64,000 bases of DNA from a bacterium (GTDB lineage Bacteria > SAR324 > JACQKK01), in NCBI GenBank assembly GCA_035266845.1, contig DATFMP010000054.1:93709-157708 (forward strand). The letters are read 5' to 3'. This document shows, one piece after another, positions 1-64,000 of the stretch. The stretch's first letter is position 1. Each line of letters starts with the position of its first letter. The position numbers and the translations under genes were made by a program. Below the pieces are notes generated by a model. That model worked only from the letters and a program-made list of their open reading frames with translations. It was not told the DNA's origin and searched no databases.

Positions 1-171
1 CTGGCGGCCTTCCCGCAGGGGATCGACTTGGCGCTCAACGGCGGCCACACGTCCGGCGGCGCACCCTCCACCCTGGTGGACACCACTGTCTCGCCGCCCC
101 AGGTGCTACGCGAGGGCGCCATCCCCCGTGCCGCGCTACAGGCGGCGCTGCCCAACATTCCGCTGGCCTGA
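1..171 (+). CDS. tsaC: L-threonylcarbamoyladenylate synthase TsaC/YrdC, C-terminal fragment (5' end outside window)
   Basis: Frame-1 translation ...GGHTSGGAPSTLVDTTVSPPQVLREGAIPRAALQAAL* matches the YrdC/Sua5-domain C-terminus. Stop TGA 169-171 overlaps the tsaE ATG (TGATG). Confidence 0.6.
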   Translation: MAAFPQGIDLALNGGHTSGGAPSTLVDTTVSPPQVLREGAIPRAALQAALPNIPLA

Positions 172-653
172 TGCACCCGGTGATACGCGAGTTGGACGGA
201 CTGGCCGCCACGCGCCGGGCCGGGCTGGCGCTGGCACGCACGCTGCCCGAGCGCGCCATCGTGCTGTGTTCCGGAGGGCTGGGGGCGGGCAAAACCACGC
301 TCATCAAGGCCATCTGCGAGGGCCTGGGCATTGCGCCGCACCTGGTAACCTCGCCCACGTATACCCTGGTGAACGTTTACCCCGGGTCGCGATCCGTCTA
401 TCATGTGGACCTCTACCGGCTGGAATCGCCCGAGGCGCTGCTGGAGCTGGATCCGGCGGACTGGGTCAATCCGGACGGCATGACCCTGATCGAATGGCCG
501 GAGGCGGCCCGGCCCCTGCTGGCCGGGCAAGCCGTGCTGGAGCTGGAGCTGGAGCCCCTGCCTGGGCGCCCCGAGGCGCGGCGGCTGACGCTGCGCGCCG
601 CGGACGCCACCTATGCTGGCGTGCTGGGCGCGTTGCAGGCGCCCGACCTGTGA
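171..653 (+). CDS. tsaE: tRNA t6A biosynthesis ATPase TsaE (YjeE)
   Basis: 160-aa ORF with P-loop GGLGAGKTT and the TsaE-typical SPTYTLVNVY segment. Start overlaps tsaC stop. Confidence 0.85.
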   Translation: MHPVIRELDGLAATRRAGLALARTLPERAIVLCSGGLGAGKTTLIKAICEGLGIAPHLVTSPTYTLVNVYPGSRSVYHVDLYRLESPEALLELDPADWVNPDGMTLIEWPEAARPLLAGQAVLELELEPLPGRPEARRLTLRAADATYAGVLGALQAPDL

Positions 654-681
654 ACCTCCCCCCTGGAAGCCCCGCGCAGCG

Positions 682-1200
682 ATGACGGAACCGCTCTACC
701 GGCTGCTGGAGGAACTGGGCATCCGCTACACGGTGACCGAGCACGAGGCGGCCTTCACCGTGGAGCAGGCAGACCCCTTGTACGGCCACCTGCCCGGCGC
801 CCACAGCAAGAACCTGTTCCTGCGCAACAAGCGCGGCACGCAGCACTACCTGGTCGTGGTGCAGAGTCACCGGCAGGTGGATATCCGCGCGCTCAAGGCG
901 CAGCTCGGCGAGGCCACGCTGAGCTTCGCGTCCCCGGAGCGCCTGCAGCGCTACCTGGGGCTCACGCCGGGCTCGGTGTCCCCCTTCGGGCTCATCAACG
1001 ACCATGAGCGCGCCGTGCGGGTGATCCTGGACAAGAGCCTGCTGGATTTCGATACGCTAAACTTCCATCCCAACCGCAACACCGCCACGCTCTCGCTCTC
1101 CAGCGCGGACTTCCAACGCTTCCTGGCCCACTGCGGGCACGAGGTGCGCTTGCTGGACTTCGGTGCGGGGAACGGCGCGGAGCCGGGAGCCCAGCCATGA
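682..1200 (+). CDS. YbaK/ProX-family aminoacyl-tRNA deacylase (prolyl-tRNA editing domain protein)
   Basis: Start taken at the internal ATG (MTEPLYRLLEELGI). HSKNLFLRNKRG...YLVVV motif of the YbaK/ProX/EbsC family. Stop overlaps tsaB start (ATGA). Confidence 0.7.
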   Translation: MTEPLYRLLEELGIRYTVTEHEAAFTVEQADPLYGHLPGAHSKNLFLRNKRGTQHYLVVVQSHRQVDIRALKAQLGEATLSFASPERLQRYLGLTPGSVSPFGLINDHERAVRVILDKSLLDFDTLNFHPNRNTATLSLSSADFQRFLAHCGHEVRLLDFGAGNGAEPGAQP

Positions 1201-1979
1201 GCGCCCGTCCGGCGACCGCCCGCCCCGATGCGGTGGACGCACCCGAAGCGGCGTATCCGCTGGCCGAGCTGCCGCTGACACAGCCGCTGAACGCGCTGGC
1301 CATCGATACCAGCTCCGACGTGCTGGGGCTGGCGCTGCTGCGCGAGGGCACGCTGGCCGGCGCACAGTACGACGCCATTGGGCGCCGCACGACGCAGGAG
1401 ATTCTGCCGCGCATCGGGGGCCTGCTGGCCGCGGCCGGGCTGTCCCCCGCGGAGCTGGACGTGCTGGTGGTGGCGCGGGGGCCGGGTTCGTTCACGGGCA
1501 CGCGCATCGGCATGGCCGTGGCGCTCACCTTCGCCCAGGTGACGGGGTGCCCGCTGGTGGGCGTGGACACCCTGCGCGTGCTGGCCGCCCAGGCCGAGCC
1601 CGTGGAGGGCGGCGCGGTGCCCGTGTTGCTCAACTGTGCGCGGGACGAGGTGTATTTCGCCCGCTACCGCTGGCAGGGGGGCGCCCTGGCCCGCGAGACG
1701 GGCATGGCACTGCGCCGGCTGGAGTCGCTGCTGCCGGAGCTGGCGGGTGCACCGGTTCGACTACGCCGCTTCAACCCCGGCATGGGCACCAGTCCGGAGC
1801 AGGAGGCGGCCTTCGCCGCCCTGCCCAGCTTGCCCCTGCGCCACTCGGAGCCGGACGCCGTGCGACTGATGGCCGTGGGGCTGGGCCGCTACCTGGCGGA
1901 GCCGGGCCGCGACTGGCGGCACGTGGAGCCGATCTACCTGAAGTCCGAGGCCTTCCGCACCTGGAGGCCCGCCACATGA
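1197..1979 (+). CDS. tsaB: tRNA t6A biosynthesis protein TsaB (YeaZ)
   Basis: 260 aa. ALAIDTSSDVLGLALL...ARGPGSFTGTRIGMAVA is typical of the inactive Kae1 paralog TsaB. ATGA overlap with tsaD. Confidence 0.85.
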   Translation: MSARPATARPDAVDAPEAAYPLAELPLTQPLNALAIDTSSDVLGLALLREGTLAGAQYDAIGRRTTQEILPRIGGLLAAAGLSPAELDVLVVARGPGSFTGTRIGMAVALTFAQVTGCPLVGVDTLRVLAAQAEPVEGGAVPVLLNCARDEVYFARYRWQGGALARETGMALRRLESLLPELAGAPVRLRRFNPGMGTSPEQEAAFAALPSLPLRHSEPDAVRLMAVGLGRYLAEPGRDWRHVEPIYLKSEAFRTWRPAT

Positions 1980-3046
1980 GCGCGACAGCACGCAGGGCAG
2001 GGGAGGCGCCGCTGGGGCTGGCCATCGACACCACCTTCGACGATACCTCCGTGGCTCTGTTGCGGGGGCGGCGCGAGGTGCTGGCCAACATCACGCTTTC
2101 GCAGTACGCGGACCATGCGGAGTTCGGCGGCGTGGTGCCGGAGCGCGCCTCGCGTAAGCACTTGGAGGCAATCCACCCGCTCATCGGCGCGGCCCTGCGC
2201 GAGGCAGGTAGCCCCCATGCGCCCCTGGCGCTGAGCGACGTGGACTATGTGGCCGTCTCCAACCTGCCGGGGCTGCTGGGCTCGATCCTGGTGGGCATGA
2301 CAGTGGCCAAGAGTCTGGCCTTCCTGCTGGAGCGTCCGCTGATTGGCATCAACCACATCGAGGCGCACCCCTACGCGAACTTCCTGGTGCACGGAGACCT
2401 GCCCTTCCCGCTGGTGCACCTGGTGGCGGCCGGTGGACATACCGTGCTGATCCACCAGGAGGATCACTTCCGCTGGCGCATCGTGGGGCGCAGCGTGGAC
2501 GACGCCGCGGGCGAGTGCGTGGACAAGGTGGCCAAGATGTTCGGGCATCCCATGCCCGGCGGGCCCGTGGTGGATCGCCTGGCCATGGAACACGCACCCG
2601 GGCCCTACGAATTCCCGCGCCCCATGCTGGCCGATCCGGGCCTGGACTTCTCGTTCTCCGGCCTCAAGACGGCCATGCTGTACTTCCTGCGCGACCACGG
2701 ACTGCCCGCGGACGGCAGCGCGGCCCACGGTGAAGGGCCGTCGGAGGGGCCCGTGCTGGCCGCCTTCTTCGCGGCCGTGGCGGACGTACTGGTGGGCAAG
2801 ACCCTGCGCGCGGCCCGGCGGCTTGGCGTGCCGGCGGTGACGGTCTCCGGGGGCCTCGCGGCCAGCCGCAAACTGCGCCGGCGCTTCGAGGCGGCCTGCG
2901 CCGAAGCCGGTATGACGCTGTACTACCCCCCACCGAAGCTGTGCACGGACAATGCGGCCATGGTGGGTTGTCTGGCCGCGTACCGCTACGAGGCGGGCCG
3001 CGTCGACGATCTCACGCTGGAAGGCTATCCCAATCTGCCCATGTAA
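1976..3046 (+). CDS. tsaD: tRNA N6-adenosine threonylcarbamoyltransferase TsaD (Kae1/YgjD)
   Basis: Internal start MSATARRAG within the longer ORF. LAIDTTFDDTSVAL..., GINHIEAHPY and HxxH metal-site motifs. Confidence 0.9.
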   Translation: MSATARRAGEAPLGLAIDTTFDDTSVALLRGRREVLANITLSQYADHAEFGGVVPERASRKHLEAIHPLIGAALREAGSPHAPLALSDVDYVAVSNLPGLLGSILVGMTVAKSLAFLLERPLIGINHIEAHPYANFLVHGDLPFPLVHLVAAGGHTVLIHQEDHFRWRIVGRSVDDAAGECVDKVAKMFGHPMPGGPVVDRLAMEHAPGPYEFPRPMLADPGLDFSFSGLKTAMLYFLRDHGLPADGSAAHGEGPSEGPVLAAFFAAVADVLVGKTLRAARRLGVPAVTVSGGLAASRKLRRRFEAACAEAGMTLYYPPPKLCTDNAAMVGCLAAYRYEAGRVDDLTLEGYPNLPM

Positions 3047-3138
3047 CACCGCCCGGGGAGGTATGGGCCTTCGGCATAACGAAGGATCCGCTGCCCCTGC
3101 GTGGGCGTTTACCCTTTGGGTGCCCCCGCACCCGCGCC

Positions 3139-3167
3139 TTTACGGTGCCGCTGTTCGGTGGAATAAT
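3139..3167 (+). promoter_or_regulatory. candidate sigma70-like promoter (TTTACG-17-AATAAT) upstream of the TlpA-like gene
   Basis: Hexamers read directly with 17-bp spacing, ~60 nt upstream of the ATG at 3229. Confidence 0.3.
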
Positions 3168-3228
3168 GTGGGCCGCCCGCCTGCCCGCGCCGCACGCTGC
3201 ATTCTTAACCATCGCCGCAAGGAGCGTC

Positions 3229-3903
3229 ATGACCCACCATCGTCCGCGTCCCATCCGCCGTGCGGGGCTGCTGATTGCCCTGCTGGCCACCGCGCTGGCA
3301 GTCACGGCTGCGGCTGCGGACACGCCGAGCCCACTGCTGGGCAAGCGGGCCCCACTGCTCTCCGGGCGCGCAGCCTTCGGCGCGGGACTGATCAACCTGC
3401 AGCGGCTGCAGAACGAGATCGTCTACGAGAAGGATGCCCAGGGCAAGCCGGTGCGCGAAGGCAATCGCATCAAGGTGCACATCGTGCGCAATGCGGTGGT
3501 GCTGAACTTCTTCGCCACCTACTGTGCGCCGTGTGTCCGCGAGATTCCCACCTTCAACCGCATCGCGAAGTCGTACGAGGGCCGGCCGGTCAAGTTCGTG
3601 TACGTGAACGTGGATACGGAGAAGACCGCCGATCAGGTGCGCGAATTCGCCCGTTCCAAGGGCATCGCGGTGGAGATGATCCTACCGTCCGTCCGGTATG
3701 CGGTGCAGGCCTACAGGATCGACGCCCTGCCCCGCATCGTGGTGATCGATCGCAAGGGGATTGTCACGCACGTGGTGACAGGCTTTCAGGAGGACCTGGC
3801 CAAGCAACTGGGCGAGGTGCTGGCCCCCGTGCTCGCCCAGCCGGATCCAGGCGCCGCGCCGCTCAAACGATCGGCCAAGCAGAAGGCGAAGGCCACGCGG
3901 TAA
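3229..3903 (+). CDS. TlpA/ResA-like periplasmic thiol:disulfide oxidoreductase (thioredoxin fold, CxxC)
   Basis: GGAG RBS. N-terminal signal peptide (LLIALLATALAVTAAAA). FATYCAPCVREIP CxxC motif, redoxin fold, K/A-rich C-terminal tail. Confidence 0.75.
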   Translation: MTHHRPRPIRRAGLLIALLATALAVTAAAADTPSPLLGKRAPLLSGRAAFGAGLINLQRLQNEIVYEKDAQGKPVREGNRIKVHIVRNAVVLNFFATYCAPCVREIPTFNRIAKSYEGRPVKFVYVNVDTEKTADQVREFARSKGIAVEMILPSVRYAVQAYRIDALPRIVVIDRKGIVTHVVTGFQEDLAKQLGEVLAPVLAQPDPGAAPLKRSAKQKAKATR

Positions 3904-3963
3904 CGGCCGCTGTCTGGGTCGTGCCGCGCGTTCGGCCTTTGGGAAAGGCGGTTCCGGCCGGCC

Positions 3964-4350
3964 TCAGTGCTCCTGGCTGTCCAGATACGCTTGGTAGGCC
4001 TTTTCGTCCATCAGGTTGGCCGCCGCATCCCCGCTGGTCTGCAGCTTGAAGATCCAGCCGGCCTCGTAGGGCGACTCGTTGACCTGCTCCGGGTGCGCCT
4101 CCAGCTCCTTGTTGACCTCCACCACCTCGCCATCCACGGGCGCGAACACGTCAGAGACGGATTTCACCGATTCCAGCACGGCAATGGGGTCGCCCGTGCT
4201 GACCTTGCGGCCCACCTCCGGCAGTTCCACGAACACGATGTCCGTGAGCTGATCCTGGGCGAAATCGGTGATGCCCACGGTCGCAGTGGTGCCGTCCAGG
4301 CGCACCCACTCGTGTTCCCTGCTGTACTTGCGGTCGGCCGGAATAGTCAT
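3964..4350 (-). CDS. gcvH: glycine cleavage system H protein (lipoyl carrier)
   Basis: 128 aa. ...ESVKSVSDVFAPVDGEVVEVN... carries the lipoyl-lysine motif. Full-length match to GcvH. Confidence 0.9.
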   Translation of the reverse strand: MTIPADRKYSREHEWVRLDGTTATVGITDFAQDQLTDIVFVELPEVGRKVSTGDPIAVLESVKSVSDVFAPVDGEVVEVNKELEAHPEQVNESPYEAGWIFKLQTSGDAAANLMDEKAYQAYLDSQEH

Positions 4351-4470
4351 GCGGATCCTCGCTTCGGCTGGCTAGCGCGCCCGTCCTGAACGCGTGAATG
4401 CACGCCTGCACGTTGGGGCTGCAACACCACGGGCGGCATCGCGTGCAGCGGAAGCCGCGGGCGGTGCGCG

Positions 4471-5703
4471 TCAGACGGCCTTGAACACGAGCGTGGCGTT
4501 GGTGCCCCCGAACCCGAACGAGTTGGACATGGCCACGCGCACGGGACGCTCCCGCGCCGTGTTGGGGGTCACGTCCAGGTCGCACTCCGGGTCCAGGTTC
4601 TCGATGTTGATGGTCGGCGGAATGATGCCGTTCTCCAACGCCTTCACGGCCACGATGGCCTCCAGCCCGCCCGCCGCGCCAAGCAGGTGGCCGGTCATGG
4701 ACTTGCTGGAGCTGATGGAGACCTTTTTGGCGTTGTCCTCGCCCAGCGCCAGCTTGATGGCCTTGAGCTCGTTGATGTCGCCGGCCGGCGTGGAGGTGCC
4801 GTGGGTATTGATGTAATCCAGCTCGTCCGGGTTGCACTCGCCGTCCTTCAGGGTCAGCTTCATGGCGCGGCTGGGCCCCTCCGTGCTCGGTGAGGTCATG
4901 TGGTGCGCATCGGAGCTGAAGCCATAGCCGGCCAGCTCGCAGTAGATGTGCGCGCCCCGGGCCTTGGCGAACTCGTAGTCCTCGATGATGAGGATGCCCG
5001 AGCCCTCGCCCAGCACAAAGCCGTCGCGATCGCGGTCGTAGGGCCGCGAAGCCGCCTGCGGATTGTCGTTTCGCGTGGAGAGGGCGTGCATGGCCGCGAA
5101 GCCGCCGATGCCCAGTGGGGTCACCGTGGCTTCCGAGCCGCCCACGATCATCACCTTGGCGTCCCCCCGCTCGATGATGCGGGCCGCATCGCCGATGGAA
5201 TGGTTGGAGGAGGCGCAGGCCGAGGTGGTGGACGTGTTGTAGTTGCGGCAGTTGAAATACATCGAAATCTGCCCCGAGGCCATGTTGGAGATGACCATGG
5301 GGATGAAGAACGGGGTGATGCGGCGCGGCCCCCGCTCCATGTATACCTCGTGATACTTCTCGATGGTGGTCAGCCCCCCCAGGCCGATGCCCACCGAAAC
5401 CCCCGCATCGTACGAAAGCTCGTCGTCGATCGTCAGGCCCGCATCCTTCAGCGCCTCGGCCGTGGCCACCAGCGCGTAATGGATGAAGAGGTCCATCTTC
5501 TTCTGCTCGGGCTCCGGAATGACCGGCGTGGGGTCGAAGCCCCGCACCTCGCCGGCCATCTGGCTGCGGAAGGCTGCCGCATCGAACTTGGTGATGCGAT
5601 CGATTCCGGACTTCCCGTTGACGATACCGTTCCACGTCGTCGGCACGTCATTGCCCAGGGGCGAGACACAGCCAAGCCCCGTGACGACGATTCGCTTTCT
5701 CAT
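4471..5703 (-). CDS. fabF: 3-oxoacyl-[ACP] synthase II
   Basis: MRKRIVVTGLGCVSPLGN... with Cys-His-His KAS active-site context. Start placed at the internal ATG. Confidence 0.9.
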   Translation of the reverse strand: MRKRIVVTGLGCVSPLGNDVPTTWNGIVNGKSGIDRITKFDAAAFRSQMAGEVRGFDPTPVIPEPEQKKMDLFIHYALVATAEALKDAGLTIDDELSYDAGVSVGIGLGGLTTIEKYHEVYMERGPRRITPFFIPMVISNMASGQISMYFNCRNYNTSTTSACASSNHSIGDAARIIERGDAKVMIVGGSEATVTPLGIGGFAAMHALSTRNDNPQAASRPYDRDRDGFVLGEGSGILIIEDYEFAKARGAHIYCELAGYGFSSDAHHMTSPSTEGPSRAMKLTLKDGECNPDELDYINTHGTSTPAGDINELKAIKLALGEDNAKKVSISSSKSMTGHLLGAAGGLEAIVAVKALENGIIPPTINIENLDPECDLDVTPNTARERPVRVAMSNSFGFGGTNATLVFKAV

Positions 5704-5868
5704 AGAAACACCATTGGGGTTTGCCGGATCGTCCACGACGGACGATTCAGGCTATCGCGCGAAGGCGCTTCCGGGGTGTGCTGGATGGCGGGGACAACGG
5801 ATCACGTGGCGATTGCGGTTTCCTGAGTCGGGCCAAATGACAGCCTGCGAGGAGAATCGCAACCCGCC

Positions 5869-6101
5869 CTAGCGGTTTTCCTCGATGTAGTCGACCGCGC
5901 TCTGCACCGTGGTGATCTTCTCCGCCTCGTCATCGGGAATTTCGATGCCGAACTCCTCTTCGAACGCCATCACCAGCTCCACCTGGTCCAGGGAATCGGC
6001 GCCGAGATCGTCCACAAAGTGGGATTCCGGTTTGATTTCCGGTTCGTCCACACCGAGTTGTTCAGCGATAATCTGCTTCACTTTCGAAGCGACATCCATG
6101 C
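5869..6101 (-). CDS. acpP: acyl carrier protein
   Basis: [17 protein letters not shown]...[21 protein letters not shown] has the DSL phosphopantetheine site. 77 aa. Confidence 0.95.
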
Positions 6102-6259
6102 AGGTTCTCCTCGCAAATATGGATGGTTGCGACAAGCAGCCAAGGGCTGGGGCATTGGCTAGCGAATACGGTCCAGGAAAGCCGGCGAGCGTTCCGCGTC
6201 GCAGCCAATTACGCAAAAGCCACGGCGAAAGTCAATAGCGGCACAGGCCCCGTTCAGGG

Positions 6260-6997
6260 TCAATACATGCCACCGTTCACGTGTACGGTCGTGCCGTTGA
6301 TATAGGCCGCGTCATCGCTGGCCAGAAACCGCACCACCTTGGCGATTTCCTCCACGGTGCCCATGCGGCCCAGCGGCACCTGATTCAGAATGGCTTGTTT
6401 CTGCTCCTCGCTCAAGTCGCGCGTCATGTCCGTGTCGATGAAGCCGGGCGCCACGGCATTGCAGGTGATGGTGCGGCTGCCCAGTTCCTTGGCGATCGAC
6501 TTGGTGAAGCCCACCACGGCGGATTTGGAACTGGCGTAGTTGACCTGCCCCGGATTGCCCGTGAAGCCCACCACCGACGTGAGGTTGATGATGCGGCCCC
6601 GGCGCGCCCGCACCATCGTGCGGATCACGGCCCGCGTGACATAGAACATGCCGTCCAGGTTGACCGCCATCACCTCGCGCCAGTCCTCCGGTGTCATGCG
6701 CATGATGAGGGTGTCCTTCGTCACCCCGGCATTGTTCACCAGGATGTCGATGGTCGAGAGCTGCTCGAGGCCCTGCTTGACCAGCGCGTCCACCTGCTCC
6801 GGATCGGAGATGTCCGCCTGCACCGCCACGCAGCGCCGCCCCAGCGCCTCAATTTCCGCCTTGGTGGCGTCCGCGAGGGGCTTGCTGCGGTTGGTGAAGA
6901 GGATGTCGGCGCCGGCAGCGGCCAACTCCAGGGCGATACCCTTGCCGATGCCGCGTCCCGCCCCGGTGATCAGGGCGACTCGTCCTTGCAGGTTCAC
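6260..6997 (-). CDS. fabG: 3-oxoacyl-[ACP] reductase
   Basis: TGAGRGIGKG Rossmann motif, NNAG, YxxxK. Classic FabG length and position. Confidence 0.92.
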   Translation of the reverse strand: MNLQGRVALITGAGRGIGKGIALELAAAGADILFTNRSKPLADATKAEIEALGRRCVAVQADISDPEQVDALVKQGLEQLSTIDILVNNAGVTKDTLIMRMTPEDWREVMAVNLDGMFYVTRAVIRTMVRARRGRIINLTSVVGFTGNPGQVNYASSKSAVVGFTKSIAKELGSRTITCNAVAPGFIDTDMTRDLSEEQKQAILNQVPLGRMGTVEEIAKVVRFLASDDAAYINGTTVHVNGGMY

Positions 6998-7081
6998 AGG
7001 TCGCTCGTTCCTCCTTCTTGGTGGCGCCGTGCGAGAGCGATACGCACGGGGCGCGGTCCCGTTGTTCCGATGCGGTGAGAG

Positions 7082-8014
7082 TCAGGCGCCCAGGGCGGCC
7101 AGCGTGGCCTGCAGCGAGGCTTCATCCTCCACGTTGCTGACGGGTGTCTCCTTGGCGATGCGGCGCATCATGCCACTCAGCACCTTGCCGTGGCCCAGTT
7201 CCACAAAGCGCGTGACGCCCCCGCCGATCATCTTGCGGATGCCCGCGTCCCAGTGTACGGGCGAGGCGATCTGCCGCTTGAGCGAGTCGGGAAACTCCGC
7301 CGCCGCCGTGATGAACCGGTTGTCGCAGTTGGCGCAGATCGGCGCGGTGGCATCGTGGAACGCCAGCGCCTGCAGCACCTCGCCCATGCGCTCGGCCGCG
7401 GGCTCCATCAGCGCGCTGTGGAAAGGCGCGCTTACGCTGAGCAGCTTGCCCTTGGCGCGGCCCAGCACCCGCTTGACCGCTTCGGCATCGCCGGAGATGA
7501 CGATCTGGCCGGGGGTGTTGAAGTTGGCCGGCTGCACGACCTGTCCCTTGGCCTCCTCCCGGCAGAGCTGCTCGATCTCGGCAGGCTCCATGCCCAGAAC
7601 GGCCGCCATGGCGCCCACGCCCACCGGCGTGGCCTCCTGCATGAACTGTCCGCGCTTGAACACCGTGCGCACCGCGTCCGCGAAAGAGAGCGCCCCCGCC
7701 GCCACCAGGGCTGAGTATTCGCCCACACTGTGGCCGGCCAGGCTGACCGGCTTCAGCTCGACGCGCCCACCCAGCACGCGGTGGGCCACCGTGGCTACCG
7801 TGAGGATGGCGGACTGGGCATTGTAGGTGAGCGTCAGCTCTTCCTCCGGCCCCTCCAGCACCAGCTGGCGCAGGTCGAAGCCGAGAGCGTCGTTGGCCTC
7901 CTCGAACACCTGCTTGGCCTCGGGAAACGCGGCCGCAAGCGCCGCGCCCATGCCCACCTGCTGGGAGCCCTGCCCAGGAAAGATCAGTCCGATGCCCGCC
8001 ACCCGCGCCTCCAT
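7082..8014 (-). CDS. fabD: malonyl-CoA:ACP transacylase
   Basis: FPGQGSQ and GHSVGEY active-site motifs. Confidence 0.92.
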   Translation of the reverse strand: MEARVAGIGLIFPGQGSQQVGMGAALAAAFPEAKQVFEEANDALGFDLRQLVLEGPEEELTLTYNAQSAILTVATVAHRVLGGRVELKPVSLAGHSVGEYSALVAAGALSFADAVRTVFKRGQFMQEATPVGVGAMAAVLGMEPAEIEQLCREEAKGQVVQPANFNTPGQIVISGDAEAVKRVLGRAKGKLLSVSAPFHSALMEPAAERMGEVLQALAFHDATAPICANCDNRFITAAAEFPDSLKRQIASPVHWDAGIRKMIGGGVTRFVELGHGKVLSGMMRRIAKETPVSNVEDEASLQATLAALGA

Positions 8015-8060
8015 CCGTGTTGTGATTCAGGCCAAAGCCTTGTGCATTCCTGCGGCGATG

Positions 8061-9104
8061 TCAACCGGAGGCCGCGCTCCCGGCCGTGTCGGCGGAGCGA
8101 CCCGCTGCGGCGGCCTGCCGCGCGAATTCCGCACCCAGCGTCTCCACGAGCCGCCCCTGCACGCACTGCGTGGCCACCTGCACTGCGTTGAACAGCGTGC
8201 GGGCGTTGGAGGACCCGTGACACACCAGCGCCACGCCCCCCAGTCCCAACAGCAGCGAACCGCCCACCTCGCGGTAGTCCGTGCGCCGCCGCAGCTCTGC
8301 GAACACGCCGCGCATCAGCAGCGCGCCCAGCCGCGCCACAGGCGAGCGGGCAATGGATTCCTTCATGAGCAGGCGCATCTGGGTATCCGCCGCCTCGGCA
8401 GTCTTGAGTACCAGATTGCCCACGAAGCCGTCGCACACCAACACATCCGCCTTGCCGCGGAACAGGTCGCGCCCCTCCACGTTGCCCACGAACCCCGGCA
8501 CCCGCTCCGCCAGCAGCCCGTACGCGGCCCGGGTCAGCTCGTTGCCCTTGCCCGGCTCGCTGCCGTTGCTGAGCAGCGCCACGCGCGGGGCACCGATGCC
8601 AGCCACCACGCGGGCATAGACCTGGCCCATCAGCGCGAACTGCTCCAGGTAGTGCGGCTTGCAGTCCACATTGGCCCCGCTGTCCAGCAGCACGCTGCTC
8701 CCGCGCCGCAGGGGCAGCGGCGTGGCGATGGCCGGACGGTCGATGCCGGGCAGCGTGCCCAGCTCGTGCTTGGCCGCAACCATCAGTGCGCCCGTATGCC
8801 CGGCGCTGATCACCGCCTGGGCCCGCCCCTGGGCCACCAGGGCACAAGCCACACGCACCGAGGCCCGCGGCTTTTCGCGCAGCAGGGCTGTGGGGGCGTC
8901 GGCGGGGGTGAGCGCTTCGGGCGTGTGCTCGATGTGCAGGCGCGGCGGGGCGTGACCCCGGCGCCGCAACTCCGGCTCCAGCGCGGCGGCATCGCCCACC
9001 AGCACGATCTCGCAGTCGGTCTCGCGGGCAACGCGCAGGGCGGCCTCCACGGGCACGCGGGGCGAGAAGTCCCCACCCATCGCATCCATCGCGATCGTGG
9101 TCAT
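8061..9104 (-). CDS. plsX: phosphate acyltransferase PlsX
   Basis: 347 aa. AMDAMGGD...SAGHTGAL...LLSNGSE... are PlsX hallmarks. Confidence 0.9.
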   Translation of the reverse strand: MTTIAMDAMGGDFSPRVPVEAALRVARETDCEIVLVGDAAALEPELRRRGHAPPRLHIEHTPEALTPADAPTALLREKPRASVRVACALVAQGRAQAVISAGHTGALMVAAKHELGTLPGIDRPAIATPLPLRRGSSVLLDSGANVDCKPHYLEQFALMGQVYARVVAGIGAPRVALLSNGSEPGKGNELTRAAYGLLAERVPGFVGNVEGRDLFRGKADVLVCDGFVGNLVLKTAEAADTQMRLLMKESIARSPVARLGALLMRGVFAELRRRTDYREVGGSLLLGLGGVALVCHGSSNARTLFNAVQVATQCVQGRLVETLGAEFARQAAAAGRSADTAGSAASG

Positions 9105-9176
9105 GGCGCAAGCTCCCGCTGCGGCCAGGGCTGGCCGGCGTGAGGCGGCACGGCGGACGCCGTGTCGGCAGGGCGG

Positions 9177-9359
9177 CTAGTAGGACTCCACCTCCACCAC
9201 TTCCTTGCCCTTGAAATGACCGCACTGCGGGCAGATGCGGTGGGGCGGGATGAGCGCGCTGCAGTTGCTGCAGGTAATGAGGCTGGGCGCCTTCAGCGCG
9301 TGGTGGCTGCGGCGCTGGCCTTTCACACGCTTGGAGGTGCGTACCTGTGGGACGGCCAT
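9177..9359 (-). CDS. rpmF: 50S ribosomal protein L32
   Basis: MAVPQVRTSKRVKGQRRSHHAL...CSNCSA...CPQCGHF zinc-ribbon L32. Confidence 0.95.
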   Translation of the reverse strand: MAVPQVRTSKRVKGQRRSHHALKAPSLITCSNCSALIPPHRICPQCGHFKGKEVVEVESY

Positions 9360-9426
9360 CGTTCACTCCATTGGGGGTCGCATACGTGCTTCGGGACGGC
9401 AAGATCGCCGCCCATGCCGTTCGGTC

Positions 9427-9951
9427 TCAGTCCTTATCCAGCAGTCCCTTGAGTTGGGCAAAGGGATGTTCCTTGCCGCCCGCTTCCTCTTCGGGAAAGA
9501 GCTCATCCGTGCGCCTGCCGCAGATCACACAGCGTCCTTGCTCGTCCTCCTCCGCCACCGGCTCGGGAATCAGCAGCAGCAGCTCGTCTTCCAGGATGTG
9601 GCCGAGGTCAAGCTCCTCGTTCTCGTAGAAGCTCACTTCCAGATCGCCCACACCCAGGTGCACATCCTCCGGGGCATCGTCGTAGCTGCGTTCGGGCACT
9701 AGCGCCACGCGCACGGCCTCGTCCAGCTCCAGCGGCACCGGCTCCAGACAGCGCTGGCAGGGCGGATGAAGGGTCGTCCGGATGCGGCCCGTGATCTCCA
9801 CGTTGCCGTCCCGGTTCTTCACCCGCACGGCGGCCTGCACCTCCCCGCTCTGCTCGCCGAGGGCCTCGCTCAGCCGCGCCATGGCGGCCAGCTTCAGGTG
9901 AAGCGCTACCGGCAGGCCCTCTTCGGGAATCTGGGCCAGATGAATCTTCAT
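9427..9951 (-). CDS. yceD: YceD/DUF177 family protein (large ribosomal RNA subunit accumulation protein)
   Basis: Start at MKIHLAQ. C-terminal CxxC...CxxC. Conserved position upstream of rpmF. Confidence 0.75.
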   Translation of the reverse strand: MKIHLAQIPEEGLPVALHLKLAAMARLSEALGEQSGEVQAAVRVKNRDGNVEITGRIRTTLHPPCQRCLEPVPLELDEAVRVALVPERSYDDAPEDVHLGVGDLEVSFYENEELDLGHILEDELLLLIPEPVAEEDEQGRCVICGRRTDELFPEEEAGGKEHPFAQLKGLLDKD

Positions 9952-10231
9952 CGCTCCACCGCGGCTGGCTTCGCCGCCCCCGCGCACGATGCACGGCCGG
10001 ACGGATACGGCGCTGCCCACGAAAGACTCTAAGTTTAAAATCCGCGCGCGGCCATGTCAACGAGTGTGTGAATGACTGTGCCAGCGGTTTGCAGCGCCCG
10101 GTGCAACGATTCGCGCCGCCCCGCTTTCGCCCATGGCGCGTTCCCGTTATAAGGGAGGCGTACCGCCTGCCGGCCCGCGGCCGATCGCCGCCCGGCGACG
10201 CGATTCGTCCCCCGCACCTGGTTCGCCCGCC

Positions 10232-10633
10232 ATGTGGCAAACGCTGCTGTTTCCCAAGCCCAAGCGCGACTTCCCTTACCAACGGTGGGTGCGCATCAGC
10301 GTCCGCACGTGGCACCTGCTCAGCATGGGTATCCTGCTGGGTGGCACGGCCCACGGCCTGGCGTTGTCCGATCAGCCCCTTGGCCTGTGGATGACCTTCG
10401 GCAGCGGTCTCGTGTTCGTGGCTCTGGAGCTATACGGTTCCTGTGTGTGGCTGTTGCAGCTCAAGGGCTGGGCCGTAATCGCCAAGCTGCTGCTGCTGGG
10501 TGCAGCCGTCGCGTCCACCGGCACCAGCCTGCCCTATCTCATCGCCGCCGTGGTCATCGGCGGGATCAGCAGCCACATGCCCGGCAAGTACCGCTACTTC
10601 TCCCCCTTCCACGGCCGTGTCGTGAAGGAATGA
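10232..10633 (+). CDS. hypothetical small integral membrane protein
   Basis: Start at MWQTLLFP. 3-4 predicted TM helices. Confidence 0.45.
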   Translation: MWQTLLFPKPKRDFPYQRWVRISVRTWHLLSMGILLGGTAHGLALSDQPLGLWMTFGSGLVFVALELYGSCVWLLQLKGWAVIAKLLLLGAAVASTGTSLPYLIAAVVIGGISSHMPGKYRYFSPFHGRVVKE

Positions 10634-10666
10634 CGCCTGCGCCTTCGCTATGCGCCGGCGGGCACC

Positions 10667-11623
10667 TTACGCCCGCGCGGGCGTCAGAAGGGCGCCGATG
10701 GCCGCCGGGTTGCCGTTGCGGAAGGCGGCGAAGGGCATGTCGCCCTTGCCCTCCGGACGCACGACCTCCAGCCGCAGCCAGCCGGCACGGGCGCGCACGC
10801 GACCGTCCGCCAGCAGCGTGCCGGGCAGCGTGGCGGCCTGCGAGGCATCGGCAGGCGGGTCCGCAAGCGCCAGACGCACCAGCCCCAGCCGCCGCGTGCC
10901 CACGAAGGCGTGACATCCCGGCCAGGGCGTGTAGGCGCGGCACTTGCGCTCGATGGGCGCCGCATCCTCCGCGGCGAAGTCCACCGCACCCTGCTCCTTG
11001 CGGATGACACGGCAATGGGTGACGGCGGCGGGATCCTGCGGGCGGCGCGGCGGGTCGCCGGTCAGCAGCAGGGGCAGGCTGCGCACCAGCAAGGCGCCGG
11101 CCTCCACGGCCAGGCGCTCCGCCAGGCTCTGCGCGGTGTCGTCCGGGGCGATGGGCAGCGGTGGCGTCTCGGCAACCACGTCCCCGGCGTCCAGTTCAGC
11201 CACCATGCGCTGCAAACTGACGCCGGTGGTGGCGTCCCCGGCCAGGATGGCCGCCTGCACGGGGCTCGCCCCCCGCCAGCGCGGCAGCAACGAGAAGTGC
11301 AGATTGTAGCAGACCAGCGGTGGCAGGTTGAGCAGGTTTTCCGGGAGGATCTGCCCATAGGCGCAGACGATCGCCAATTCGGGCGCCCAGGCGCGCAGGG
11401 CCTCCAGCGCCTCTGGCTCGCGGATGCGCCGGGGTGTCAGCACGGGCAGACCCAGCGCCTCCGCCTCGGCCCGCACGGGGCAGGGCTGTAGCTTGCGCCC
11501 GCGCCCGGTGGGCTTGTCCGGCTGGGTCACCACACCCACTAGGCGCACGGCGGCATGATCCGCCAGCGCGCGCAGGCTGGGGAGGGCCGTGGCCGGGCTG
11601 CCCAGGAATACGGTGCGGGTCAT
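10667..11623 (-). CDS. fmt: methionyl-tRNA formyltransferase
   Basis: VVTQPDKPTGRGRK and HFSLLPRWRGASP (formyltransferase N/H/D motif region). No def adjacent. Confidence 0.88.
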   Translation of the reverse strand: MTRTVFLGSPATALPSLRALADHAAVRLVGVVTQPDKPTGRGRKLQPCPVRAEAEALGLPVLTPRRIREPEALEALRAWAPELAIVCAYGQILPENLLNLPPLVCYNLHFSLLPRWRGASPVQAAILAGDATTGVSLQRMVAELDAGDVVAETPPLPIAPDDTAQSLAERLAVEAGALLVRSLPLLLTGDPPRRPQDPAAVTHCRVIRKEQGAVDFAAEDAAPIERKCRAYTPWPGCHAFVGTRRLGLVRLALADPPADASQAATLPGTLLADGRVRARAGWLRLEVVRPEGKGDMPFAAFRNGNPAAIGALLTPARA

Positions 11624-11651
11624 GCGGCCTCGCGGGATGGAATCCAGCGCC

Positions 11652-12653
11652 TCAAGGCACAGAGGGCGTGAAGTTGAAGCGCTTCGCCGTCACGGGGTGG
11701 AAGGGCAGCAGCTTGCCGAATACGGCGTTCATGCTGCTGTTCACCTGGGCAAAAAGGGGATCGAAGAGGGCCATGGCATTGCCGCTGCCGTACACCGTAT
11801 CCAGCACCTTTAGCACCGTCGGCACCGGCAGATCACGCCGCCCCACCAGGATCTGGTACACGGCCGGCAATTCCAGGTTGCGCGTCTGGTTGGGATAGGA
11901 GCCGCGCGGCAGCTTGCCCGTGGTCAGCCACGGATCGGCCAGCTTCAGCTCATCCATGATCTTGCCGTCGATGGGCAGCAACTGTAGGCGGGGATCCCGG
12001 TTCATGGCGGCCGTCAGCTCCCGCAGGGGCGTGGGCGAGGTGAACAGCAGAATCGGTCCGTTGGCATAGTCCAGTGAATCCACCAGGATGTCGTCCGGCA
12101 CGCGCTGCAGTAGGGCCGTCTGCGCCGCGTCGTCATGGGTCAGCTCGCCCAGGGCTTGGTACGCAAACTCTGCGTTGTGCAGCGTCCACGTTTCCGCGGA
12201 TAGAGGCAGCTTCAGCTCCTGCACGGCTGGGTTGCGGGTCACCGCCTGCAGCAGGTTGGGCCAGAGCACGGCGATGGCCGTCAGGCGCGGGTACTCGCTG
12301 AGGTGCGCGGCCGCCGTGGCCGCGTCCACCACGGTGAGGTCGCCACGCCCTCGATTCACCGCCCGCAGGCGCGCCTGGGCGCCGTCCATCGCGCGCACGG
12401 CCAACAGGTCGTCCGCGGGGTCGTAGCGGTTGCGCCATAGCTGCGCCAGATCGGTCAGGAAGCGCCACGAGCCGTCGCCCGCCTCGGCGGCCAGGGCCGT
12501 GCGCACGGGCGCGGCCAGGGCGCGCGGTGCCGCCGCTGTCATGAGCGGCGCTGCCAGCAACAGTGCAGCCAGCAGCACGGTGAGTGGATAGCGCAGGGCG
12601 AAGCGGCTGAGGGAATGGGCGTGGCGCTGTGCGATCACGGCGATCCTGTGCAA
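11652..12653 (-). CDS. exported periplasmic-binding-like protein (possibly TAXI/TRAP-type solute-binding family)
   Basis: Signal peptide, 333 aa, protein-like composition. Family assignment is tentative. Confidence 0.45.
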   Translation of the reverse strand: MHRIAVIAQRHAHSLSRFALRYPLTVLLAALLLAAPLMTAAAPRALAAPVRTALAAEAGDGSWRFLTDLAQLWRNRYDPADDLLAVRAMDGAQARLRAVNRGRGDLTVVDAATAAAHLSEYPRLTAIAVLWPNLLQAVTRNPAVQELKLPLSAETWTLHNAEFAYQALGELTHDDAAQTALLQRVPDDILVDSLDYANGPILLFTSPTPLRELTAAMNRDPRLQLLPIDGKIMDELKLADPWLTTGKLPRGSYPNQTRNLELPAVYQILVGRRDLPVPTVLKVLDTVYGSGNAMALFDPLFAQVNSSMNAVFGKLLPFHPVTAKRFNFTPSVP

Positions 12654-12933
12654 AAGGGCGGGCCGGGCGGCATGGGGTCGCAGCCCGACGGGCTTGCCTC
12701 ACGCTAACCCATTCGCGGCCCAGCGGGAAGTACCGGCACCCCTCGGAACCACTTGGCCTCCCCCCCGACCCGGCGACCGACACAGCCGGCCGTGGAAGCA
12801 CGCGGCGGCGGTCAGGGCACCGGCGGCCAGATTCATCGTTAAATAAGGCGATTGATGCGCGTGGCCTCAGCCAGCGGTAGGCCGCTTCCAAGTCTAGCCT
12901 TGCTCCGAACGCCATCCCTAAACCAGGGCCCCC

Positions 12934-13290
12934 ATGAAGACGCTGCAACTGCAAAGTGCGCACACGATCCTCAAGCTGACCGATAGGCTGCCTCCGCGGC
13001 AGACGCTGACCGAGCAGGTGCGGCCATTCGTCGAGCGGTCGCCAAACCTGATCCTGGACGTGGAAGGCATCCTGTTCACCTCCATGCTCATCGGCGAGCT
13101 GATCAACGTCTATCGGGGCTTCGACGAGCGCTGGAAGGGCCAGGAACACCACATCTCTTTGGTGAACCTGACGGAGGTGAGCCGCAGCGTGTTCGAGCGC
13201 GTGCGCCTGATCGAGTACTTTCCCGTCTACGATTCCATCGCGGAGGCTATGGTGGACGGCACTCCGCCAGCGGCGGCCGTGCAGGGCTGA
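12934..13290 (+). CDS. STAS-domain protein (anti-sigma-factor antagonist-like)
   Basis: 118 aa. ...LDVEGILFTSMLIGELINVY...ISLVNLTEVSRSVFE is a SpoIIAA-like STAS fold pattern. Confidence 0.55.
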   Translation: MKTLQLQSAHTILKLTDRLPPRQTLTEQVRPFVERSPNLILDVEGILFTSMLIGELINVYRGFDERWKGQEHHISLVNLTEVSRSVFERVRLIEYFPVYDSIAEAMVDGTPPAAAVQG

Positions 13291-13424
13291 CCCAACGCCG
13301 CACCAACACGCCTATCCCCGTGGCCAGGGTCCACGCGGCGGGCGCGGATGCTGGCCAAGCTGCGCGCGATCTGCGAGGCTCGCCTTGGCGGGCCGATCCC
13401 GGTCCGCCGCAGCCTCTGCGGACC

Positions 13425-14318
13425 ATGAACCAAGCTTTCCGATCCGGATTCGTGTGCCTGGTGGGTCGCCCCAATGTGGGCAAGTCCACCCTGCTCAACC
13501 GCCTCGTGGGGCGAGAGATCGCCATCACCGCGCCCAAGCCGCAGACCACGCGGAACCGCATCATGGGCGTGCGGCACGGCGAGGGCTTTCAGGTGGTGTA
13601 CGTGGACACACCGGGCATCCACGCCTCTCCGCTGCCGCTGAACCAGCGCATGGTGTCGTATGCCACCGCCAGCCTGCAGGAGGCGGATCTGGTGCTCGTG
13701 CTGACCGAGCCCGGCCCACCCACGGGCGAGGAGGACCGGCTGGTGCTGGAGCACGTGCGGCACGCGGGTCGGCCCGCCCTGCTGGTGTTGAACAAGATCG
13801 ACACGGCGAGCGAGGGGGACGTGCTGGCGGCGCTACAGGCCTGGGCAGCGCTGGACCTCTTCGCCGAGATCGTGCCCATCTCCGCCCTGACGGGGCGCAA
13901 CGTGCAGCGCCTGGAACGGCTGGTGGTGGAGCGTCTGCCGGAGGGGCCACCCTACTTCGAGCCAGAGCAGATCACGGACCAGTCCGAGCCGGCGCTGATC
14001 GGCGAGCTGGTGCGGCGAGAGGTGATCCAGCGCACGCACCAGGAGCTGCCTTACCGGACGGCGGTGCGGGTGGAGCACATGGAGGAGCAGGCCCGCCGCG
14101 TACTCATCGTCGCCAGCATCTTCGTGGAGCGCGACAGCCAGAAGGGCATCGTCATCGGCAAGGGCGGGCGCATGCTCAAATCCATCGGCATCGCCGCGCG
14201 CAAGCAGATCGAGCGCCTGTTGGGCGTGACGGTGCACCTGGACCTGCAGGTGCGGGTGCTGGAGCGCTGGAGCGAGAGTCCGCGCCATCTGGAGTCGCTG
14301 GGCTATCCCAAGCCGTGA
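13425..14318 (+). CDS. era: GTPase Era
   Basis: GRPNVGKSTLLN (G1), DTPG (G3), NKID (G4), C-terminal KH domain (VIGKGG). Confidence 0.93.
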   Translation: MNQAFRSGFVCLVGRPNVGKSTLLNRLVGREIAITAPKPQTTRNRIMGVRHGEGFQVVYVDTPGIHASPLPLNQRMVSYATASLQEADLVLVLTEPGPPTGEEDRLVLEHVRHAGRPALLVLNKIDTASEGDVLAALQAWAALDLFAEIVPISALTGRNVQRLERLVVERLPEGPPYFEPEQITDQSEPALIGELVRREVIQRTHQELPYRTAVRVEHMEEQARRVLIVASIFVERDSQKGIVIGKGGRMLKSIGIAARKQIERLLGVTVHLDLQVRVLERWSESPRHLESLGYPKP

Positions 14319-14352
14319 GCGCCGGCGGCCGGCGTATCGAGACCCGGACGGC

Positions 14353-16251
14353 TCAGGTCTCCTCGTCCAGCAGGCGGATCAGGTCACGCAGACGCTGGGC
14401 CGGGGTGGCACGCACCATGTAGCGCCCCTGGGTCATGCCCTGAAAGGCGGAGCGGTAGAAGTCCAACTGGGCCTGCTGCGCGGCAAAGGCCGTGATGCGC
14501 GAGCGCAGTTCGCCCACGTCCTCGAACAGGTGCAGGGCGAAGCCGGGCGAGATGGCGCGCCGCACCTGATCCACCACGGGAAACTCCGCCCAGCTCAGCA
14601 TGTGCACCAGCGTATTGCCGCGGGCATCGAAGAGCAGGCGGCTCAGCGAGGCGCGGTCCATGCCGTAGACCAGATGCCGCAGGGGCAGCAGCGTGTCGAT
14701 CAGGTACTGGCAGCGGCTGAAGTAGTATTCCGTATACAGCGCCACCCACAGCGCCAGCCGGCCCTGCGGCAGCTTGTGGGCACGGTGCAGGCCGATCAGC
14801 GTGCGCGTGAGCTGCAGGTGCCGGCGCTGGGCCTCGCCCTCGGCCAGCTCGTAGCGCTCCGTGCGCTCGCGCAACATCACGGGCATGGCCTCCAGCCAGC
14901 GCTGGCGGAAGGGGCCGTCCAGCGCCTCGGCCACAGAGGCCAGCACCGGCTCCGCCAGCCCCGCCTGGCCCATTACGCGGATGAGATCCTGCAGTTCGCG
15001 GTCGGAGAGAAAGCCCGCCATGCGGGCCCAGGGCACCCGGCCCTGGGCCCAGCCCGTGGCGCGAAAGATGGCCTGCCGATTGGGCAGGCCCTGAGCCGGC
15101 AGCGCCATGCCCTTGGCCGTGATGCGCATCAGCCAGTGCCACGTGTGGGGCGGGATGGCCAGCACCCACTCCAGGTAGCCCTCGTCCATGCGCGCCGTCT
15201 GCCGCGCGATCAGCCCACCGCCCTCCAGGCGCTTGGTGACGGCATCGATGGCGTCGCTGGGAATCTTGCGCGCGGCCAGCAGGCGCCAGCGCATGGGGGT
15301 CTCCGCGAAAGCCTCCCACAGCTTGGCCGAATCGGCGAAGAGGGCGCGGAACATATCGCCCAGGAAGCGCTCCTGCCCGGAGCGGCTGAGCCGGATCAGT
15401 TGTCCGGCCGCTGCGGCCGGCAGCACCACGAACAGCTCCAGCGCCTTCTCGTCACCCAGTTGCAGGCGCGCCACCGTGGGCGGCCCGTCCTTGCCCACCA
15501 GTGCGGCCATGGCCTCGGCATCCACGACCTGGCACTGCAGGCCCGCGGGGCGCTGGAAGAGGCGGTTGCCGATCTCGCCATCGTTGCGCCCGAAGAACGT
15601 CTGCAGCCATCCGGCCAGCATAAGCTCCGAGATCTGCGCGCCCTGCTCCAGCCCCGGGGGCGGCGGGGGCGGCTCCCACTGCGGGCGGCACAGATAGGCC
15701 CCCTCGTTGATGGAGAACAGCGCGCGCTGCGTGGCCTTCTGGGTGGCCCGCTCCTCGATCAGGTCGCGACCCGCCGCCGTCACCAGCAGGCGCAGCACAA
15801 AGCCGTTGCCGCGGGGCACGGTAAACACGCCCGTGGCCATCGTGTAGCTCACCTCGCCACCCAGGTGGTGCGCGGTGAACCCCGTCACGTTGCGGGAGAC
15901 CTGCAAGCCGGTCAAGCGGTTGCGGCGCTTGCCGATGAAGTTGAAGGGCTCGGCCGCCGTGCTGACGACCTGCTCCAGCAGCTTGTGGAACGGCATGCGC
16001 TCGCCCGCCAAGCGCGTCAGCCCCGCCACGTCGTGCTCGGTCAGCGCGAAGACGAACGGCACCTCGGCCTTGGCCGCCAATTGCGGCAGAAGCACGGTCT
16101 CCACATCGCTCCAGCGCAGCTTGAGCGTGTTGGTGGTGGAGAGCTCCACCCGCTCCAGTGTCACCGCGCTGCCCGTCAGGCTCGTGAGCGACGTGCCCAC
16201 GGCCATCATCACCGACTGCGCGAAGAAGCCGAAGTAGGTCTCGATGTTCAT
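14353..16251 (-). CDS. large hypothetical protein (~630 aa), two-domain with a PPPPPPG linker
   Basis: Start taken at MNIETYF (alternative upstream start at 16308). The opposite-strand 624-aa ORF is R/Q/H/A-rich (shadow). No family recognised. Confidence 0.55.
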   Translation of the reverse strand: MNIETYFGFFAQSVMMAVGTSLTSLTGSAVTLERVELSTTNTLKLRWSDVETVLLPQLAAKAEVPFVFALTEHDVAGLTRLAGERMPFHKLLEQVVSTAAEPFNFIGKRRNRLTGLQVSRNVTGFTAHHLGGEVSYTMATGVFTVPRGNGFVLRLLVTAAGRDLIEERATQKATQRALFSINEGAYLCRPQWEPPPPPPGLEQGAQISELMLAGWLQTFFGRNDGEIGNRLFQRPAGLQCQVVDAEAMAALVGKDGPPTVARLQLGDEKALELFVVLPAAAAGQLIRLSRSGQERFLGDMFRALFADSAKLWEAFAETPMRWRLLAARKIPSDAIDAVTKRLEGGGLIARQTARMDEGYLEWVLAIPPHTWHWLMRITAKGMALPAQGLPNRQAIFRATGWAQGRVPWARMAGFLSDRELQDLIRVMGQAGLAEPVLASVAEALDGPFRQRWLEAMPVMLRERTERYELAEGEAQRRHLQLTRTLIGLHRAHKLPQGRLALWVALYTEYYFSRCQYLIDTLLPLRHLVYGMDRASLSRLLFDARGNTLVHMLSWAEFPVVDQVRRAISPGFALHLFEDVGELRSRITAFAAQQAQLDFYRSAFQGMTQGRYMVRATPAQRLRDLIRLLDEET

Positions 16252-16406
16252 CCGCCGCGCCGCGGCGGGGGACGAACGAAGGCGGGTAGGCGGGGCGAGC
16301 GTGCTCACGGATCAGGTATATCACGCCCTCTCCGTGCGACGAAGCCGCGGACTCGCCATGTCGGCATGGCGGGCCCGTGGGACACGGCTCTAACGGTGCG
16401 CTGACC

Positions 16407-17402
16407 TTATGCGGGCTTGCGTTCCTTGCCCTTCACGTCCGGATTGGCGTAGTGCACCAGCGGCTGGCCGTTCAGGCCGGCGAGCAGGTTGCGCACGGCC
16501 AGGTCGGTCATCATGCGACGGGTCTCCCAGGTGCCCGTGGCCACGTGGGGGGCGATGAGCAGGTTGTCGCAGGTCAGCAGGGGATCGTCCGCCCCGATGG
16601 GCTCGGGCTCGGTCACGTCCAGCGCGGCCCCCCGGATGCGCTTGGCGGAAAGCGCGCGGTACAGCGCATGGGGATCCACCACGCCCCCGCGGGCGACGTT
16701 GATCACGATGGCCGATTCCTTCATCTGGGCAAAGGCGGCGTCGTTCACCATGTGGTGGGTGGCGTCGGTAAGCGGCACGATGGTGACGATGATGTCCGAC
16801 TCGCGCAACAGCTCCTCATAGCTCACGTGGCGGCAGCCGTACTTCTCCTCGGCCTCCGGGCGGCGGTTGCGGGTGTGGTAGAGCAGCTTCATCTCGAAGC
16901 CCACGGCGCGGCGCGCAATGGCCTGCCCGATACGCCCCATGCCCACGATGCCCAGCGTCTTGCCGTACACGTCGTTGGAGATCATCAGGTAGGGCGACCA
17001 CGTCATCCACTGCTTGGCCTTCACGAAGGCGTCGGCCTCCTTGATGCGGCGGCTGAGCGATAGCATCAGCGCGAACGCCATGTCCGCCGTGGCCTCGGTG
17101 ACCACGCCGGGGGTATTGCCGGCGGGGATGCCCAGTGCCGTGCAGGTCGGCAGGTCGATGTTGTCCACGCCCACCGCGTAGTTGCTCACCACGCGCAGGC
17201 GCGGCGCGGCCTCCAGCAGGGCCTTGTCCACCGGGTCGAAGCTCGTCACGAACAGCCCGTCCGCCTCGGCCGCCTTCTCGCGCAGCAACTCGGGCGGCAC
17301 GATGCGGTCCTCCTCCCAGGCCCACACGTCGCACTGCTTCCAGATATCGGACTCCTCCAGGCCCGGGGTCATGCGCGCCACGACGACTTTCGGCTTGGCC
17401 AT
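16407..17402 (-). CDS. D-isomer-specific 2-hydroxyacid dehydrogenase (glyoxylate/hydroxypyruvate reductase-like)
   Basis: Start at MAKPKVVVAR with GGAG RBS. GIVGMGRIGQAIARR NAD-binding motif. Catalytic R/E/H region present. Confidence 0.85.
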   Translation of the reverse strand: MAKPKVVVARMTPGLEESDIWKQCDVWAWEEDRIVPPELLREKAAEADGLFVTSFDPVDKALLEAAPRLRVVSNYAVGVDNIDLPTCTALGIPAGNTPGVVTEATADMAFALMLSLSRRIKEADAFVKAKQWMTWSPYLMISNDVYGKTLGIVGMGRIGQAIARRAVGFEMKLLYHTRNRRPEAEEKYGCRHVSYEELLRESDIIVTIVPLTDATHHMVNDAAFAQMKESAIVINVARGGVVDPHALYRALSAKRIRGAALDVTEPEPIGADDPLLTCDNLLIAPHVATGTWETRRMMTDLAVRNLLAGLNGQPLVHYANPDVKGKERKPA

Positions 17403-17546
17403 GCTCACTCCTCTGCTGGCAGGGTGGGAAATCGCGACCCGCGGGCCGGCACCGTCGGCCCACTCATAGTCGAACGCCGCGCCGCTGGCAATGGCGGGCC
17501 GGGCCACAGCGGACCAGCCCGCGCCGGCAGCGGCGCTGCGAAGCCC

Positions 17547-18083
17547 TCAGGTCTGACCCTTGGGCGGCGACCCGCCGGCCGGTGGCGTCGGTGCCGGCAG
17601 GCCGTGCTGGATAGGTTGCAGCAACCCCTCGGCCGCGAAGATCGGGATGTGGTTGCGCACCGCGATGGCGATGGCGTCGCTGGGCCGCACGTCGATGTCC
17701 AGCACCTCCCCGCTCGCGTTGACTTGCACCGAAAGGAGAGCGTAGTAAGTGCTATCTTTCAGCCGGGTGATGGTGACGCGGGTGAACCGCGCGCCCAGGC
17801 GCCGCACCAGGATGCCGATCAGGTCGTGCGTGAGCGGGCGCTCCAGTTGCGGGCCGTCCATGCCGGTGCGGATCGCCGTGGCCATGAGGAAGTCCACGAA
17901 CATCAGCAGGTAGCGCTGGCCGGGCCGGTCCAGCAGAAGCACCGCCGGCACGTCGTCCACCAACAGCACGTCCTTCACCTGCAGTGGGACCATTCCGGGC
18001 GGGGCGTCTTGCGCGGCATCCTTCGCGGGCGCTGTGCCGCCCATCACCAGCAGGCACAGCAAGGCCATGATCGCGGTGCGCAT
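17547..18083 (-). CDS. bifunctional nuclease (BFN/DUF151) domain protein, exported
   Basis: Start at MRTAIMALL (signal peptide). YYALLSV...IDVRPSDAIAIAVRNHIPIF is the DUF151 core. Confidence 0.65.
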   Translation of the reverse strand: MRTAIMALLCLLVMGGTAPAKDAAQDAPPGMVPLQVKDVLLVDDVPAVLLLDRPGQRYLLMFVDFLMATAIRTGMDGPQLERPLTHDLIGILVRRLGARFTRVTITRLKDSTYYALLSVQVNASGEVLDIDVRPSDAIAIAVRNHIPIFAAEGLLQPIQHGLPAPTPPAGGSPPKGQT

Positions 18084-18149
18084 TGCCACACCTCCCTTGC
18101 GGATGGTCTGCTGCTTCCGTTGTAGCGCCGCACCCCGGCCAAGGCAAAA

Positions 18150-19088
18150 GTGGCCGGCGGCGCGGGACACGGAACGCGGAGCCGCGCCGTGAGGGTGGTC
18201 GCCCGCGGACCGGCGGACGAGGCGCGGGAGCAGGCGCTGGGCATCGGTCTGGTGCTGCTGGCCGCCCTGCTCTGGAGCAGCAGCGGGCTGTTCATCAAGC
18301 TGCTGCACGTGAACCCGCTGGCGCTCACGGGTCTGCGCTCGGGTCTGGCCACGCTGTCGCTGCTGCCCTTCGTGCGCTACCGGGCGCTGCGGCTGGACGG
18401 CACCATGCTCGTGCTGATGGTGGCGTTCTCCCTCACGCAGGCGTTCTTCGTGACGGCAACGCGCTGGACCACCGCTGCCAACGCCATCGCGCTGCAAGCC
18501 ACGGCGCCGGCGTGGGTGTTCCTGCTGGGCTGGCTGGCCACGCGCCGGGTGCAGGCGCCCCTGCTGCTGCCGATGGCGCTGATCGTCGGGGGCATCGCCG
18601 CCATGCTGGCCGAGCCGGCGCACGGCACCTCGTTGCAGGGAAATCTGCTGGGGCTCGCCTCCGGGCTCACATTCGCGGTGTCGCTGATTTGCTTCAAGCG
18701 GGTCAACCAGCCCGCCGTCGGCACGGTGGCCCTGGCCAACCTGGCCTCCGCGCTGGGCATGGTGGCGCTGTTCCCCGGGGCCTTCCGGCTGGGCGGCATC
18801 GCGGGCTGGGAGTGGGGCGTGCTCGTGTACCTGGGCGCGATCCAGATCGGCTTGGCGCTGTTGTGCTTCACGGCGGGTGTACGCCGCATCACGGTGAGCC
18901 AGGCCTCCGTGCTCACGCTGCTGGAGCCGCTGCTCAATCCCGTGTGGGTGTTCCTGGTGATCGGCGAGTTGCCCTCGGCCTATGGCTTCACGGGCTACGC
19001 GCTGATCCTGGCCGGGATCGTGGCGGACTTCTGGCTGCGGCTCTCGCTGCCATCGCTACAGCGGGTACCCGGTGCCGGAAGCGCCTGA
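18150..19088 (+). CDS. EamA/DMT-family transporter
   Basis: 10 TM. Two EamA-like repeats (ALLWSSSGLFIK...). Exact start uncertain. Confidence 0.75.
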   Translation: MAGGAGHGTRSRAVRVVARGPADEAREQALGIGLVLLAALLWSSSGLFIKLLHVNPLALTGLRSGLATLSLLPFVRYRALRLDGTMLVLMVAFSLTQAFFVTATRWTTAANAIALQATAPAWVFLLGWLATRRVQAPLLLPMALIVGGIAAMLAEPAHGTSLQGNLLGLASGLTFAVSLICFKRVNQPAVGTVALANLASALGMVALFPGAFRLGGIAGWEWGVLVYLGAIQIGLALLCFTAGVRRITVSQASVLTLLEPLLNPVWVFLVIGELPSAYGFTGYALILAGIVADFWLRLSLPSLQRVPGAGSA

Positions 19089-19199
19089 ATGGGGCGGATT
19101 TGCGCACACCCCGGTCGTGGGTTAGGTTGATTCCAGTTTGAAGCATTCACCCATTCCGCCACAGCGCAACTGACGTGCCCCGCAATTGGGAGGTAATTC

Positions 19200-20168
19200 A
19201 TGAAGGCTATTCGTGTGCACGAACAAGGGCCTTCCAGCGTGATGAAGCTGGAAGAGGTGCCCACGCCCACGCCGGGCGAGGGTCAGCTGCTGGTCAAGCT
19301 GGCCGCGGCGGGTCTGAACTACATCGATACCTACCAGCGCTCCGGGCTGTACAAAGTGCCCACGCCGTTCACCCCCGGCAACGAGGGCGCGGGCGTGGTG
19401 GAAGCCGTGGGCCCGGGCGTCAGCGGCTTCGCCAAGGGCGACCAGGTCTGCTACACGGGCGTGCTGGGCGCCTATGCAGAGTACACGCTGCTGCCGGCAG
19501 ACCGGGCGGTCAAGGTGCCGGCGGGCATGGATCTCAAGATGGGCGCGGCGATCATGCTGCAGGGCATGACGGCGCACTACCTGTGCAAGGACACCTATCC
19601 GCTGAAGAAAGGCGATGCCTGCCTGATCCACGCGGGGGCCGGCGGCGTGGGCCTGCTGCTGATCCAGATGTGCAAGATGATCGGCGCCACGGTGTTCACG
19701 ACGGTTTCCACCGAAGAGAAAGCCAAGCTGGCCAAGGAAGCGGGTGCGGACCACGTGATCCTCTACACCCAGGAGGACTTCGAGGAGGCCTGCAAGAAGA
19801 TCCTGGGCGACCGCAAGCTGGATGTGGTGTACGACTCGGTGGCCAAGACGACCTTCGACAAGGGTCTGAACCTGCTGCGACCGCGCGGGCTGATGGTGCT
19901 CTACGGCGCCTCCAGCGGCCCGGTGCCGCCCTTCGACCTGGGCGTCCTGGCCGCCAAGGGCTCTCTGTTCGTCACGCGCCCCAGCCTGGTGAACCACATC
20001 GCCTCGCGCGCGGACCTGGAAGCGCGGGCCGCGGAGGTGCTGGGCTGGGTGAGCTCCGGCAAGCTCAAGGTGCGCATCGGCGCGGAGTTCCCGCTGGCGC
20101 AGGCCAAGGAAGCCCACGACGCACTGGAAGGCCGCAAGACCACCGGCAAGGTGCTGCTGATTCCCTAG
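19200..20168 (+). CDS. qor: NADPH:quinone oxidoreductase (zinc-type alcohol dehydrogenase superfamily, Qor-like)
   Basis: MKAIRVHEQGP...GNEGAGVV...AGAGGVGLLLIQ is a typical Qor. Confidence 0.85.
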   Translation: MKAIRVHEQGPSSVMKLEEVPTPTPGEGQLLVKLAAAGLNYIDTYQRSGLYKVPTPFTPGNEGAGVVEAVGPGVSGFAKGDQVCYTGVLGAYAEYTLLPADRAVKVPAGMDLKMGAAIMLQGMTAHYLCKDTYPLKKGDACLIHAGAGGVGLLLIQMCKMIGATVFTTVSTEEKAKLAKEAGADHVILYTQEDFEEACKKILGDRKLDVVYDSVAKTTFDKGLNLLRPRGLMVLYGASSGPVPPFDLGVLAAKGSLFVTRPSLVNHIASRADLEARAAEVLGWVSSGKLKVRIGAEFPLAQAKEAHDALEGRKTTGKVLLIP

Positions 20169-20261
20169 CCGCCCATCTGCCCGGGGCTGCCGCGACGCGA
20201 CAGTTCCGGGCGATTTCCCCGCTTCCCATTGCCGCCAAACACCCCCCGCCCCTGACCGGCG

Positions 20262-21104
20262 ATGACCTACCTTGTCCTGGCCGTGCTGGTGCAGGTGGCG
20301 ATGGCCGCCGTGCTCAAGATCGGGGAGCTGTACCAGCAGGATCGCCTGGCCGTAATGGCCTTCAACTACCTGTTCGCCGCCTTCATCGCCTCGGCGGTGT
20401 GGGCGGTGCAGGGCACGGGTCTGCCCAGTGTGCCCACGCTCGTGCTGGGGCCGGTGGCGGGCTTCTTCTACGCCATAGGGCTCTTCCTGTGGATGGGCGG
20501 CATCGCCACGGCCGGCCTGGGCACCTCCACCACCGCCCTGCGCCTGAGCGTGCTCTGGCCCACGCTGCTCTCGCTGCTGGCCTTCGGCGAGCGGCCCTCC
20601 GGCTCACAACTGGTTGGCGTGGCCCTCACCTTCGGCGTGCTGGGCCTGCTGGGCGCGCACAGCCTGCGCGTGGGCCGCACGCGGGCGGGTCAGGGCGCCT
20701 TCGGCTGGCTGCTGGCCACGTTCGTGCTCAACGGCGGCGTGGGCATCTGCCAGAAGCTCTTCATCGAGTGGTCTCGGCCCGGTGAGGAGGTACCCCTGCT
20801 CGCGCTGATCTTCACCACGGCCACGCTGATGTGCGGCGCGGTGATGCTGCGCCGGCGGCGGCGTCTGCGCCGCGGCGACGTGCTGCGTGGGCTGCTCTTC
20901 GGCTTCGGCAACGTGTGCTCCAACGGACTGCTGCTGCTGGGGCTGTCCCGCGTGCCGGGCGTGGTGGCCTTCCCGTTCGTCAGCGTGACCATGATCGGGC
21001 TTACCGCGCTGACCGGCATCGTGCTGTGGCGCGAGCGTCCCGGGCTCTATGGCTCCGCGGCCATCGGCCTGGCCGGCGTGGCCATCGTGCTGATGCTGCG
21101 CTAA
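20262..21104 (+). CDS. integral membrane protein (DMT-superfamily-like, ~10 TM)
   Basis: Highly hydrophobic 280 aa. Family call tentative. Confidence 0.55.
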   Translation: MTYLVLAVLVQVAMAAVLKIGELYQQDRLAVMAFNYLFAAFIASAVWAVQGTGLPSVPTLVLGPVAGFFYAIGLFLWMGGIATAGLGTSTTALRLSVLWPTLLSLLAFGERPSGSQLVGVALTFGVLGLLGAHSLRVGRTRAGQGAFGWLLATFVLNGGVGICQKLFIEWSRPGEEVPLLALIFTTATLMCGAVMLRRRRRLRRGDVLRGLLFGFGNVCSNGLLLLGLSRVPGVVAFPFVSVTMIGLTALTGIVLWRERPGLYGSAAIGLAGVAIVLMLR

Positions 21105-21267
21105 GCGCCCACGGGGCGCGATTGCCGGGGGCCGCGGCGGCGTGGTAAGGACCCCCGACAGCGGCGACGCGCCAGGGCCGGTGAAGCAGGCTCATCCGGC
21201 CGGCGTGCGACGGAAGGCCGCACCGGGGGCGCCCCGCCGCCCGGTCATCCTGCCATGGGAGCGAGCG

Positions 21268-22941
21268 ATGAAAGCGATGTCGGGCCGCGAGGCCTTCCTG
21301 ACCTTGATGGAGGAGGAGGGCGTCGAGTATCTCTTCGGCAACCCGGGCACCACCGAGCTTCCCATCATGGACGCCCTGGTGGATCACCCCGCCATCCGCT
21401 ACGTGCTGGCCCTGCAGGAGGCCGTGGCGGTGGGCATGGCGGACGGTTATTCGCGTGCAACCGGCAAGCTTTCCTGCACCAACCTGCACGTGGCCCCGGG
21501 ACTCGGCAACGCCATCGGCTCGCTGTACACGGCGCGCTTCTTCGGTTCGCCCATGATCGTCACGGCCGGCCAGTGGGAGGCAGGGCACGGCCTCACCGAG
21601 CCGCTGCTCTCCGGCGATCTGGTGGCCATGGCCGCGCCCGTGGTGAAGTGGGCCACGGAAGTGCAACGCGTGGAGGACGTGCCGAGGGTCTTCCGCCGTG
21701 CCGCCAAGCTGGCCCTCACGCCGCCCACGGGGCCCGTGTTCGTCTCGCTGCCGGGCGACGTGCTGGTGAATTCCGCCGAGCTGGAGCTGGGCAGCGCCAC
21801 GCGGCTGGATAGCCGCACGCGACCCTCCGATGAGGCCCTGGAGCATGTGGCGGAGCGCCTGCTGGGCGCCGGCGCGCCCGTCATCATCGCCGCGCAGGAG
21901 GTGAACACGAGCGATGCCTTCGCCGAGCTGGCGCGGGTGGCGGAGCTGCTGGGCGCGCCGGTGTACAATCAGTCCGTGCCCTCCCTGGCCGTGTTCGATA
22001 CGGAGCACCCGCTGTTCGTGGGCGAGATCAGCCGCGACCAGCGTCGCGTGCGCGAGCGGCTGGATCCCCACGACCTGCTGTTCATGGTAGGCGGGGACGG
22101 CCTGCGCATGTCCGTGCAGTCGCCCGTGGAGCCGGTGCCGCCGGGCCTGCCCATCGTGCAGTTGGGCACGCGCGATTGGGAGATCGCCAAGAACTATTCC
22201 GCGGAGATCGCTCTGGACGCGGACGTGCGCGAAACCCTGCGCGCACTGGCGCCCATCCTGGAGCGCCGCGGCAGCAAGTCCCAGGTCGCCGCGGCGGAGC
22301 AGCGGGTGGAGCGCATCCGTGGAGCGAACTGGGCCGCCAAACGCGCCGCCCGCGTGACGACGACCGAGCCACTGGGCGGCCGCAAGCCGATCCTGGCCGA
22401 ATACCTGATGCTGCAGATCGCCGAGACCCTGCCGGCGGATGCCGTGGTGGTGGACGAGGGCATCACGGCCACGCGCAGCCTGCTGAGCCTGCTGCGCGCC
22501 AAGGAGCGGCAGCGCTACTTCGGCATGGCCAGCGGCGCCATCGGCTGGGGCATTGCCGCCGCGGTGGGCGTGCAGCTTGCCGTGCAGCCGCGCCGCGTGG
22601 TGGCCGTCATCGGGGACGGCAGCTCCATGTACAGCATCCAGGCGCTGTGGACGGCCGCGCGGCACCGCCTACCGATCACGTTCGTGATCGCCAGCAATGG
22701 CGCCTACAGCATCCTCAAGGAGCGGCTGGTGGCCTTCGGCGGCTCCTCGGTGGCCAAGGAGACCATGATCGGCATGGACTTCGAGCCGCCCATCGGCTTT
22801 CCGGCGCTGGCGGAGTCCCTGGGCGTGGCGGCCCGCCGCGTGGAGGATCCGGCGGACATCGTGCCGGCCCTGCGCTGGGGGCTGGAGGCCGACGGCCCCA
22901 CCCTGCTGGATGTGGCCATCCACGACGGCTACCGCAGCTAG
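21268..22941 (+). CDS. thiamine-pyrophosphate-dependent enzyme (benzoylformate decarboxylase / acetolactate-synthase-like)
   Basis: Start at MKAMSGREAFL. N-terminal TPP-pyrimidine domain (GNPGTTELP). GDGSSMYSIQALWTAARHRLPITFVIASNGAY TPP-binding motif. Confidence 0.8.
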   Translation: MKAMSGREAFLTLMEEEGVEYLFGNPGTTELPIMDALVDHPAIRYVLALQEAVAVGMADGYSRATGKLSCTNLHVAPGLGNAIGSLYTARFFGSPMIVTAGQWEAGHGLTEPLLSGDLVAMAAPVVKWATEVQRVEDVPRVFRRAAKLALTPPTGPVFVSLPGDVLVNSAELELGSATRLDSRTRPSDEALEHVAERLLGAGAPVIIAAQEVNTSDAFAELARVAELLGAPVYNQSVPSLAVFDTEHPLFVGEISRDQRRVRERLDPHDLLFMVGGDGLRMSVQSPVEPVPPGLPIVQLGTRDWEIAKNYSAEIALDADVRETLRALAPILERRGSKSQVAAAEQRVERIRGANWAAKRAARVTTTEPLGGRKPILAEYLMLQIAETLPADAVVVDEGITATRSLLSLLRAKERQRYFGMASGAIGWGIAAAVGVQLAVQPRRVVAVIGDGSSMYSIQALWTAARHRLPITFVIASNGAYSILKERLVAFGGSSVAKETMIGMDFEPPIGFPALAESLGVAARRVEDPADIVPALRWGLEADGPTLLDVAIHDGYRS

Positions 22942-22961
22942 CGGAACGAAGGCCTGTTTGG

Positions 22962-23705
22962 CTACACCTCCACGACGAGCCCGTCGTCGGCGCACTCGAA
23001 GTCGAGGTTGGGCACGCGGGCCAGCATGTCGGCGCTCATGTGGGTGAGAATCACACGGCGGGGACGCAGTTCGCCCAGGTGCGCCTGCAGGCTGGCCAGA
23101 TCCAGGTGGAAGGGAATGCGCTTGTCGTGGAAGTAGGCTTCCGCGATGAGCAGGTCCGCATCCTGGGCGGCAGGAACCAGGTCCTCGCACCACTCCGTAT
23201 CGCCCGTGTAGCACAGCACGCGGCCCCCGCACTCGATGCGCAGGGCCAGGGGCTCCGTGCCCGGCGTATGGCGCACGGCCTGGGGCGTGATGGCCAACCC
23301 GGCCACCTCCTGGCGCACCCCCGGCGTCAGTTCCGTGATCTCGATGGCGTACTTCTGCTGCACGGCGCTCATGCCCGGGAACAGCGCGTCCATGGTTTCG
23401 CGCAGGCGCTGGCGCGTGCCGGGCGGTCCGACGATGCGCAGCGGTGTGCTGCGCTTGCTGATGAGTTGCGCATCGAGGATGAAGAAGGGCACACCGCCGA
23501 AGTGATCGCCGTGCAGGTGCGAGAGCACGATCGTCTCCACAGCGTTGGGCTCCGCCCCGAAGCGGCGCATGGAGATCAGCGCGGAGGCTCCGCAATCCAC
23601 CAGGAAACCCGTACCGCCACCCTGCACGAGGATGCAGGTCTGCAGGCGGCCACCGCTGCCAAAGGCATCGCCGCTGCCGAGAAAGGTCACGCGCAGATCG
23701 CTCAC
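22962..23705 (-). CDS. MBL-fold metallo-hydrolase (RNase Z/ElaC-like short form)
   Basis: FLGSGDAF...LVDCGAS...LSHLHGDHFGG (HxHxDH). Confidence 0.7.
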   Translation of the reverse strand: MSDLRVTFLGSGDAFGSGGRLQTCILVQGGGTGFLVDCGASALISMRRFGAEPNAVETIVLSHLHGDHFGGVPFFILDAQLISKRSTPLRIVGPPGTRQRLRETMDALFPGMSAVQQKYAIEITELTPGVRQEVAGLAITPQAVRHTPGTEPLALRIECGGRVLCYTGDTEWCEDLVPAAQDADLLIAEAYFHDKRIPFHLDLASLQAHLGELRPRRVILTHMSADMLARVPNLDFECADDGLVVEV

Positions 23706-23774
23706 GGGGGCTCCTGGGCCGGAAATCGAAGCAAGGCCGGGGCAGCGGGCTGGGAGGGCTTTTCCGGACGCAGC

Positions 23775-24704
23775 CTAGAGAAGAGCCTTGGGCGTGTCGT
23801 CACGGTTGCCCCACTCCGCCCAGGAGCCATCATAGCCACGCACGCGCGGCAGGCCCAGCCATTTCAGCGTGAAGTAGGTGTGCGCGGCCCGCACCAGCAC
23901 CTGGCAGTAGACCACCGCCTCGCGGTCGGGCATCACCCCAAGCTGCTCGTAAGTCTCGCGCAGTTCCGCCGCGGACCGAAACGTGCCGTCCGGCCGCAGG
24001 TTGCGCTTCCACTCCATGGAGACGGCGCCGGGAATGTGACCCCCGTGCTTCGCGTAGCGCGTCGCACCGATGTACTCCAGCGTAGAGCGGGCATCGACCA
24101 GCACCACGGCGGGATCGTGCAGGTGCGCGCGCACCCAGGCCAGGTCCGCGATGGCCGCCGACTTTGGGCGGGGCGTGAAAGCGGCGTATGGTGCGCTGAA
24201 CGCCTCGCGGGAAACGGACCTGCCGCCGCGCAGCCAGGCCCGCCAACCGCCATCCAGCAGACGCCCGTGACCCTGGCCCAGGTAGTCCAACACCCAGAAC
24301 AGTCGCGCCGCGTAGAGGTCGCCCGCATCGTCGTACGCCACGACGGTGGTGCCCGCACCGATGCCGGCCCGACTCAGGGCTTCAGCCACCTGCGCCACAG
24401 GCGGCAGCATCCCCGCGACGCCCTTCACGGTGGCGAACAGTTCCTCGGCCGGCAGGTTCACCGCGCCTGGGATGTGCCCCTGGGCGTAAGCCGCGGCATC
24501 CCGGACATCCACGATGCGAAGGCCCGGCTGCGTGGCCTCGCGCAGGTGCGCAGCCAGCCACGGTGCCCGCACCAGCAGTTCGGGCCGCGGATGCCAGGAC
24601 GCAGCGCCAACAGCCTCTGCCCCGCCGAGCACCAGCAGCAGGGGCAGCGCAACGGCGATACCCCGAAGCGCGAACCGGGGCCTGGCAATCGAGCATAGAC
24701 GCAT
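23775..24704 (-). CDS. periplasmic tandem-rhodanese sulfurtransferase (thiosulfate/3-mercaptopyruvate sulfurtransferase-like)
   Basis: Start at MRLCSIARP (signal peptide). Two rhodanese domains. Active-site Cys in VVYCQVLVRAAH. Confidence 0.75.
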   Translation of the reverse strand: MRLCSIARPRFALRGIAVALPLLLVLGGAEAVGAASWHPRPELLVRAPWLAAHLREATQPGLRIVDVRDAAAYAQGHIPGAVNLPAEELFATVKGVAGMLPPVAQVAEALSRAGIGAGTTVVAYDDAGDLYAARLFWVLDYLGQGHGRLLDGGWRAWLRGGRSVSREAFSAPYAAFTPRPKSAAIADLAWVRAHLHDPAVVLVDARSTLEYIGATRYAKHGGHIPGAVSMEWKRNLRPDGTFRSAAELRETYEQLGVMPDREAVVYCQVLVRAAHTYFTLKWLGLPRVRGYDGSWAEWGNRDDTPKALL

Positions 24705-24810
24705 GCGTGTACCCCCGAAAGTCATGTGTGGCTGGAGTGAGGCTCGAAACGGACGGGCGCCCACCCTGCCCACCACACCGCGTCGACATATATGCTCGGG
24801 CATTCGTGGC

Positions 24811-24850
24811 AAAAAAAAACGGTGCAGCCCGTCTGGGCTGCACCGTTTGT
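24811..24850 (-). terminator. rho-independent terminator (11-bp GC stem, 4-nt loop, U9 tail on the minus strand; weaker T tail on plus)
   Basis: cggtgcagccc-gtct-gggctgcaccg is flanked by A9 on the plus strand, which is T9 on minus. It sits 30 nt downstream of the CDS ending at 24880. Confidence 0.85.
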
Positions 24851-24879
24851 CCTGAGTGCGAGGCGTCGGTGCTGGCGGT

Positions 24880-26730
24880 CTAGTCGGCCAGCTGCTCGAA
24901 CGTCTGGCTGAGGTCATCCCGCACCGTGGAGCGACGCCGCGAGAATTCGGCGAACGCGGTGTCGTGGAAGCCCCGGGAAACGGAGTACAGAAACTCGTTC
25001 AGCACGTTGGCCATCGCCATCATGGTGGTCTTCTTGCGCTTGACCGAGGTGATATCCAGCTCCAGCAGGGCGCCGGGCAGGATGTGGTACGGATTCACCA
25101 GCCCCTCGAACTCCTCGAACTTTTGCTCGAGGAAGTGCAAGCGGCTTTCCACGATGGTGCGATCGACCGGGTGCTGATTGCCGAAGATCTGCTGCAGCCG
25201 GTGCTTCGTGGCCGAGACGCGCTTGCGGAGCTCTTCCACGATGTACAGGTTGGTCTTGTTCATCTCCTCCACTTCGGTCGAGCGGGGCGGGACGAACACG
25301 ACCTCGTTCCACAGCTTCGGCGGCTCTTCCTCCACCTCTTCTTCGACGGCGCGGGAGAACCAACCGCCGGCCTTGGGCTTATCCTTCTTGAGGTATTGGC
25401 GCGCAATGTCCTCGTAGTCCTGGATGCCCTTGGCGGCCTTGTTGTCGTTGTACAGGACGTCCACCACGTTCACGACCTTCATGATCTCGGTATGAAGCTC
25501 GTCGAACTGGGCATCGTAGGCATTGCGCATACCCCGCACCTGCTCGTCATCGTAGTACGACAGGCGGATGCCGTAGCGCTCGTCGGGCAGCGCATTGACG
25601 TCCGTGTCCTCGTACTCGCGGATGACGCACTGGCGCGCGTTCTTGTAGTTCTCGATGTGCTGGTAGCCCATCTTGGAGGTGTCCAGCACCGAGGTCAGGT
25701 TGTTCACCGCCGTGTTGAAGCCGCGGTTCCGGATGTTCTCGTTGTCGATGATGCGCTTAATGTTCTCACGCACATTGAGCGGATCGAACTCGTCCGGATC
25801 GATCTCGGCGTGCAGGCCCTCGATGCGGTCCATGAAGCGCTTGGCGATGAACTGGTAACGCCGCGACTGTTCGTTGTTCACGTCGTCGTCGACGTAGTTG
25901 TCCAGGGCCTTGATCTTCTCGAACATCACCTCGGTGTCCGACAGCTCTTCCTTGCCTTCATCGATCAGGGTGTTGTTCAGCTCGGTGATTTCCTGCTCGA
26001 TCAGGGCGTGGATGTGCTTGCTGATGATGTCCTTGATGATCGTCGCCAGCGAGGTCTGGTAGTGATAGATGGGGCTGATCAACTCCGAATCCAGGATGTT
26101 GATCGCCAACTTCACATCCATCACCGTCTTGGGCTTGTAAAAGTTGTTCTTGAACGAGCACTTGGCGATCGCATAGGCGTTCTCGCCACGCACGAACGCG
26201 CCCACGTCCGACTTTTGACGCAGCAGCGCGTTGGTCTCGTTCTCCAACTCGTACATCCCACGCTGCACGTGCCCTTGCAGGTGCCCGTAGATGTTGACGA
26301 TGGACTTCTCAATCTCGCCCGTATTGAACTTGTCGATCCCGCCGATTTTGTCCAGGATCTCGGCGATCTCCCGCGGTGTATAGCGGTTGAGCGCTCGATA
26401 CTCCTCCTTGTCCACCAGATCACGTACCTTCTTGCCCAGTTCATCCTCCATAGTGGTGATGTACCGGTTGTACATGTTCTGGAAGTTCTGGTTGAAGTAG
26501 TTGTGCAGCTTCGACTTGATGGAGCCCATCACGTCGAGCTTTTCCAACACTTCAGGCGGGAGCTTCGCGTGGATATGGTTCAGGACCTTATCCACTTCCT
26601 CGTCGATGAGGAGCTTGGACTCTTCGTATTCGTTCCTGTTGTCACGATTGAGGCTGTTCCGCGACCCCACCGCACTCGGCTTTTCCGGGTGGATGACGTT
26701 GGGTCCTCGGGTCATGCTGTCTCGAGCCAT
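24880..26730 (-). CDS. hypothetical hydrophilic protein, K/N/Y/I/E/D-rich (616 aa), no recognised domain
   Basis: Long ORF with AGGAG RBS 8 nt upstream of the ATG, TTGACA box upstream and a strong terminator downstream. No P-loop and no signal peptide. Amino-acid composition is atypical for this genome but codons are GC3-rich. Confidence 0.8.
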   Translation of the reverse strand: MARDSMTRGPNVIHPEKPSAVGSRNSLNRDNRNEYEESKLLIDEEVDKVLNHIHAKLPPEVLEKLDVMGSIKSKLHNYFNQNFQNMYNRYITTMEDELGKKVRDLVDKEEYRALNRYTPREIAEILDKIGGIDKFNTGEIEKSIVNIYGHLQGHVQRGMYELENETNALLRQKSDVGAFVRGENAYAIAKCSFKNNFYKPKTVMDVKLAINILDSELISPIYHYQTSLATIIKDIISKHIHALIEQEITELNNTLIDEGKEELSDTEVMFEKIKALDNYVDDDVNNEQSRRYQFIAKRFMDRIEGLHAEIDPDEFDPLNVRENIKRIIDNENIRNRGFNTAVNNLTSVLDTSKMGYQHIENYKNARQCVIREYEDTDVNALPDERYGIRLSYYDDEQVRGMRNAYDAQFDELHTEIMKVVNVVDVLYNDNKAAKGIQDYEDIARQYLKKDKPKAGGWFSRAVEEEVEEEPPKLWNEVVFVPPRSTEVEEMNKTNLYIVEELRKRVSATKHRLQQIFGNQHPVDRTIVESRLHFLEQKFEEFEGLVNPYHILPGALLELDITSVKRKKTTMMAMANVLNEFLYSVSRGFHDTAFAEFSRRRSTVRDDLSQTFEQLAD

Positions 26731-26833
26731 AATCTCGCTCCTCTTGTTTCCGTCTTACCGGTAGTCTTCAAGCACAACAGGGACGTGGTAACAGACCAGA
26801 TTCCCCACAAACCAAAGGGACGGGAAAGGTTTT

Positions 26834-26862
26834 TGCCCCTCTTTCTTCTGCAATTTCGCCCG
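26834..26862 (-). promoter_or_regulatory. candidate promoter: consensus -35 TTGACA (26862..26857), weak -10, ~130-nt lower-GC leader
   Basis: TTGACA read directly. The -10 is poor (GAAGAA/AAGAAA). The leader 26731-26860 is ~50% GC versus ~70% for the window. Confidence 0.3.
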
Positions 26863-27069
26863 AATTGTCAAACGAAATCGCGGCCGGGCCGCGCTGCCGG
26901 GCCGTCGCCCGGCCCCGCGCAGGCACCAGACACCCGCCGCCCCGCCGCACGGGCCACGCCGGGAGTCCACGCACCAAAGCCGTGCCGGGCGGCGCAATAG
27001 GATCCAGGAGCCCTGGCCGATGCCGGACGAACGGCCTGGGGGCGTCGGGTTCCGCAGGCGTGCGCCCAG

Positions 27070-27858
27070 TCACTCACCGGTCGGCCCCTTAACGGCGTAG
27101 AAGACCCGCGGGTTGTCCCACTTCAGGGTCACGGTACCAGGCACGCCCGTGATGATCAGCTCGAAGGGGTGCGAGCCCACCGACACACCCAGCCGCCCTT
27201 TGGAGAGCTTGGGGAAGTCCACCTGGTAGGCCTGAGACCAGCGGTCGAGCCCCCGGAAGTACTTGTTGATGTAAAGAAAGGTGCGGCTCTCCGGCCGGAT
27301 GCGCTGGATGCGCAGCGGGGATTCCAACTGGCCCTCGTCGTCGCGCAGAAACAGCCGCCAGGGAGCATTCGCCTTGTCCAACTGCGAGGGTTCGTTGGTG
27401 CCCTCATAGGTGAACAGGAGGATCGAGATCTCAGTCTCGAAGGCCTGCTCCTGCTGCGCCTGGAGTTGCTTCACGTCCGCATCGGAGAGCAGGAACTGCT
27501 TGCGCAGCATGTCCACATACAGCCGCCGGTAGGTGCGGTCCTGCACGATCGCATCCACTACCAGCGCCGGGCGGAAGTCCTCGTAGAAGTTGCCGCTGCG
27601 GTAGGTATCCCGGAAGTAGTCCGCCGTCGCGGCGTCCCGGTAGTGCAGCAGCGTGAAGGGACCCTGGGGCGCATCGCGCCGACGCGCCGTGGAGCAGGCG
27701 GCAAGCGCCAGCACCAGCAATGCCGACAGCAGCAGCCGACCGGCCAGGGCAGTGCCCGCACGACCGGGCAGGGTGGGCACCGGACGCGGGACAGGGGCGC
27801 TGGCCGCGGCCCGTAGGGGGCCGTGCAGCGGGGCGCGATGGCGGGCTCGTGTTGTCAT
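27070..27858 (-). CDS. hypothetical lipoprotein
   Basis: Start at MTTRARHR. Lipobox LALAAC. No recognised domain. Confidence 0.55.
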   Translation of the reverse strand: MTTRARHRAPLHGPLRAAASAPVPRPVPTLPGRAGTALAGRLLLSALLVLALAACSTARRRDAPQGPFTLLHYRDAATADYFRDTYRSGNFYEDFRPALVVDAIVQDRTYRRLYVDMLRKQFLLSDADVKQLQAQQEQAFETEISILLFTYEGTNEPSQLDKANAPWRLFLRDDEGQLESPLRIQRIRPESRTFLYINKYFRGLDRWSQAYQVDFPKLSKGRLGVSVGSHPFELIITGVPGTVTLKWDNPRVFYAVKGPTGE

Positions 27859-28080
27859 TCCGCCTGCGATGTGACAAAAATGCGCGTTTAAAAAGCCTTT
27901 GCCGTGCAGGGTGATGCTGCCCTGCAACGTAGTCGATCGCGGCAGGCCTGTCCATTGCCGCCACCCCGCCGGGTGGGGCGGCGCCGCCTGAGGGCGCGGC
28001 GCCGTGCACGCGGGGTCGGCGCTATCCGGGTTTGAGCCATTGGAGCCGAAGCAGGCGAACGAACGAGGAGACACACAACC

Positions 28081-30351
<2,271 letters not shown>

Positions 30352-30663
30352 GCATGAAGCGTCCCCGGCCCCCGCGTGTCACGCGGGAGGCCGGGCCGCA
30401 GGGCGGCACACGCACTGGTGCGGAAGCACCGGCCGGGCCGTGTACGGTCCGCGTCCCACCCATGTTTTTTGTTGCGCGGCAATTCAGGATAGACTATCAG
30501 GTGAAACCCAATTCCTGCCCGCTAGCGGGGGTGCGCGGGAAGGAGCCGCTCCGGAGCCGTTGAACGCGGCGGCCCGGGCCGGTCGGCAAGGGGGGCTGGC
30601 TCGCACCCCCATGCGTCTTGCAGCACTCCCACGCAACGCATAGGGACAGCGGAACGACCGACG

Positions 30664-31704
30664 ATGGCGACGACCAAGAAGAAGGCTCAGCCCAAGCCGA
30701 AGGCAAAAAACACGGTATCCCGATCGAAATCGGCGGGAACCTCATCGGCCTCTCGTGCCTCCAAAGCGTCGAAGCCGACGCGGACGGCAACGGCGTCGAA
30801 GGCCACCAAGGCCTCGAAAGCCAAAGCGCCGAAGGCGAAGGCCTCTCCGGCCAAGGCGGCAAAGACGACCGCCAAGGCTCCGAAGGCCACGAAACCGGCC
30901 AAACCGACGAAGAGCGCGGCATCGTCTCGAACAACCCGGGCCGCAGCCGCGTCCACGGCAAAGTCATCGCGAGCGTCGAAACCGGCCAAGGCCGCCGGCG
31001 CTGCACGTGCCAAACCCGCGCCGAAACCGGCCAAGGCCGCCGGCGCATCCCAGGCCAGAGGAGCGGCAAAGACGTTGAAAGCGACAGGAGGATCGAAGTC
31101 ATCCAAGGTGGCAAGCACCAAGGCGAGCAAGGCCAAGCCCGCACCCAAGACGGCCGCGAAAGCGCCCAAGGTAGCGAAGGCCAAACCGGCCCCGAAGGCC
31201 GCCGCCCCCAAGGCCGCGGCCAAGGTACCGCCACCGCCGGTGGTGCCCGAGATGGGGGAGTCTCTCACCGAGAAGCTTCCGCACATCGACGACAAGACGT
31301 TGGGCAAGATCATTGCCAAGCTGCAGGAGATGCGCGAGGAGAGCCTGTCCATCGTCAATCAGAACATGCAGACGGACCTGAAGCCGCGCGAGGAAGCCTC
31401 CGACGTGGGGGACGACCTGGATCAGGCCAGCAACGAGCGCGACCGGGAGTTCAACCTCATCATGCACCAGCGCCATCTGCGCCGGTTGCAGCAGATCAAC
31501 GATGCGTTCGAGCGCATCGATGACGGCAGCTACGGCCTGTGCGAGGGGACGGACGAGCCCATCAATCCCAGGCGGCTGCTGATCATGCCGCTGGCCCGCT
31601 TCAGCCTGGAGTACCAGGAGCAGCAGGAGAAGATGCTGGGCCGCACCGTGGAAACGGAGCAGTTCCTGGAGAGCGGCGAGGACTCCTTCAGCGCCGAAGA
31701 GTGA
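30664..31704 (+). CDS. DksA/TraR-family regulator with N-terminal AKP-rich histone-H1-like domain
   Basis: C-terminal 150 aa carries the DksA coiled-coil tip (DVGDDLDQASNE) and a degenerate zinc finger (LCEGTDEPINPRRLLIMPLARFSLEY; only 1 of 4 Cys). The N-terminal ~200 aa are KPAKA/AAKA low-complexity repeats. Confidence 0.75.
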   Translation: MATTKKKAQPKPKAKNTVSRSKSAGTSSASRASKASKPTRTATASKATKASKAKAPKAKASPAKAAKTTAKAPKATKPAKPTKSAASSRTTRAAAASTAKSSRASKPAKAAGAARAKPAPKPAKAAGASQARGAAKTLKATGGSKSSKVASTKASKAKPAPKTAAKAPKVAKAKPAPKAAAPKAAAKVPPPPVVPEMGESLTEKLPHIDDKTLGKIIAKLQEMREESLSIVNQNMQTDLKPREEASDVGDDLDQASNERDREFNLIMHQRHLRRLQQINDAFERIDDGSYGLCEGTDEPINPRRLLIMPLARFSLEYQEQQEKMLGRTVETEQFLESGEDSFSAEE

Positions 31705-31755
31705 CCCCGCGGGCAGCCGCGCACCGCGCGTCTGGCACCGGCCCCCGCGCGACGC

Positions 31756-32826
31756 TCACAGCGGCCCCGGCTCCGCCTCCACGTGCTGCTTGATGCGTTG
31801 CAGCAACCGCGAGGCGGGCGCCCCATCCACCGCTTTGTGATCGAAGCTGAGACAGAACGTGCACATGGGCGCGGCCACCACGCGTCCATCGCGCACCACT
31901 GCGCGCTCCTCTACCTTACCCACGGCCAGGATGAACGTCTCCGGCGGGTTGAGCACCGCCGTGAACGCCGTGACGTCGAACTCGCCCAGGTTGGTGATGG
32001 TGAGGCTGCTGGCGTAGAGCTCCTCGCGGGAGAGCGTCATGCGCAGGGCTTTGCGGATCAGCCCCTTGAAGCGGCGCTGAATCTCCAGCAGCCCCGCATC
32101 CGCCAGATTCTTCATCGACACCGTGATCAGGTTGTCGCCCAGCGCTACGGCCATGCCCACGTGGATGCCCTCCAGGGGCACCACGTCGCCGTCGATGAGG
32201 TGGAAGTTGAAGCCCGGCAGCTCCTGAAACGCCTTCACCACACCGTGGGCGATGTACACGTTGTAGCTGGGCGCCTCCTTGCCGTCCGCCTTGAGTGCCT
32301 TGCGATGGGCCTCCACCTGTGAGAAATCCACCTCCGCGAACAGATCCACTTTGGGCGAACCGACCCACGAGCGGGCCATGCGCTGGGCCGTCACCCGCCG
32401 CAACTGGTGGCGCAGCAGGCCCCGCTGACGCGCCGTGAACTCCGCCGGGGCCGGCGCGGCATCGTCCTGCAGTTGCCGCGGACCGAAGGTCTCGGGCGGA
32501 ACCGCCAGCAACGCGGAGAGATTGGGCGGCGGCGGGGCCACCTCGGACTCCCAGCCTACGATGCGGCAACCGCCGGCCGGCGCGGTCTCGCCCTTGCGGC
32601 CGATCCAGCCCAGGCGCTCACCTTCCGGCACGATGGCGCCCTCGGGCGCCCACACGGCCAGCAGCACGCCATCCGCTCCGGCCTCCAGCACGTGCACGGT
32701 TTTCTCCATGGACACTTCCACCAGGGCCTCCCCCGCCGTCACGGGCTGGCCGAGGGGCTTGAGCCACTGCAGGACAGTGCCTTCGCGGGTGCCGTAACCG
32801 AGGTTGGGTAGCAGAATGGCCGGCAT
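31756..32826 (-). CDS. 2-oxoacid dehydrogenase E2 component (dihydrolipoamide acyltransferase), single lipoyl domain
   Basis: Start at MPAILLPNLGYG. Lipoyl-lysine context EVSMEKTVHVLEA. Catalytic DHKAVDG. No E1/E3 adjacent. Confidence 0.8.
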   Translation of the reverse strand: MPAILLPNLGYGTREGTVLQWLKPLGQPVTAGEALVEVSMEKTVHVLEAGADGVLLAVWAPEGAIVPEGERLGWIGRKGETAPAGGCRIVGWESEVAPPPPNLSALLAVPPETFGPRQLQDDAAPAPAEFTARQRGLLRHQLRRVTAQRMARSWVGSPKVDLFAEVDFSQVEAHRKALKADGKEAPSYNVYIAHGVVKAFQELPGFNFHLIDGDVVPLEGIHVGMAVALGDNLITVSMKNLADAGLLEIQRRFKGLIRKALRMTLSREELYASSLTITNLGEFDVTAFTAVLNPPETFILAVGKVEERAVVRDGRVVAAPMCTFCLSFDHKAVDGAPASRLLQRIKQHVEAEPGPL

Positions 32827-33130
32827 GGAGCGTCCTCGGGAATCGCGGGGGGTCGGAGCGCGGGGGGCCCGCCCGGACCCGCCGTCAGCGCCCTTCGGAT
32901 AGCACACTAGCCGCCCGCGCCGCAATGCGGCAAGCGCAGGGCCGATCCGTCCGCGGCACCCCCTGTGGGTTGATGTAGCTTGACTTTTGGCCCGGTTTTC
33001 CGAAGATAGGCAGACTTCCTGCAGAGCCGCCGCGGCAGACGACGCCCGGCCATGCCCGCCCCGGCGGGCTGCGCCGCGTGCGAGCCGGTGGATGCAGGCT
33101 GGCAGGCACCAACGCCAACAAGGACCGCAC

Positions 33131-34258
33131 ATGGAGTTCAAGATTCAACCCGTCCCGGCAACGGAGCGGCGTCCGAAACCTACGGACGAGAACAAGTTAG
33201 GCTTCGGCAAGATCTACAGCGACCACATGTTTACGGCCACCTGGAGTCCTAACGGCGGGTGGGCCCAAGGCACGGTGAAGAAGTATGGTGCGCTCGACCT
33301 GGCTCCTGCGGCGTTGGTACTCCATTACGGGCAGACGATCTTCGAGGGCCTCAAGGCCTACCGGAACCAGCACGGCACGATCAACCTGTTCCGGCCGCTG
33401 AAGAACCTGGAGCGCTTCAACCGCTCCGCGGCGCGGCTGGACCTGCCGCAGGTGCCCGAGGAACTGTTCATGGGTGCGATCGAGGCGCTGCTGGAACTGG
33501 ATCACGAGTGGATTCCGCACTCCCACGGCACCTCGCTCTACATCCGGCCCACCATGATCGGCGCCGAGCCCTACATCGGGCTCAAGTCGGCCTCCGAGGT
33601 GCTGCTGTTCTTCATCACCGGCCCGGTGGGTGCGTACTATCCCGAGGGCTTCAACCCGGTGAAGATCACCGTCTGCGAGGCGTACTCGCGCGCGGGGCCG
33701 GGCGGCCTGGGCTCGGCCAAGACGGCCGCCAACTATGCGGCGAGCCTGCTGGCCGAAAAGGAAGCCATCAAGCGCGGCTTCACGCAGGTGCTCTGGCTGG
33801 ATGCGGCCGAGCGCAAGTACGTGGAGGAAGTCGGCTCGATGAACATCCTGTTCAAGATCAAGGGCAAGGTGGTCTCCCCTCCGCCGGGCGAGACGATCCT
33901 GGCGGGCATCACGCGCGATTCCGCGCTGCAACTGCTACGCAGTTGGGACGTGCCCGTGGAGGAGTACCGCATCACCATCGACGAGGTGCTGCAAGCCCAT
34001 GCCGACGGCACGCTGGAGGAGGTCTTCGGCGCGGGTACCGCGGCTGTCATCTCCCCGGTGGGCCTGCTGGAGTACAAGGGCCACAACTACGAGGTCGCCG
34101 ATGGCCAGACCGGCCCCGTGGCCCGCAAGCTGTTCGATGAGCTGATGGGCATCCAATATGGCCTGCGTCCGGATCCCTTCCAGTGGATTCACGAGGTCGT
34201 GCCCACCACGCTCAAAGCCAACGTAGCCTCCCAACCGGTAGCCGCGACCCGCTCGTAA
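33131..34258 (+). CDS. ilvE: branched-chain amino acid aminotransferase (fold type IV)
   Basis: MEFKIQP...GFGKIYSDHMF...QTIFEGLKAYR...EVFGAGTAAVISPV. Confidence 0.88.
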   Translation: MEFKIQPVPATERRPKPTDENKLGFGKIYSDHMFTATWSPNGGWAQGTVKKYGALDLAPAALVLHYGQTIFEGLKAYRNQHGTINLFRPLKNLERFNRSAARLDLPQVPEELFMGAIEALLELDHEWIPHSHGTSLYIRPTMIGAEPYIGLKSASEVLLFFITGPVGAYYPEGFNPVKITVCEAYSRAGPGGLGSAKTAANYAASLLAEKEAIKRGFTQVLWLDAAERKYVEEVGSMNILFKIKGKVVSPPPGETILAGITRDSALQLLRSWDVPVEEYRITIDEVLQAHADGTLEEVFGAGTAAVISPVGLLEYKGHNYEVADGQTGPVARKLFDELMGIQYGLRPDPFQWIHEVVPTTLKANVASQPVAATRS

Positions 34259-34426
34259 GACGGTCGCGGTCCCGCTCGCGGGTCGGCGCCCTCCGGGCGC
34301 CGCACCCCGCAGCTCCCTACGCCAGTCAGCTCCCGCGGTAATGGCCTTGCGGCCGTGCCGCCTGTCGTACACCGCCCGGCCGCACCAGCGTGCGTCGGCC
34401 GGGCCGCCCATTCGTGAGGCATCGCC

Positions 34427-35563
34427 ATGACGTTGCAGATGCAGATCGCGCCCGTCCCGCCCGAGCAGCGGCAGGCCAAACCACAGGATCCCACCCGACT
34501 GGGCTTCGGCCGGGTGTATACCGACCACATGTTCACGATGCGCTGGAGCGCCGAGCACGGCTGGCACGACGCGCAACTGGGGCCCTTCGAGCCGCTGGCG
34601 CTTTCCCCCGCGGCCATGGTGCTGCACTATGCGCAGACGATCTTCGAGGGCCTCAAGGCCTATCGCACGCCGCAGGGTACCGTGAACCTGTTCCGCCCGG
34701 CGGACAACGCCGAGCGCTTCGACCGCTCGGCCGAGCGCCTGGCCCTGCCACTGCTGCCGCCCGGGGCCTTCGTGGCGGCGGTGGAGGCGCTCGTGGCGCT
34801 GGAGCGGGACTGGGTGCCGCAGGCCCCGGGCACCTCGCTGTACGTCCGCCCGACCCTGATCGCCACCGAGCCCCACCTGGGCGTGCGACCCGCCGCCGAG
34901 GCCCTGTTCTTCGTCATCGCGGGCCCGGTGGGGCCGTACTACCCGGAGGGCTTCGCGCCCGTGCGCATCACAGTGGCCGAACACTACGTGCGCGCCGCGC
35001 CCGGCGGGCTGGGCGCAGCAAAGACGGGTGCCAATTACGCCGCCAGCCTGCTGGCCGCCGAGGAGGCGAAGGCGGAGGGTTACACGCAGGTGCTGTGGCT
35101 CGATGCCATCGAACGCCGCTACGTGGAGGAGGTCGGCGCCATGAACATCGCGTTTAAGATCGGCGGCACCGTGATCGCTCCGCCGGCGAGCGGCACTACC
35201 CTGGCCGGCATCACCATCCGCTCCGCGCTGCACCTGCTGCGGGGCTGGGACGTGTCGGTGGAGGAACGCCGCATCACCATCGACGAGGTGCTGCAGGCCC
35301 ATGCCGACGGCACGCTGGAGGAGGTCTTCGGTGCGGGCACGGCCGCGGTGATCTCGCCCGTGGGCCTGCTGGCCTACCAGGGCCGCCAATACGAGATCGC
35401 GGGGGGCGGCACGGGCCCGCTGGCACAGCGGCTGTTCGATGAGCTGACCGGCATCCAGTATGGCCAGCGCCCCGACCCCGATGGGTGGATCCGTGCAGTG
35501 CCGCCGGCGCCGCCAACACCCCGGAGGCAGGCCCCACTGCCGCTGCCGGCGGCCGGGCGCTGA
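34427..35563 (+). CDS. ilvE: branched-chain amino acid aminotransferase, tandem paralog
   Basis: Collinear with the upstream copy (~60% aa identity by eye). Shares a ~66-nt near-identical DNA stretch with it. Confidence 0.85.
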   Translation: MTLQMQIAPVPPEQRQAKPQDPTRLGFGRVYTDHMFTMRWSAEHGWHDAQLGPFEPLALSPAAMVLHYAQTIFEGLKAYRTPQGTVNLFRPADNAERFDRSAERLALPLLPPGAFVAAVEALVALERDWVPQAPGTSLYVRPTLIATEPHLGVRPAAEALFFVIAGPVGPYYPEGFAPVRITVAEHYVRAAPGGLGAAKTGANYAASLLAAEEAKAEGYTQVLWLDAIERRYVEEVGAMNIAFKIGGTVIAPPASGTTLAGITIRSALHLLRGWDVSVEERRITIDEVLQAHADGTLEEVFGAGTAAVISPVGLLAYQGRQYEIAGGGTGPLAQRLFDELTGIQYGQRPDPDGWIRAVPPAPPTPRRQAPLPLPAAGR

Positions 35564-35834
35564 GCCGGCGGCCGGCGCGCAGGAGGCCTTTCGCCCCGGC
35601 CGCGCCGGGCCCGGCTTCGTTAGGTTTGCCAGCAGGGCGGGCGGTCGCCACGCAAAAAGTTTGCATTGGCCTCGCCCTTCGTGCGAAACCGAGGGTGGCC
35701 GGGCCTCGGCGCGGCCGATGCGGAGGCCCTGGCCTCCTGCGGGAGCCGTGTAGGGTCGCCGGCCCGGCCCGCGCGAACCCCCGCCCAGAAGGGATTCCCA
35801 TGTCCGGCCGAGCCTCGTAGCCCCCTGAGCCTCG

Positions 35835-36308
35835 TTGCACGCGCAGCGCAAAAACCTGCTGGATGTCTACCGCGTCCACGATGCGTACCTCGGCATCTAT
35901 CGGGAGGCGTTCGACCGCGTCATGGAGTTGCAGGGCTTCGAGTTGACGCCGGTGCCCGAGGCACCGGAGGTATGGGAGTTCCGCAATCCCGACGAGGCAC
36001 TGCACGGGCGGCTGCTGAACGTGGCGGGCTACCTGCACCCGGATCCGGTGGCGCTGACCACCAAGGGCCGGGCCTACATGATCACGCGCCAGAACTTCAC
36101 CTTGGCGCTGCTGTTTCCCGGATCGCCCTGGCGCCTGCACCTGAACCGCACGCGCTACAAGCTGATTTCCCAGGAGCGGTCGATGCTTTATCCTGTGGAA
36201 TGGCCGCGGGAGATGGTGACACGGGTGATCCGCACGCGCTTCCGCAACCTGGTGATTCTGAACGAGGCCTTCCTGCTGCAGCAGATCGGGCTGCGCGCAC
36301 CGCTCTAA
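35835..36308 (+). CDS. hypothetical protein
   Basis: Protein-like composition versus an R/G/P-rich antisense shadow. Start uncertain (TTG at 35835 or ATG at 35922). Confidence 0.35.
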   Translation: MHAQRKNLLDVYRVHDAYLGIYREAFDRVMELQGFELTPVPEAPEVWEFRNPDEALHGRLLNVAGYLHPDPVALTTKGRAYMITRQNFTLALLFPGSPWRLHLNRTRYKLISQERSMLYPVEWPREMVTRVIRTRFRNLVILNEAFLLQQIGLRAPL

Positions 36309-36439
36309 GCGCGGCACAGGCGCGCACGTCCGATGGGCGGTCGGGTCCCCGTGCGGGGTGTGCCGGCGGCCTGCATCCGGCACGCGGAACCATGGCCACA
36401 CGCAAACCGAAGCACACGCAGTCCACTGCCGGAGAACGC

Positions 36440-37906
36440 ATGGAGCTTTGCGACCACCCCATCCACACCCTGCACGAGCGGCGCCTGGCCAAGGAGATTT
36501 CCTCGGCCGACGTGGCCCGCTCCGTGCTGGCGCGCATCGAGGCCGTGGAGGACCGCGTGCACGCCTTCATTACGCTGACCACGCAGGACGTGCTGCGCCG
36601 CGCCGAGGAGGCGGACGCCCGGCTGGCCCAGGGCAAGCCGCTCTCGCCCATCGACGGCCTGCCCATCGCCCTCAAGGACATCTTCACGACACGGGGCATC
36701 CAGACCACCTGCGGCTCGCGCATCCTGGCGGGCTTCACGCCCCCCTATGATGCGACGGTGGTGGAGCGCCTGACAGCGCAAGGCATGAACCTGGTGGGCA
36801 AGGCGAACATGGACGAGTTCGCCATGGGCTCGTCCACGGAGAACTCCGGCTACGGCCCCACGCACAATCCGTGGGACCTCTCGCGGGTGCCGGGCGGCTC
36901 GTCCGGCGGTTCGGCCGCGGCCGTGGCGGTAGGCGAGGCCTTGGCCGCACTGGGCACGGACACTGGCGGCTCGATCCGCCAGCCCGCGGCGTACACCTCG
37001 CTGGTGGGCCTCAAGCCTACATACGGGCGCGTAAGTCGTTACGGCATGGTGGCCTTCGCCAGTTCGCTGGACCAGGGCGGTGTGATCACCCGCGACACGG
37101 AGGACGCCGCGTTGATGCTGGGTATCATCGCCGGACACGACCCCCGCGACGCCACCAGCGCCCAGGTGCCCGTGCCGGACTACCGGGCGGCGCTGGGCGG
37201 CGACCTCAAGGGCAAGCGGGTCGGCCTCGTGCGCGAGTTCCAGGCCTGGGGCGGCGTGGAAGCCGTGGTGGCGGAGACCTTTCAGGCGAACGTGAAGCAG
37301 TTGGAGGCGCTCGGCGCCGAGGTGCGCGAGGTCTCCCTGCCGTCGCTCGATTACGGCATCGCCGTGTACTACATCCTGGCGCCCAGCGAGGCCAGTTCCA
37401 ACCTGGGTCGCTACGACGGTGTGCGCTATGGGCCGCGCAGCGAGCAAGGCAGCAACCTGCGCGACATGTTCCGCCGCACGCGCGAGGAGGGCTTCGGGCC
37501 GGAGGTGAAGCGCCGCATCATGCTGGGCACCTTCGCGCTTTCCGCGGGCTACTACGACGCGTACTACCTGCGCGCCATGCGCATCCGCGAGCAGTTGCGG
37601 GCAGACTTCCAGCGCGCCTTCGCGGACGTGGACCTGATCGCGTGTCCGCCGGCGCCCATGCCGGCCTTCAAGCTGGGGGAGAAGCTGGACGATCCGTTGC
37701 AGATGTACCTGGTGGATGCTTTCACGCTACCGGTCAACCTGGCCGGGCTGCCTGGGATCAGCGTGCCGGGGGGCTTCACGCCCGAGGGCCTGCCCCTGGG
37801 ACTGCAGCTCATCGCGCCGCACTTCCAGGAAGCCGCGCTGCTGCAGGCCGCGCACGCCTTCGAACAATCCACGGACTACCACACGCGCCGCCCGCCGCTG
37901 ACCTGA
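36440..37906 (+). CDS. gatA: aspartyl/glutamyl-tRNA(Asn/Gln) amidotransferase subunit A
   Basis: Amidase signature GGSSGGSAAAVA, DTGGSIRQPA. GGAG RBS before MELCDHP. gatB/gatC not adjacent. Confidence 0.9.
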   Translation: MELCDHPIHTLHERRLAKEISSADVARSVLARIEAVEDRVHAFITLTTQDVLRRAEEADARLAQGKPLSPIDGLPIALKDIFTTRGIQTTCGSRILAGFTPPYDATVVERLTAQGMNLVGKANMDEFAMGSSTENSGYGPTHNPWDLSRVPGGSSGGSAAAVAVGEALAALGTDTGGSIRQPAAYTSLVGLKPTYGRVSRYGMVAFASSLDQGGVITRDTEDAALMLGIIAGHDPRDATSAQVPVPDYRAALGGDLKGKRVGLVREFQAWGGVEAVVAETFQANVKQLEALGAEVREVSLPSLDYGIAVYYILAPSEASSNLGRYDGVRYGPRSEQGSNLRDMFRRTREEGFGPEVKRRIMLGTFALSAGYYDAYYLRAMRIREQLRADFQRAFADVDLIACPPAPMPAFKLGEKLDDPLQMYLVDAFTLPVNLAGLPGISVPGGFTPEGLPLGLQLIAPHFQEAALLQAAHAFEQSTDYHTRRPPLT

Positions 37907-37962
37907 GGCCCGCGGGGACTGCCATTGCCGGGGGGCGCGCGCCATCTCGCACGCAGGGGGCA

Positions 37963-38250
37963 ATGATCATCGAGGTACGCCAGGAGGACTTCGACTACGC
38001 CCGTGGGGAATGCCCGGACGACGCGCCGTGGTGGATGCTGCAGGAGTTCGCCGCCAATCGCGCCCTGCGCCGCGCCTTCCCCGAGGCGGAGATCATCAAG
38101 GTGGACAGCGCCCGCATGGAAGTGGACGACCGGCGCTTCCACCGCTCGATGCAGCTCTATCTGCGGCGCGGCCCCTATCGCTTCCGCCTGAGCCGCTCCA
38201 AGCTGCAGGTGCGCCTGTACGACGTGCTGCATGTGCTGGGCTGGGGGTAG
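37963..38250 (+). CDS. hypothetical small protein (95 aa)
   Basis: First ATG after the gatA stop, in a different frame. Protein-like composition. Confidence 0.35.
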   Translation: MIIEVRQEDFDYARGECPDDAPWWMLQEFAANRALRRAFPEAEIIKVDSARMEVDDRRFHRSMQLYLRRGPYRFRLSRSKLQVRLYDVLHVLGWG

Positions 38251-38391
38251 TCCACGCTCCCGCCCAACAACCCGCCCATCAAGATTGATCCGGGGAAGCG
38301 GTCGCTCCCCTTGCCCCTCGGTCGACGGGCTATCCGGACCGCCGGGAGCAATTCTTGCGGGGCCGCGCGAGCACCATGCGCGCCGGCGCGG

Positions 38392-38790
38392 CTATTGGCG
38401 ACGCTTCCGGATCCAGCGGATGTTGTGGTCCACGGATTTCCAGCCCTGCTTCCACAGCCGTCCCTCGCCCCAGAGGCTGTGGCCATAGGGATTGGCGGAG
38501 CGTGAGCGGCCGGCTGCGCGCGCCTTCTGACCCTCCTCACGCGCGGAAACCCGCCGCTGCCGACGAGCGTGCTCCTTCAGGCCGCCCAGTTCGTTCCACT
38601 GCAGCATCAGTTCGCGGCGCTCGCGCGGCGTAGCAGCCCGGGCCGCGCGGAGGCGCAGGGCGGCCCGGTGCTTGCGCAGGCGGCGCTTGCGGACGCCGCT
38701 GAGACGGTACATCAGCAGGCCCACCAGCGCGAACAGCAGCCAGACGACGGGCTCCCGCAGGTAGATCCACAGGCTGTCGTCCGCGGGCAC
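38392..38790 (-). CDS. hypothetical membrane-anchored protein (N-terminal TM, Arg-rich cytoplasmic tail)
   Basis: Start assigned to a GTG with a GGAG SD 7 nt upstream. The longer ORF form would initiate inside repeat copy A. Confidence 0.35.
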   Translation of the reverse strand: MPADDSLWIYLREPVVWLLFALVGLLMYRLSGVRKRRLRKHRAALRLRAARAATPRERRELMLQWNELGGLKEHARRQRRVSAREEGQKARAAGRSRSANPYGHSLWGEGRLWKQGWKSVDHNIRWIRKRRQ

Positions 38791-38911
38791 GGCAGCACTC
38801 CAATGCAGTGAACGGGATGGGCGGCCTCCGGCCGCCGGGTCTTGGAGAGCCTTCACTCCCCACGCTTCGCCTTGCAGGAATGGGGCTAGGCTCTGTTTGG
38901 GAAGTTGTTTT

Positions 38912-39092
38912 TTGAGCGGCTGGGCCACTTAGAACCACAAAGAATCCAATGTGGGGGCCGAGGGCTCCCACACCCCAACTACGGGCCTTGACCAAGGCAG
39001 GCGCAGTTCCACCCACAAATGGGGTCCAGGGAGCCTTGCTCCCTGGTGGCGGTATGGGGGCAACGCCCCCTGGCCGACAGGCTTTTCAAAAC
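38912..39092 (+). repeat. ~185-bp multi-hairpin intergenic repeat, copy A (first hairpin degenerate)
   Basis: Aligns by eye with copies at 50215-50405 (reverse) and 57335-57520. Shared core (A/G)AACCAC(A/G)AGAAATCCAA(T/C)G(T/C)GGGGGCC...GGGTCCAG(G/A)GAG...GGGGGCA(A/G).GCCCC...GCTTT. Confidence 0.75.
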
Positions 39093-39097
39093 AGAGG

Positions 39098-39703
39098 CTA
39101 GTACAGGCGATCGCGGATGGATTCCTGGGTCAGGCGCTCGGATTCTTCCACGTCCGTGCCCAACTGATCGGCCAGCATGCGCCCCATGGAGGGGATCGTG
39201 CCGCGCTCCACCTGGCTGGCCGGATCCCACAGCCGCGAGCGGATGAAGGCCTTGGCGCAGTGCAGAAACACCTCGTCCACCTCCACCAGCAGCCCGCTGG
39301 CGGGCGTGCGGCCCCGCACAGCCAGCGGCGCCAGCAATGCCGCATCCGTTGTGATGCGAGCCCGGCCGTTGACGCGCAGGGTTTCGTTCACACCGGGGAT
39401 CATGAACAGCAGGCCCACCTGCGGGTTCTCCAGCACATTGCGCATGCCGTCCAGGCGGTTGTTGCCAGGCCGATCGGGAATGAGCAGCGTGCGGTCGTCC
39501 AGCACGGCCACAAAGCCCGGGGCATCGCCCTTGGGCGAGGTATCCACGGCGCCGTCCACACCCGCCGTGCCCATCACCAGGAATGGGCTGTGCGCGATGA
39601 ACGTGCGGCAATGCGCGTCCAGCGCAGCGAGTTGTTTGCGGACGGCCCGCTCGCCGGGATCACCGTAGAGACCGCGCAGGGCCTCCTCGCTGCGGATTTC
39701 CAT
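39098..39703 (-). CDS. pyridoxamine 5'-phosphate oxidase-family FMN-binding protein
   Basis: Start at MEIRSEEALRGLY. The PNPOx-like split-barrel pattern is my assignment. Confidence 0.6.
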   Translation of the reverse strand: MEIRSEEALRGLYGDPGERAVRKQLAALDAHCRTFIAHSPFLVMGTAGVDGAVDTSPKGDAPGFVAVLDDRTLLIPDRPGNNRLDGMRNVLENPQVGLLFMIPGVNETLRVNGRARITTDAALLAPLAVRGRTPASGLLVEVDEVFLHCAKAFIRSRLWDPASQVERGTIPSMGRMLADQLGTDVEESERLTQESIRDRLY

Positions 39704-39927
39704 GAACCATGCTCCGGCACGGGGTGAGCCGCTCGGGCAGGGCCCCGGCGCGGCGTATGCATCCCCATATAGGCACAAGTGGCGTGCGATGTTAACCGCT
39801 GGCACCAGGTGGATAGCCATTCACCTTGCCGCCAGGGAAACAGCAGGGTATACGGGAACGTAAGCCGGTTGAGTCCGGGTGTGGCCGGCATGGCGCGCCG
39901 CTAATGCCCACCGGTGGGGAGACAACG

Positions 39928-40110
39928 ATGGCCCTGGAGATGCGAGTCTCGTGTGAACGGTGCGATAGCCCGCTCACCACGGAAGGGGAAGCCCGCATCT
40001 GCAGTTTCGAATGTACGTTTTGCCCTGACTGCGCGGAGACGATGGCGCACACCTGCCCCAATTGCGGAGGGGAACTGGTGCCACGGCCAAAGCGCAGACC
40101 GAAGCCTTGA
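39928..40110 (+). CDS. DUF1272-family zinc-ribbon protein
   Basis: MALEMRVSCERCDSPL...ICSFECTFCPDCAE...CPNCGGELVPRPKRR. GGGGAG RBS. Confidence 0.6.
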   Translation: MALEMRVSCERCDSPLTTEGEARICSFECTFCPDCAETMAHTCPNCGGELVPRPKRRPKP

Positions 40111-40229
40111 AGCTCCGGGCAGTGCCGGAGGCAAGGGTGCGGTGGGAGAAGGCAGCGCACAGGCCTGTTGCGGTGGGGTGAGGCCGCAGGGGGTTGTCAA
40201 GGGAGGACAAACCTACCATAGCGGGAGAT

Positions 40230-40562
40230 ATGGAGCACCAATCTCAAGAGCGCACGGACGATCAGCGCGAGCAGCTCCCCAAGGAAGCGGGGGCGATGAC
40301 CGGGGAAAAGGACGTCCGCATCGAGATGATGAACCGCGACAAACGGCACGAAGCCCTCGCCTGGGCGGAAGCCTACAAGCTCATCCGCGGAGGGGTGGAT
40401 GAGGTGGTGGAGTTCATCGAGGGCTCGCAATACACGATCGAGCTATTACTGGAGACGCTGCGCGATGCGGCTTGCCGCTGCCGCGACGTGAATCCGCCCA
40501 GAGACCCCGCCGGCTGCGAGTTCTGCCAGCGGCGCGACGAGTTGCTGTCCCAGCTCGCCTAG
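40230..40562 (+). CDS. hypothetical acidic protein with C-terminal CxC...CxxC motif
   Basis: GGGAG RBS before MEHQSQ. ...AACRCRDVNPPRDPAGCEFCQRR. Co-oriented with the DUF1272 gene. Confidence 0.45.
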   Translation: MEHQSQERTDDQREQLPKEAGAMTGEKDVRIEMMNRDKRHEALAWAEAYKLIRGGVDEVVEFIEGSQYTIELLLETLRDAACRCRDVNPPRDPAGCEFCQRRDELLSQLA

Positions 40563-40710
40563 CACTGGGCGCCCCCCAGTCCAGTCCACCTGCAGGAATC
40601 CGGCCCGCCCCATGGCGGGCCGCGCAGGTCTGCGTGCGCGCGGTTGGCGCCTGCCTCCGCCCATCCAGGTTACTGGCTCCTATCGAATTCGTGAGATCTG
40701 CGGGCCGGCC

Positions 40711-41781
40711 TCAGCCGGCGGCGGCCACGGCGTCGGAGGCGATCTCCGGCAGGGCAGCGCTCGTGCTGCGGGCGAGCTGGCCGCAGGCCGCCTGGATGTC
40801 CTGGCCCTTGGAGATGCGAATGGTGGCCAGCACGCCGCGATCCAGCAGGATGCGCTGAAAGGCATGGGCGTGTGCCAGGGTGGGCGGCCGGTAGGGACTG
40901 CCCGGGTGGGCGTTGTAGGGAATCAGGTTCACCTTGCACTTGAAGCCGTGGAGCAGCCGCACCAGCTTATGTGCCGCCTCCAGGCCATCCGTCAGCCCGT
41001 CCAGCAGCACGTATTCGAAGGTGATCCGGTAGCGGTTCTCCGAAGGCACCTCGCGGCAGGCGTCCAGCAGCGCCTCGATGTTCCAGCGGCGATTCACGGG
41101 CATCAGGCGCGAGCGCACGGCGTCGTCCACGCCGTTCAGCGATACAGCCAGGTTGGCGCGCAGGCCCTCACGCACATAGCGGCGGATGCCGGACACGAGG
41201 CCGGAAGTGGACACCGTGAGCCGCCGCGACGACAGGCCGAAGCCGTGATCCTCCTGCAGGATTTCCAGCGCGGCCTTGAGGTTGTCGAAGTTGTGCAGCG
41301 GCTCGCCCATGCCCATGAACACGACATTGCGCACGAACTTATCACCAGTGATGGCGCGGGCCGCCTCCACCACCTGCTGCACGATCTCGCCCGGCGAGAG
41401 GTTGCGCACGAGGCCCATCTTGGCCGTGGCGCAGAAGTCGCAGCCCATCGCGCAGCCCACCTGCGTGGAGACGCACACGGTGTAGTGCGTCAGGTTGGGC
41501 ATCAGCACCGTTTCGATCTGCCGCCCGTCCGGCAAGGCAAATGCGAACTTCACGGAGCCGTCCGCGGATTCGGCTTGCGCCACCGGCTCCAGGTTGCCGA
41601 TGTGGAAGTGCCCTGCCAGCGTCGCGCGCATGTCCTTGGACAGGCTGCTCATCTGCGCGAAGTCCGTCGCCTTGTGCTGATAGAGCCACTGGAAGATCTG
41701 GCGGGCGCGGAAGGGCTTCTCGCCCTGCGAGCCGAGCCATTCCGCCAAGGCGGGCAGCGTGTAGTCCTTGATGTTGTCCAT
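40711..41781 (-). CDS. rlmN: 23S rRNA (adenine2503-C2)/tRNA methyltransferase RlmN (radical SAM)
   Basis: CxxxCxxC (GCAMGCDFC) and RlmN-specific MPVNRRW motif. Start at MDNIKDY. Confidence 0.9.
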   Translation of the reverse strand: MDNIKDYTLPALAEWLGSQGEKPFRARQIFQWLYQHKATDFAQMSSLSKDMRATLAGHFHIGNLEPVAQAESADGSVKFAFALPDGRQIETVLMPNLTHYTVCVSTQVGCAMGCDFCATAKMGLVRNLSPGEIVQQVVEAARAITGDKFVRNVVFMGMGEPLHNFDNLKAALEILQEDHGFGLSSRRLTVSTSGLVSGIRRYVREGLRANLAVSLNGVDDAVRSRLMPVNRRWNIEALLDACREVPSENRYRITFEYVLLDGLTDGLEAAHKLVRLLHGFKCKVNLIPYNAHPGSPYRPPTLAHAHAFQRILLDRGVLATIRISKGQDIQAACGQLARSTSAALPEIASDAVAAAG

Positions 41782-42693
41782 AGCGATTCCGTCCGGTCGC
41801 ACCGGGAGTTCGGGGGCCGCTGGGCTCATGCGTCGCCGCGGCGCAGGATGCGTCCCACCGCCTGTCCCATCCGCACCGGCGTACCCGGCGCCAAGTCATC
41901 CAGCACCGCCTCGCCCAGCCGGCACAGCACGATCACCGTGGAACCCAGCTCGAAGCGTCCCAGCTCAGCCCCACGCTCCAGCGGCAGCGGGGGCTGCACG
42001 GGCGCGGCCATGGGCCGGGCGCCCGGCCGGTTGGTCCTCACCGGATGATAGACCACGCGCACACTGCCAACAACGGTCGCACCCACGGCCACCACGGCCA
42101 GTTCCCCGAAGGATGCCGCCAGGAAGCTGACCACGCGCTCATTGCGTGCGAAGAGGCCCGGCACGCCCCGCACACCGGCGGGACTCACCGTCCACAGCTC
42201 GCCCGGGGCGTAAGCGAAACGCGCCACCTCCCCCGCACAGGGGGTGTGAATGCGGTGGTAGTCGCGCGGGCTGAGGTAGACCGTCAGGGCCGTGCCGCCC
42301 TCGTAGGCCTGCCAGCCCTCAGCGGCACCCAGCAGGGCTTCCAGACTGTAGCTGTGCCCCTTGGCCTGCAGGAGCTGCCCGTGCGCGATGGGCCCCGCGG
42401 CGATCACGGTGCCATCCACCGGGCACAGCAGCGCGTCAGGCTCCGGCGCCAGGGGCCGCAGCCCGGGCCGCACAGCGCGGCCGAAGAAGGCGTTGAAGGT
42501 GCGGAAGCCCTCCGCCGGCACCACGAACTGCGCCATGTCGATGCGGAACAGCGCCACGTACAGGGCGATCGTGGGACGCAGCAGCCAGCCCGGCCAGGGC
42601 GTGGCCGCCACCCAGCCCATCAGCCGGCTGAAGGCGCGCTTGGGAAACCAGCGGAAGAGGCGGTAGTAGAGCCAGGGCAAGGAGGTGCCGACC

Positions 42694-44493
<1,800 letters not shown>

Positions 44494-44717
44494 GACACCT
44501 CGACCGGCAATAGGAATCGGACCCCAGCCCTGTGATGGGGTGTGCCTTTATGGCGCTTCGGATCGGGAAGGCGGCGGGCGCGGGCTACGGCCGCGATCTG
44601 GGGCCTTGCTCAGTCACGATGGCGTCCGGTGCAGGCCCTACCCATGATAAATTCGCCCGGGCCATGAGTCAATCGCGCAGGCCGCCACCGCCCGCGCACG
44701 TCCCAAGCGCTTCGGCA

Positions 44718-45956
44718 TCAATCCGGGCGGCGGAAGGCCACCACCGCATTGTGGCCACCGAAGGCGAATGCGTTGGACAGCACGGCCGTAAGCGGCACTT
44801 CCCGCGCGGTATGCGGCACATAGTCCAGGTCCAGCTCCGGGTCCGGATCGTCCAGGTTGATCGTGGGCGGGATCACGCCGTGCCGCAGTGCCAGCACGCA
44901 GGCCACGGCCTCGATGCCCGCCGCCCCGCCCAGGCTGTGGCCCACCATGGACTTGATGGAACTGACCGGCACCTGGCCGGCCTGCTCGCCCCAGATTTCC
45001 TTGATGGCCCGCGTCTCCAGCGCGTCGTTGAGCGGCGTGGAGGTGCCATGGGCATTGATGTAGCTCACGTCCTGCGGGTTCAGCGCGGCATCCTGCAGGG
45101 CCAGCCGGATGCAGCGCACGGCGCCCAGCCCCTCCGGGTGCGGGGCCGTCAGATGGTACGCATCGGCGTTGATGCCGTAGCCCGCCACCTCGGCCAGTAT
45201 CTCCGCACCCCGCCCCCGCGCGTGGCTCAGGCTCTCCAGCACGAGCACCCCGGCGCCCTCGGCGAGCACGAAGCCGTCGCGCTCGCGGCTGAAGGGCCGG
45301 CTGGCGGTGGTCGGGTCGTCGTTGCGCGTGGAAAGGGCGCGCAACTGGTGGTAGCCGTCCATGGCGAAGGCGGAGATGGTGGACTCGCTACCGCCCGCCA
45401 CCATCACGTCCGCCCGGCCCAGTCGGATCAGGTCCGTGGCCGCGGCGATGTTGTGGTTGCCGGTGGCGCAGGCGGTGGAAATGCACAGATTGGGGCCGGC
45501 CAACCCGTGATGGATGGCCACGTTGGCCGCCGCCATGTTCGCGATCACGATGGGCACCGTGAGCGGGTGGAACTTGCCCGGCCCACGCTCCAGGAACTTC
45601 GCGTACTGCTCCTCCAGGAAGGGCTCGCCCCCGATGCCCGAGCCGATCGCCACCCCCACGCGCTCCCGGTCCGCCGCCAGGGCGCCGTCCGCGCCGGGCT
45701 GCAAGCCCGCTTGGCCCAGGGCCTGCTGGGCGGCGGAAAAGGCAAGCTGCGCGAAGCGCGCCATGCGCTTGCCCAGGCGCGGATCGAAGGCGAAGTCCTT
45801 CACCTCGCCCGCAATCCGCACGCCCATCGCCGAGGCATCGTAGGCGCGCACCGGGCCGATGCCCGAGCGTCCCGCCAGCAGGGACTCCCAGAATGACGGC
45901 ACGTCGTTGCCGATGCACGAAACGACGCCCAGACCGGTCACGACCACGCGTTCCAT
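44718..45956 (-). CDS. beta-ketoacyl-[ACP] synthase I/II paralog
   Basis: MERVVVTGLGVVS...ACATGNHNI...GHSLGGAAG. Second KAS in the window, outside the fab cluster. Confidence 0.85.
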   Translation of the reverse strand: MERVVVTGLGVVSCIGNDVPSFWESLLAGRSGIGPVRAYDASAMGVRIAGEVKDFAFDPRLGKRMARFAQLAFSAAQQALGQAGLQPGADGALAADRERVGVAIGSGIGGEPFLEEQYAKFLERGPGKFHPLTVPIVIANMAAANVAIHHGLAGPNLCISTACATGNHNIAAATDLIRLGRADVMVAGGSESTISAFAMDGYHQLRALSTRNDDPTTASRPFSRERDGFVLAEGAGVLVLESLSHARGRGAEILAEVAGYGINADAYHLTAPHPEGLGAVRCIRLALQDAALNPQDVSYINAHGTSTPLNDALETRAIKEIWGEQAGQVPVSSIKSMVGHSLGGAAGIEAVACVLALRHGVIPPTINLDDPDPELDLDYVPHTAREVPLTAVLSNAFAFGGHNAVVAFRRPD

Positions 45957-46151
45957 CACCTTTTGCTCCCAGACGGTTGGCTGTGGGCGACCCGTGCGGG
46001 CTACCCGATGCGAGGGCGCATCACCACGCACCCCTACCGGCCATGATGCGTTCCCGGCGCGAACTGCAGAGCCGATAGAGAAATCGGAATAGCCTTCTTG
46101 AATACACGCTTTCGCGCCGGACGGCAGCCCTGGATTGTGCGCTCCGGCTCT

Positions 46152-47219
46152 TCAGACGCGTTGCGGCGCGATCAGCATGCAGTCGCCGAAGCTGAAGAAG
46201 CGGTACTCCTGGGCCACCGCCTCGGCGTAAGCAGCCAGCAGGCGCTCGCGCCCGTAAAGGGCAGAGACCATCAGCATCAGTGTGCTCTTGGGCAGGTGGA
46301 AATTGGTCAGCAGCCCATCCACTATCCGGAATTCATAGGGCGGGCGGATGTACAGGCGCGTCCAGCCCTGGTGGTCCGGGCGCGCGCCCTCGGCTGCCCA
46401 ACTCTCCAACGCACGCACGGTGGTGGTGCCCACGGCGATCACGGGGCGGCCCTGGGCGCGCGCCTGCATGATGCGCGCGGCCGTCTCGGCGGGCAGTTCG
46501 AACCATTCGTCGTGCATGGTGTGATCGGCCGTGTCCGACACCTTGACCTTGGCGAAGGTGCCCAGTCCCACGTGCAGGGTCAGCTCCGCCGTCTCGACGC
46601 CTCGCGCGCGAACATCCGCCAGCACCTGCGGCGTGAAGTGCAGCCCGGCGGTGGGGGCAGCGATGGCACCTTCCACGCGCGCATAGCAGGTCTGGTAGGC
46701 CGCGCGGTCCGCCTGCACCGCGGCGGCGTCGTAGCCACCGTGCAGGTCGCGCCGGATGTACGGCGGCAGAGGCGCCATGCCGTGCGCCTCCAGCCGCGCC
46801 GTCAGATCCTGCGACGATTCGAACTGCAGACGCCACGCGCCGTCCTCCGTGCGCTCCAGGGCACGCGCCGGCAGGGCCCCCTCGGCAAAGGGAATCGTCA
46901 TGCCCGGCTTGATGCGCCGGGCTTTGCGCACCAACGCGTGCCAGAGCCCCGGAGCCTCCTCGACCACCAGCAGCGCCTCCAGTTCCACGCCAGAGGGCAG
47001 CCGGGCCGCCAAACGCCGCGGGGGCACGCGCGTGTTGTTCATCACAAGCAGGGCATCCGGCGGCAGCAGCGCCGGCAGCTCGGAGAAGACGTGGTGGGCG
47101 ATGGCGTCGCTGCCGCGTTGCAGCAGCATCAGGCGGGAACGATCGCGTGCCGGCAGGGGGCGTTGCGCGATCAGGTGCTCGGGCAGCGGGAAGTCGTAGT
47201 CCTCGAAGCGGTCCGTCAT
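46152..47219 (-). CDS. queA: S-adenosylmethionine:tRNA ribosyltransferase-isomerase
   Basis: Start at MTDRFEDYDF. ...PLPPYIRR...AAPTAGLHFT...VGTTTVRALE. Confidence 0.9.
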   Translation of the reverse strand: MTDRFEDYDFPLPEHLIAQRPLPARDRSRLMLLQRGSDAIAHHVFSELPALLPPDALLVMNNTRVPPRRLAARLPSGVELEALLVVEEAPGLWHALVRKARRIKPGMTIPFAEGALPARALERTEDGAWRLQFESSQDLTARLEAHGMAPLPPYIRRDLHGGYDAAAVQADRAAYQTCYARVEGAIAAPTAGLHFTPQVLADVRARGVETAELTLHVGLGTFAKVKVSDTADHTMHDEWFELPAETAARIMQARAQGRPVIAVGTTTVRALESWAAEGARPDHQGWTRLYIRPPYEFRIVDGLLTNFHLPKSTLMLMVSALYGRERLLAAYAEAVAQEYRFFSFGDCMLIAPQRV

Positions 47220-47227
47220 GAAGCTCT

Positions 47228-47806
47228 TCAGTTGACGAGCACCGTCTCCTGCTCGTGCCCGCAGTGCTGACACACCGTGGCCAGCAGCTCGATCGATTTT
47301 TGGCAATTCGTGCACGGCTTGAAATCCCAGCCCGTGTGCTCCTTGGGCCGCAGGGCGGAAAGCAGCCGGTGCTCGACGGGCGCCTTGCCGACGGCGCCAG
47401 CGGCACCGGCGGCGGAACGCGTCTGCTGCAGAAGCTTGGCGCGCAGTTGCGCTGTGATGTCGTCGTAGTTGCGGTGGTACGCCTTGAATTCCTGCAGCGT
47501 GCGGTACAGCGCCACCAGCAGCACCACCGCCATGGTGCCGATCACGAGGGCCATCCAGCGAGGGGAGTAGGGATCGAGCAGCGAATACAGCGCAAAACCG
47601 AGGAGCACCAGCGTGAAGGTGAGGAAGCCCGCCAGGCTCACCTTGAAGATCTCCACGATCACGCGATGCTGATACTCGTGGAGCCGCAGGAGGCTCTGGC
47701 CCTTGCCACGCGATGCGTTCGCACCGGCGTTGGCCGTGGGTTCGCCGGGGCGGAGCGCCTTGAAGGGCGCCAGCAGTATCTCGGGAAAGGCTCTCAGCGG
47801 CTTCAT
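47228..47806 (-). CDS. hypothetical membrane protein with C-terminal zinc ribbon (CTNCQ...CQHCGH)
   Basis: Start at MKPLRAF. 2 TM helices. CxxC-x10-CxxC. 9-nt gap to queA. Confidence 0.5.
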   Translation of the reverse strand: MKPLRAFPEILLAPFKALRPGEPTANAGANASRGKGQSLLRLHEYQHRVIVEIFKVSLAGFLTFTLVLLGFALYSLLDPYSPRWMALVIGTMAVVLLVALYRTLQEFKAYHRNYDDITAQLRAKLLQQTRSAAGAAGAVGKAPVEHRLLSALRPKEHTGWDFKPCTNCQKSIELLATVCQHCGHEQETVLVN

Positions 47807-48171
47807 ATGAGGTGCGTGGCTCCGAGGATCGGTTACTCTCCGACGGACCGCCCTACGGTGCCCCCGCACCGGGCTGTCCAGCTTCCGACCGGCATTTCGG
47901 CTGGTGGATTGCGCTGCGCGCGTCCGTACCAGTTATACCCCCACGCGCACAGGTAGTGCAAGGTTGGCCCCGGCGGCCCGCGGTCCGCCAAGCCGCCGCT
48001 GGCGCGTCATCGGGCCGGGCCGGCCGATGCTCACGGGGTGCGGCCGGCAAGGCTTCCACGCTTTGAGTTTCCCCGGAGAATCCGTCAGAATCGCAGGGGG
48101 AGCCACCGCGGCGCCCCGGTCCGCGCCCGGCGGCGCGACGTCCCGCACGCACCCCGAACCCCGCCCCGACC

Positions 48172-48978
48172 ATGGCCGACGCACACGACCCCCGCGGCAG
48201 CGGGACTCACCCCATCCACCGGCTGCTGCAGACGATGGCCACGCTGCGGGGCCCCGATGGCTGCCCTTGGGACCGTGCCCAGACCCACCGCTCGCTGCTG
48301 CCCTACCTGGTGGAGGAAGCCTACGAGCTGATCGAGGCGGCGGAGAGCGACGATGACGCCGCACTGCGGGAAGAGCTGGGCGACGTGCTGCTGCAGGTCG
48401 TCTTCCACGCGCAGGTGGCGGAGGAGCGCGGTGCCTTTACCTTCGCGGAGGTGGCGGCCGGGCTGGACGAGAAGCTGCGCGAGCGGCACCCGCACGTGTT
48501 CGGTGGGACCCCACTGGAGACGCCGGACGCCGTCAACGCCGCCTGGCACGCGCGCAAGATGCTGGCGCGCAACTCCGCCCTGGATGGCGTGCCTCACGCC
48601 CTGCCGGCCCTGCAGCTCGCGGCGCAGACCAGCAGCCGCGCGGCTCGCTCCGGCTTCGAGTGGAACCACCGCGGGGAGATCCTGGCCAAGGCGGCCGAGG
48701 AGCTGGAGGAGTTCCGCGCGGCCCTGGAGGCACCGGAGACCCAGCCGCCACCCGAGGATGCCGAGGCGGAGCTGGGCGATCTGCTCTTCGCCATGGTGCA
48801 GCTCGCGCGCTGGCAGCGCATCGATCCGGAGGCGGCCCTGCGCCGCGCTACGCGAAAGTTCAGTGCCCGCTTCCGTTGGATGGAGGAGGCCCTGCGGGCC
48901 CGCGGATTGCAGCCCGAAGCCCAGGGCCCCGACCAGTGGTGGGCACTATGGGACGAGGCCAAAGCGGCCTTGGGATAG
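48172..48978 (+). CDS. mazG: nucleoside triphosphate pyrophosphohydrolase MazG
   Basis: GCPWD...EEAYELIEA...ELGDLLFAM tandem MazG domains. Confidence 0.85.
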   Translation: MADAHDPRGSGTHPIHRLLQTMATLRGPDGCPWDRAQTHRSLLPYLVEEAYELIEAAESDDDAALREELGDVLLQVVFHAQVAEERGAFTFAEVAAGLDEKLRERHPHVFGGTPLETPDAVNAAWHARKMLARNSALDGVPHALPALQLAAQTSSRAARSGFEWNHRGEILAKAAEELEEFRAALEAPETQPPPEDAEAELGDLLFAMVQLARWQRIDPEAALRRATRKFSARFRWMEEALRARGLQPEAQGPDQWWALWDEAKAALG

Positions 48979-49056
48979 CGGGCCCGGTGGTGGCGTGCCG
49001 CGGGGCGGTCGCGCCGCGGCGGACGGGGCAGGCAGGCAGCAGCACGAGGGAGCGCC

Positions 49057-50211
49057 ATGAAGGAAGACCACTACATCGGGGTGCTCGACCCGCGGATCCT
49101 GGAGTACGTCAAGTTCAGCCGCTTCCACTGGTGGGAAATCGGAGCCATCGCCGTGGTGCTGGGGGCCCTGCTCGGCTATGCCCTGCTGGCCGTAGTGCTG
49201 GATCGTCGCGCGCGTGCCCGGCGCCGCAAGCACAAGCAGCTGTCGCGGCTGGAGGCCTGGCTCGACGCCTGGCGGCTGGAGCCGGACGAGGAAGAGGCCC
49301 TGTGGGAGCTGGCCGGCCAACGCAAGCCGCTGGCCCTGTACGCGCTGCTGGCGGAGCCGCTGCGCTTCGAGCGCGCCGTGCACGAGGCACTTATCAGCGG
49401 CAAGCACCTGCCCTTCACCGAGCGCGTGCGCGATGCGCTGGGCTATCGCAGCGACAACCTGAGCTGCCCCGTCGTCTCCACACGACAGTTGATGGTGGGC
49501 GACCACCTGCGCTTTGCCGTGTGGGAAGAGGGGCGCCCGCAGCACCACTATGCCATCGTCACGGCCGTTTCCGCCGCCGGCCTGGCCGTCGAGCTGACCG
49601 AGGCGGGCTTCCGCGACGTGACGAGCGCGCGCGGGGAGACCGAACTTTTCTTTCTGCGTGGGAACGACCTGGAGGTGCGCTTCCCGCTGGCCGTCCGCAC
49701 GGCGGATGCGGAGCGCCACCGGCTGCTGCTGGCGCATCAACTGGTGCGCGGGGGGCAACGGCCGCGCAGCACGCGCCTGCCCATGCTGCGACCCATCACC
49801 TTTCGCCTGCGGGCCCAGGCCGCGGAGCTGGCCTCACCGCACGCCCTCGCCACCGGCGAACTTGCCGCCGGGCAACCGGGCGGCGCCCAGGGTCAGGAGA
49901 TGCGCGGTGCGCTGCTGGAGATGAGCGAGGGAGGCTTCTCGATGGTGACCCTCCACCCCGTGGCCGAGGGCGCGTATGTGGAGCACGCCATGCAACTGCC
50001 GCGGGGCCGCTACCTCCCCATCGTGGGGCGCGTGCTGGACTGCCGCGCATTCGCCGGCAACCGCTGGCTGGTGCGCTGCGAGCTGCGCGGGCTGACCCCC
50101 ACCCAGCGCAACACGCTGTCGCAGGTGCTGCGGCTGGAACAGGCGCGGCGCCTGCGCGCCATCCAGGCCGAGCGCCGCAAACGCCTGCGGGAATCCGGCG
50201 AGGCGCCCTAG
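49057..50211 (+). CDS. hypothetical membrane-anchored protein, possible degenerate PilZ-like domains
   Basis: N-terminal TM. Weak LEMSEGGF (DxSxGG-like) motif. Call speculative. Confidence 0.4.
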   Translation: MKEDHYIGVLDPRILEYVKFSRFHWWEIGAIAVVLGALLGYALLAVVLDRRARARRRKHKQLSRLEAWLDAWRLEPDEEEALWELAGQRKPLALYALLAEPLRFERAVHEALISGKHLPFTERVRDALGYRSDNLSCPVVSTRQLMVGDHLRFAVWEEGRPQHHYAIVTAVSAAGLAVELTEAGFRDVTSARGETELFFLRGNDLEVRFPLAVRTADAERHRLLLAHQLVRGGQRPRSTRLPMLRPITFRLRAQAAELASPHALATGELAAGQPGGAQGQEMRGALLEMSEGGFSMVTLHPVAEGAYVEHAMQLPRGRYLPIVGRVLDCRAFAGNRWLVRCELRGLTPTQRNTLSQVLRLEQARRLRAIQAERRKRLRESGEAP

Positions 50212-50214
50212 GCT

Positions 50215-50405
50215 GTACTTTGAAAAGCATTTCGCACAGGGGGGCGTTGCCCCCACACCCCCGCCAAGGAGCGGGGCTCTCTGGACCCTGTTTGCGGGCG
50301 AGACCGCGCCGGCCTTGGTCAGGGTCCGTATTGAGGGTGTGGGGCCCTTGGCCCCCGCGTTGGATTTCTCGTGGTTCTCAAGCGGCCCAGCCGCTTGAGA
50401 ACGCA
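50215..50405 (-). repeat. ~185-bp multi-hairpin intergenic repeat, copy B (reverse orientation)
   Basis: The reverse complement aligns with copies A and C. It has an intact terminal hairpin CAAGCGGCTGGGCCGCTTG. Confidence 0.75.
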
Positions 50406-50494
50406 CGTCCAAACATAATCTGGACGGTGGGGCAGGCGCTGGCCGCGCAGCAGGGAAGTGCTACGCGCGCCACCCTGCACGGCCCGGGAGGGAT

Positions 50495-50887
50495 TCACTC
50501 CGCAAGCTGGATCAGCTCGATGCTGTGGTTGTCCGGATCGCGGATGAAGGCGATCACGCTGCCGCCGAACTTCATGGGGCCCGGCTTGCGTGGCACGGAA
50601 ACGCCGGCCTGCTCCAGCCGCTCGCACAGCCCGTAGATGTCTTTCACGCCGATGGCGATGTGTCCCCAGGCATCGCCCAGGTCGTAGGGCTGCTCCTGAT
50701 CCCAGTTGTACGTCAGCTCCAGCATCGGGGCGCGCGGGTCGGAATCGTCGTAGCCCAGGAACGTGTTGGTGAACTTGCCGTCGGGGTACTCCTTCTGCCG
50801 GATCACCTTCATGCCCAGGTGCCGCGTGTAGAAGTCGATGGCCTTGTCCTGGTCCTTCACGCGCATCATCGTGTGCAGATACTGCAT
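50495..50887 (-). CDS. gloA: lactoylglutathione lyase (glyoxalase I)
   Basis: MMRVKDQDKAIDFYTRHLGM...HIAIGVKDI is a VOC-fold GloA. Confidence 0.85.
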   Translation of the reverse strand: MQYLHTMMRVKDQDKAIDFYTRHLGMKVIRQKEYPDGKFTNTFLGYDDSDPRAPMLELTYNWDQEQPYDLGDAWGHIAIGVKDIYGLCERLEQAGVSVPRKPGPMKFGGSVIAFIRDPDNHSIELIQLAE

Positions 50888-51300
50888 GCGCCGGTCCTCA
50901 CGGGTTGGGTGGCTGCCGGGGTTGGGCGTGGGCCTTGGCGCCCGCCCCTTGGATTGTCGGGGTTTTCAGGCCCAAGCCTAGCCCGGACCCCGCCGCCGCA
51001 CAAGCCGCCCCGGCGGCCCCACGCCAGCCCAGCCGGTGGCACGCGCAGGACGGCGGGAGCACCCTTGCCAGCGCGAAAACCTGCGGCAACCGCCGTCACC
51101 TGAAGGAGGATTGAGCCCCCATCCGGCAATGTGAAAAAAATCTGCCTGGGAATGAAAAATCTCCGTGAACCCGATTGACCCGGTGGTACTCCAAAGTTTG
51201 AAACGAGCAGCGAAGCCGGGAGACGCTCCCACCCGCACCGCAGGCTGCCGCTGCCGCTGAAAGAGTTCTCCAAAGCCGCCCCCCGGGGCGGCTCTCCCCC

Positions 51301-51345
51301 GAAAGCCCGGTGTGCCCCCCCTCACGCCGGGCTTTCGTCTTTCGT
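51301..51345 (+). terminator. terminator-like hairpin (10-bp GC stem GAAAGCCCGG/CCGGGCTTTC) followed by a TCTTTCG tract
   Basis: Read directly. Preceded by a second hairpin GCCGCCCC-ccgg-GGGCGGC at 51285-51302. It lies inside the ~800-bp intergenic region. Confidence 0.35.
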
Positions 51346-51420
51346 GCAGCCTCCCGGGTCAGCACCGCCGACCCCAACCACAGCCCTGACCGGACGCCGC
51401 CGAGGCCCCTGCAGGCCGGT

Positions 51421-51448
51421 TTGCCGCGGGCCGGGGTCGCGGTATAGT
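51421..51448 (+). promoter_or_regulatory. candidate sigma70 promoter TTGCCG-16-TATAGT
   Basis: Near-consensus -10. It is ~250 nt upstream of the Omp85-like gene start, implying a long leader or a separate sRNA. Confidence 0.35.
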
Positions 51449-51717
51449 GGCGCCGCAAGTCCCTATCTCGGCAAACCGGCGTGAGGTGTGGGCCCATGGA
51501 CGACTGGAGTGCCTTCGCGCAGTCACTGCGGGGTCTGAGGGGGCCCGGGGCGCCCACGCAGTGGCATCCGCCCCGCCCATCGCCCGCTGCCTGCCAGTAT
51601 GCCCCGTACGGTCACTCCCGACAGACCGAGCTGCGGCCCGAGCGGCCTCTCCGCCGCTGAGCGGCCGGCCGCGCGTCCGCCCCATCCATCCCGATGCCGT
51701 CGATCCGACCGCCGCCC

Positions 51718-52896
51718 ATGTCGCGACCCCGCACCGTGCGGGTGCGACACCATAGGCGGGCCCGTGCCAGTCTGCTGGCCGTGGTGGCGTGCATGGTGGG
51801 CTGCTTGGCGGTTGCGCTGCTGGCACCGGGCACCTCGCTGGCGGAGGAGCAGCCGGGGGACTGGCTTCCCACCGCGTCCCTCCCAGGCACCGGCGGAAGG
51901 CTGGAGCTGACGCCCTTCCCGATCCTCTTCTACACGCCGGAGACGCGGGGAGCCTTCGGCGTGGGCGCCTGGGTGATCGCCCGCAAGGATGGCGAGCCCA
52001 CCAATGGGCTGCCCAACAACGTGTGGCTGAGCGCCGTGTATACCCAGGAGCAACAGACCATCCTGCAGGCCATTCCGGAACTGTACTTCGCCGACGGCGC
52101 CTATCGCCTGCAATTGCGGCTGCGCTATCTGAATTTTCCCACGCGCTTCTACGGCATCGGCAACGACACGCCGGACACGGCGGAGGAAGGTTACACGCCG
52201 GTCACCCATGCCGCGCGCGTCACCTTCACACGGCGGGTGGTGGAGGCGCTCAGCATGGGCGTGCGCGCGGACTACGACCACACGGAGATCGAGCGCGTGG
52301 AGGCCGGGGGGCTGCTCGCCACGGGCGCCGTGCCGGGCGCCACGGGCAGCCGGGTGGGCGGCCTTGGGCTCGTGCTGCGGCGCGATACGCGCGAGCAGCA
52401 CTTCAACCCGCACGACGGCAGCCTGCTGGAGTTGACCGCGTTGCGCTACCACGACCTGGACGGCGCACCCTTCCGCTACGACCGCAGCGACCTGGACTGG
52501 CGCTGGTACATCCCGCTCGGCATGCGGCAGGTGCTGGGCCTCCAGGCGCTGGCGCAGTCCATCGCGGGCGAGGCGCCGTTCTCAGCGCTGCCCCGGTTGG
52601 GGGGCAAGTTCCTCTTCCGGGGGCTCTTCGAGGGGCGCTATCGGGACAAGAACCTGCTGGTCGTCCAGGCGGAGGATCGCATTCACGTCTTCGGCCGCCT
52701 TGGCGCCACCGTGTTCGCGTCCTATGGCGACGTGGCGGAGCGGCCTCGCGCCTTCACCCTGCGCACGTTCAAGAGGGCCGGCGGCTTCGGCCTGCGCTAT
52801 GCCTACAACCGCCGCGAGCGTATCAATGTGCGGCTGGACGTGGCCTTTGCCCCCGGCTCGCACGGCATCTACTTCTCGGCGGGTGAGGCCTTCTGA
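51718..52896 (+). CDS. Omp85/surface-antigen-family outer-membrane beta-barrel protein (no POTRA)
   Basis: Signal peptide. Alternating amphipathic beta pattern. C-terminal ...GIYFSAGEAF aromatic terminus. An alternative start lies at 51694. Confidence 0.5.
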   Translation: MSRPRTVRVRHHRRARASLLAVVACMVGCLAVALLAPGTSLAEEQPGDWLPTASLPGTGGRLELTPFPILFYTPETRGAFGVGAWVIARKDGEPTNGLPNNVWLSAVYTQEQQTILQAIPELYFADGAYRLQLRLRYLNFPTRFYGIGNDTPDTAEEGYTPVTHAARVTFTRRVVEALSMGVRADYDHTEIERVEAGGLLATGAVPGATGSRVGGLGLVLRRDTREQHFNPHDGSLLELTALRYHDLDGAPFRYDRSDLDWRWYIPLGMRQVLGLQALAQSIAGEAPFSALPRLGGKFLFRGLFEGRYRDKNLLVVQAEDRIHVFGRLGATVFASYGDVAERPRAFTLRTFKRAGGFGLRYAYNRRERINVRLDVAFAPGSHGIYFSAGEAF

Positions 52897-53045
52897 GGCT
52901 GGGACTGTCAAGGCAGCCCGCCTCATGCCATGCGCCGGAAGCGATCGACTCCGCGCGCTTCGAGACGCGGCCTTTGGCCGCTCCTCAGCAACGCGGAGCG
53001 AGGGGGCTGACAGGTTCGCACTGCAACGCGGGAAGCGGCCTCGTG

Positions 53046-54101
53046 TCAGTCGCGCTGGAAGTCGATGCGGTCCTGCGTGCCGCCGAAGCGCTGCTCCATG
53101 ATGCGCGGCAGGGCAAGGAAGTCGTGCGGAAAGCCCAGCTCGATGCGGCTGACCTCATGCAGGCGCGCCAGGTGGGCGGGCTCCAGTTCGAACTCCAGGC
53201 AGCCCAGGTTGTCGCGGAGCTGCTTTTCCGTGCGGGCGCCGAGGATGGGGATCACCTGCCGCCCCTGCTGGCGCACCCAGGCCAGCGCCACCTGGGCGGA
53301 GCTGCGCCCGATCTCGCCCGCGATGGCCTGCACCTCCGCCGCGATGCGCAGGCCGCGCTCGCTGGTGCGCTCGGTACCCACGTTCAGCTTGGTGCGCAGC
53401 GTATCCGCGGGGGCGTTGGGGTCGGCCGCGGTGTGGTACTTGCCGGAGAGCACCCCGCCGGCGATGGCGCCCCAGGGCGTCACGGCCAGGCCGAAGGCCC
53501 GCGCCATGGGCAGCAGCTCACGCTCCGGGGTGCGCTCGATCAGGCTGTACTCGATCTGCAGACCCACGAACGGCGTCCAGCCGCGCAGGGCGGCCAGCGT
53601 GTTGGCCTGGGAGCAGACCCACGCCGGCGTATCGGAGATGCCCACGTAGAGCACCTTGCCCGCGCGCACCAAGTCGTCCAGCGTGCGCATCACCTCCTCC
53701 ACCGGCGTCGTGGCGTCCCACTGGTGCAGCCAGTAGAGGTCCACGTAGTCCGTCTTGAGCCGGCGCAGAGAGGCCTCCAGCGACTGCACGATGGCCTTGC
53801 GGTGGTTGCCGCCGGCATTGGGGTCGCCCTGGCGCATGTTGAGCGAGAACTTGGTGGCCAGCACGAACTGGTCGCGCTCGGCGCCCATGAAGTCGCCGCA
53901 CCAGGTCTCGCTGGTGCCGTTCGTATAGCGGTTCGCCGTATCCAGGAAGTTGCCGCCCGCCTCCACGTAGGCGCGGAACACGCGCTCGCTTTCCGCCTTG
54001 TCCGCGCCGAAGCCCGCCTCCTGGCCGAAAGTCAGCGTGCCGAGGCTCAGCTCGGAGACGCGCAGGCCGCTATTGCCGAACAGCTTGTACCGCATGGTCA
54101 T
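53046..54101 (-). CDS. aldo/keto reductase
   Basis: MTMRYKLFGNSGLRVSELSLGT... with AKR catalytic tetrad context (D..Y..K..H). Confidence 0.85.
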   Translation of the reverse strand: MTMRYKLFGNSGLRVSELSLGTLTFGQEAGFGADKAESERVFRAYVEAGGNFLDTANRYTNGTSETWCGDFMGAERDQFVLATKFSLNMRQGDPNAGGNHRKAIVQSLEASLRRLKTDYVDLYWLHQWDATTPVEEVMRTLDDLVRAGKVLYVGISDTPAWVCSQANTLAALRGWTPFVGLQIEYSLIERTPERELLPMARAFGLAVTPWGAIAGGVLSGKYHTAADPNAPADTLRTKLNVGTERTSERGLRIAAEVQAIAGEIGRSSAQVALAWVRQQGRQVIPILGARTEKQLRDNLGCLEFELEPAHLARLHEVSRIELGFPHDFLALPRIMEQRFGGTQDRIDFQRD

Positions 54102-54164
54102 GTCGCTTGGCTCCTGATGAAGCGTGTCGTGAGGCTGCCGTGGGGCAACCTGCTTCCGTGAGGT

Positions 54165-54941
54165 CTACTTGGCGGTCCAGCCGCCGTCCACCACCATGTG
54201 CGTGCCGGTCATGAGCCGGGAGGCGTCCGAGGCCAGATACACCACGGCGCCGGTGAGATCGGCCACCTGCCCCAGCCGGCCCAAGGGAATCTGCGCCAAC
54301 GTCTGTTCCCGGAAGGCGGGGTCCTCGAAGTAGGGCCGCGTGAGAGGCGTCTCGGTGAAGGTGGGGCAAAGCGTGTTCACGCGGATGCCGTGGGGCGCCA
54401 GATCCAACGCCATGGCCTTGGTCATGCCCTCCAGGGCGTGCTTGCTGGCGCAGTAGACGGTGCGGTTTATCGCGCCCACCAGGCCCATCTGCGAGGAGAC
54501 GTTGATGATCGAGCCACCCCGCCCCTGCGTGACCATGGTCTGCGCCGCGGCCTGGGCGCAGAAGAAAGCCGCGCGCACGTTCAGGTTCACGATGGCGTCG
54601 AAGTCCTCCTCGGTCACCTGCAGGAAGGGCGCGGGGCGGTTGGTGCCGGCGTTGTTCAGCAGCACGTCCACCGGCCCGCGATCGGCCAGCAGTGCAGTCA
54701 GCCCCGCGCGGTCCGCCACGTCCAGCGCCGCCCACTCGGCCGAGCCGCCCTCCGCCACGATGGCCTCGGCTGCCTGGCGCACCTCGTCCCCGTTGCGGGC
54801 CAGCAGGATCACGCGGGCGCCCGCACCGGCCAGCGCCCAGGCGGAGGCGAGCCCGATGCCGCGGCCGGCCCCGGCGACGAGCGCCGTCTTGCCATGCAGG
54901 TCGAAGTTGGGGGTGGCGCTCTGCAGTGCAGCGGAGGTCAT
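54165..54941 (-). CDS. SDR-family oxidoreductase
   Basis: GAGRGIGLA, NNAG, YCASKHAL. Confidence 0.8.
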   Translation of the reverse strand: MTSAALQSATPNFDLHGKTALVAGAGRGIGLASAWALAGAGARVILLARNGDEVRQAAEAIVAEGGSAEWAALDVADRAGLTALLADRGPVDVLLNNAGTNRPAPFLQVTEEDFDAIVNLNVRAAFFCAQAAAQTMVTQGRGGSIINVSSQMGLVGAINRTVYCASKHALEGMTKAMALDLAPHGIRVNTLCPTFTETPLTRPYFEDPAFREQTLAQIPLGRLGQVADLTGAVVYLASDASRLMTGTHMVVDGGWTAK

Positions 54942-55099
54942 GCCGTGCATCTCGTTGACGTGGTGTGGATCGGCACCCCGCGCAGCAGTCACCGGTTGTG
55001 CAGATTAGGCTGAGGTGCCCCGTCACCCTCGCCCAGGGCCGGGGTGCCTGTCCAGTCCCCCGCGGCCACGGCGGCCGGCGGGCCGGGGCTCCGGCGGGC

Positions 55100-57169
55100 T
55101 CAGCCATCGCCTGGCGTGCGCACCAGCGGCGGCTCCTCCAGTTGGCAGGGCGGCAGCAGCGCGGGATCGCCCGGCAAGTGCAGAGCCTCGCCCACGGCGC
55201 CGGGGCCGCTGGCCTGCCGATAGGCCGCGCGCAGGCGCTCCAGAATCGGCCCGTCCACCAGCGTGCCGAGGCGGCTCAGCTCAGGACGGGTCGCCAGGTC
55301 GATCAGCTGCAGCCGCACCAGGATGTGCGCGGCTTGACGCAGACAGTTCACGGCGTTGCCCGAGATCTGAAAACTCGTGCCAATGCCCGCGATGCGGTCG
55401 TACAGCCGGTTGTAGAGCTGTCCGCTCTCGCGATCGGCCGCCAGGCGCCTCCGGCCGCGCTCCCCCTCGTAGGGGTAGCCCTGAAAGTTCAGCTCCGGCA
55501 TGGCGTTCACCAGCCGGAGCAGCGCCGGATCGAAGGGCCGCGGCGGCGTGGGGTTGAGAGGATCCACATACTTGGCGTCGTAATCGGGTACAGTCTCCTT
55601 CGGGATCAGACGCGCCAGATCGCTGAATTGCAGGTGCAGCACCTCGCCGGGCCACGGCGGCGTCGCATGCTCATCCTGGGCACAGTAGCAGGGAGGCTCC
55701 CCCGGCCGTTCCGCGGAGGCGGGCAGGTGCAACCGCTCGCGCAGCTCGCGCACAAGCTGGTAGCGCCGTATGCCCATCATCACGTCCGTGGCCGCCAGGG
55801 CGCTGGTGTCGAAGATGTGGTCCAGAGCCGTGCGGGGGTCCGGCTCCGCAGCGGGGGCCTCCAGGGCGGTGGTATAGGCATCCACCAGGATCACCACCCG
55901 CAGCGCCGGTCGCTTTGGCAACGAGGAGTTCGCGGACGGGTCGGACCGGCCCTCGTGGTCGAACACCCGCTCCAGGGCGGTCAGCCCCAGGTTGTCGAAC
56001 ACCCCCGCGTCCATGAGGTGTACGTATTCCGCCGCGTCGCCGCGGTCCTCCGCCCGCGGGCGGTAGCGCCCCAACGTCGTGTAGTTGAACACACCCGGGA
56101 ACGCCGCCGAGGCCATCACCGCACGACCCAGCTCCATCTCGTCCAGGTTCGAGTGCAGACAGCCGAACATGTCGTCGGTGAAGGCGAAGTGCTTGGCGGC
56201 ATCGCGGGCGCGGGCATCGCCGGCGGGCTGCACGCCGCACCGGGCACCGTCCGGCGAGCCCGGCGTGCCCACCGGCCCCATTCCGCCGGGCCGCGGATGT
56301 GTGTTGTTGGTGGCGTTGATCAGCAGATAGGGACGCTGCGGGTTGAGGTCCTCGAAGCGCAGGCCCTGGTACCCGCCCACCGACTGATCGTAGAGATTGT
56401 CGGTCAGCACCTTGGCCATGATGTCGGTGCGGTCGAAGCTGGTGAACCAGTAACGCGGGAAGTTCCACGGCAGGAACCAGCTCCCGAACCACCGCCAAAG
56501 GTAGTTCCGCCCCATGCGATCGAACACCGCCGCCTCGCTCCAGGGCGGGCGGGGCTGCCCCCACAGGGGCGGCGACTCCACGGTGGGTGGACAGGCCCCT
56601 TCCGTCTCCAGCTTCGCGCTGTCGCAGCTCACGGCGTAGTAGGCGGACGCGAGCGAGCCACCGGATACGGACGACATCACGTCCACCTGCCGCAGCAGGT
56701 GCACGCGCTGCAGCTCGAACATCACGGCGGTGGAGAACACAGCGGCGCGACTGCCGCCGCCGGAGAGCGCCAGCCCGATCAGGTTGGCGTCCGGCCGCAC
56801 GGGCGCCGGGCCCGCGGTGACGCACAAACCGTCGCGCCAGGGCGTCGTGCGGGGCGGGGGGCGACCAGTGCCGGCGTCGAACACGGCCTGGCGCTCCACG
56901 ACCGTTCGATAGGCCTCCTCCGTGAAGGCTCGATAGCCTGCCGGATCGGCGGCCGGGCTGAAGGCCGCACGGCAGTCGGCATCGAGCCACCAGGGCACCC
57001 GAAAGTCCGCCATGTACGCCGACGAGGCCACCACGCGCGGATCGAGCTGGCCGACCTTGCGGTGCTGATAGTCCCTGCGCTCAGGATCGTTCCAGTGGCT
57101 CCACAGGCTGCAGGCAGACGTGCCGGCCAGTGCCAGCACGCACGCCGCGACGACGCAGAGGCGGGTCAT
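55100..57169 (-). CDS. patatin-like phospholipase, lipoprotein/exported (689 aa)
   Basis: Signal peptide plus Cys. GLALSGGGSRAAVF oxyanion motif. Ser motif VSGGSLA (GxSxA). Asp motif MDAGVFDNLG. Confidence 0.7.
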   Translation of the reverse strand: MTRLCVVAACVLALAGTSACSLWSHWNDPERRDYQHRKVGQLDPRVVASSAYMADFRVPWWLDADCRAAFSPAADPAGYRAFTEEAYRTVVERQAVFDAGTGRPPPRTTPWRDGLCVTAGPAPVRPDANLIGLALSGGGSRAAVFSTAVMFELQRVHLLRQVDVMSSVSGGSLASAYYAVSCDSAKLETEGACPPTVESPPLWGQPRPPWSEAAVFDRMGRNYLWRWFGSWFLPWNFPRYWFTSFDRTDIMAKVLTDNLYDQSVGGYQGLRFEDLNPQRPYLLINATNNTHPRPGGMGPVGTPGSPDGARCGVQPAGDARARDAAKHFAFTDDMFGCLHSNLDEMELGRAVMASAAFPGVFNYTTLGRYRPRAEDRGDAAEYVHLMDAGVFDNLGLTALERVFDHEGRSDPSANSSLPKRPALRVVILVDAYTTALEAPAAEPDPRTALDHIFDTSALAATDVMMGIRRYQLVRELRERLHLPASAERPGEPPCYCAQDEHATPPWPGEVLHLQFSDLARLIPKETVPDYDAKYVDPLNPTPPRPFDPALLRLVNAMPELNFQGYPYEGERGRRRLAADRESGQLYNRLYDRIAGIGTSFQISGNAVNCLRQAAHILVRLQLIDLATRPELSRLGTLVDGPILERLRAAYRQASGPGAVGEALHLPGDPALLPPCQLEEPPLVRTPGDG

Positions 57170-57334
57170 GGCAGTTCCCCCTTTTGGGCGCCCGGCGGGC
57201 CGCGAGCCACGCCGTCACGGCCGCGGGCGCAGGTGCTGACCCAGCATCGGGCAAACCCGGGCGGGGGTCAACGGGCCCAGGAAGCCCCGCGCGGCAAGGC
57301 ACGCGGCTGGTCAGCGCCGCCAGGTTCTGCTTGG

Positions 57335-57520
57335 GAGTGGGTCGTCAAGCGGCTGGGCCGCTTGAAAAGCACAAGAAATCCAATGCGGGGGCCAAGGGCC
57401 CCCACACCCCCAATACAGACCCAGACCAGGGCCGACGCGATCTCGCCCACAAATAGGGTCCAGGGAGTTCCACTCCCTGGTGGGGGTATGGGGGCAGAGC
57501 CCCTATGGCTGAAGTGCTTT
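57335..57520 (+). repeat. ~185-bp multi-hairpin intergenic repeat, copy C (best preserved)
   Basis: Hairpins CAAGCGGC-tggg-CCGCTTG; GGGGGCC-aag-GGCCCCC; CAGGGAG-ttcca-CTCCCTG; GGGGGCA-gag-CCCC. Confidence 0.75.
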
Positions 57521-57532
57521 CCTGCACACAAC

Positions 57533-58594
57533 CTAGCGCACGAGACCGCGGGCCCGCACGCGCCAGGTCAGTTCGACCTCGCCGCCGCGCACGCCCAGCA
57601 ATTCGTTGTGCAGGTTGGCCACCGTGCAGCAGTGGTTGGGGATCACCGTCACGCGCTCGCCCACCACGGGCTTGCGGACGCAGGCGCTCACGTCCACGTT
57701 GGCGTGTTCCTCGGAGTAGCCATAGATGACCGCCTCCGGATACTCGACGACCGTGCCGTATGTGGCGTCGCGCCAGAGCAGGCGGTCGGCGCTGAGGGTC
57801 TTCGAGCCGCCGTCCAGGATGGCGCGCTCGGCGGTGGGCCGGCTGACGACGGTCATCAGCACGCGCATGGCGCACTCGTCCAGCGTGGCCGTGCCCGCGG
57901 CAAGCGTGTTGCTGTCGTTGAAGACGTAGGTGCCCGCACGATGCTCCGTGATCTGCGGAATCTCGTGCACTCGCCAGGTCTGCGGCGTGCCACCGCCGCT
58001 CACGGTCTCCGCCTCCAGCCCGGCGGCGCCCAGCAAGGCCACGGCCTCGGCCAGGAAGGGCGGCGTGGTCTCTAGGTTCGTGGGAAAGGTCATCAGCCCC
58101 GCGAAGCGCACGCCGGGTATCCGGTCGATCTCCTGCGCCAGCACGAGGGCCTGGGCGGGCGTCTGCACGCCCGTGCGGCCCGCGCCCGTGTCGCACTCGA
58201 TCAGCAGCGGCACCTCCAATCCCGCCGCTGCGGCGGCCTCGCTGATGCCCTGGGCCACCGGGGCGGAGTCCACCGCCACGCTGACCCGACAGCGCCGCGC
58301 CAACGCCGTCAGGCGGGCCAGCTTGGCCGGGCCGATCAGGTTATACGGGATGAAGATGTCGTCGAAGCCCGCATCCGCGAAGACCTCCGCCTCTCCCAGC
58401 TTCTGGCAGGTAATGCCCTGGGCCCCCGCCTCCAGTTGCAGGCGGCCGATCTCAGGGGTCTTGTGCGTCTTGATGTGCGGCCGGAAGCGCAGGCCGTGCG
58501 CATCGCAGTAGGCCTGCATCTTGCGGATGTTCGCCGCCATGATGTCGAGGTCCACCGTGACGATGGGCGTTTCCAGATCCTCCACGCGGGGCAT
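57533..58594 (-). CDS. alanine-racemase-fold PLP enzyme (DSD1 / D-threonine aldolase / D-serine dehydratase-like family)
   Basis: FRPHIKTHK PLP-lysine motif. 353 aa. Immediately downstream of the predicted selenoprotein. Confidence 0.7.
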   Translation of the reverse strand: MPRVEDLETPIVTVDLDIMAANIRKMQAYCDAHGLRFRPHIKTHKTPEIGRLQLEAGAQGITCQKLGEAEVFADAGFDDIFIPYNLIGPAKLARLTALARRCRVSVAVDSAPVAQGISEAAAAAGLEVPLLIECDTGAGRTGVQTPAQALVLAQEIDRIPGVRFAGLMTFPTNLETTPPFLAEAVALLGAAGLEAETVSGGGTPQTWRVHEIPQITEHRAGTYVFNDSNTLAAGTATLDECAMRVLMTVVSRPTAERAILDGGSKTLSADRLLWRDATYGTVVEYPEAVIYGYSEEHANVDVSACVRKPVVGERVTVIPNHCCTVANLHNELLGVRGGEVELTWRVRARGLVR

Positions 58595-58708
58595 GGCCTC
58601 GGCTCCGATGCGGGCACGCGGGCGCGCCCCGGGTTGGCTGCAATGTGCGAGACAACAGCCCCGGTGTAGCGGGCCGGCGGGGGGCGGGTCAACGGCCGGC
58701 GGCGCCGG

Positions 58709-59557
58709 TCAGGCCCCCTCGCTGAAGCGGTGCGGCAGCTCCACCACAGTACCCGGCTCGCGGACGGTGCGCAGCAGATCCAGCGCTGCCGCCACCACCT
58801 CCCGCTGCAGATCTGCCGCGCCGGGTGGCCCGCAGGTGGCGCCGCGCGGGAAGCGGGCCACCGCCGCGCGTGGATAGCATACGCGCCGCACGCGGTCGGC
58901 CATGGTGGCCAGCGCCACGGTGGGGATGCCCGCCGCTTCCACCACTCGCTGGATCAGTCCGCCGGACTGATGGCAGACCGGTCACACAGGCACGTGCAGC
59001 AGCACATCCACGCGGTCCTGGCGCAAGCGCTGCACGATCTGCGGCGCGCTGCGCTCCACGATGTGGTCAGGGCGCGTACAGTAGCCCGAGATGCTGTAGT
59101 GCCTGGAAGCCACCTCGCCAATGACACCTGCCGTCGCCAGCTCGCGCAGCCGCGCGTGGGGATAGACGCAGTTGCGGTCCGTCTCGGCACGCGTGTGGTC
59201 GTAGTGGTCGTGCGCAATGGCCAGCGCCTCCGGCGCCACGCCTTCCGGAAGCTCGCGGAAGCTCCAGTCGCCCTCGATGTCCTCGGCGCGGAACGGCGGC
59301 TGCTCGCCCGGCACATAGAGCCCGGCGGTGCTGAGCAGGGCGACGCGGCACTCGGCCAGCGGCTTGGCCTGCGGTGCCCAAGGGCTCTCCGTGTTCACGG
59401 CAAAGGGATAGGTCTTGAAGGACGCACCCCAGTCCTTGGCCTCCAGCAGGGGCCGCGTGGCCTCGAGCCACGCCGGATAGCGGGAGCGGAACGTCTCCAC
59501 GTCCATAATGTGCACGGCTGCCTCCGGGTCGGACATTGATGGTGGGGGCCACGCCAC
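58709..59557 (-). CDS. predicted selenoprotein, glycine/betaine/sarcosine/D-proline reductase selenoprotein-B-like (GrdB/PrdB family); in-frame TGA (Sec) at 58984..58982
   Basis: Two same-frame ORFs (58982..59557 and 58709..58945) are separated only by TGA. Read-through gives ...LLHVPV-U-PVCHQSGG.... The second ORF has no RBS of its own. A SECIS-like hairpin lies 10 nt downstream. Confidence 0.6.
58953..58971 (-). promoter_or_regulatory. SECIS-like stem-loop (AUCAGUCC-GGC-GGACUGAU) beginning 10 nt 3' of the in-frame UGA
   Basis: Perfect 8-bp stem with a G-rich apical loop ~18 nt from the UGA. This is consistent with the bacterial SECIS geometry described in the literature. Confidence 0.5.
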
Positions 59558-59609
59558 GGCTACGGACGCATCACCCCTCTGCCCGACTGTATCGAACTTG
59601 ACCGATCGG

Positions 59610-61346
59610 TCAACCCTTGGAAGACGCGCGCAGGGCGGGGTCTTCCAGGCGGGCGCGGATGCGGGCGAGCTGCATGAAGCGCACGTCCGGAGGCACGGCG
59701 TGGCGGTCCAGCATGTACGATGTGATCTCGGCGGCCGCCTCCAGCTCCGCGGGCACCACCTTGTTGGCGCCGGCCGTGAGCAGGCCCCGGATATCGCCCA
59801 CGTAGCGCGAGCGGATCACGATGTGCAGATCAGGCGCAATGCGTCGCGCGGCACCGATGGCGCGCAGTGCAGCGCCGGGGTCGTTGATGGCCAGCACCAA
59901 CTCGCGGGCGTGGGGCGCCCCCACAGCCTCCAGCACCTCGGGACTGGTGACGTCGCCGAAGCAGGCCGGCTCGCCGTTGCGGGCAGCGCGGCGCACGTTC
60001 TCCGCGTTGAGATCGACCAGGATGTAGGCGATGCCGGCCTCGCGCAGGGAGTGGGCCAGTTCCAGGCCGACCACCCCCAGGCCCGCCACGATGACGTGAT
60101 CCTGCAAGCCCGCGAACTGCTCGGCGGTCTCCCCCGCCTCGCGCACGCCCAGGTATTGCGTCAGCACGCGGATGCGGCCCGCGCCCGCCGCGATGTGCGG
60201 CCCGGCTGCCAGCGCCAGGGGCGCGATGATCATGGAGAAGATGGCGGCGGCGGAAAGGTTGGCAGCCAGGGCGGCGCCGCCCCAGTGCGCATCCACGATG
60301 CCCGCGCTCTGGCCCGCGCGCAGCAGCACGAAGTAGAACTCGCCCACCTGCGCCAGCCCCGCCGCGGAGAGGATGGACACCCGCGCCGGCAGGCGCATGG
60401 AAAGGCCAGTGAGCAGCACCACCAGGAACTTGCCGGCGATGATGGCCACCAGCAGGCCCACGATGGGCAGGGGATGATCCAACAGCGCGCTGGCATCCAG
60501 CAGCATGCCCACCGAGACGAAGAACACGCTGGTGAGCACCTCGCGGAACGGGAACAGATCCGCCAGGGCCTGGTGCCGGTATTCGCTGCCGGCCACCACC
60601 AGGCCCGCCATGAACGCGCCCAGGGCCAGCGAGATGCCCGCGCTGGAGACGATCCAGGCCGTGCCCAGGCAGACCAGGAACGTGGAGAGCATGAACAGGT
60701 TGCGCTGGCGCGTGCGGGCCACGAGGTGCAGCGCCCGCGGCACGATGATCCGCGCGGCGATGAGCACCCCCGCCAACACCCCCACGGCCTTGCCCAGCGT
60801 CAGCAGCACGTGCATGGCCGAGGTGCCCGTACCGGCCAGGATCGGGATCGCCAGCATCATGGGCACCACGCTGAGGTCCTGAAATACCAGGATGCCCAGC
60901 GTGAGGCGGCCATGGGGCGCTTCCAGTTCACCCCGATCGTTCAGCGCGCGCAGCACAATGGCCGTGCTGGATACGGCCACCAGAAAGCCCAGGAAGATGG
61001 CGCTGGCGGGCGCCATGCCGAAGATGATGGCGAGCACCATGCAGACCAGGATGCTGAGGCCCATCTGCAAGGTGCCGCCAATCAGGATCGGCTGCCAGAG
61101 CCGCCGAACGCGGTCCAGCGAAAGCTCCAGGCCAATGCCGAACAGCAGCAGCACCACGCCCACTTCGGCCAGGATTTCCACGTCGTGCAGATCGCGGATG
61201 AGCCCAGAGCCGTGCGGGCCCACCAGGATGCCGGCGACGATGAACCCCGCGATGGACGGGATGCCGACCTTCTGCAGCACGGCGACCACGACCACGGCCA
61301 CCGCGAAGATCACAACCAGGTCGCGCAGGAAGGCGAGTTCACCCAT
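59610..61346 (-). CDS. Kef-type K+/H+ antiporter (CPA2) with C-terminal TrkA-N/KTN domain
   Basis: 12-13 TM. VIVAGLGVVGLELA Rossmann motif in the C-terminal domain. Confidence 0.85.
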   Translation of the reverse strand: MGELAFLRDLVVIFAVAVVVVAVLQKVGIPSIAGFIVAGILVGPHGSGLIRDLHDVEILAEVGVVLLLFGIGLELSLDRVRRLWQPILIGGTLQMGLSILVCMVLAIIFGMAPASAIFLGFLVAVSSTAIVLRALNDRGELEAPHGRLTLGILVFQDLSVVPMMLAIPILAGTGTSAMHVLLTLGKAVGVLAGVLIAARIIVPRALHLVARTRQRNLFMLSTFLVCLGTAWIVSSAGISLALGAFMAGLVVAGSEYRHQALADLFPFREVLTSVFFVSVGMLLDASALLDHPLPIVGLLVAIIAGKFLVVLLTGLSMRLPARVSILSAAGLAQVGEFYFVLLRAGQSAGIVDAHWGGAALAANLSAAAIFSMIIAPLALAAGPHIAAGAGRIRVLTQYLGVREAGETAEQFAGLQDHVIVAGLGVVGLELAHSLREAGIAYILVDLNAENVRRAARNGEPACFGDVTSPEVLEAVGAPHARELVLAINDPGAALRAIGAARRIAPDLHIVIRSRYVGDIRGLLTAGANKVVPAELEAAAEITSYMLDRHAVPPDVRFMQLARIRARLEDPALRASSKG

Positions 61347-61492
61347 GTGTCGGAATCACCGGCATACGCTGCGGGTTGCGGGGAGCGACGGGATGGATTG
61401 GGCGCCCGTCACGCTGCACTGTCGGGAATCATCGCCGCCCACCATACGGCAGGCACGCACGGCGCACAAGACCGTCCCCCGCGCCGTTGCGG

Positions 61493-64000
61493 TCACAGCA
61501 GCACGGGCTGATCGGCCAGGTCCGGCTCGCCCAGGCGCCGCAGCATCTCCGCACGCACGCCATCACGCAGGGCTACCGCGGCGTTCCAGCCGTTGTCCTC
61601 CGGCTGGAGCGGCGGGGCCAGTTCCATGCGCACGTGCACGCGGCGCGGCAGCCACTGTCCATCGCGCAGCATGGAGCGCGTTCCGCGCAGCACGACCGGC
61701 ACGATGGGTGCGCCACCCTCCACGGCGGCCTGGAAAGCACCCATGTGGAAGGGCAGCAGCCCCGGGTGCCGGCGGAACGTGCCCTCCGGGAAGAACACGA
61801 GCGAGCGACCCGCCTGGAGGGATGCCCCCACGCGCCGGGCGTCCTCCACCCCACGCTGCTTGTCGAAGCGCTCCACGAACTCCGTGGACAGGCGGCGCAG
61901 GAACCAACGCGAGATGAAGCTACCCACCAGTTCGCGCTTGGCCACGAAGCTCCATAGTCCGGGCAGGCCCGCGACGATCATCAGGCCGTCGGTATAGCTG
62001 GAGTGGTTCACTGCCAGCACACAGGGCCGCTCCCGCGGCAGGTGTTCGAGGCCCTGTACGGTCAGCCGGATGCGGGCCAGCTTCAGCAGCAGCCGCCCCG
62101 CCCCGCGCACGACCGTGAAGCGCGTGGCGGCCCCCGGCAGCAGCACGACCAGCAGCCACGTCGGCAGCGCGATCACCAGCAACAGCGCCCACACGTAGAC
62201 GCCATAGGCCGTGTCCGCCACCACGCGCCAGAGCCGGCGCGTCTGGGGCGCCAGTCCGGCCAGCCAGAGCCGCACCACCTGCAGCCACACGGCGCGCGTG
62301 CCGCCGCGGGTCGCGCCCTGCTCATAGAGCAGGCGGCTGGAGGCACGGCGGATCTTGCCGCTGGAGGTCTTGGGCACGGTGTGGGGCGGCGCCAGCACCA
62401 CGTCGTCCAGCGGTGTGCCGAGCAGGTCCACGGCCAATCCCTCCACCCTCATGCGCAGGGCCTCCAGGCGCTCGGGATCACGCTCGCGGGTCTCGGCCAG
62501 GGCCACCAGGCGCTCGGTGCCCGTGCGCGGATCGGTGCTGCCGAACACGGCCACGCAGCCCTTGCGAACGCCTTCCAACTCCCCGATGGCATCCTCCAGC
62601 TCATGGGGATAGATGTTGCGCCCGGCGCGGATGATGATGTCCTTGCGGCGCCCGGTGAGGAAGACGTCGCCACCGGCGATGTAGGCCATGTCGCCGGAAT
62701 CCAGCCACTCCCCGTGCAGCAGGGCCTTGGTGTCCGTCGCGTTGCGGTAGTAGCCGCTGGTGGCCGAGGGGCCCTTGAACTGCAGCCGCCCTTCCTCGCG
62801 CTCGCCCAGTTCCAGGCCAGCCTCGTTCACGACGCGCACCTCGTGGCCCGGCAGCGGCTGGCCGCAGGCGACGAACTCCAGCGCGTGCGGATCGTCCGCC
62901 GCCGCCAGTTCGGCTCGCCCGGCGTGGTTCAGCGCGTCGCGGGAGATGCGGTCCACCAGCGGGTCGCGCCCCAGCGGCGGGAATGCCAGACCCACTGAGC
63001 ACTCGGCCAGGCCGTAGACCGGCTTCATGGCATCGTGCCGCAGCCCGTACTTCGCAAATCGCTCGGTGAAGCGCCGCAGCGTGCCGGGAATCACCGGCTC
63101 GGCGCCGTTGAAGGCCACGCGCCACGAGCTGAGGTCCAGCCCCGCGAGTTGCTCATCGCTGAGGCGCTTGAGGCACAGCTCGTAGGCGAAGTTGGGACCA
63201 CCGGAAAGCGTGCCGCGGTGCTCATGGATGGCCCACAGCCAGCGCTCCGGGCGCGCCAGAAAGGTGAGCGGCGACATCAGGAACAGCGGCACGGAGAAGT
63301 ACATGCTGCCTAGCCACGCGCCGATGAGCCCCATGTCGTGGTAGAGCGGCAGCCAGCTCACGAACACGTCCGTGGAGTCCGCCTGCAGGCCGCGGCCCAT
63401 TGCGCGGATGTTGGCCAGCAGGTTGTCGTGGGTGAGCACGACACCCTTGGGGTTGCCCGTGCTGCCCGAAGTGTATTGCAGGTGGCCGATGTCCGAGCCC
63501 TGCCCGGCATGCCGGGGCAGCGCCGCCCCCTCGGGGCGCAGCTCGTCCGGGGTGACGATGTGCTGCAGGGAGAGCACCTGCATGCGCAGCAGCCGCGCGG
63601 CGATCTTGGCCTCGGGCACCGTGATGAGGATCGCCGCCCGGGCGTTGTCCAGGATGCCCGCGTGGCGCCGCAGGTGGTCCTCGATCTGCGAAGGCCGCGC
63701 CGGCGGGTAGATGGGCACCGGAATGCCCCCGGCCATCAGCACGCCCATGAAGCTGTGGAAGTACTCCAGGCAGCTTGGCAGCATGATCGCCACGGGCTGC
63801 CCCGGCCGCAGGTCGCGCTCCAGCAGGCCGGCCGCCGTGCGCTGCGCATCGGCGAAGAGGTCGCCATAGGTCATCACCTGCGGCCCGCCATCCTCGCCCA
63901 GCAGCGTGATGTGCGGCCGCTCGGCATGGGCGTTGACGTGCCAGTCCAGCACGTCCATCAGTGTGGCGGCCTGGTCCGGCGCGGCCTCCACGGCGGCCAG
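61493..64000 (-). CDS. fusion protein: N-terminal fatty acyl-AMP ligase / acyl-ACP synthetase, TM segment, C-terminal PlsC-type acyltransferase (5' end at or beyond window edge)
   Basis: YTSGSTGNPKGV AMP-binding motif. NHSSYTD HX4D acyltransferase motif. FFPEGT. The reading frame is open to position 64000. Confidence 0.8.
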   Translation of the reverse strand: MAAVEAAPDQAATLMDVLDWHVNAHAERPHITLLGEDGGPQVMTYGDLFADAQRTAAGLLERDLRPGQPVAIMLPSCLEYFHSFMGVLMAGGIPVPIYPPARPSQIEDHLRRHAGILDNARAAILITVPEAKIAARLLRMQVLSLQHIVTPDELRPEGAALPRHAGQGSDIGHLQYTSGSTGNPKGVVLTHDNLLANIRAMGRGLQADSTDVFVSWLPLYHDMGLIGAWLGSMYFSVPLFLMSPLTFLARPERWLWAIHEHRGTLSGGPNFAYELCLKRLSDEQLAGLDLSSWRVAFNGAEPVIPGTLRRFTERFAKYGLRHDAMKPVYGLAECSVGLAFPPLGRDPLVDRISRDALNHAGRAELAAADDPHALEFVACGQPLPGHEVRVVNEAGLELGEREEGRLQFKGPSATSGYYRNATDTKALLHGEWLDSGDMAYIAGGDVFLTGRRKDIIIRAGRNIYPHELEDAIGELEGVRKGCVAVFGSTDPRTGTERLVALAETRERDPERLEALRMRVEGLAVDLLGTPLDDVVLAPPHTVPKTSSGKIRRASSRLLYEQGATRGGTRAVWLQVVRLWLAGLAPQTRRLWRVVADTAYGVYVWALLLVIALPTWLLVVLLPGAATRFTVVRGAGRLLLKLARIRLTVQGLEHLPRERPCVLAVNHSSYTDGLMIVAGLPGLWSFVAKRELVGSFISRWFLRRLSTEFVERFDKQRGVEDARRVGASLQAGRSLVFFPEGTFRRHPGLLPFHMGAFQAAVEGGAPIVPVVLRGTRSMLRDGQWLPRRVHVRMELAPPLQPEDNGWNAAVALRDGVRAEMLRRLGEPDLADQPVLL

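Follow-up and report, generated by a model that had tools for sequence, protein, structure and literature searches.

The genes for PrdA and PrdB, subunits of canonical D-proline reductase, lie in a single cluster, and the two proteins associate tightly, with the substrate bound to the pyruvoyl group of PrdA and its alpha-carbon attacked by the selenocysteine of PrdB; the U151C variant is inactive (PMC11229817). The GrdB proteins of the same superfamily carry the motif UxxCxxC (PMC13188914). Besides these systems, a 'proline reductase PrdB' family with a UxxC motif has been listed by metagenome surveys since 2005. Specifically, 42 genes of the Sargasso Sea set were assigned to it (pfam07355), making it the third most abundant selenoprotein family there (PMC1088965), the GOS data contained 235 Sec and 110 Cys forms (PMC2398784), and a 2006 listing gave both Anaeromyxobacter dehalogenans and Geobacter uraniumreducens a selenoprotein called 'proline reductase' (PMC1794560). 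In the literature, no publication was found in which the PrdA-less form is regarded as a family of its own.

The gene considered here lies on the minus strand of a stretch of 64,000 nucleotides, called the window below. It is almost certainly a further member of this known selenoprotein family, with a recognised domain and motif and not of a new type, and a selenoprotein specialist would find nothing surprising in it. Its relatives share with the survey family the Pfam domain, the UxxC motif and a mixture of Sec and Cys forms, and both occur outside the Stickland-fermenting clostridia, one TGA-bearing locus (L019) coming from Anaeromyxobacteraceae. As compared by domain, motif and taxa, no substantive difference is shown between the two, and from these common traits we infer that the survey family and the gene in the window belong to the same clade. 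The reading favoured here, with a probability of roughly 85%, is that of one gene for a 268-residue selenoprotein, which would fall, within the GrdB/PrdB superfamily (Pfam GRDB), in a PrdB-like branch that stands alone, and would contain a functional SECIS. For annotation this means that the gene and dozens of its relatives, deposited as a fragment of ~175 aa plus a hypothetical protein of ~80 aa, probably each encode one selenoprotein of ~270 aa.

Reading frame and conservation across the in-frame TGA

The preliminary description of this locus had noted two minus-strand ORFs, 58982..59557 and 58709..58945, which share a frame and are parted only by a TGA at 58984..58982, and both the coordinates and the common frame are borne out by the ORF list. 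Translation of 58709..59557 (minus strand) meets one internal stop, in the context ...HVPV*PVCHQSGGLIQR... (more widely, ...RLRQDRVDVLLHVPV*PVCHQSGGLIQRVVEAAGIPTV...), ahead of the true stop codon, also a TGA, at 58709..58711. With a single internal stop, the proposed continuity of the read-through protein stands, but its proposed length of 282 residues does not, since the start at 59557, a GTG, simply marks the longest ORF. Other possible starts on the same strand are the ATG codons at 59536 and 59506, one or the other of which is used in public gene calls. A GTG at 59515 is the likely start, because homologues of 268 aa begin with MQIMD and because a Shine-Dalgarno-like GGAGG (59525..59521, minus strand), found by direct reading of the sequence, stands 5 nt ahead of it. 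On sequence grounds, then, the product is likely to be 268 aa long with Sec at residue 178 (residue 185 if counted from ATG 59536), and the complete coding sequence of 268 codons would occupy 58709..59515 on the minus strand, running from the GTG start through the Sec codon to the TGA stop; this assignment draws on the translation, the homologues, the Pfam and NCBIfam matches and dN/dS.

The composition of the frame changes little at the TGA. GC3 is 0.88 before it and 0.84 after it, in a window of 68.6% GC, and owing to this similarity both parts look coding. Against five relatives, dN/dS is 0.27-0.44 over the 80 codons after the TGA and 0.22-0.38 over the 120 codons before it, values so much alike that the downstream part appears to be under selection comparable to that on the upstream part. 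Of the 34 Pfam-supported genes in the window, 21 end with TGA, more than with any other stop, which excludes a genetic code in which TGA generally stands for an amino acid.

In public annotations the TGA is taken as a genuine stop, which would give a protein of ~177 aa and perhaps a separate peptide of ~78 aa. Gene callers have split the gene in this way in every database entry, and an in-frame GTG at 58945 could be cited in favour of the second product. However, the 12 codons from the TGA to this GTG (PVCHQSGGLIQR) encode the most conserved peptide of the family, matching the Cys forms, and both halves fit a single PrdB model, with dN/dS alike on the two sides. The preliminary description had also held that the downstream part has no start or ribosome-binding site of its own, and indeed no consistent one is found past the TGA, the called downstream ORFs starting at offsets that vary among loci. 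A genuine stop is very unlikely on this evidence.

A homologue search over 5.8 billion proteins returned ~45 close relatives (53-100% identity), all of them 174-189 aa long and covering ~63% of the query, and these short database entries terminate exactly at the TGA position (...VPV/IPV). Distant relatives are full-length, at 275-320 aa. In all 20 full-length homologues aligned (alignment A1) a Cys occupies the TGA position, mostly within the motif C-P-V-C-H-Q, which here reads U-P-V-C-H-Q. The Cys three residues past Sec (U-P-V-C; TGC at 58975..58973, minus strand) is invariant in alignment A2 and the CPVCHQ clade, and is presumed to be the resolving cysteine of a redox pair.

At the DNA level, five metagenomic relatives and 18 loci of named genomes gave 22 distinct sequences of a first clade (clade 1), in every one of which the codon is TGA, across at least six phyla. 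Their hosts belong to Pseudomonadota, Tectomicrobia, Rokubacteria, Symbiobacteriaceae, Anaeromyxobacteraceae, Chloroflexota, Pelotomaculum/Clostridia, Bacillaceae and Acidobacteria, and the frame runs on for ~90 conserved codons past the TGA, with the pattern UP[VIL]C.QS.GL...EAAGIPTV...PRA...FP.G. The TGA form is present in two cultured Bacillaceae, Rossellomorea aquimaris EaN35-1 and Pseudalkalibacillus sp. Hm43, which provide an experimental handle. For clade 2, a metagenome scan with the Cys-clade alignment was used, and 80 loci of the >577 relatives were considered; the codon is TGC or TGT in 69 of these 80 and, unexpectedly, TGA in 11. The 11 Sec forms may belong to a single group of relatives, in which case their agreement may reflect one event. 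Close Cys relatives were also met in many JGI metagenome contigs. A Cys codon aligned to the TGA, as the preliminary description had expected of orthologues, is hence what both the full-length homologues and most clade-2 loci contain.

The distribution of the TGA bears also on the possibility that it arose in a Cys-type gene by a nonsense change from TGC or TGT, whether the gene is a pseudogene or the change an assembly or sequencing error. Such a change would take one base, and the source is a metagenome-assembled genome. The same TGA is shared, however, by 33 sequences whose samples and phyla are unrelated, purifying selection persists past it, and the hairpin described below co-occurs with it. 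Moreover, the gene region is identical in two further assemblies, the ENA assembly holding the source contig (L112) and an independent Logan assembly (L113), and this identity argues against an assembly artefact. A pseudogene or an error is effectively refuted.

The hairpin downstream of the TGA

The SECIS of the Escherichia coli fdhF type is a stem-loop in the coding sequence, ~11 nt past the UGA, with a small G-bearing apical loop and with compensatory changes. In the present gene, the hairpin ATCAGTCC-GGC-GGACTGAT at 58971..58953 (minus strand) starts 10 nt after the UGA, its sequence and position being as given in the preliminary description, and consists of a stem of 8 bp (58971..58964 with 58960..58953) and the loop GGC (58963..58961). 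It is like the fdhF type in its position within the coding sequence, its spacing from the UGA, its small loop bearing a G and its upkeep by compensatory changes, whereas its stem is shorter and simpler, with a loop of 3 nt, and no bulged U was identified.

The hairpin is not significant in the single sequence, where RNAfold favours a different 9-bp stem (58980..58972 with 58963..58955) and the z-score against shuffles is -1.32. The identification of 58971..58953 as the real hairpin comes entirely from comparative data. In a codon-anchored alignment of 22 sequences (A3), in which the stem corresponds to columns 20-27 with 31-38, 92% of the cells are paired, a share that drops to 8-45% if the 3' arm is moved along by 1-3 columns; compensatory changes are seen in four of the eight pairs, and the covariation score is reached by none of 500 shuffles. 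RNAalifold, when run on the alignment, independently recovers the same 8-bp stem. The stem preferred by RNAfold is 72% paired on the alignment and its score is reached by 146 of 500 shuffles, and it was rejected because it shows no covariation.

The stem swaps come largely via synonymous changes. More specifically, a G-C to A-U swap is fully synonymous (CAG to CAA with CTG to TTG), a U-A to C-G swap combines CAT to CAC with ATC to GTG, and a swap from U-A to A-U is found in Bacillaceae; in the Acidobacteria locus (L030) this position is taken by a stem of unrelated sequence. The apical loop, 3 nt long, starts with G in all 22 clade-1 sequences. Bacterial SECIS elements have been described as stem-loops that directly follow the UGA and have a G in a small apical loop (PMC1088965), and the 8-bp stem 10 nt past the UGA, the G-first loop in 22/22 sequences and the covariation correspond to this description. 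The SECIS proposed in the preliminary description is thus upheld by the comparison, in which the hairpin covaries at a constant spacing from the UGA, but not by significance in the single sequence.

Sec and Cys forms were also compared by the hairpin energies in the interval +8..+45 after the codon. Clade-1 Sec forms have a mean of -13.1 kcal/mol, stronger than the Cys forms (p = 0.0003), and in clade 2 the mean is -14.1 kcal/mol for the TGA forms versus -9.95 kcal/mol for the Cys forms (p = 0.0012). In all 11 clade-2 Sec forms a Ser codon is AGT, completing the stem CCAGAC/GUCUGG, and among the clade-2 Cys forms this codon is AGC in 48, AGT in 7 and TCN in 5. Strong hairpins also exist in a few Cys forms (L055, L041), and therefore a hairpin is by itself no proof of SECIS function; the hairpins of these two loci may be remnants of SECIS elements, such as have been described before (PMC1794560).

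Selenocysteine machinery and other scans

In the decoding proposed here, the mRNA hairpin at 58971..58953 would recruit SelB with Sec-tRNA(Sec), so that the UGA at 58984..58982 is read as selenocysteine. The preliminary description had reported selA, selB, selD and tRNA-Sec as missing from the window, and the scans agree: no tRNA or Rfam family was found in the 64 kb, and no SelA, SelB or SelD domain in any of its Pfam-scanned ORFs. Likewise, neither the 8.6 kb to the left of the window, as represented by a near-identical strain (L114), nor the ~1 kb on the right side (L112) contained sel genes, so that ~74 kb were covered in all, and no tRNA-Sec was found in the window or in 24 loci. Two minus-strand genes, 44718..46031 and 42694..44493 (437 and 599 aa), guessed from their size and order to be selA-selB, encode a beta-ketoacyl synthase and FtsH. 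To the right of the window, the source contig (ENA ERZ27257098, 158,712 bp) extends for another ~1 kb before it ends.

That no Sec machinery was seen in ~74 kb would fit with a UGA that is read through without Sec, Cys or Trp being inserted by near-cognate or SelB-independent suppression in a genome lacking such machinery. TGA is, however, the main ordinary stop here, and the codon lies where a known selenoprotein family has its catalytic Cys or Sec (PMC2398784), which makes a read-through of this kind highly improbable. Elsewhere in the window, a Prx/TlpA-like gene at 3229..3903 was considered as a second selenoprotein and, having the motif C-A-P-C, is a Cys form; a window-wide scan for further TGA-recoding candidates gave only the ordinary fabD/fabG boundary.

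Family assignment, gene neighbourhood and possible chemistry

The protein matches Pfam GRDB (PF07355) at 39 bits (E = 8e-10), above the gathering score of 22, and the match spans both halves. Its best NCBIfam match is PrdB (TIGR04483) at 145.5 bits, which covers nearly the whole model (16-234 of 238) and falls short of the equivalog cutoff of 300; with the same model, ten further members from the two clades reach 91-174 bits. The GrdB, GrdF and GrdH models (TIGR01917, NF040794 and NF040795) reach 47-53 bits against cutoffs of 602-800, with their C-terminal halves only. TIGR01918 (various_sel_PB) gives 53.4 bits, short of its cutoff of 65.45, which is passed by two clade members (L021 with 73.0 and L028 with 71.6). 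By its sequences the group is PrdB-like in architecture and outside the curated equivalog. Since the thresholds of PrdB (300), GrdB (602) and various_sel_PB (65.45) are missed and no PrdA or GrdA partner is present, the protein carries the label PrdB-like and is not a demonstrated subunit of a proline or glycine reductase. The GrdB/PrdB-like reductase of the preliminary description accordingly keeps its superfamily, as the GRDB and PrdB matches confirm, and its label is softened to a stand-alone PrdB-like selenoprotein.

Compared with GrdB, GrdF and GrdH, the protein aligns to the Sec-bearing C-terminal half (GrdB model ~196-431), but with 268 aa instead of ~435 aa it is without the N-terminal half, and neither grdA nor grdE is nearby. 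Its motif U-P-V-C-H-Q is without the third Cys of the GrdB motif (PMC13188914). The resemblance to PrdB of Clostridioides difficile and Clostridium sticklandii is closer: the size is similar, homology extends across nearly the whole PrdB model, and in both a U-x-x-C motif with Sec is followed by a SECIS in the coding region past the UGA, and profile coordinates suggest an equivalent position of the Sec. These coordinates (protein 49-271 to model 16-234) put the Sec near model position ~152, by arithmetic and not by residue-level alignment. Differences from canonical PrdB are an N-terminal extension of ~30 residues, the lack of prdA, prdC, prdH or prdF nearby (the canonical genes lie in one cluster), the common natural Cys variants of the clade as against an inactive canonical U151C (PMC11229817), and a host that is a high-GC Gram-negative bacterium (with Omp85 and H+-PPase) and not a clostridium.

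The gene might in principle be the true PrdB of a canonical D-proline reductase, the PrdA and PrdC/PrdH of which are encoded elsewhere in the genome. The best NCBIfam match to PrdB over nearly the whole model would agree with this, as would the Sec near model ~152, close to U151 (PMC11229817), and earlier surveys label such genes 'proline reductase' (PMC1088965, PMC2398784, PMC1794560). On the other hand, the score of 145.5 bits stands against a cutoff of 300, with the ten other clade members no higher than 174, natural Cys forms are abundant where canonical U151C is inactive, and prdA and prdB are clustered in the characterised systems (PMC11229817), whereas no PrdA family occurs in the neighbourhoods scanned. 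None of PrdA/Gly_reductase, GrdA and PrdC/PrdH was found in the scanned ORFs of the window or in eight Pfam-annotated neighbourhoods. A canonical PrdB is quite unlikely here, and given the lack of PrdA at this locus and the common Cys forms, we infer that the protein is not a canonical proline reductase subunit. It should not be named D-proline reductase.

Across ~20 neighbourhoods the gene stands alone, without a conserved partner gene. Specifically, the 146 flanking ORFs of 18 diverse loci contain 166 Pfam families, none of which recurs in more than 4 loci, and the PrdA/GrdE, PrdC/PrdH, GrdA and thioredoxin families are absent among the 25 most recurrent of them. A 'proline reductase' family ranks with the most abundant selenoproteins of ocean metagenomes, but no PrdA accompanies the members studied here; for the puzzle of such a PrdA-less family it may help that no gene partner is conserved across these 18 loci. 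That canonical U151C is inactive and natural Cys forms are nevertheless abundant in the clade hints at a chemistry other than C-N cleavage. The odds are slightly better than even that the function of the clade is independent of PrdA and other than proline reduction.

A Cys-form homologue (P0043), which serves as a proxy at 41% identity, has a predicted structure with a pLDDT of 87.8, in which the two motif residues are at the N-cap and in the first turn of a helix; no PDB entry was found by sequence. By this model, the Sec of the present protein would cap an alpha-helix at its N-terminus, the Cys following three residues on (U-P-V-C). The selenolate may be the attacking or reducing group; resolution by the Cys would give a selenenylsulfide, which a dithiol system of the cell could then re-reduce. 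The enzyme most likely would work without a pyruvoyl PrdA subunit.

The immediate neighbours of the gene are a KefC-like transporter gene upstream and, 115 nt downstream, a gene for a PLP enzyme of the D-threonine aldolase/D-serine dehydratase type (57533..58594, minus strand; Pfam Ala_racemase_N and D-ser_dehydrat), which is BhcC-like at 213 bits, below the cutoff of 690. A fatty-acyl-AMP ligase/acyltransferase fusion is encoded further upstream. This gene order is shared by close relatives (L001, L005, L112), but is not kept in more distant TGA loci (L007, L008, L010) or in Cys forms (L011, L012). One could imagine an autonomous enzyme family in which, at this locus, the PLP enzyme replaces the pyruvoyl of PrdA as the substrate-activating carbonyl for selenolate attack; such a partnership is an improbable speculation, which, if true, would mean that non-fermenting bacteria have a new route to the reductive cleavage of C-N or C-X bonds. 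As a minor observation, a scan with the promoter consensus gave one site where 0.1 were expected, a weak sigma-70-like match (TTGACC-16-TACAGT; 59586..59613, minus strand) that overlaps the stop of the kefC-like gene.

Deposition of the gene in public databases

For the window gene (58709-59557, minus strand) and all of its public relatives, database deposits split the gene into a ‘GRDB family’ protein of 174-189 aa and a separate hypothetical ORF of 69-93 aa, the start of which varies from locus to locus. This split deposition is a systematic annotation error.

Sec forms in a second clade and in Bacillaceae

Sec forms (TGA at the motif codon) also exist in a second clade, which is more distant from the window gene and encodes proteins of about 300 aa with the motif CPVCHQT. 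Among 80 loci sampled from more than 577 relatives in a metagenome scan, 11 carry TGA (L038, L039, L050, L061, L077, L079, L088, L093, L099, L103 and L109). The hairpin CCAGAC-CGUGA-GUCUGG is present in all 11, and their Ser codon is invariably AGT; in second-clade Cys forms (TGC or TGT at the motif codon) this codon is AGC (48 times), AGT (7) or TCN (5). In some Cys-form genes (metagenome loci L055, L041 and L100), the Cys codon is directly followed by a hairpin of high stability (-18 to -24 kcal/mol), which may be a SECIS leftover from Sec-to-Cys conversion.

The TGA form of the PrdB-like gene was further found in cultured aerobic Bacillaceae, namely Rossellomorea aquimaris EaN35-1 (L023, 10001-10675) and Pseudalkalibacillus sp. 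Hm43 (L031, 10001-10675), with a compensated hairpin (CAGAC/GUCUG), which makes either organism a convenient experimental subject for 75Se labelling or mass spectrometry.

Genomic neighbours

The most persistent upstream neighbour of the selenoprotein gene is a fatty-acyl-AMP ligase/carrier-protein/acyltransferase fusion (61493-64000, minus strand), which extends past the window edge and measures 941-951 aa in relatives. It persists in a more distant relative (L007) whose locus lacks both the KefC-like gene and the PLP-enzyme gene. The PLP enzyme (57533-58594, minus strand; Ala_racemase_N and D-ser_dehydrat domains) begins 115 nt downstream of the stop codon of the selenoprotein gene, and its BhcC-like match of 213 bits lies below the cutoff of 690. 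Since its synteny with the selenoprotein gene is limited to close relatives, any functional link between the two is putative.

Other content of the window

A fatty-acid synthesis cluster (4471-9104, minus strand; plsX, fabD, fabG and fabF-like, with acpP and rpmF taken from the annotation of L114, a near-identical strain's contig) and a second KAS gene (44718-46031) adjoining ftsH are ordinary housekeeping content. Two class-IV aminotransferase genes of D-amino-acid/branched-chain type stand in tandem (32987-34258 and 34427-35563, plus strand). GC3-based ORF selection passes over a TlpA/Redoxin-like thiol:disulfide oxidoreductase gene (3229-3903, plus strand) with a signal peptide, rejected as a selenoprotein because its C-A-P-C motif is a Cys form. 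Five long ORFs show a strongly periodic coding signal (GC3 0.81-0.92) but match no Pfam family: 24880-26730, 14353-16308, 27070-28074 and 11652-12653 (minus strand), and 49057-50211 (plus strand). The first has an unusually low second-position GC of 0.29.
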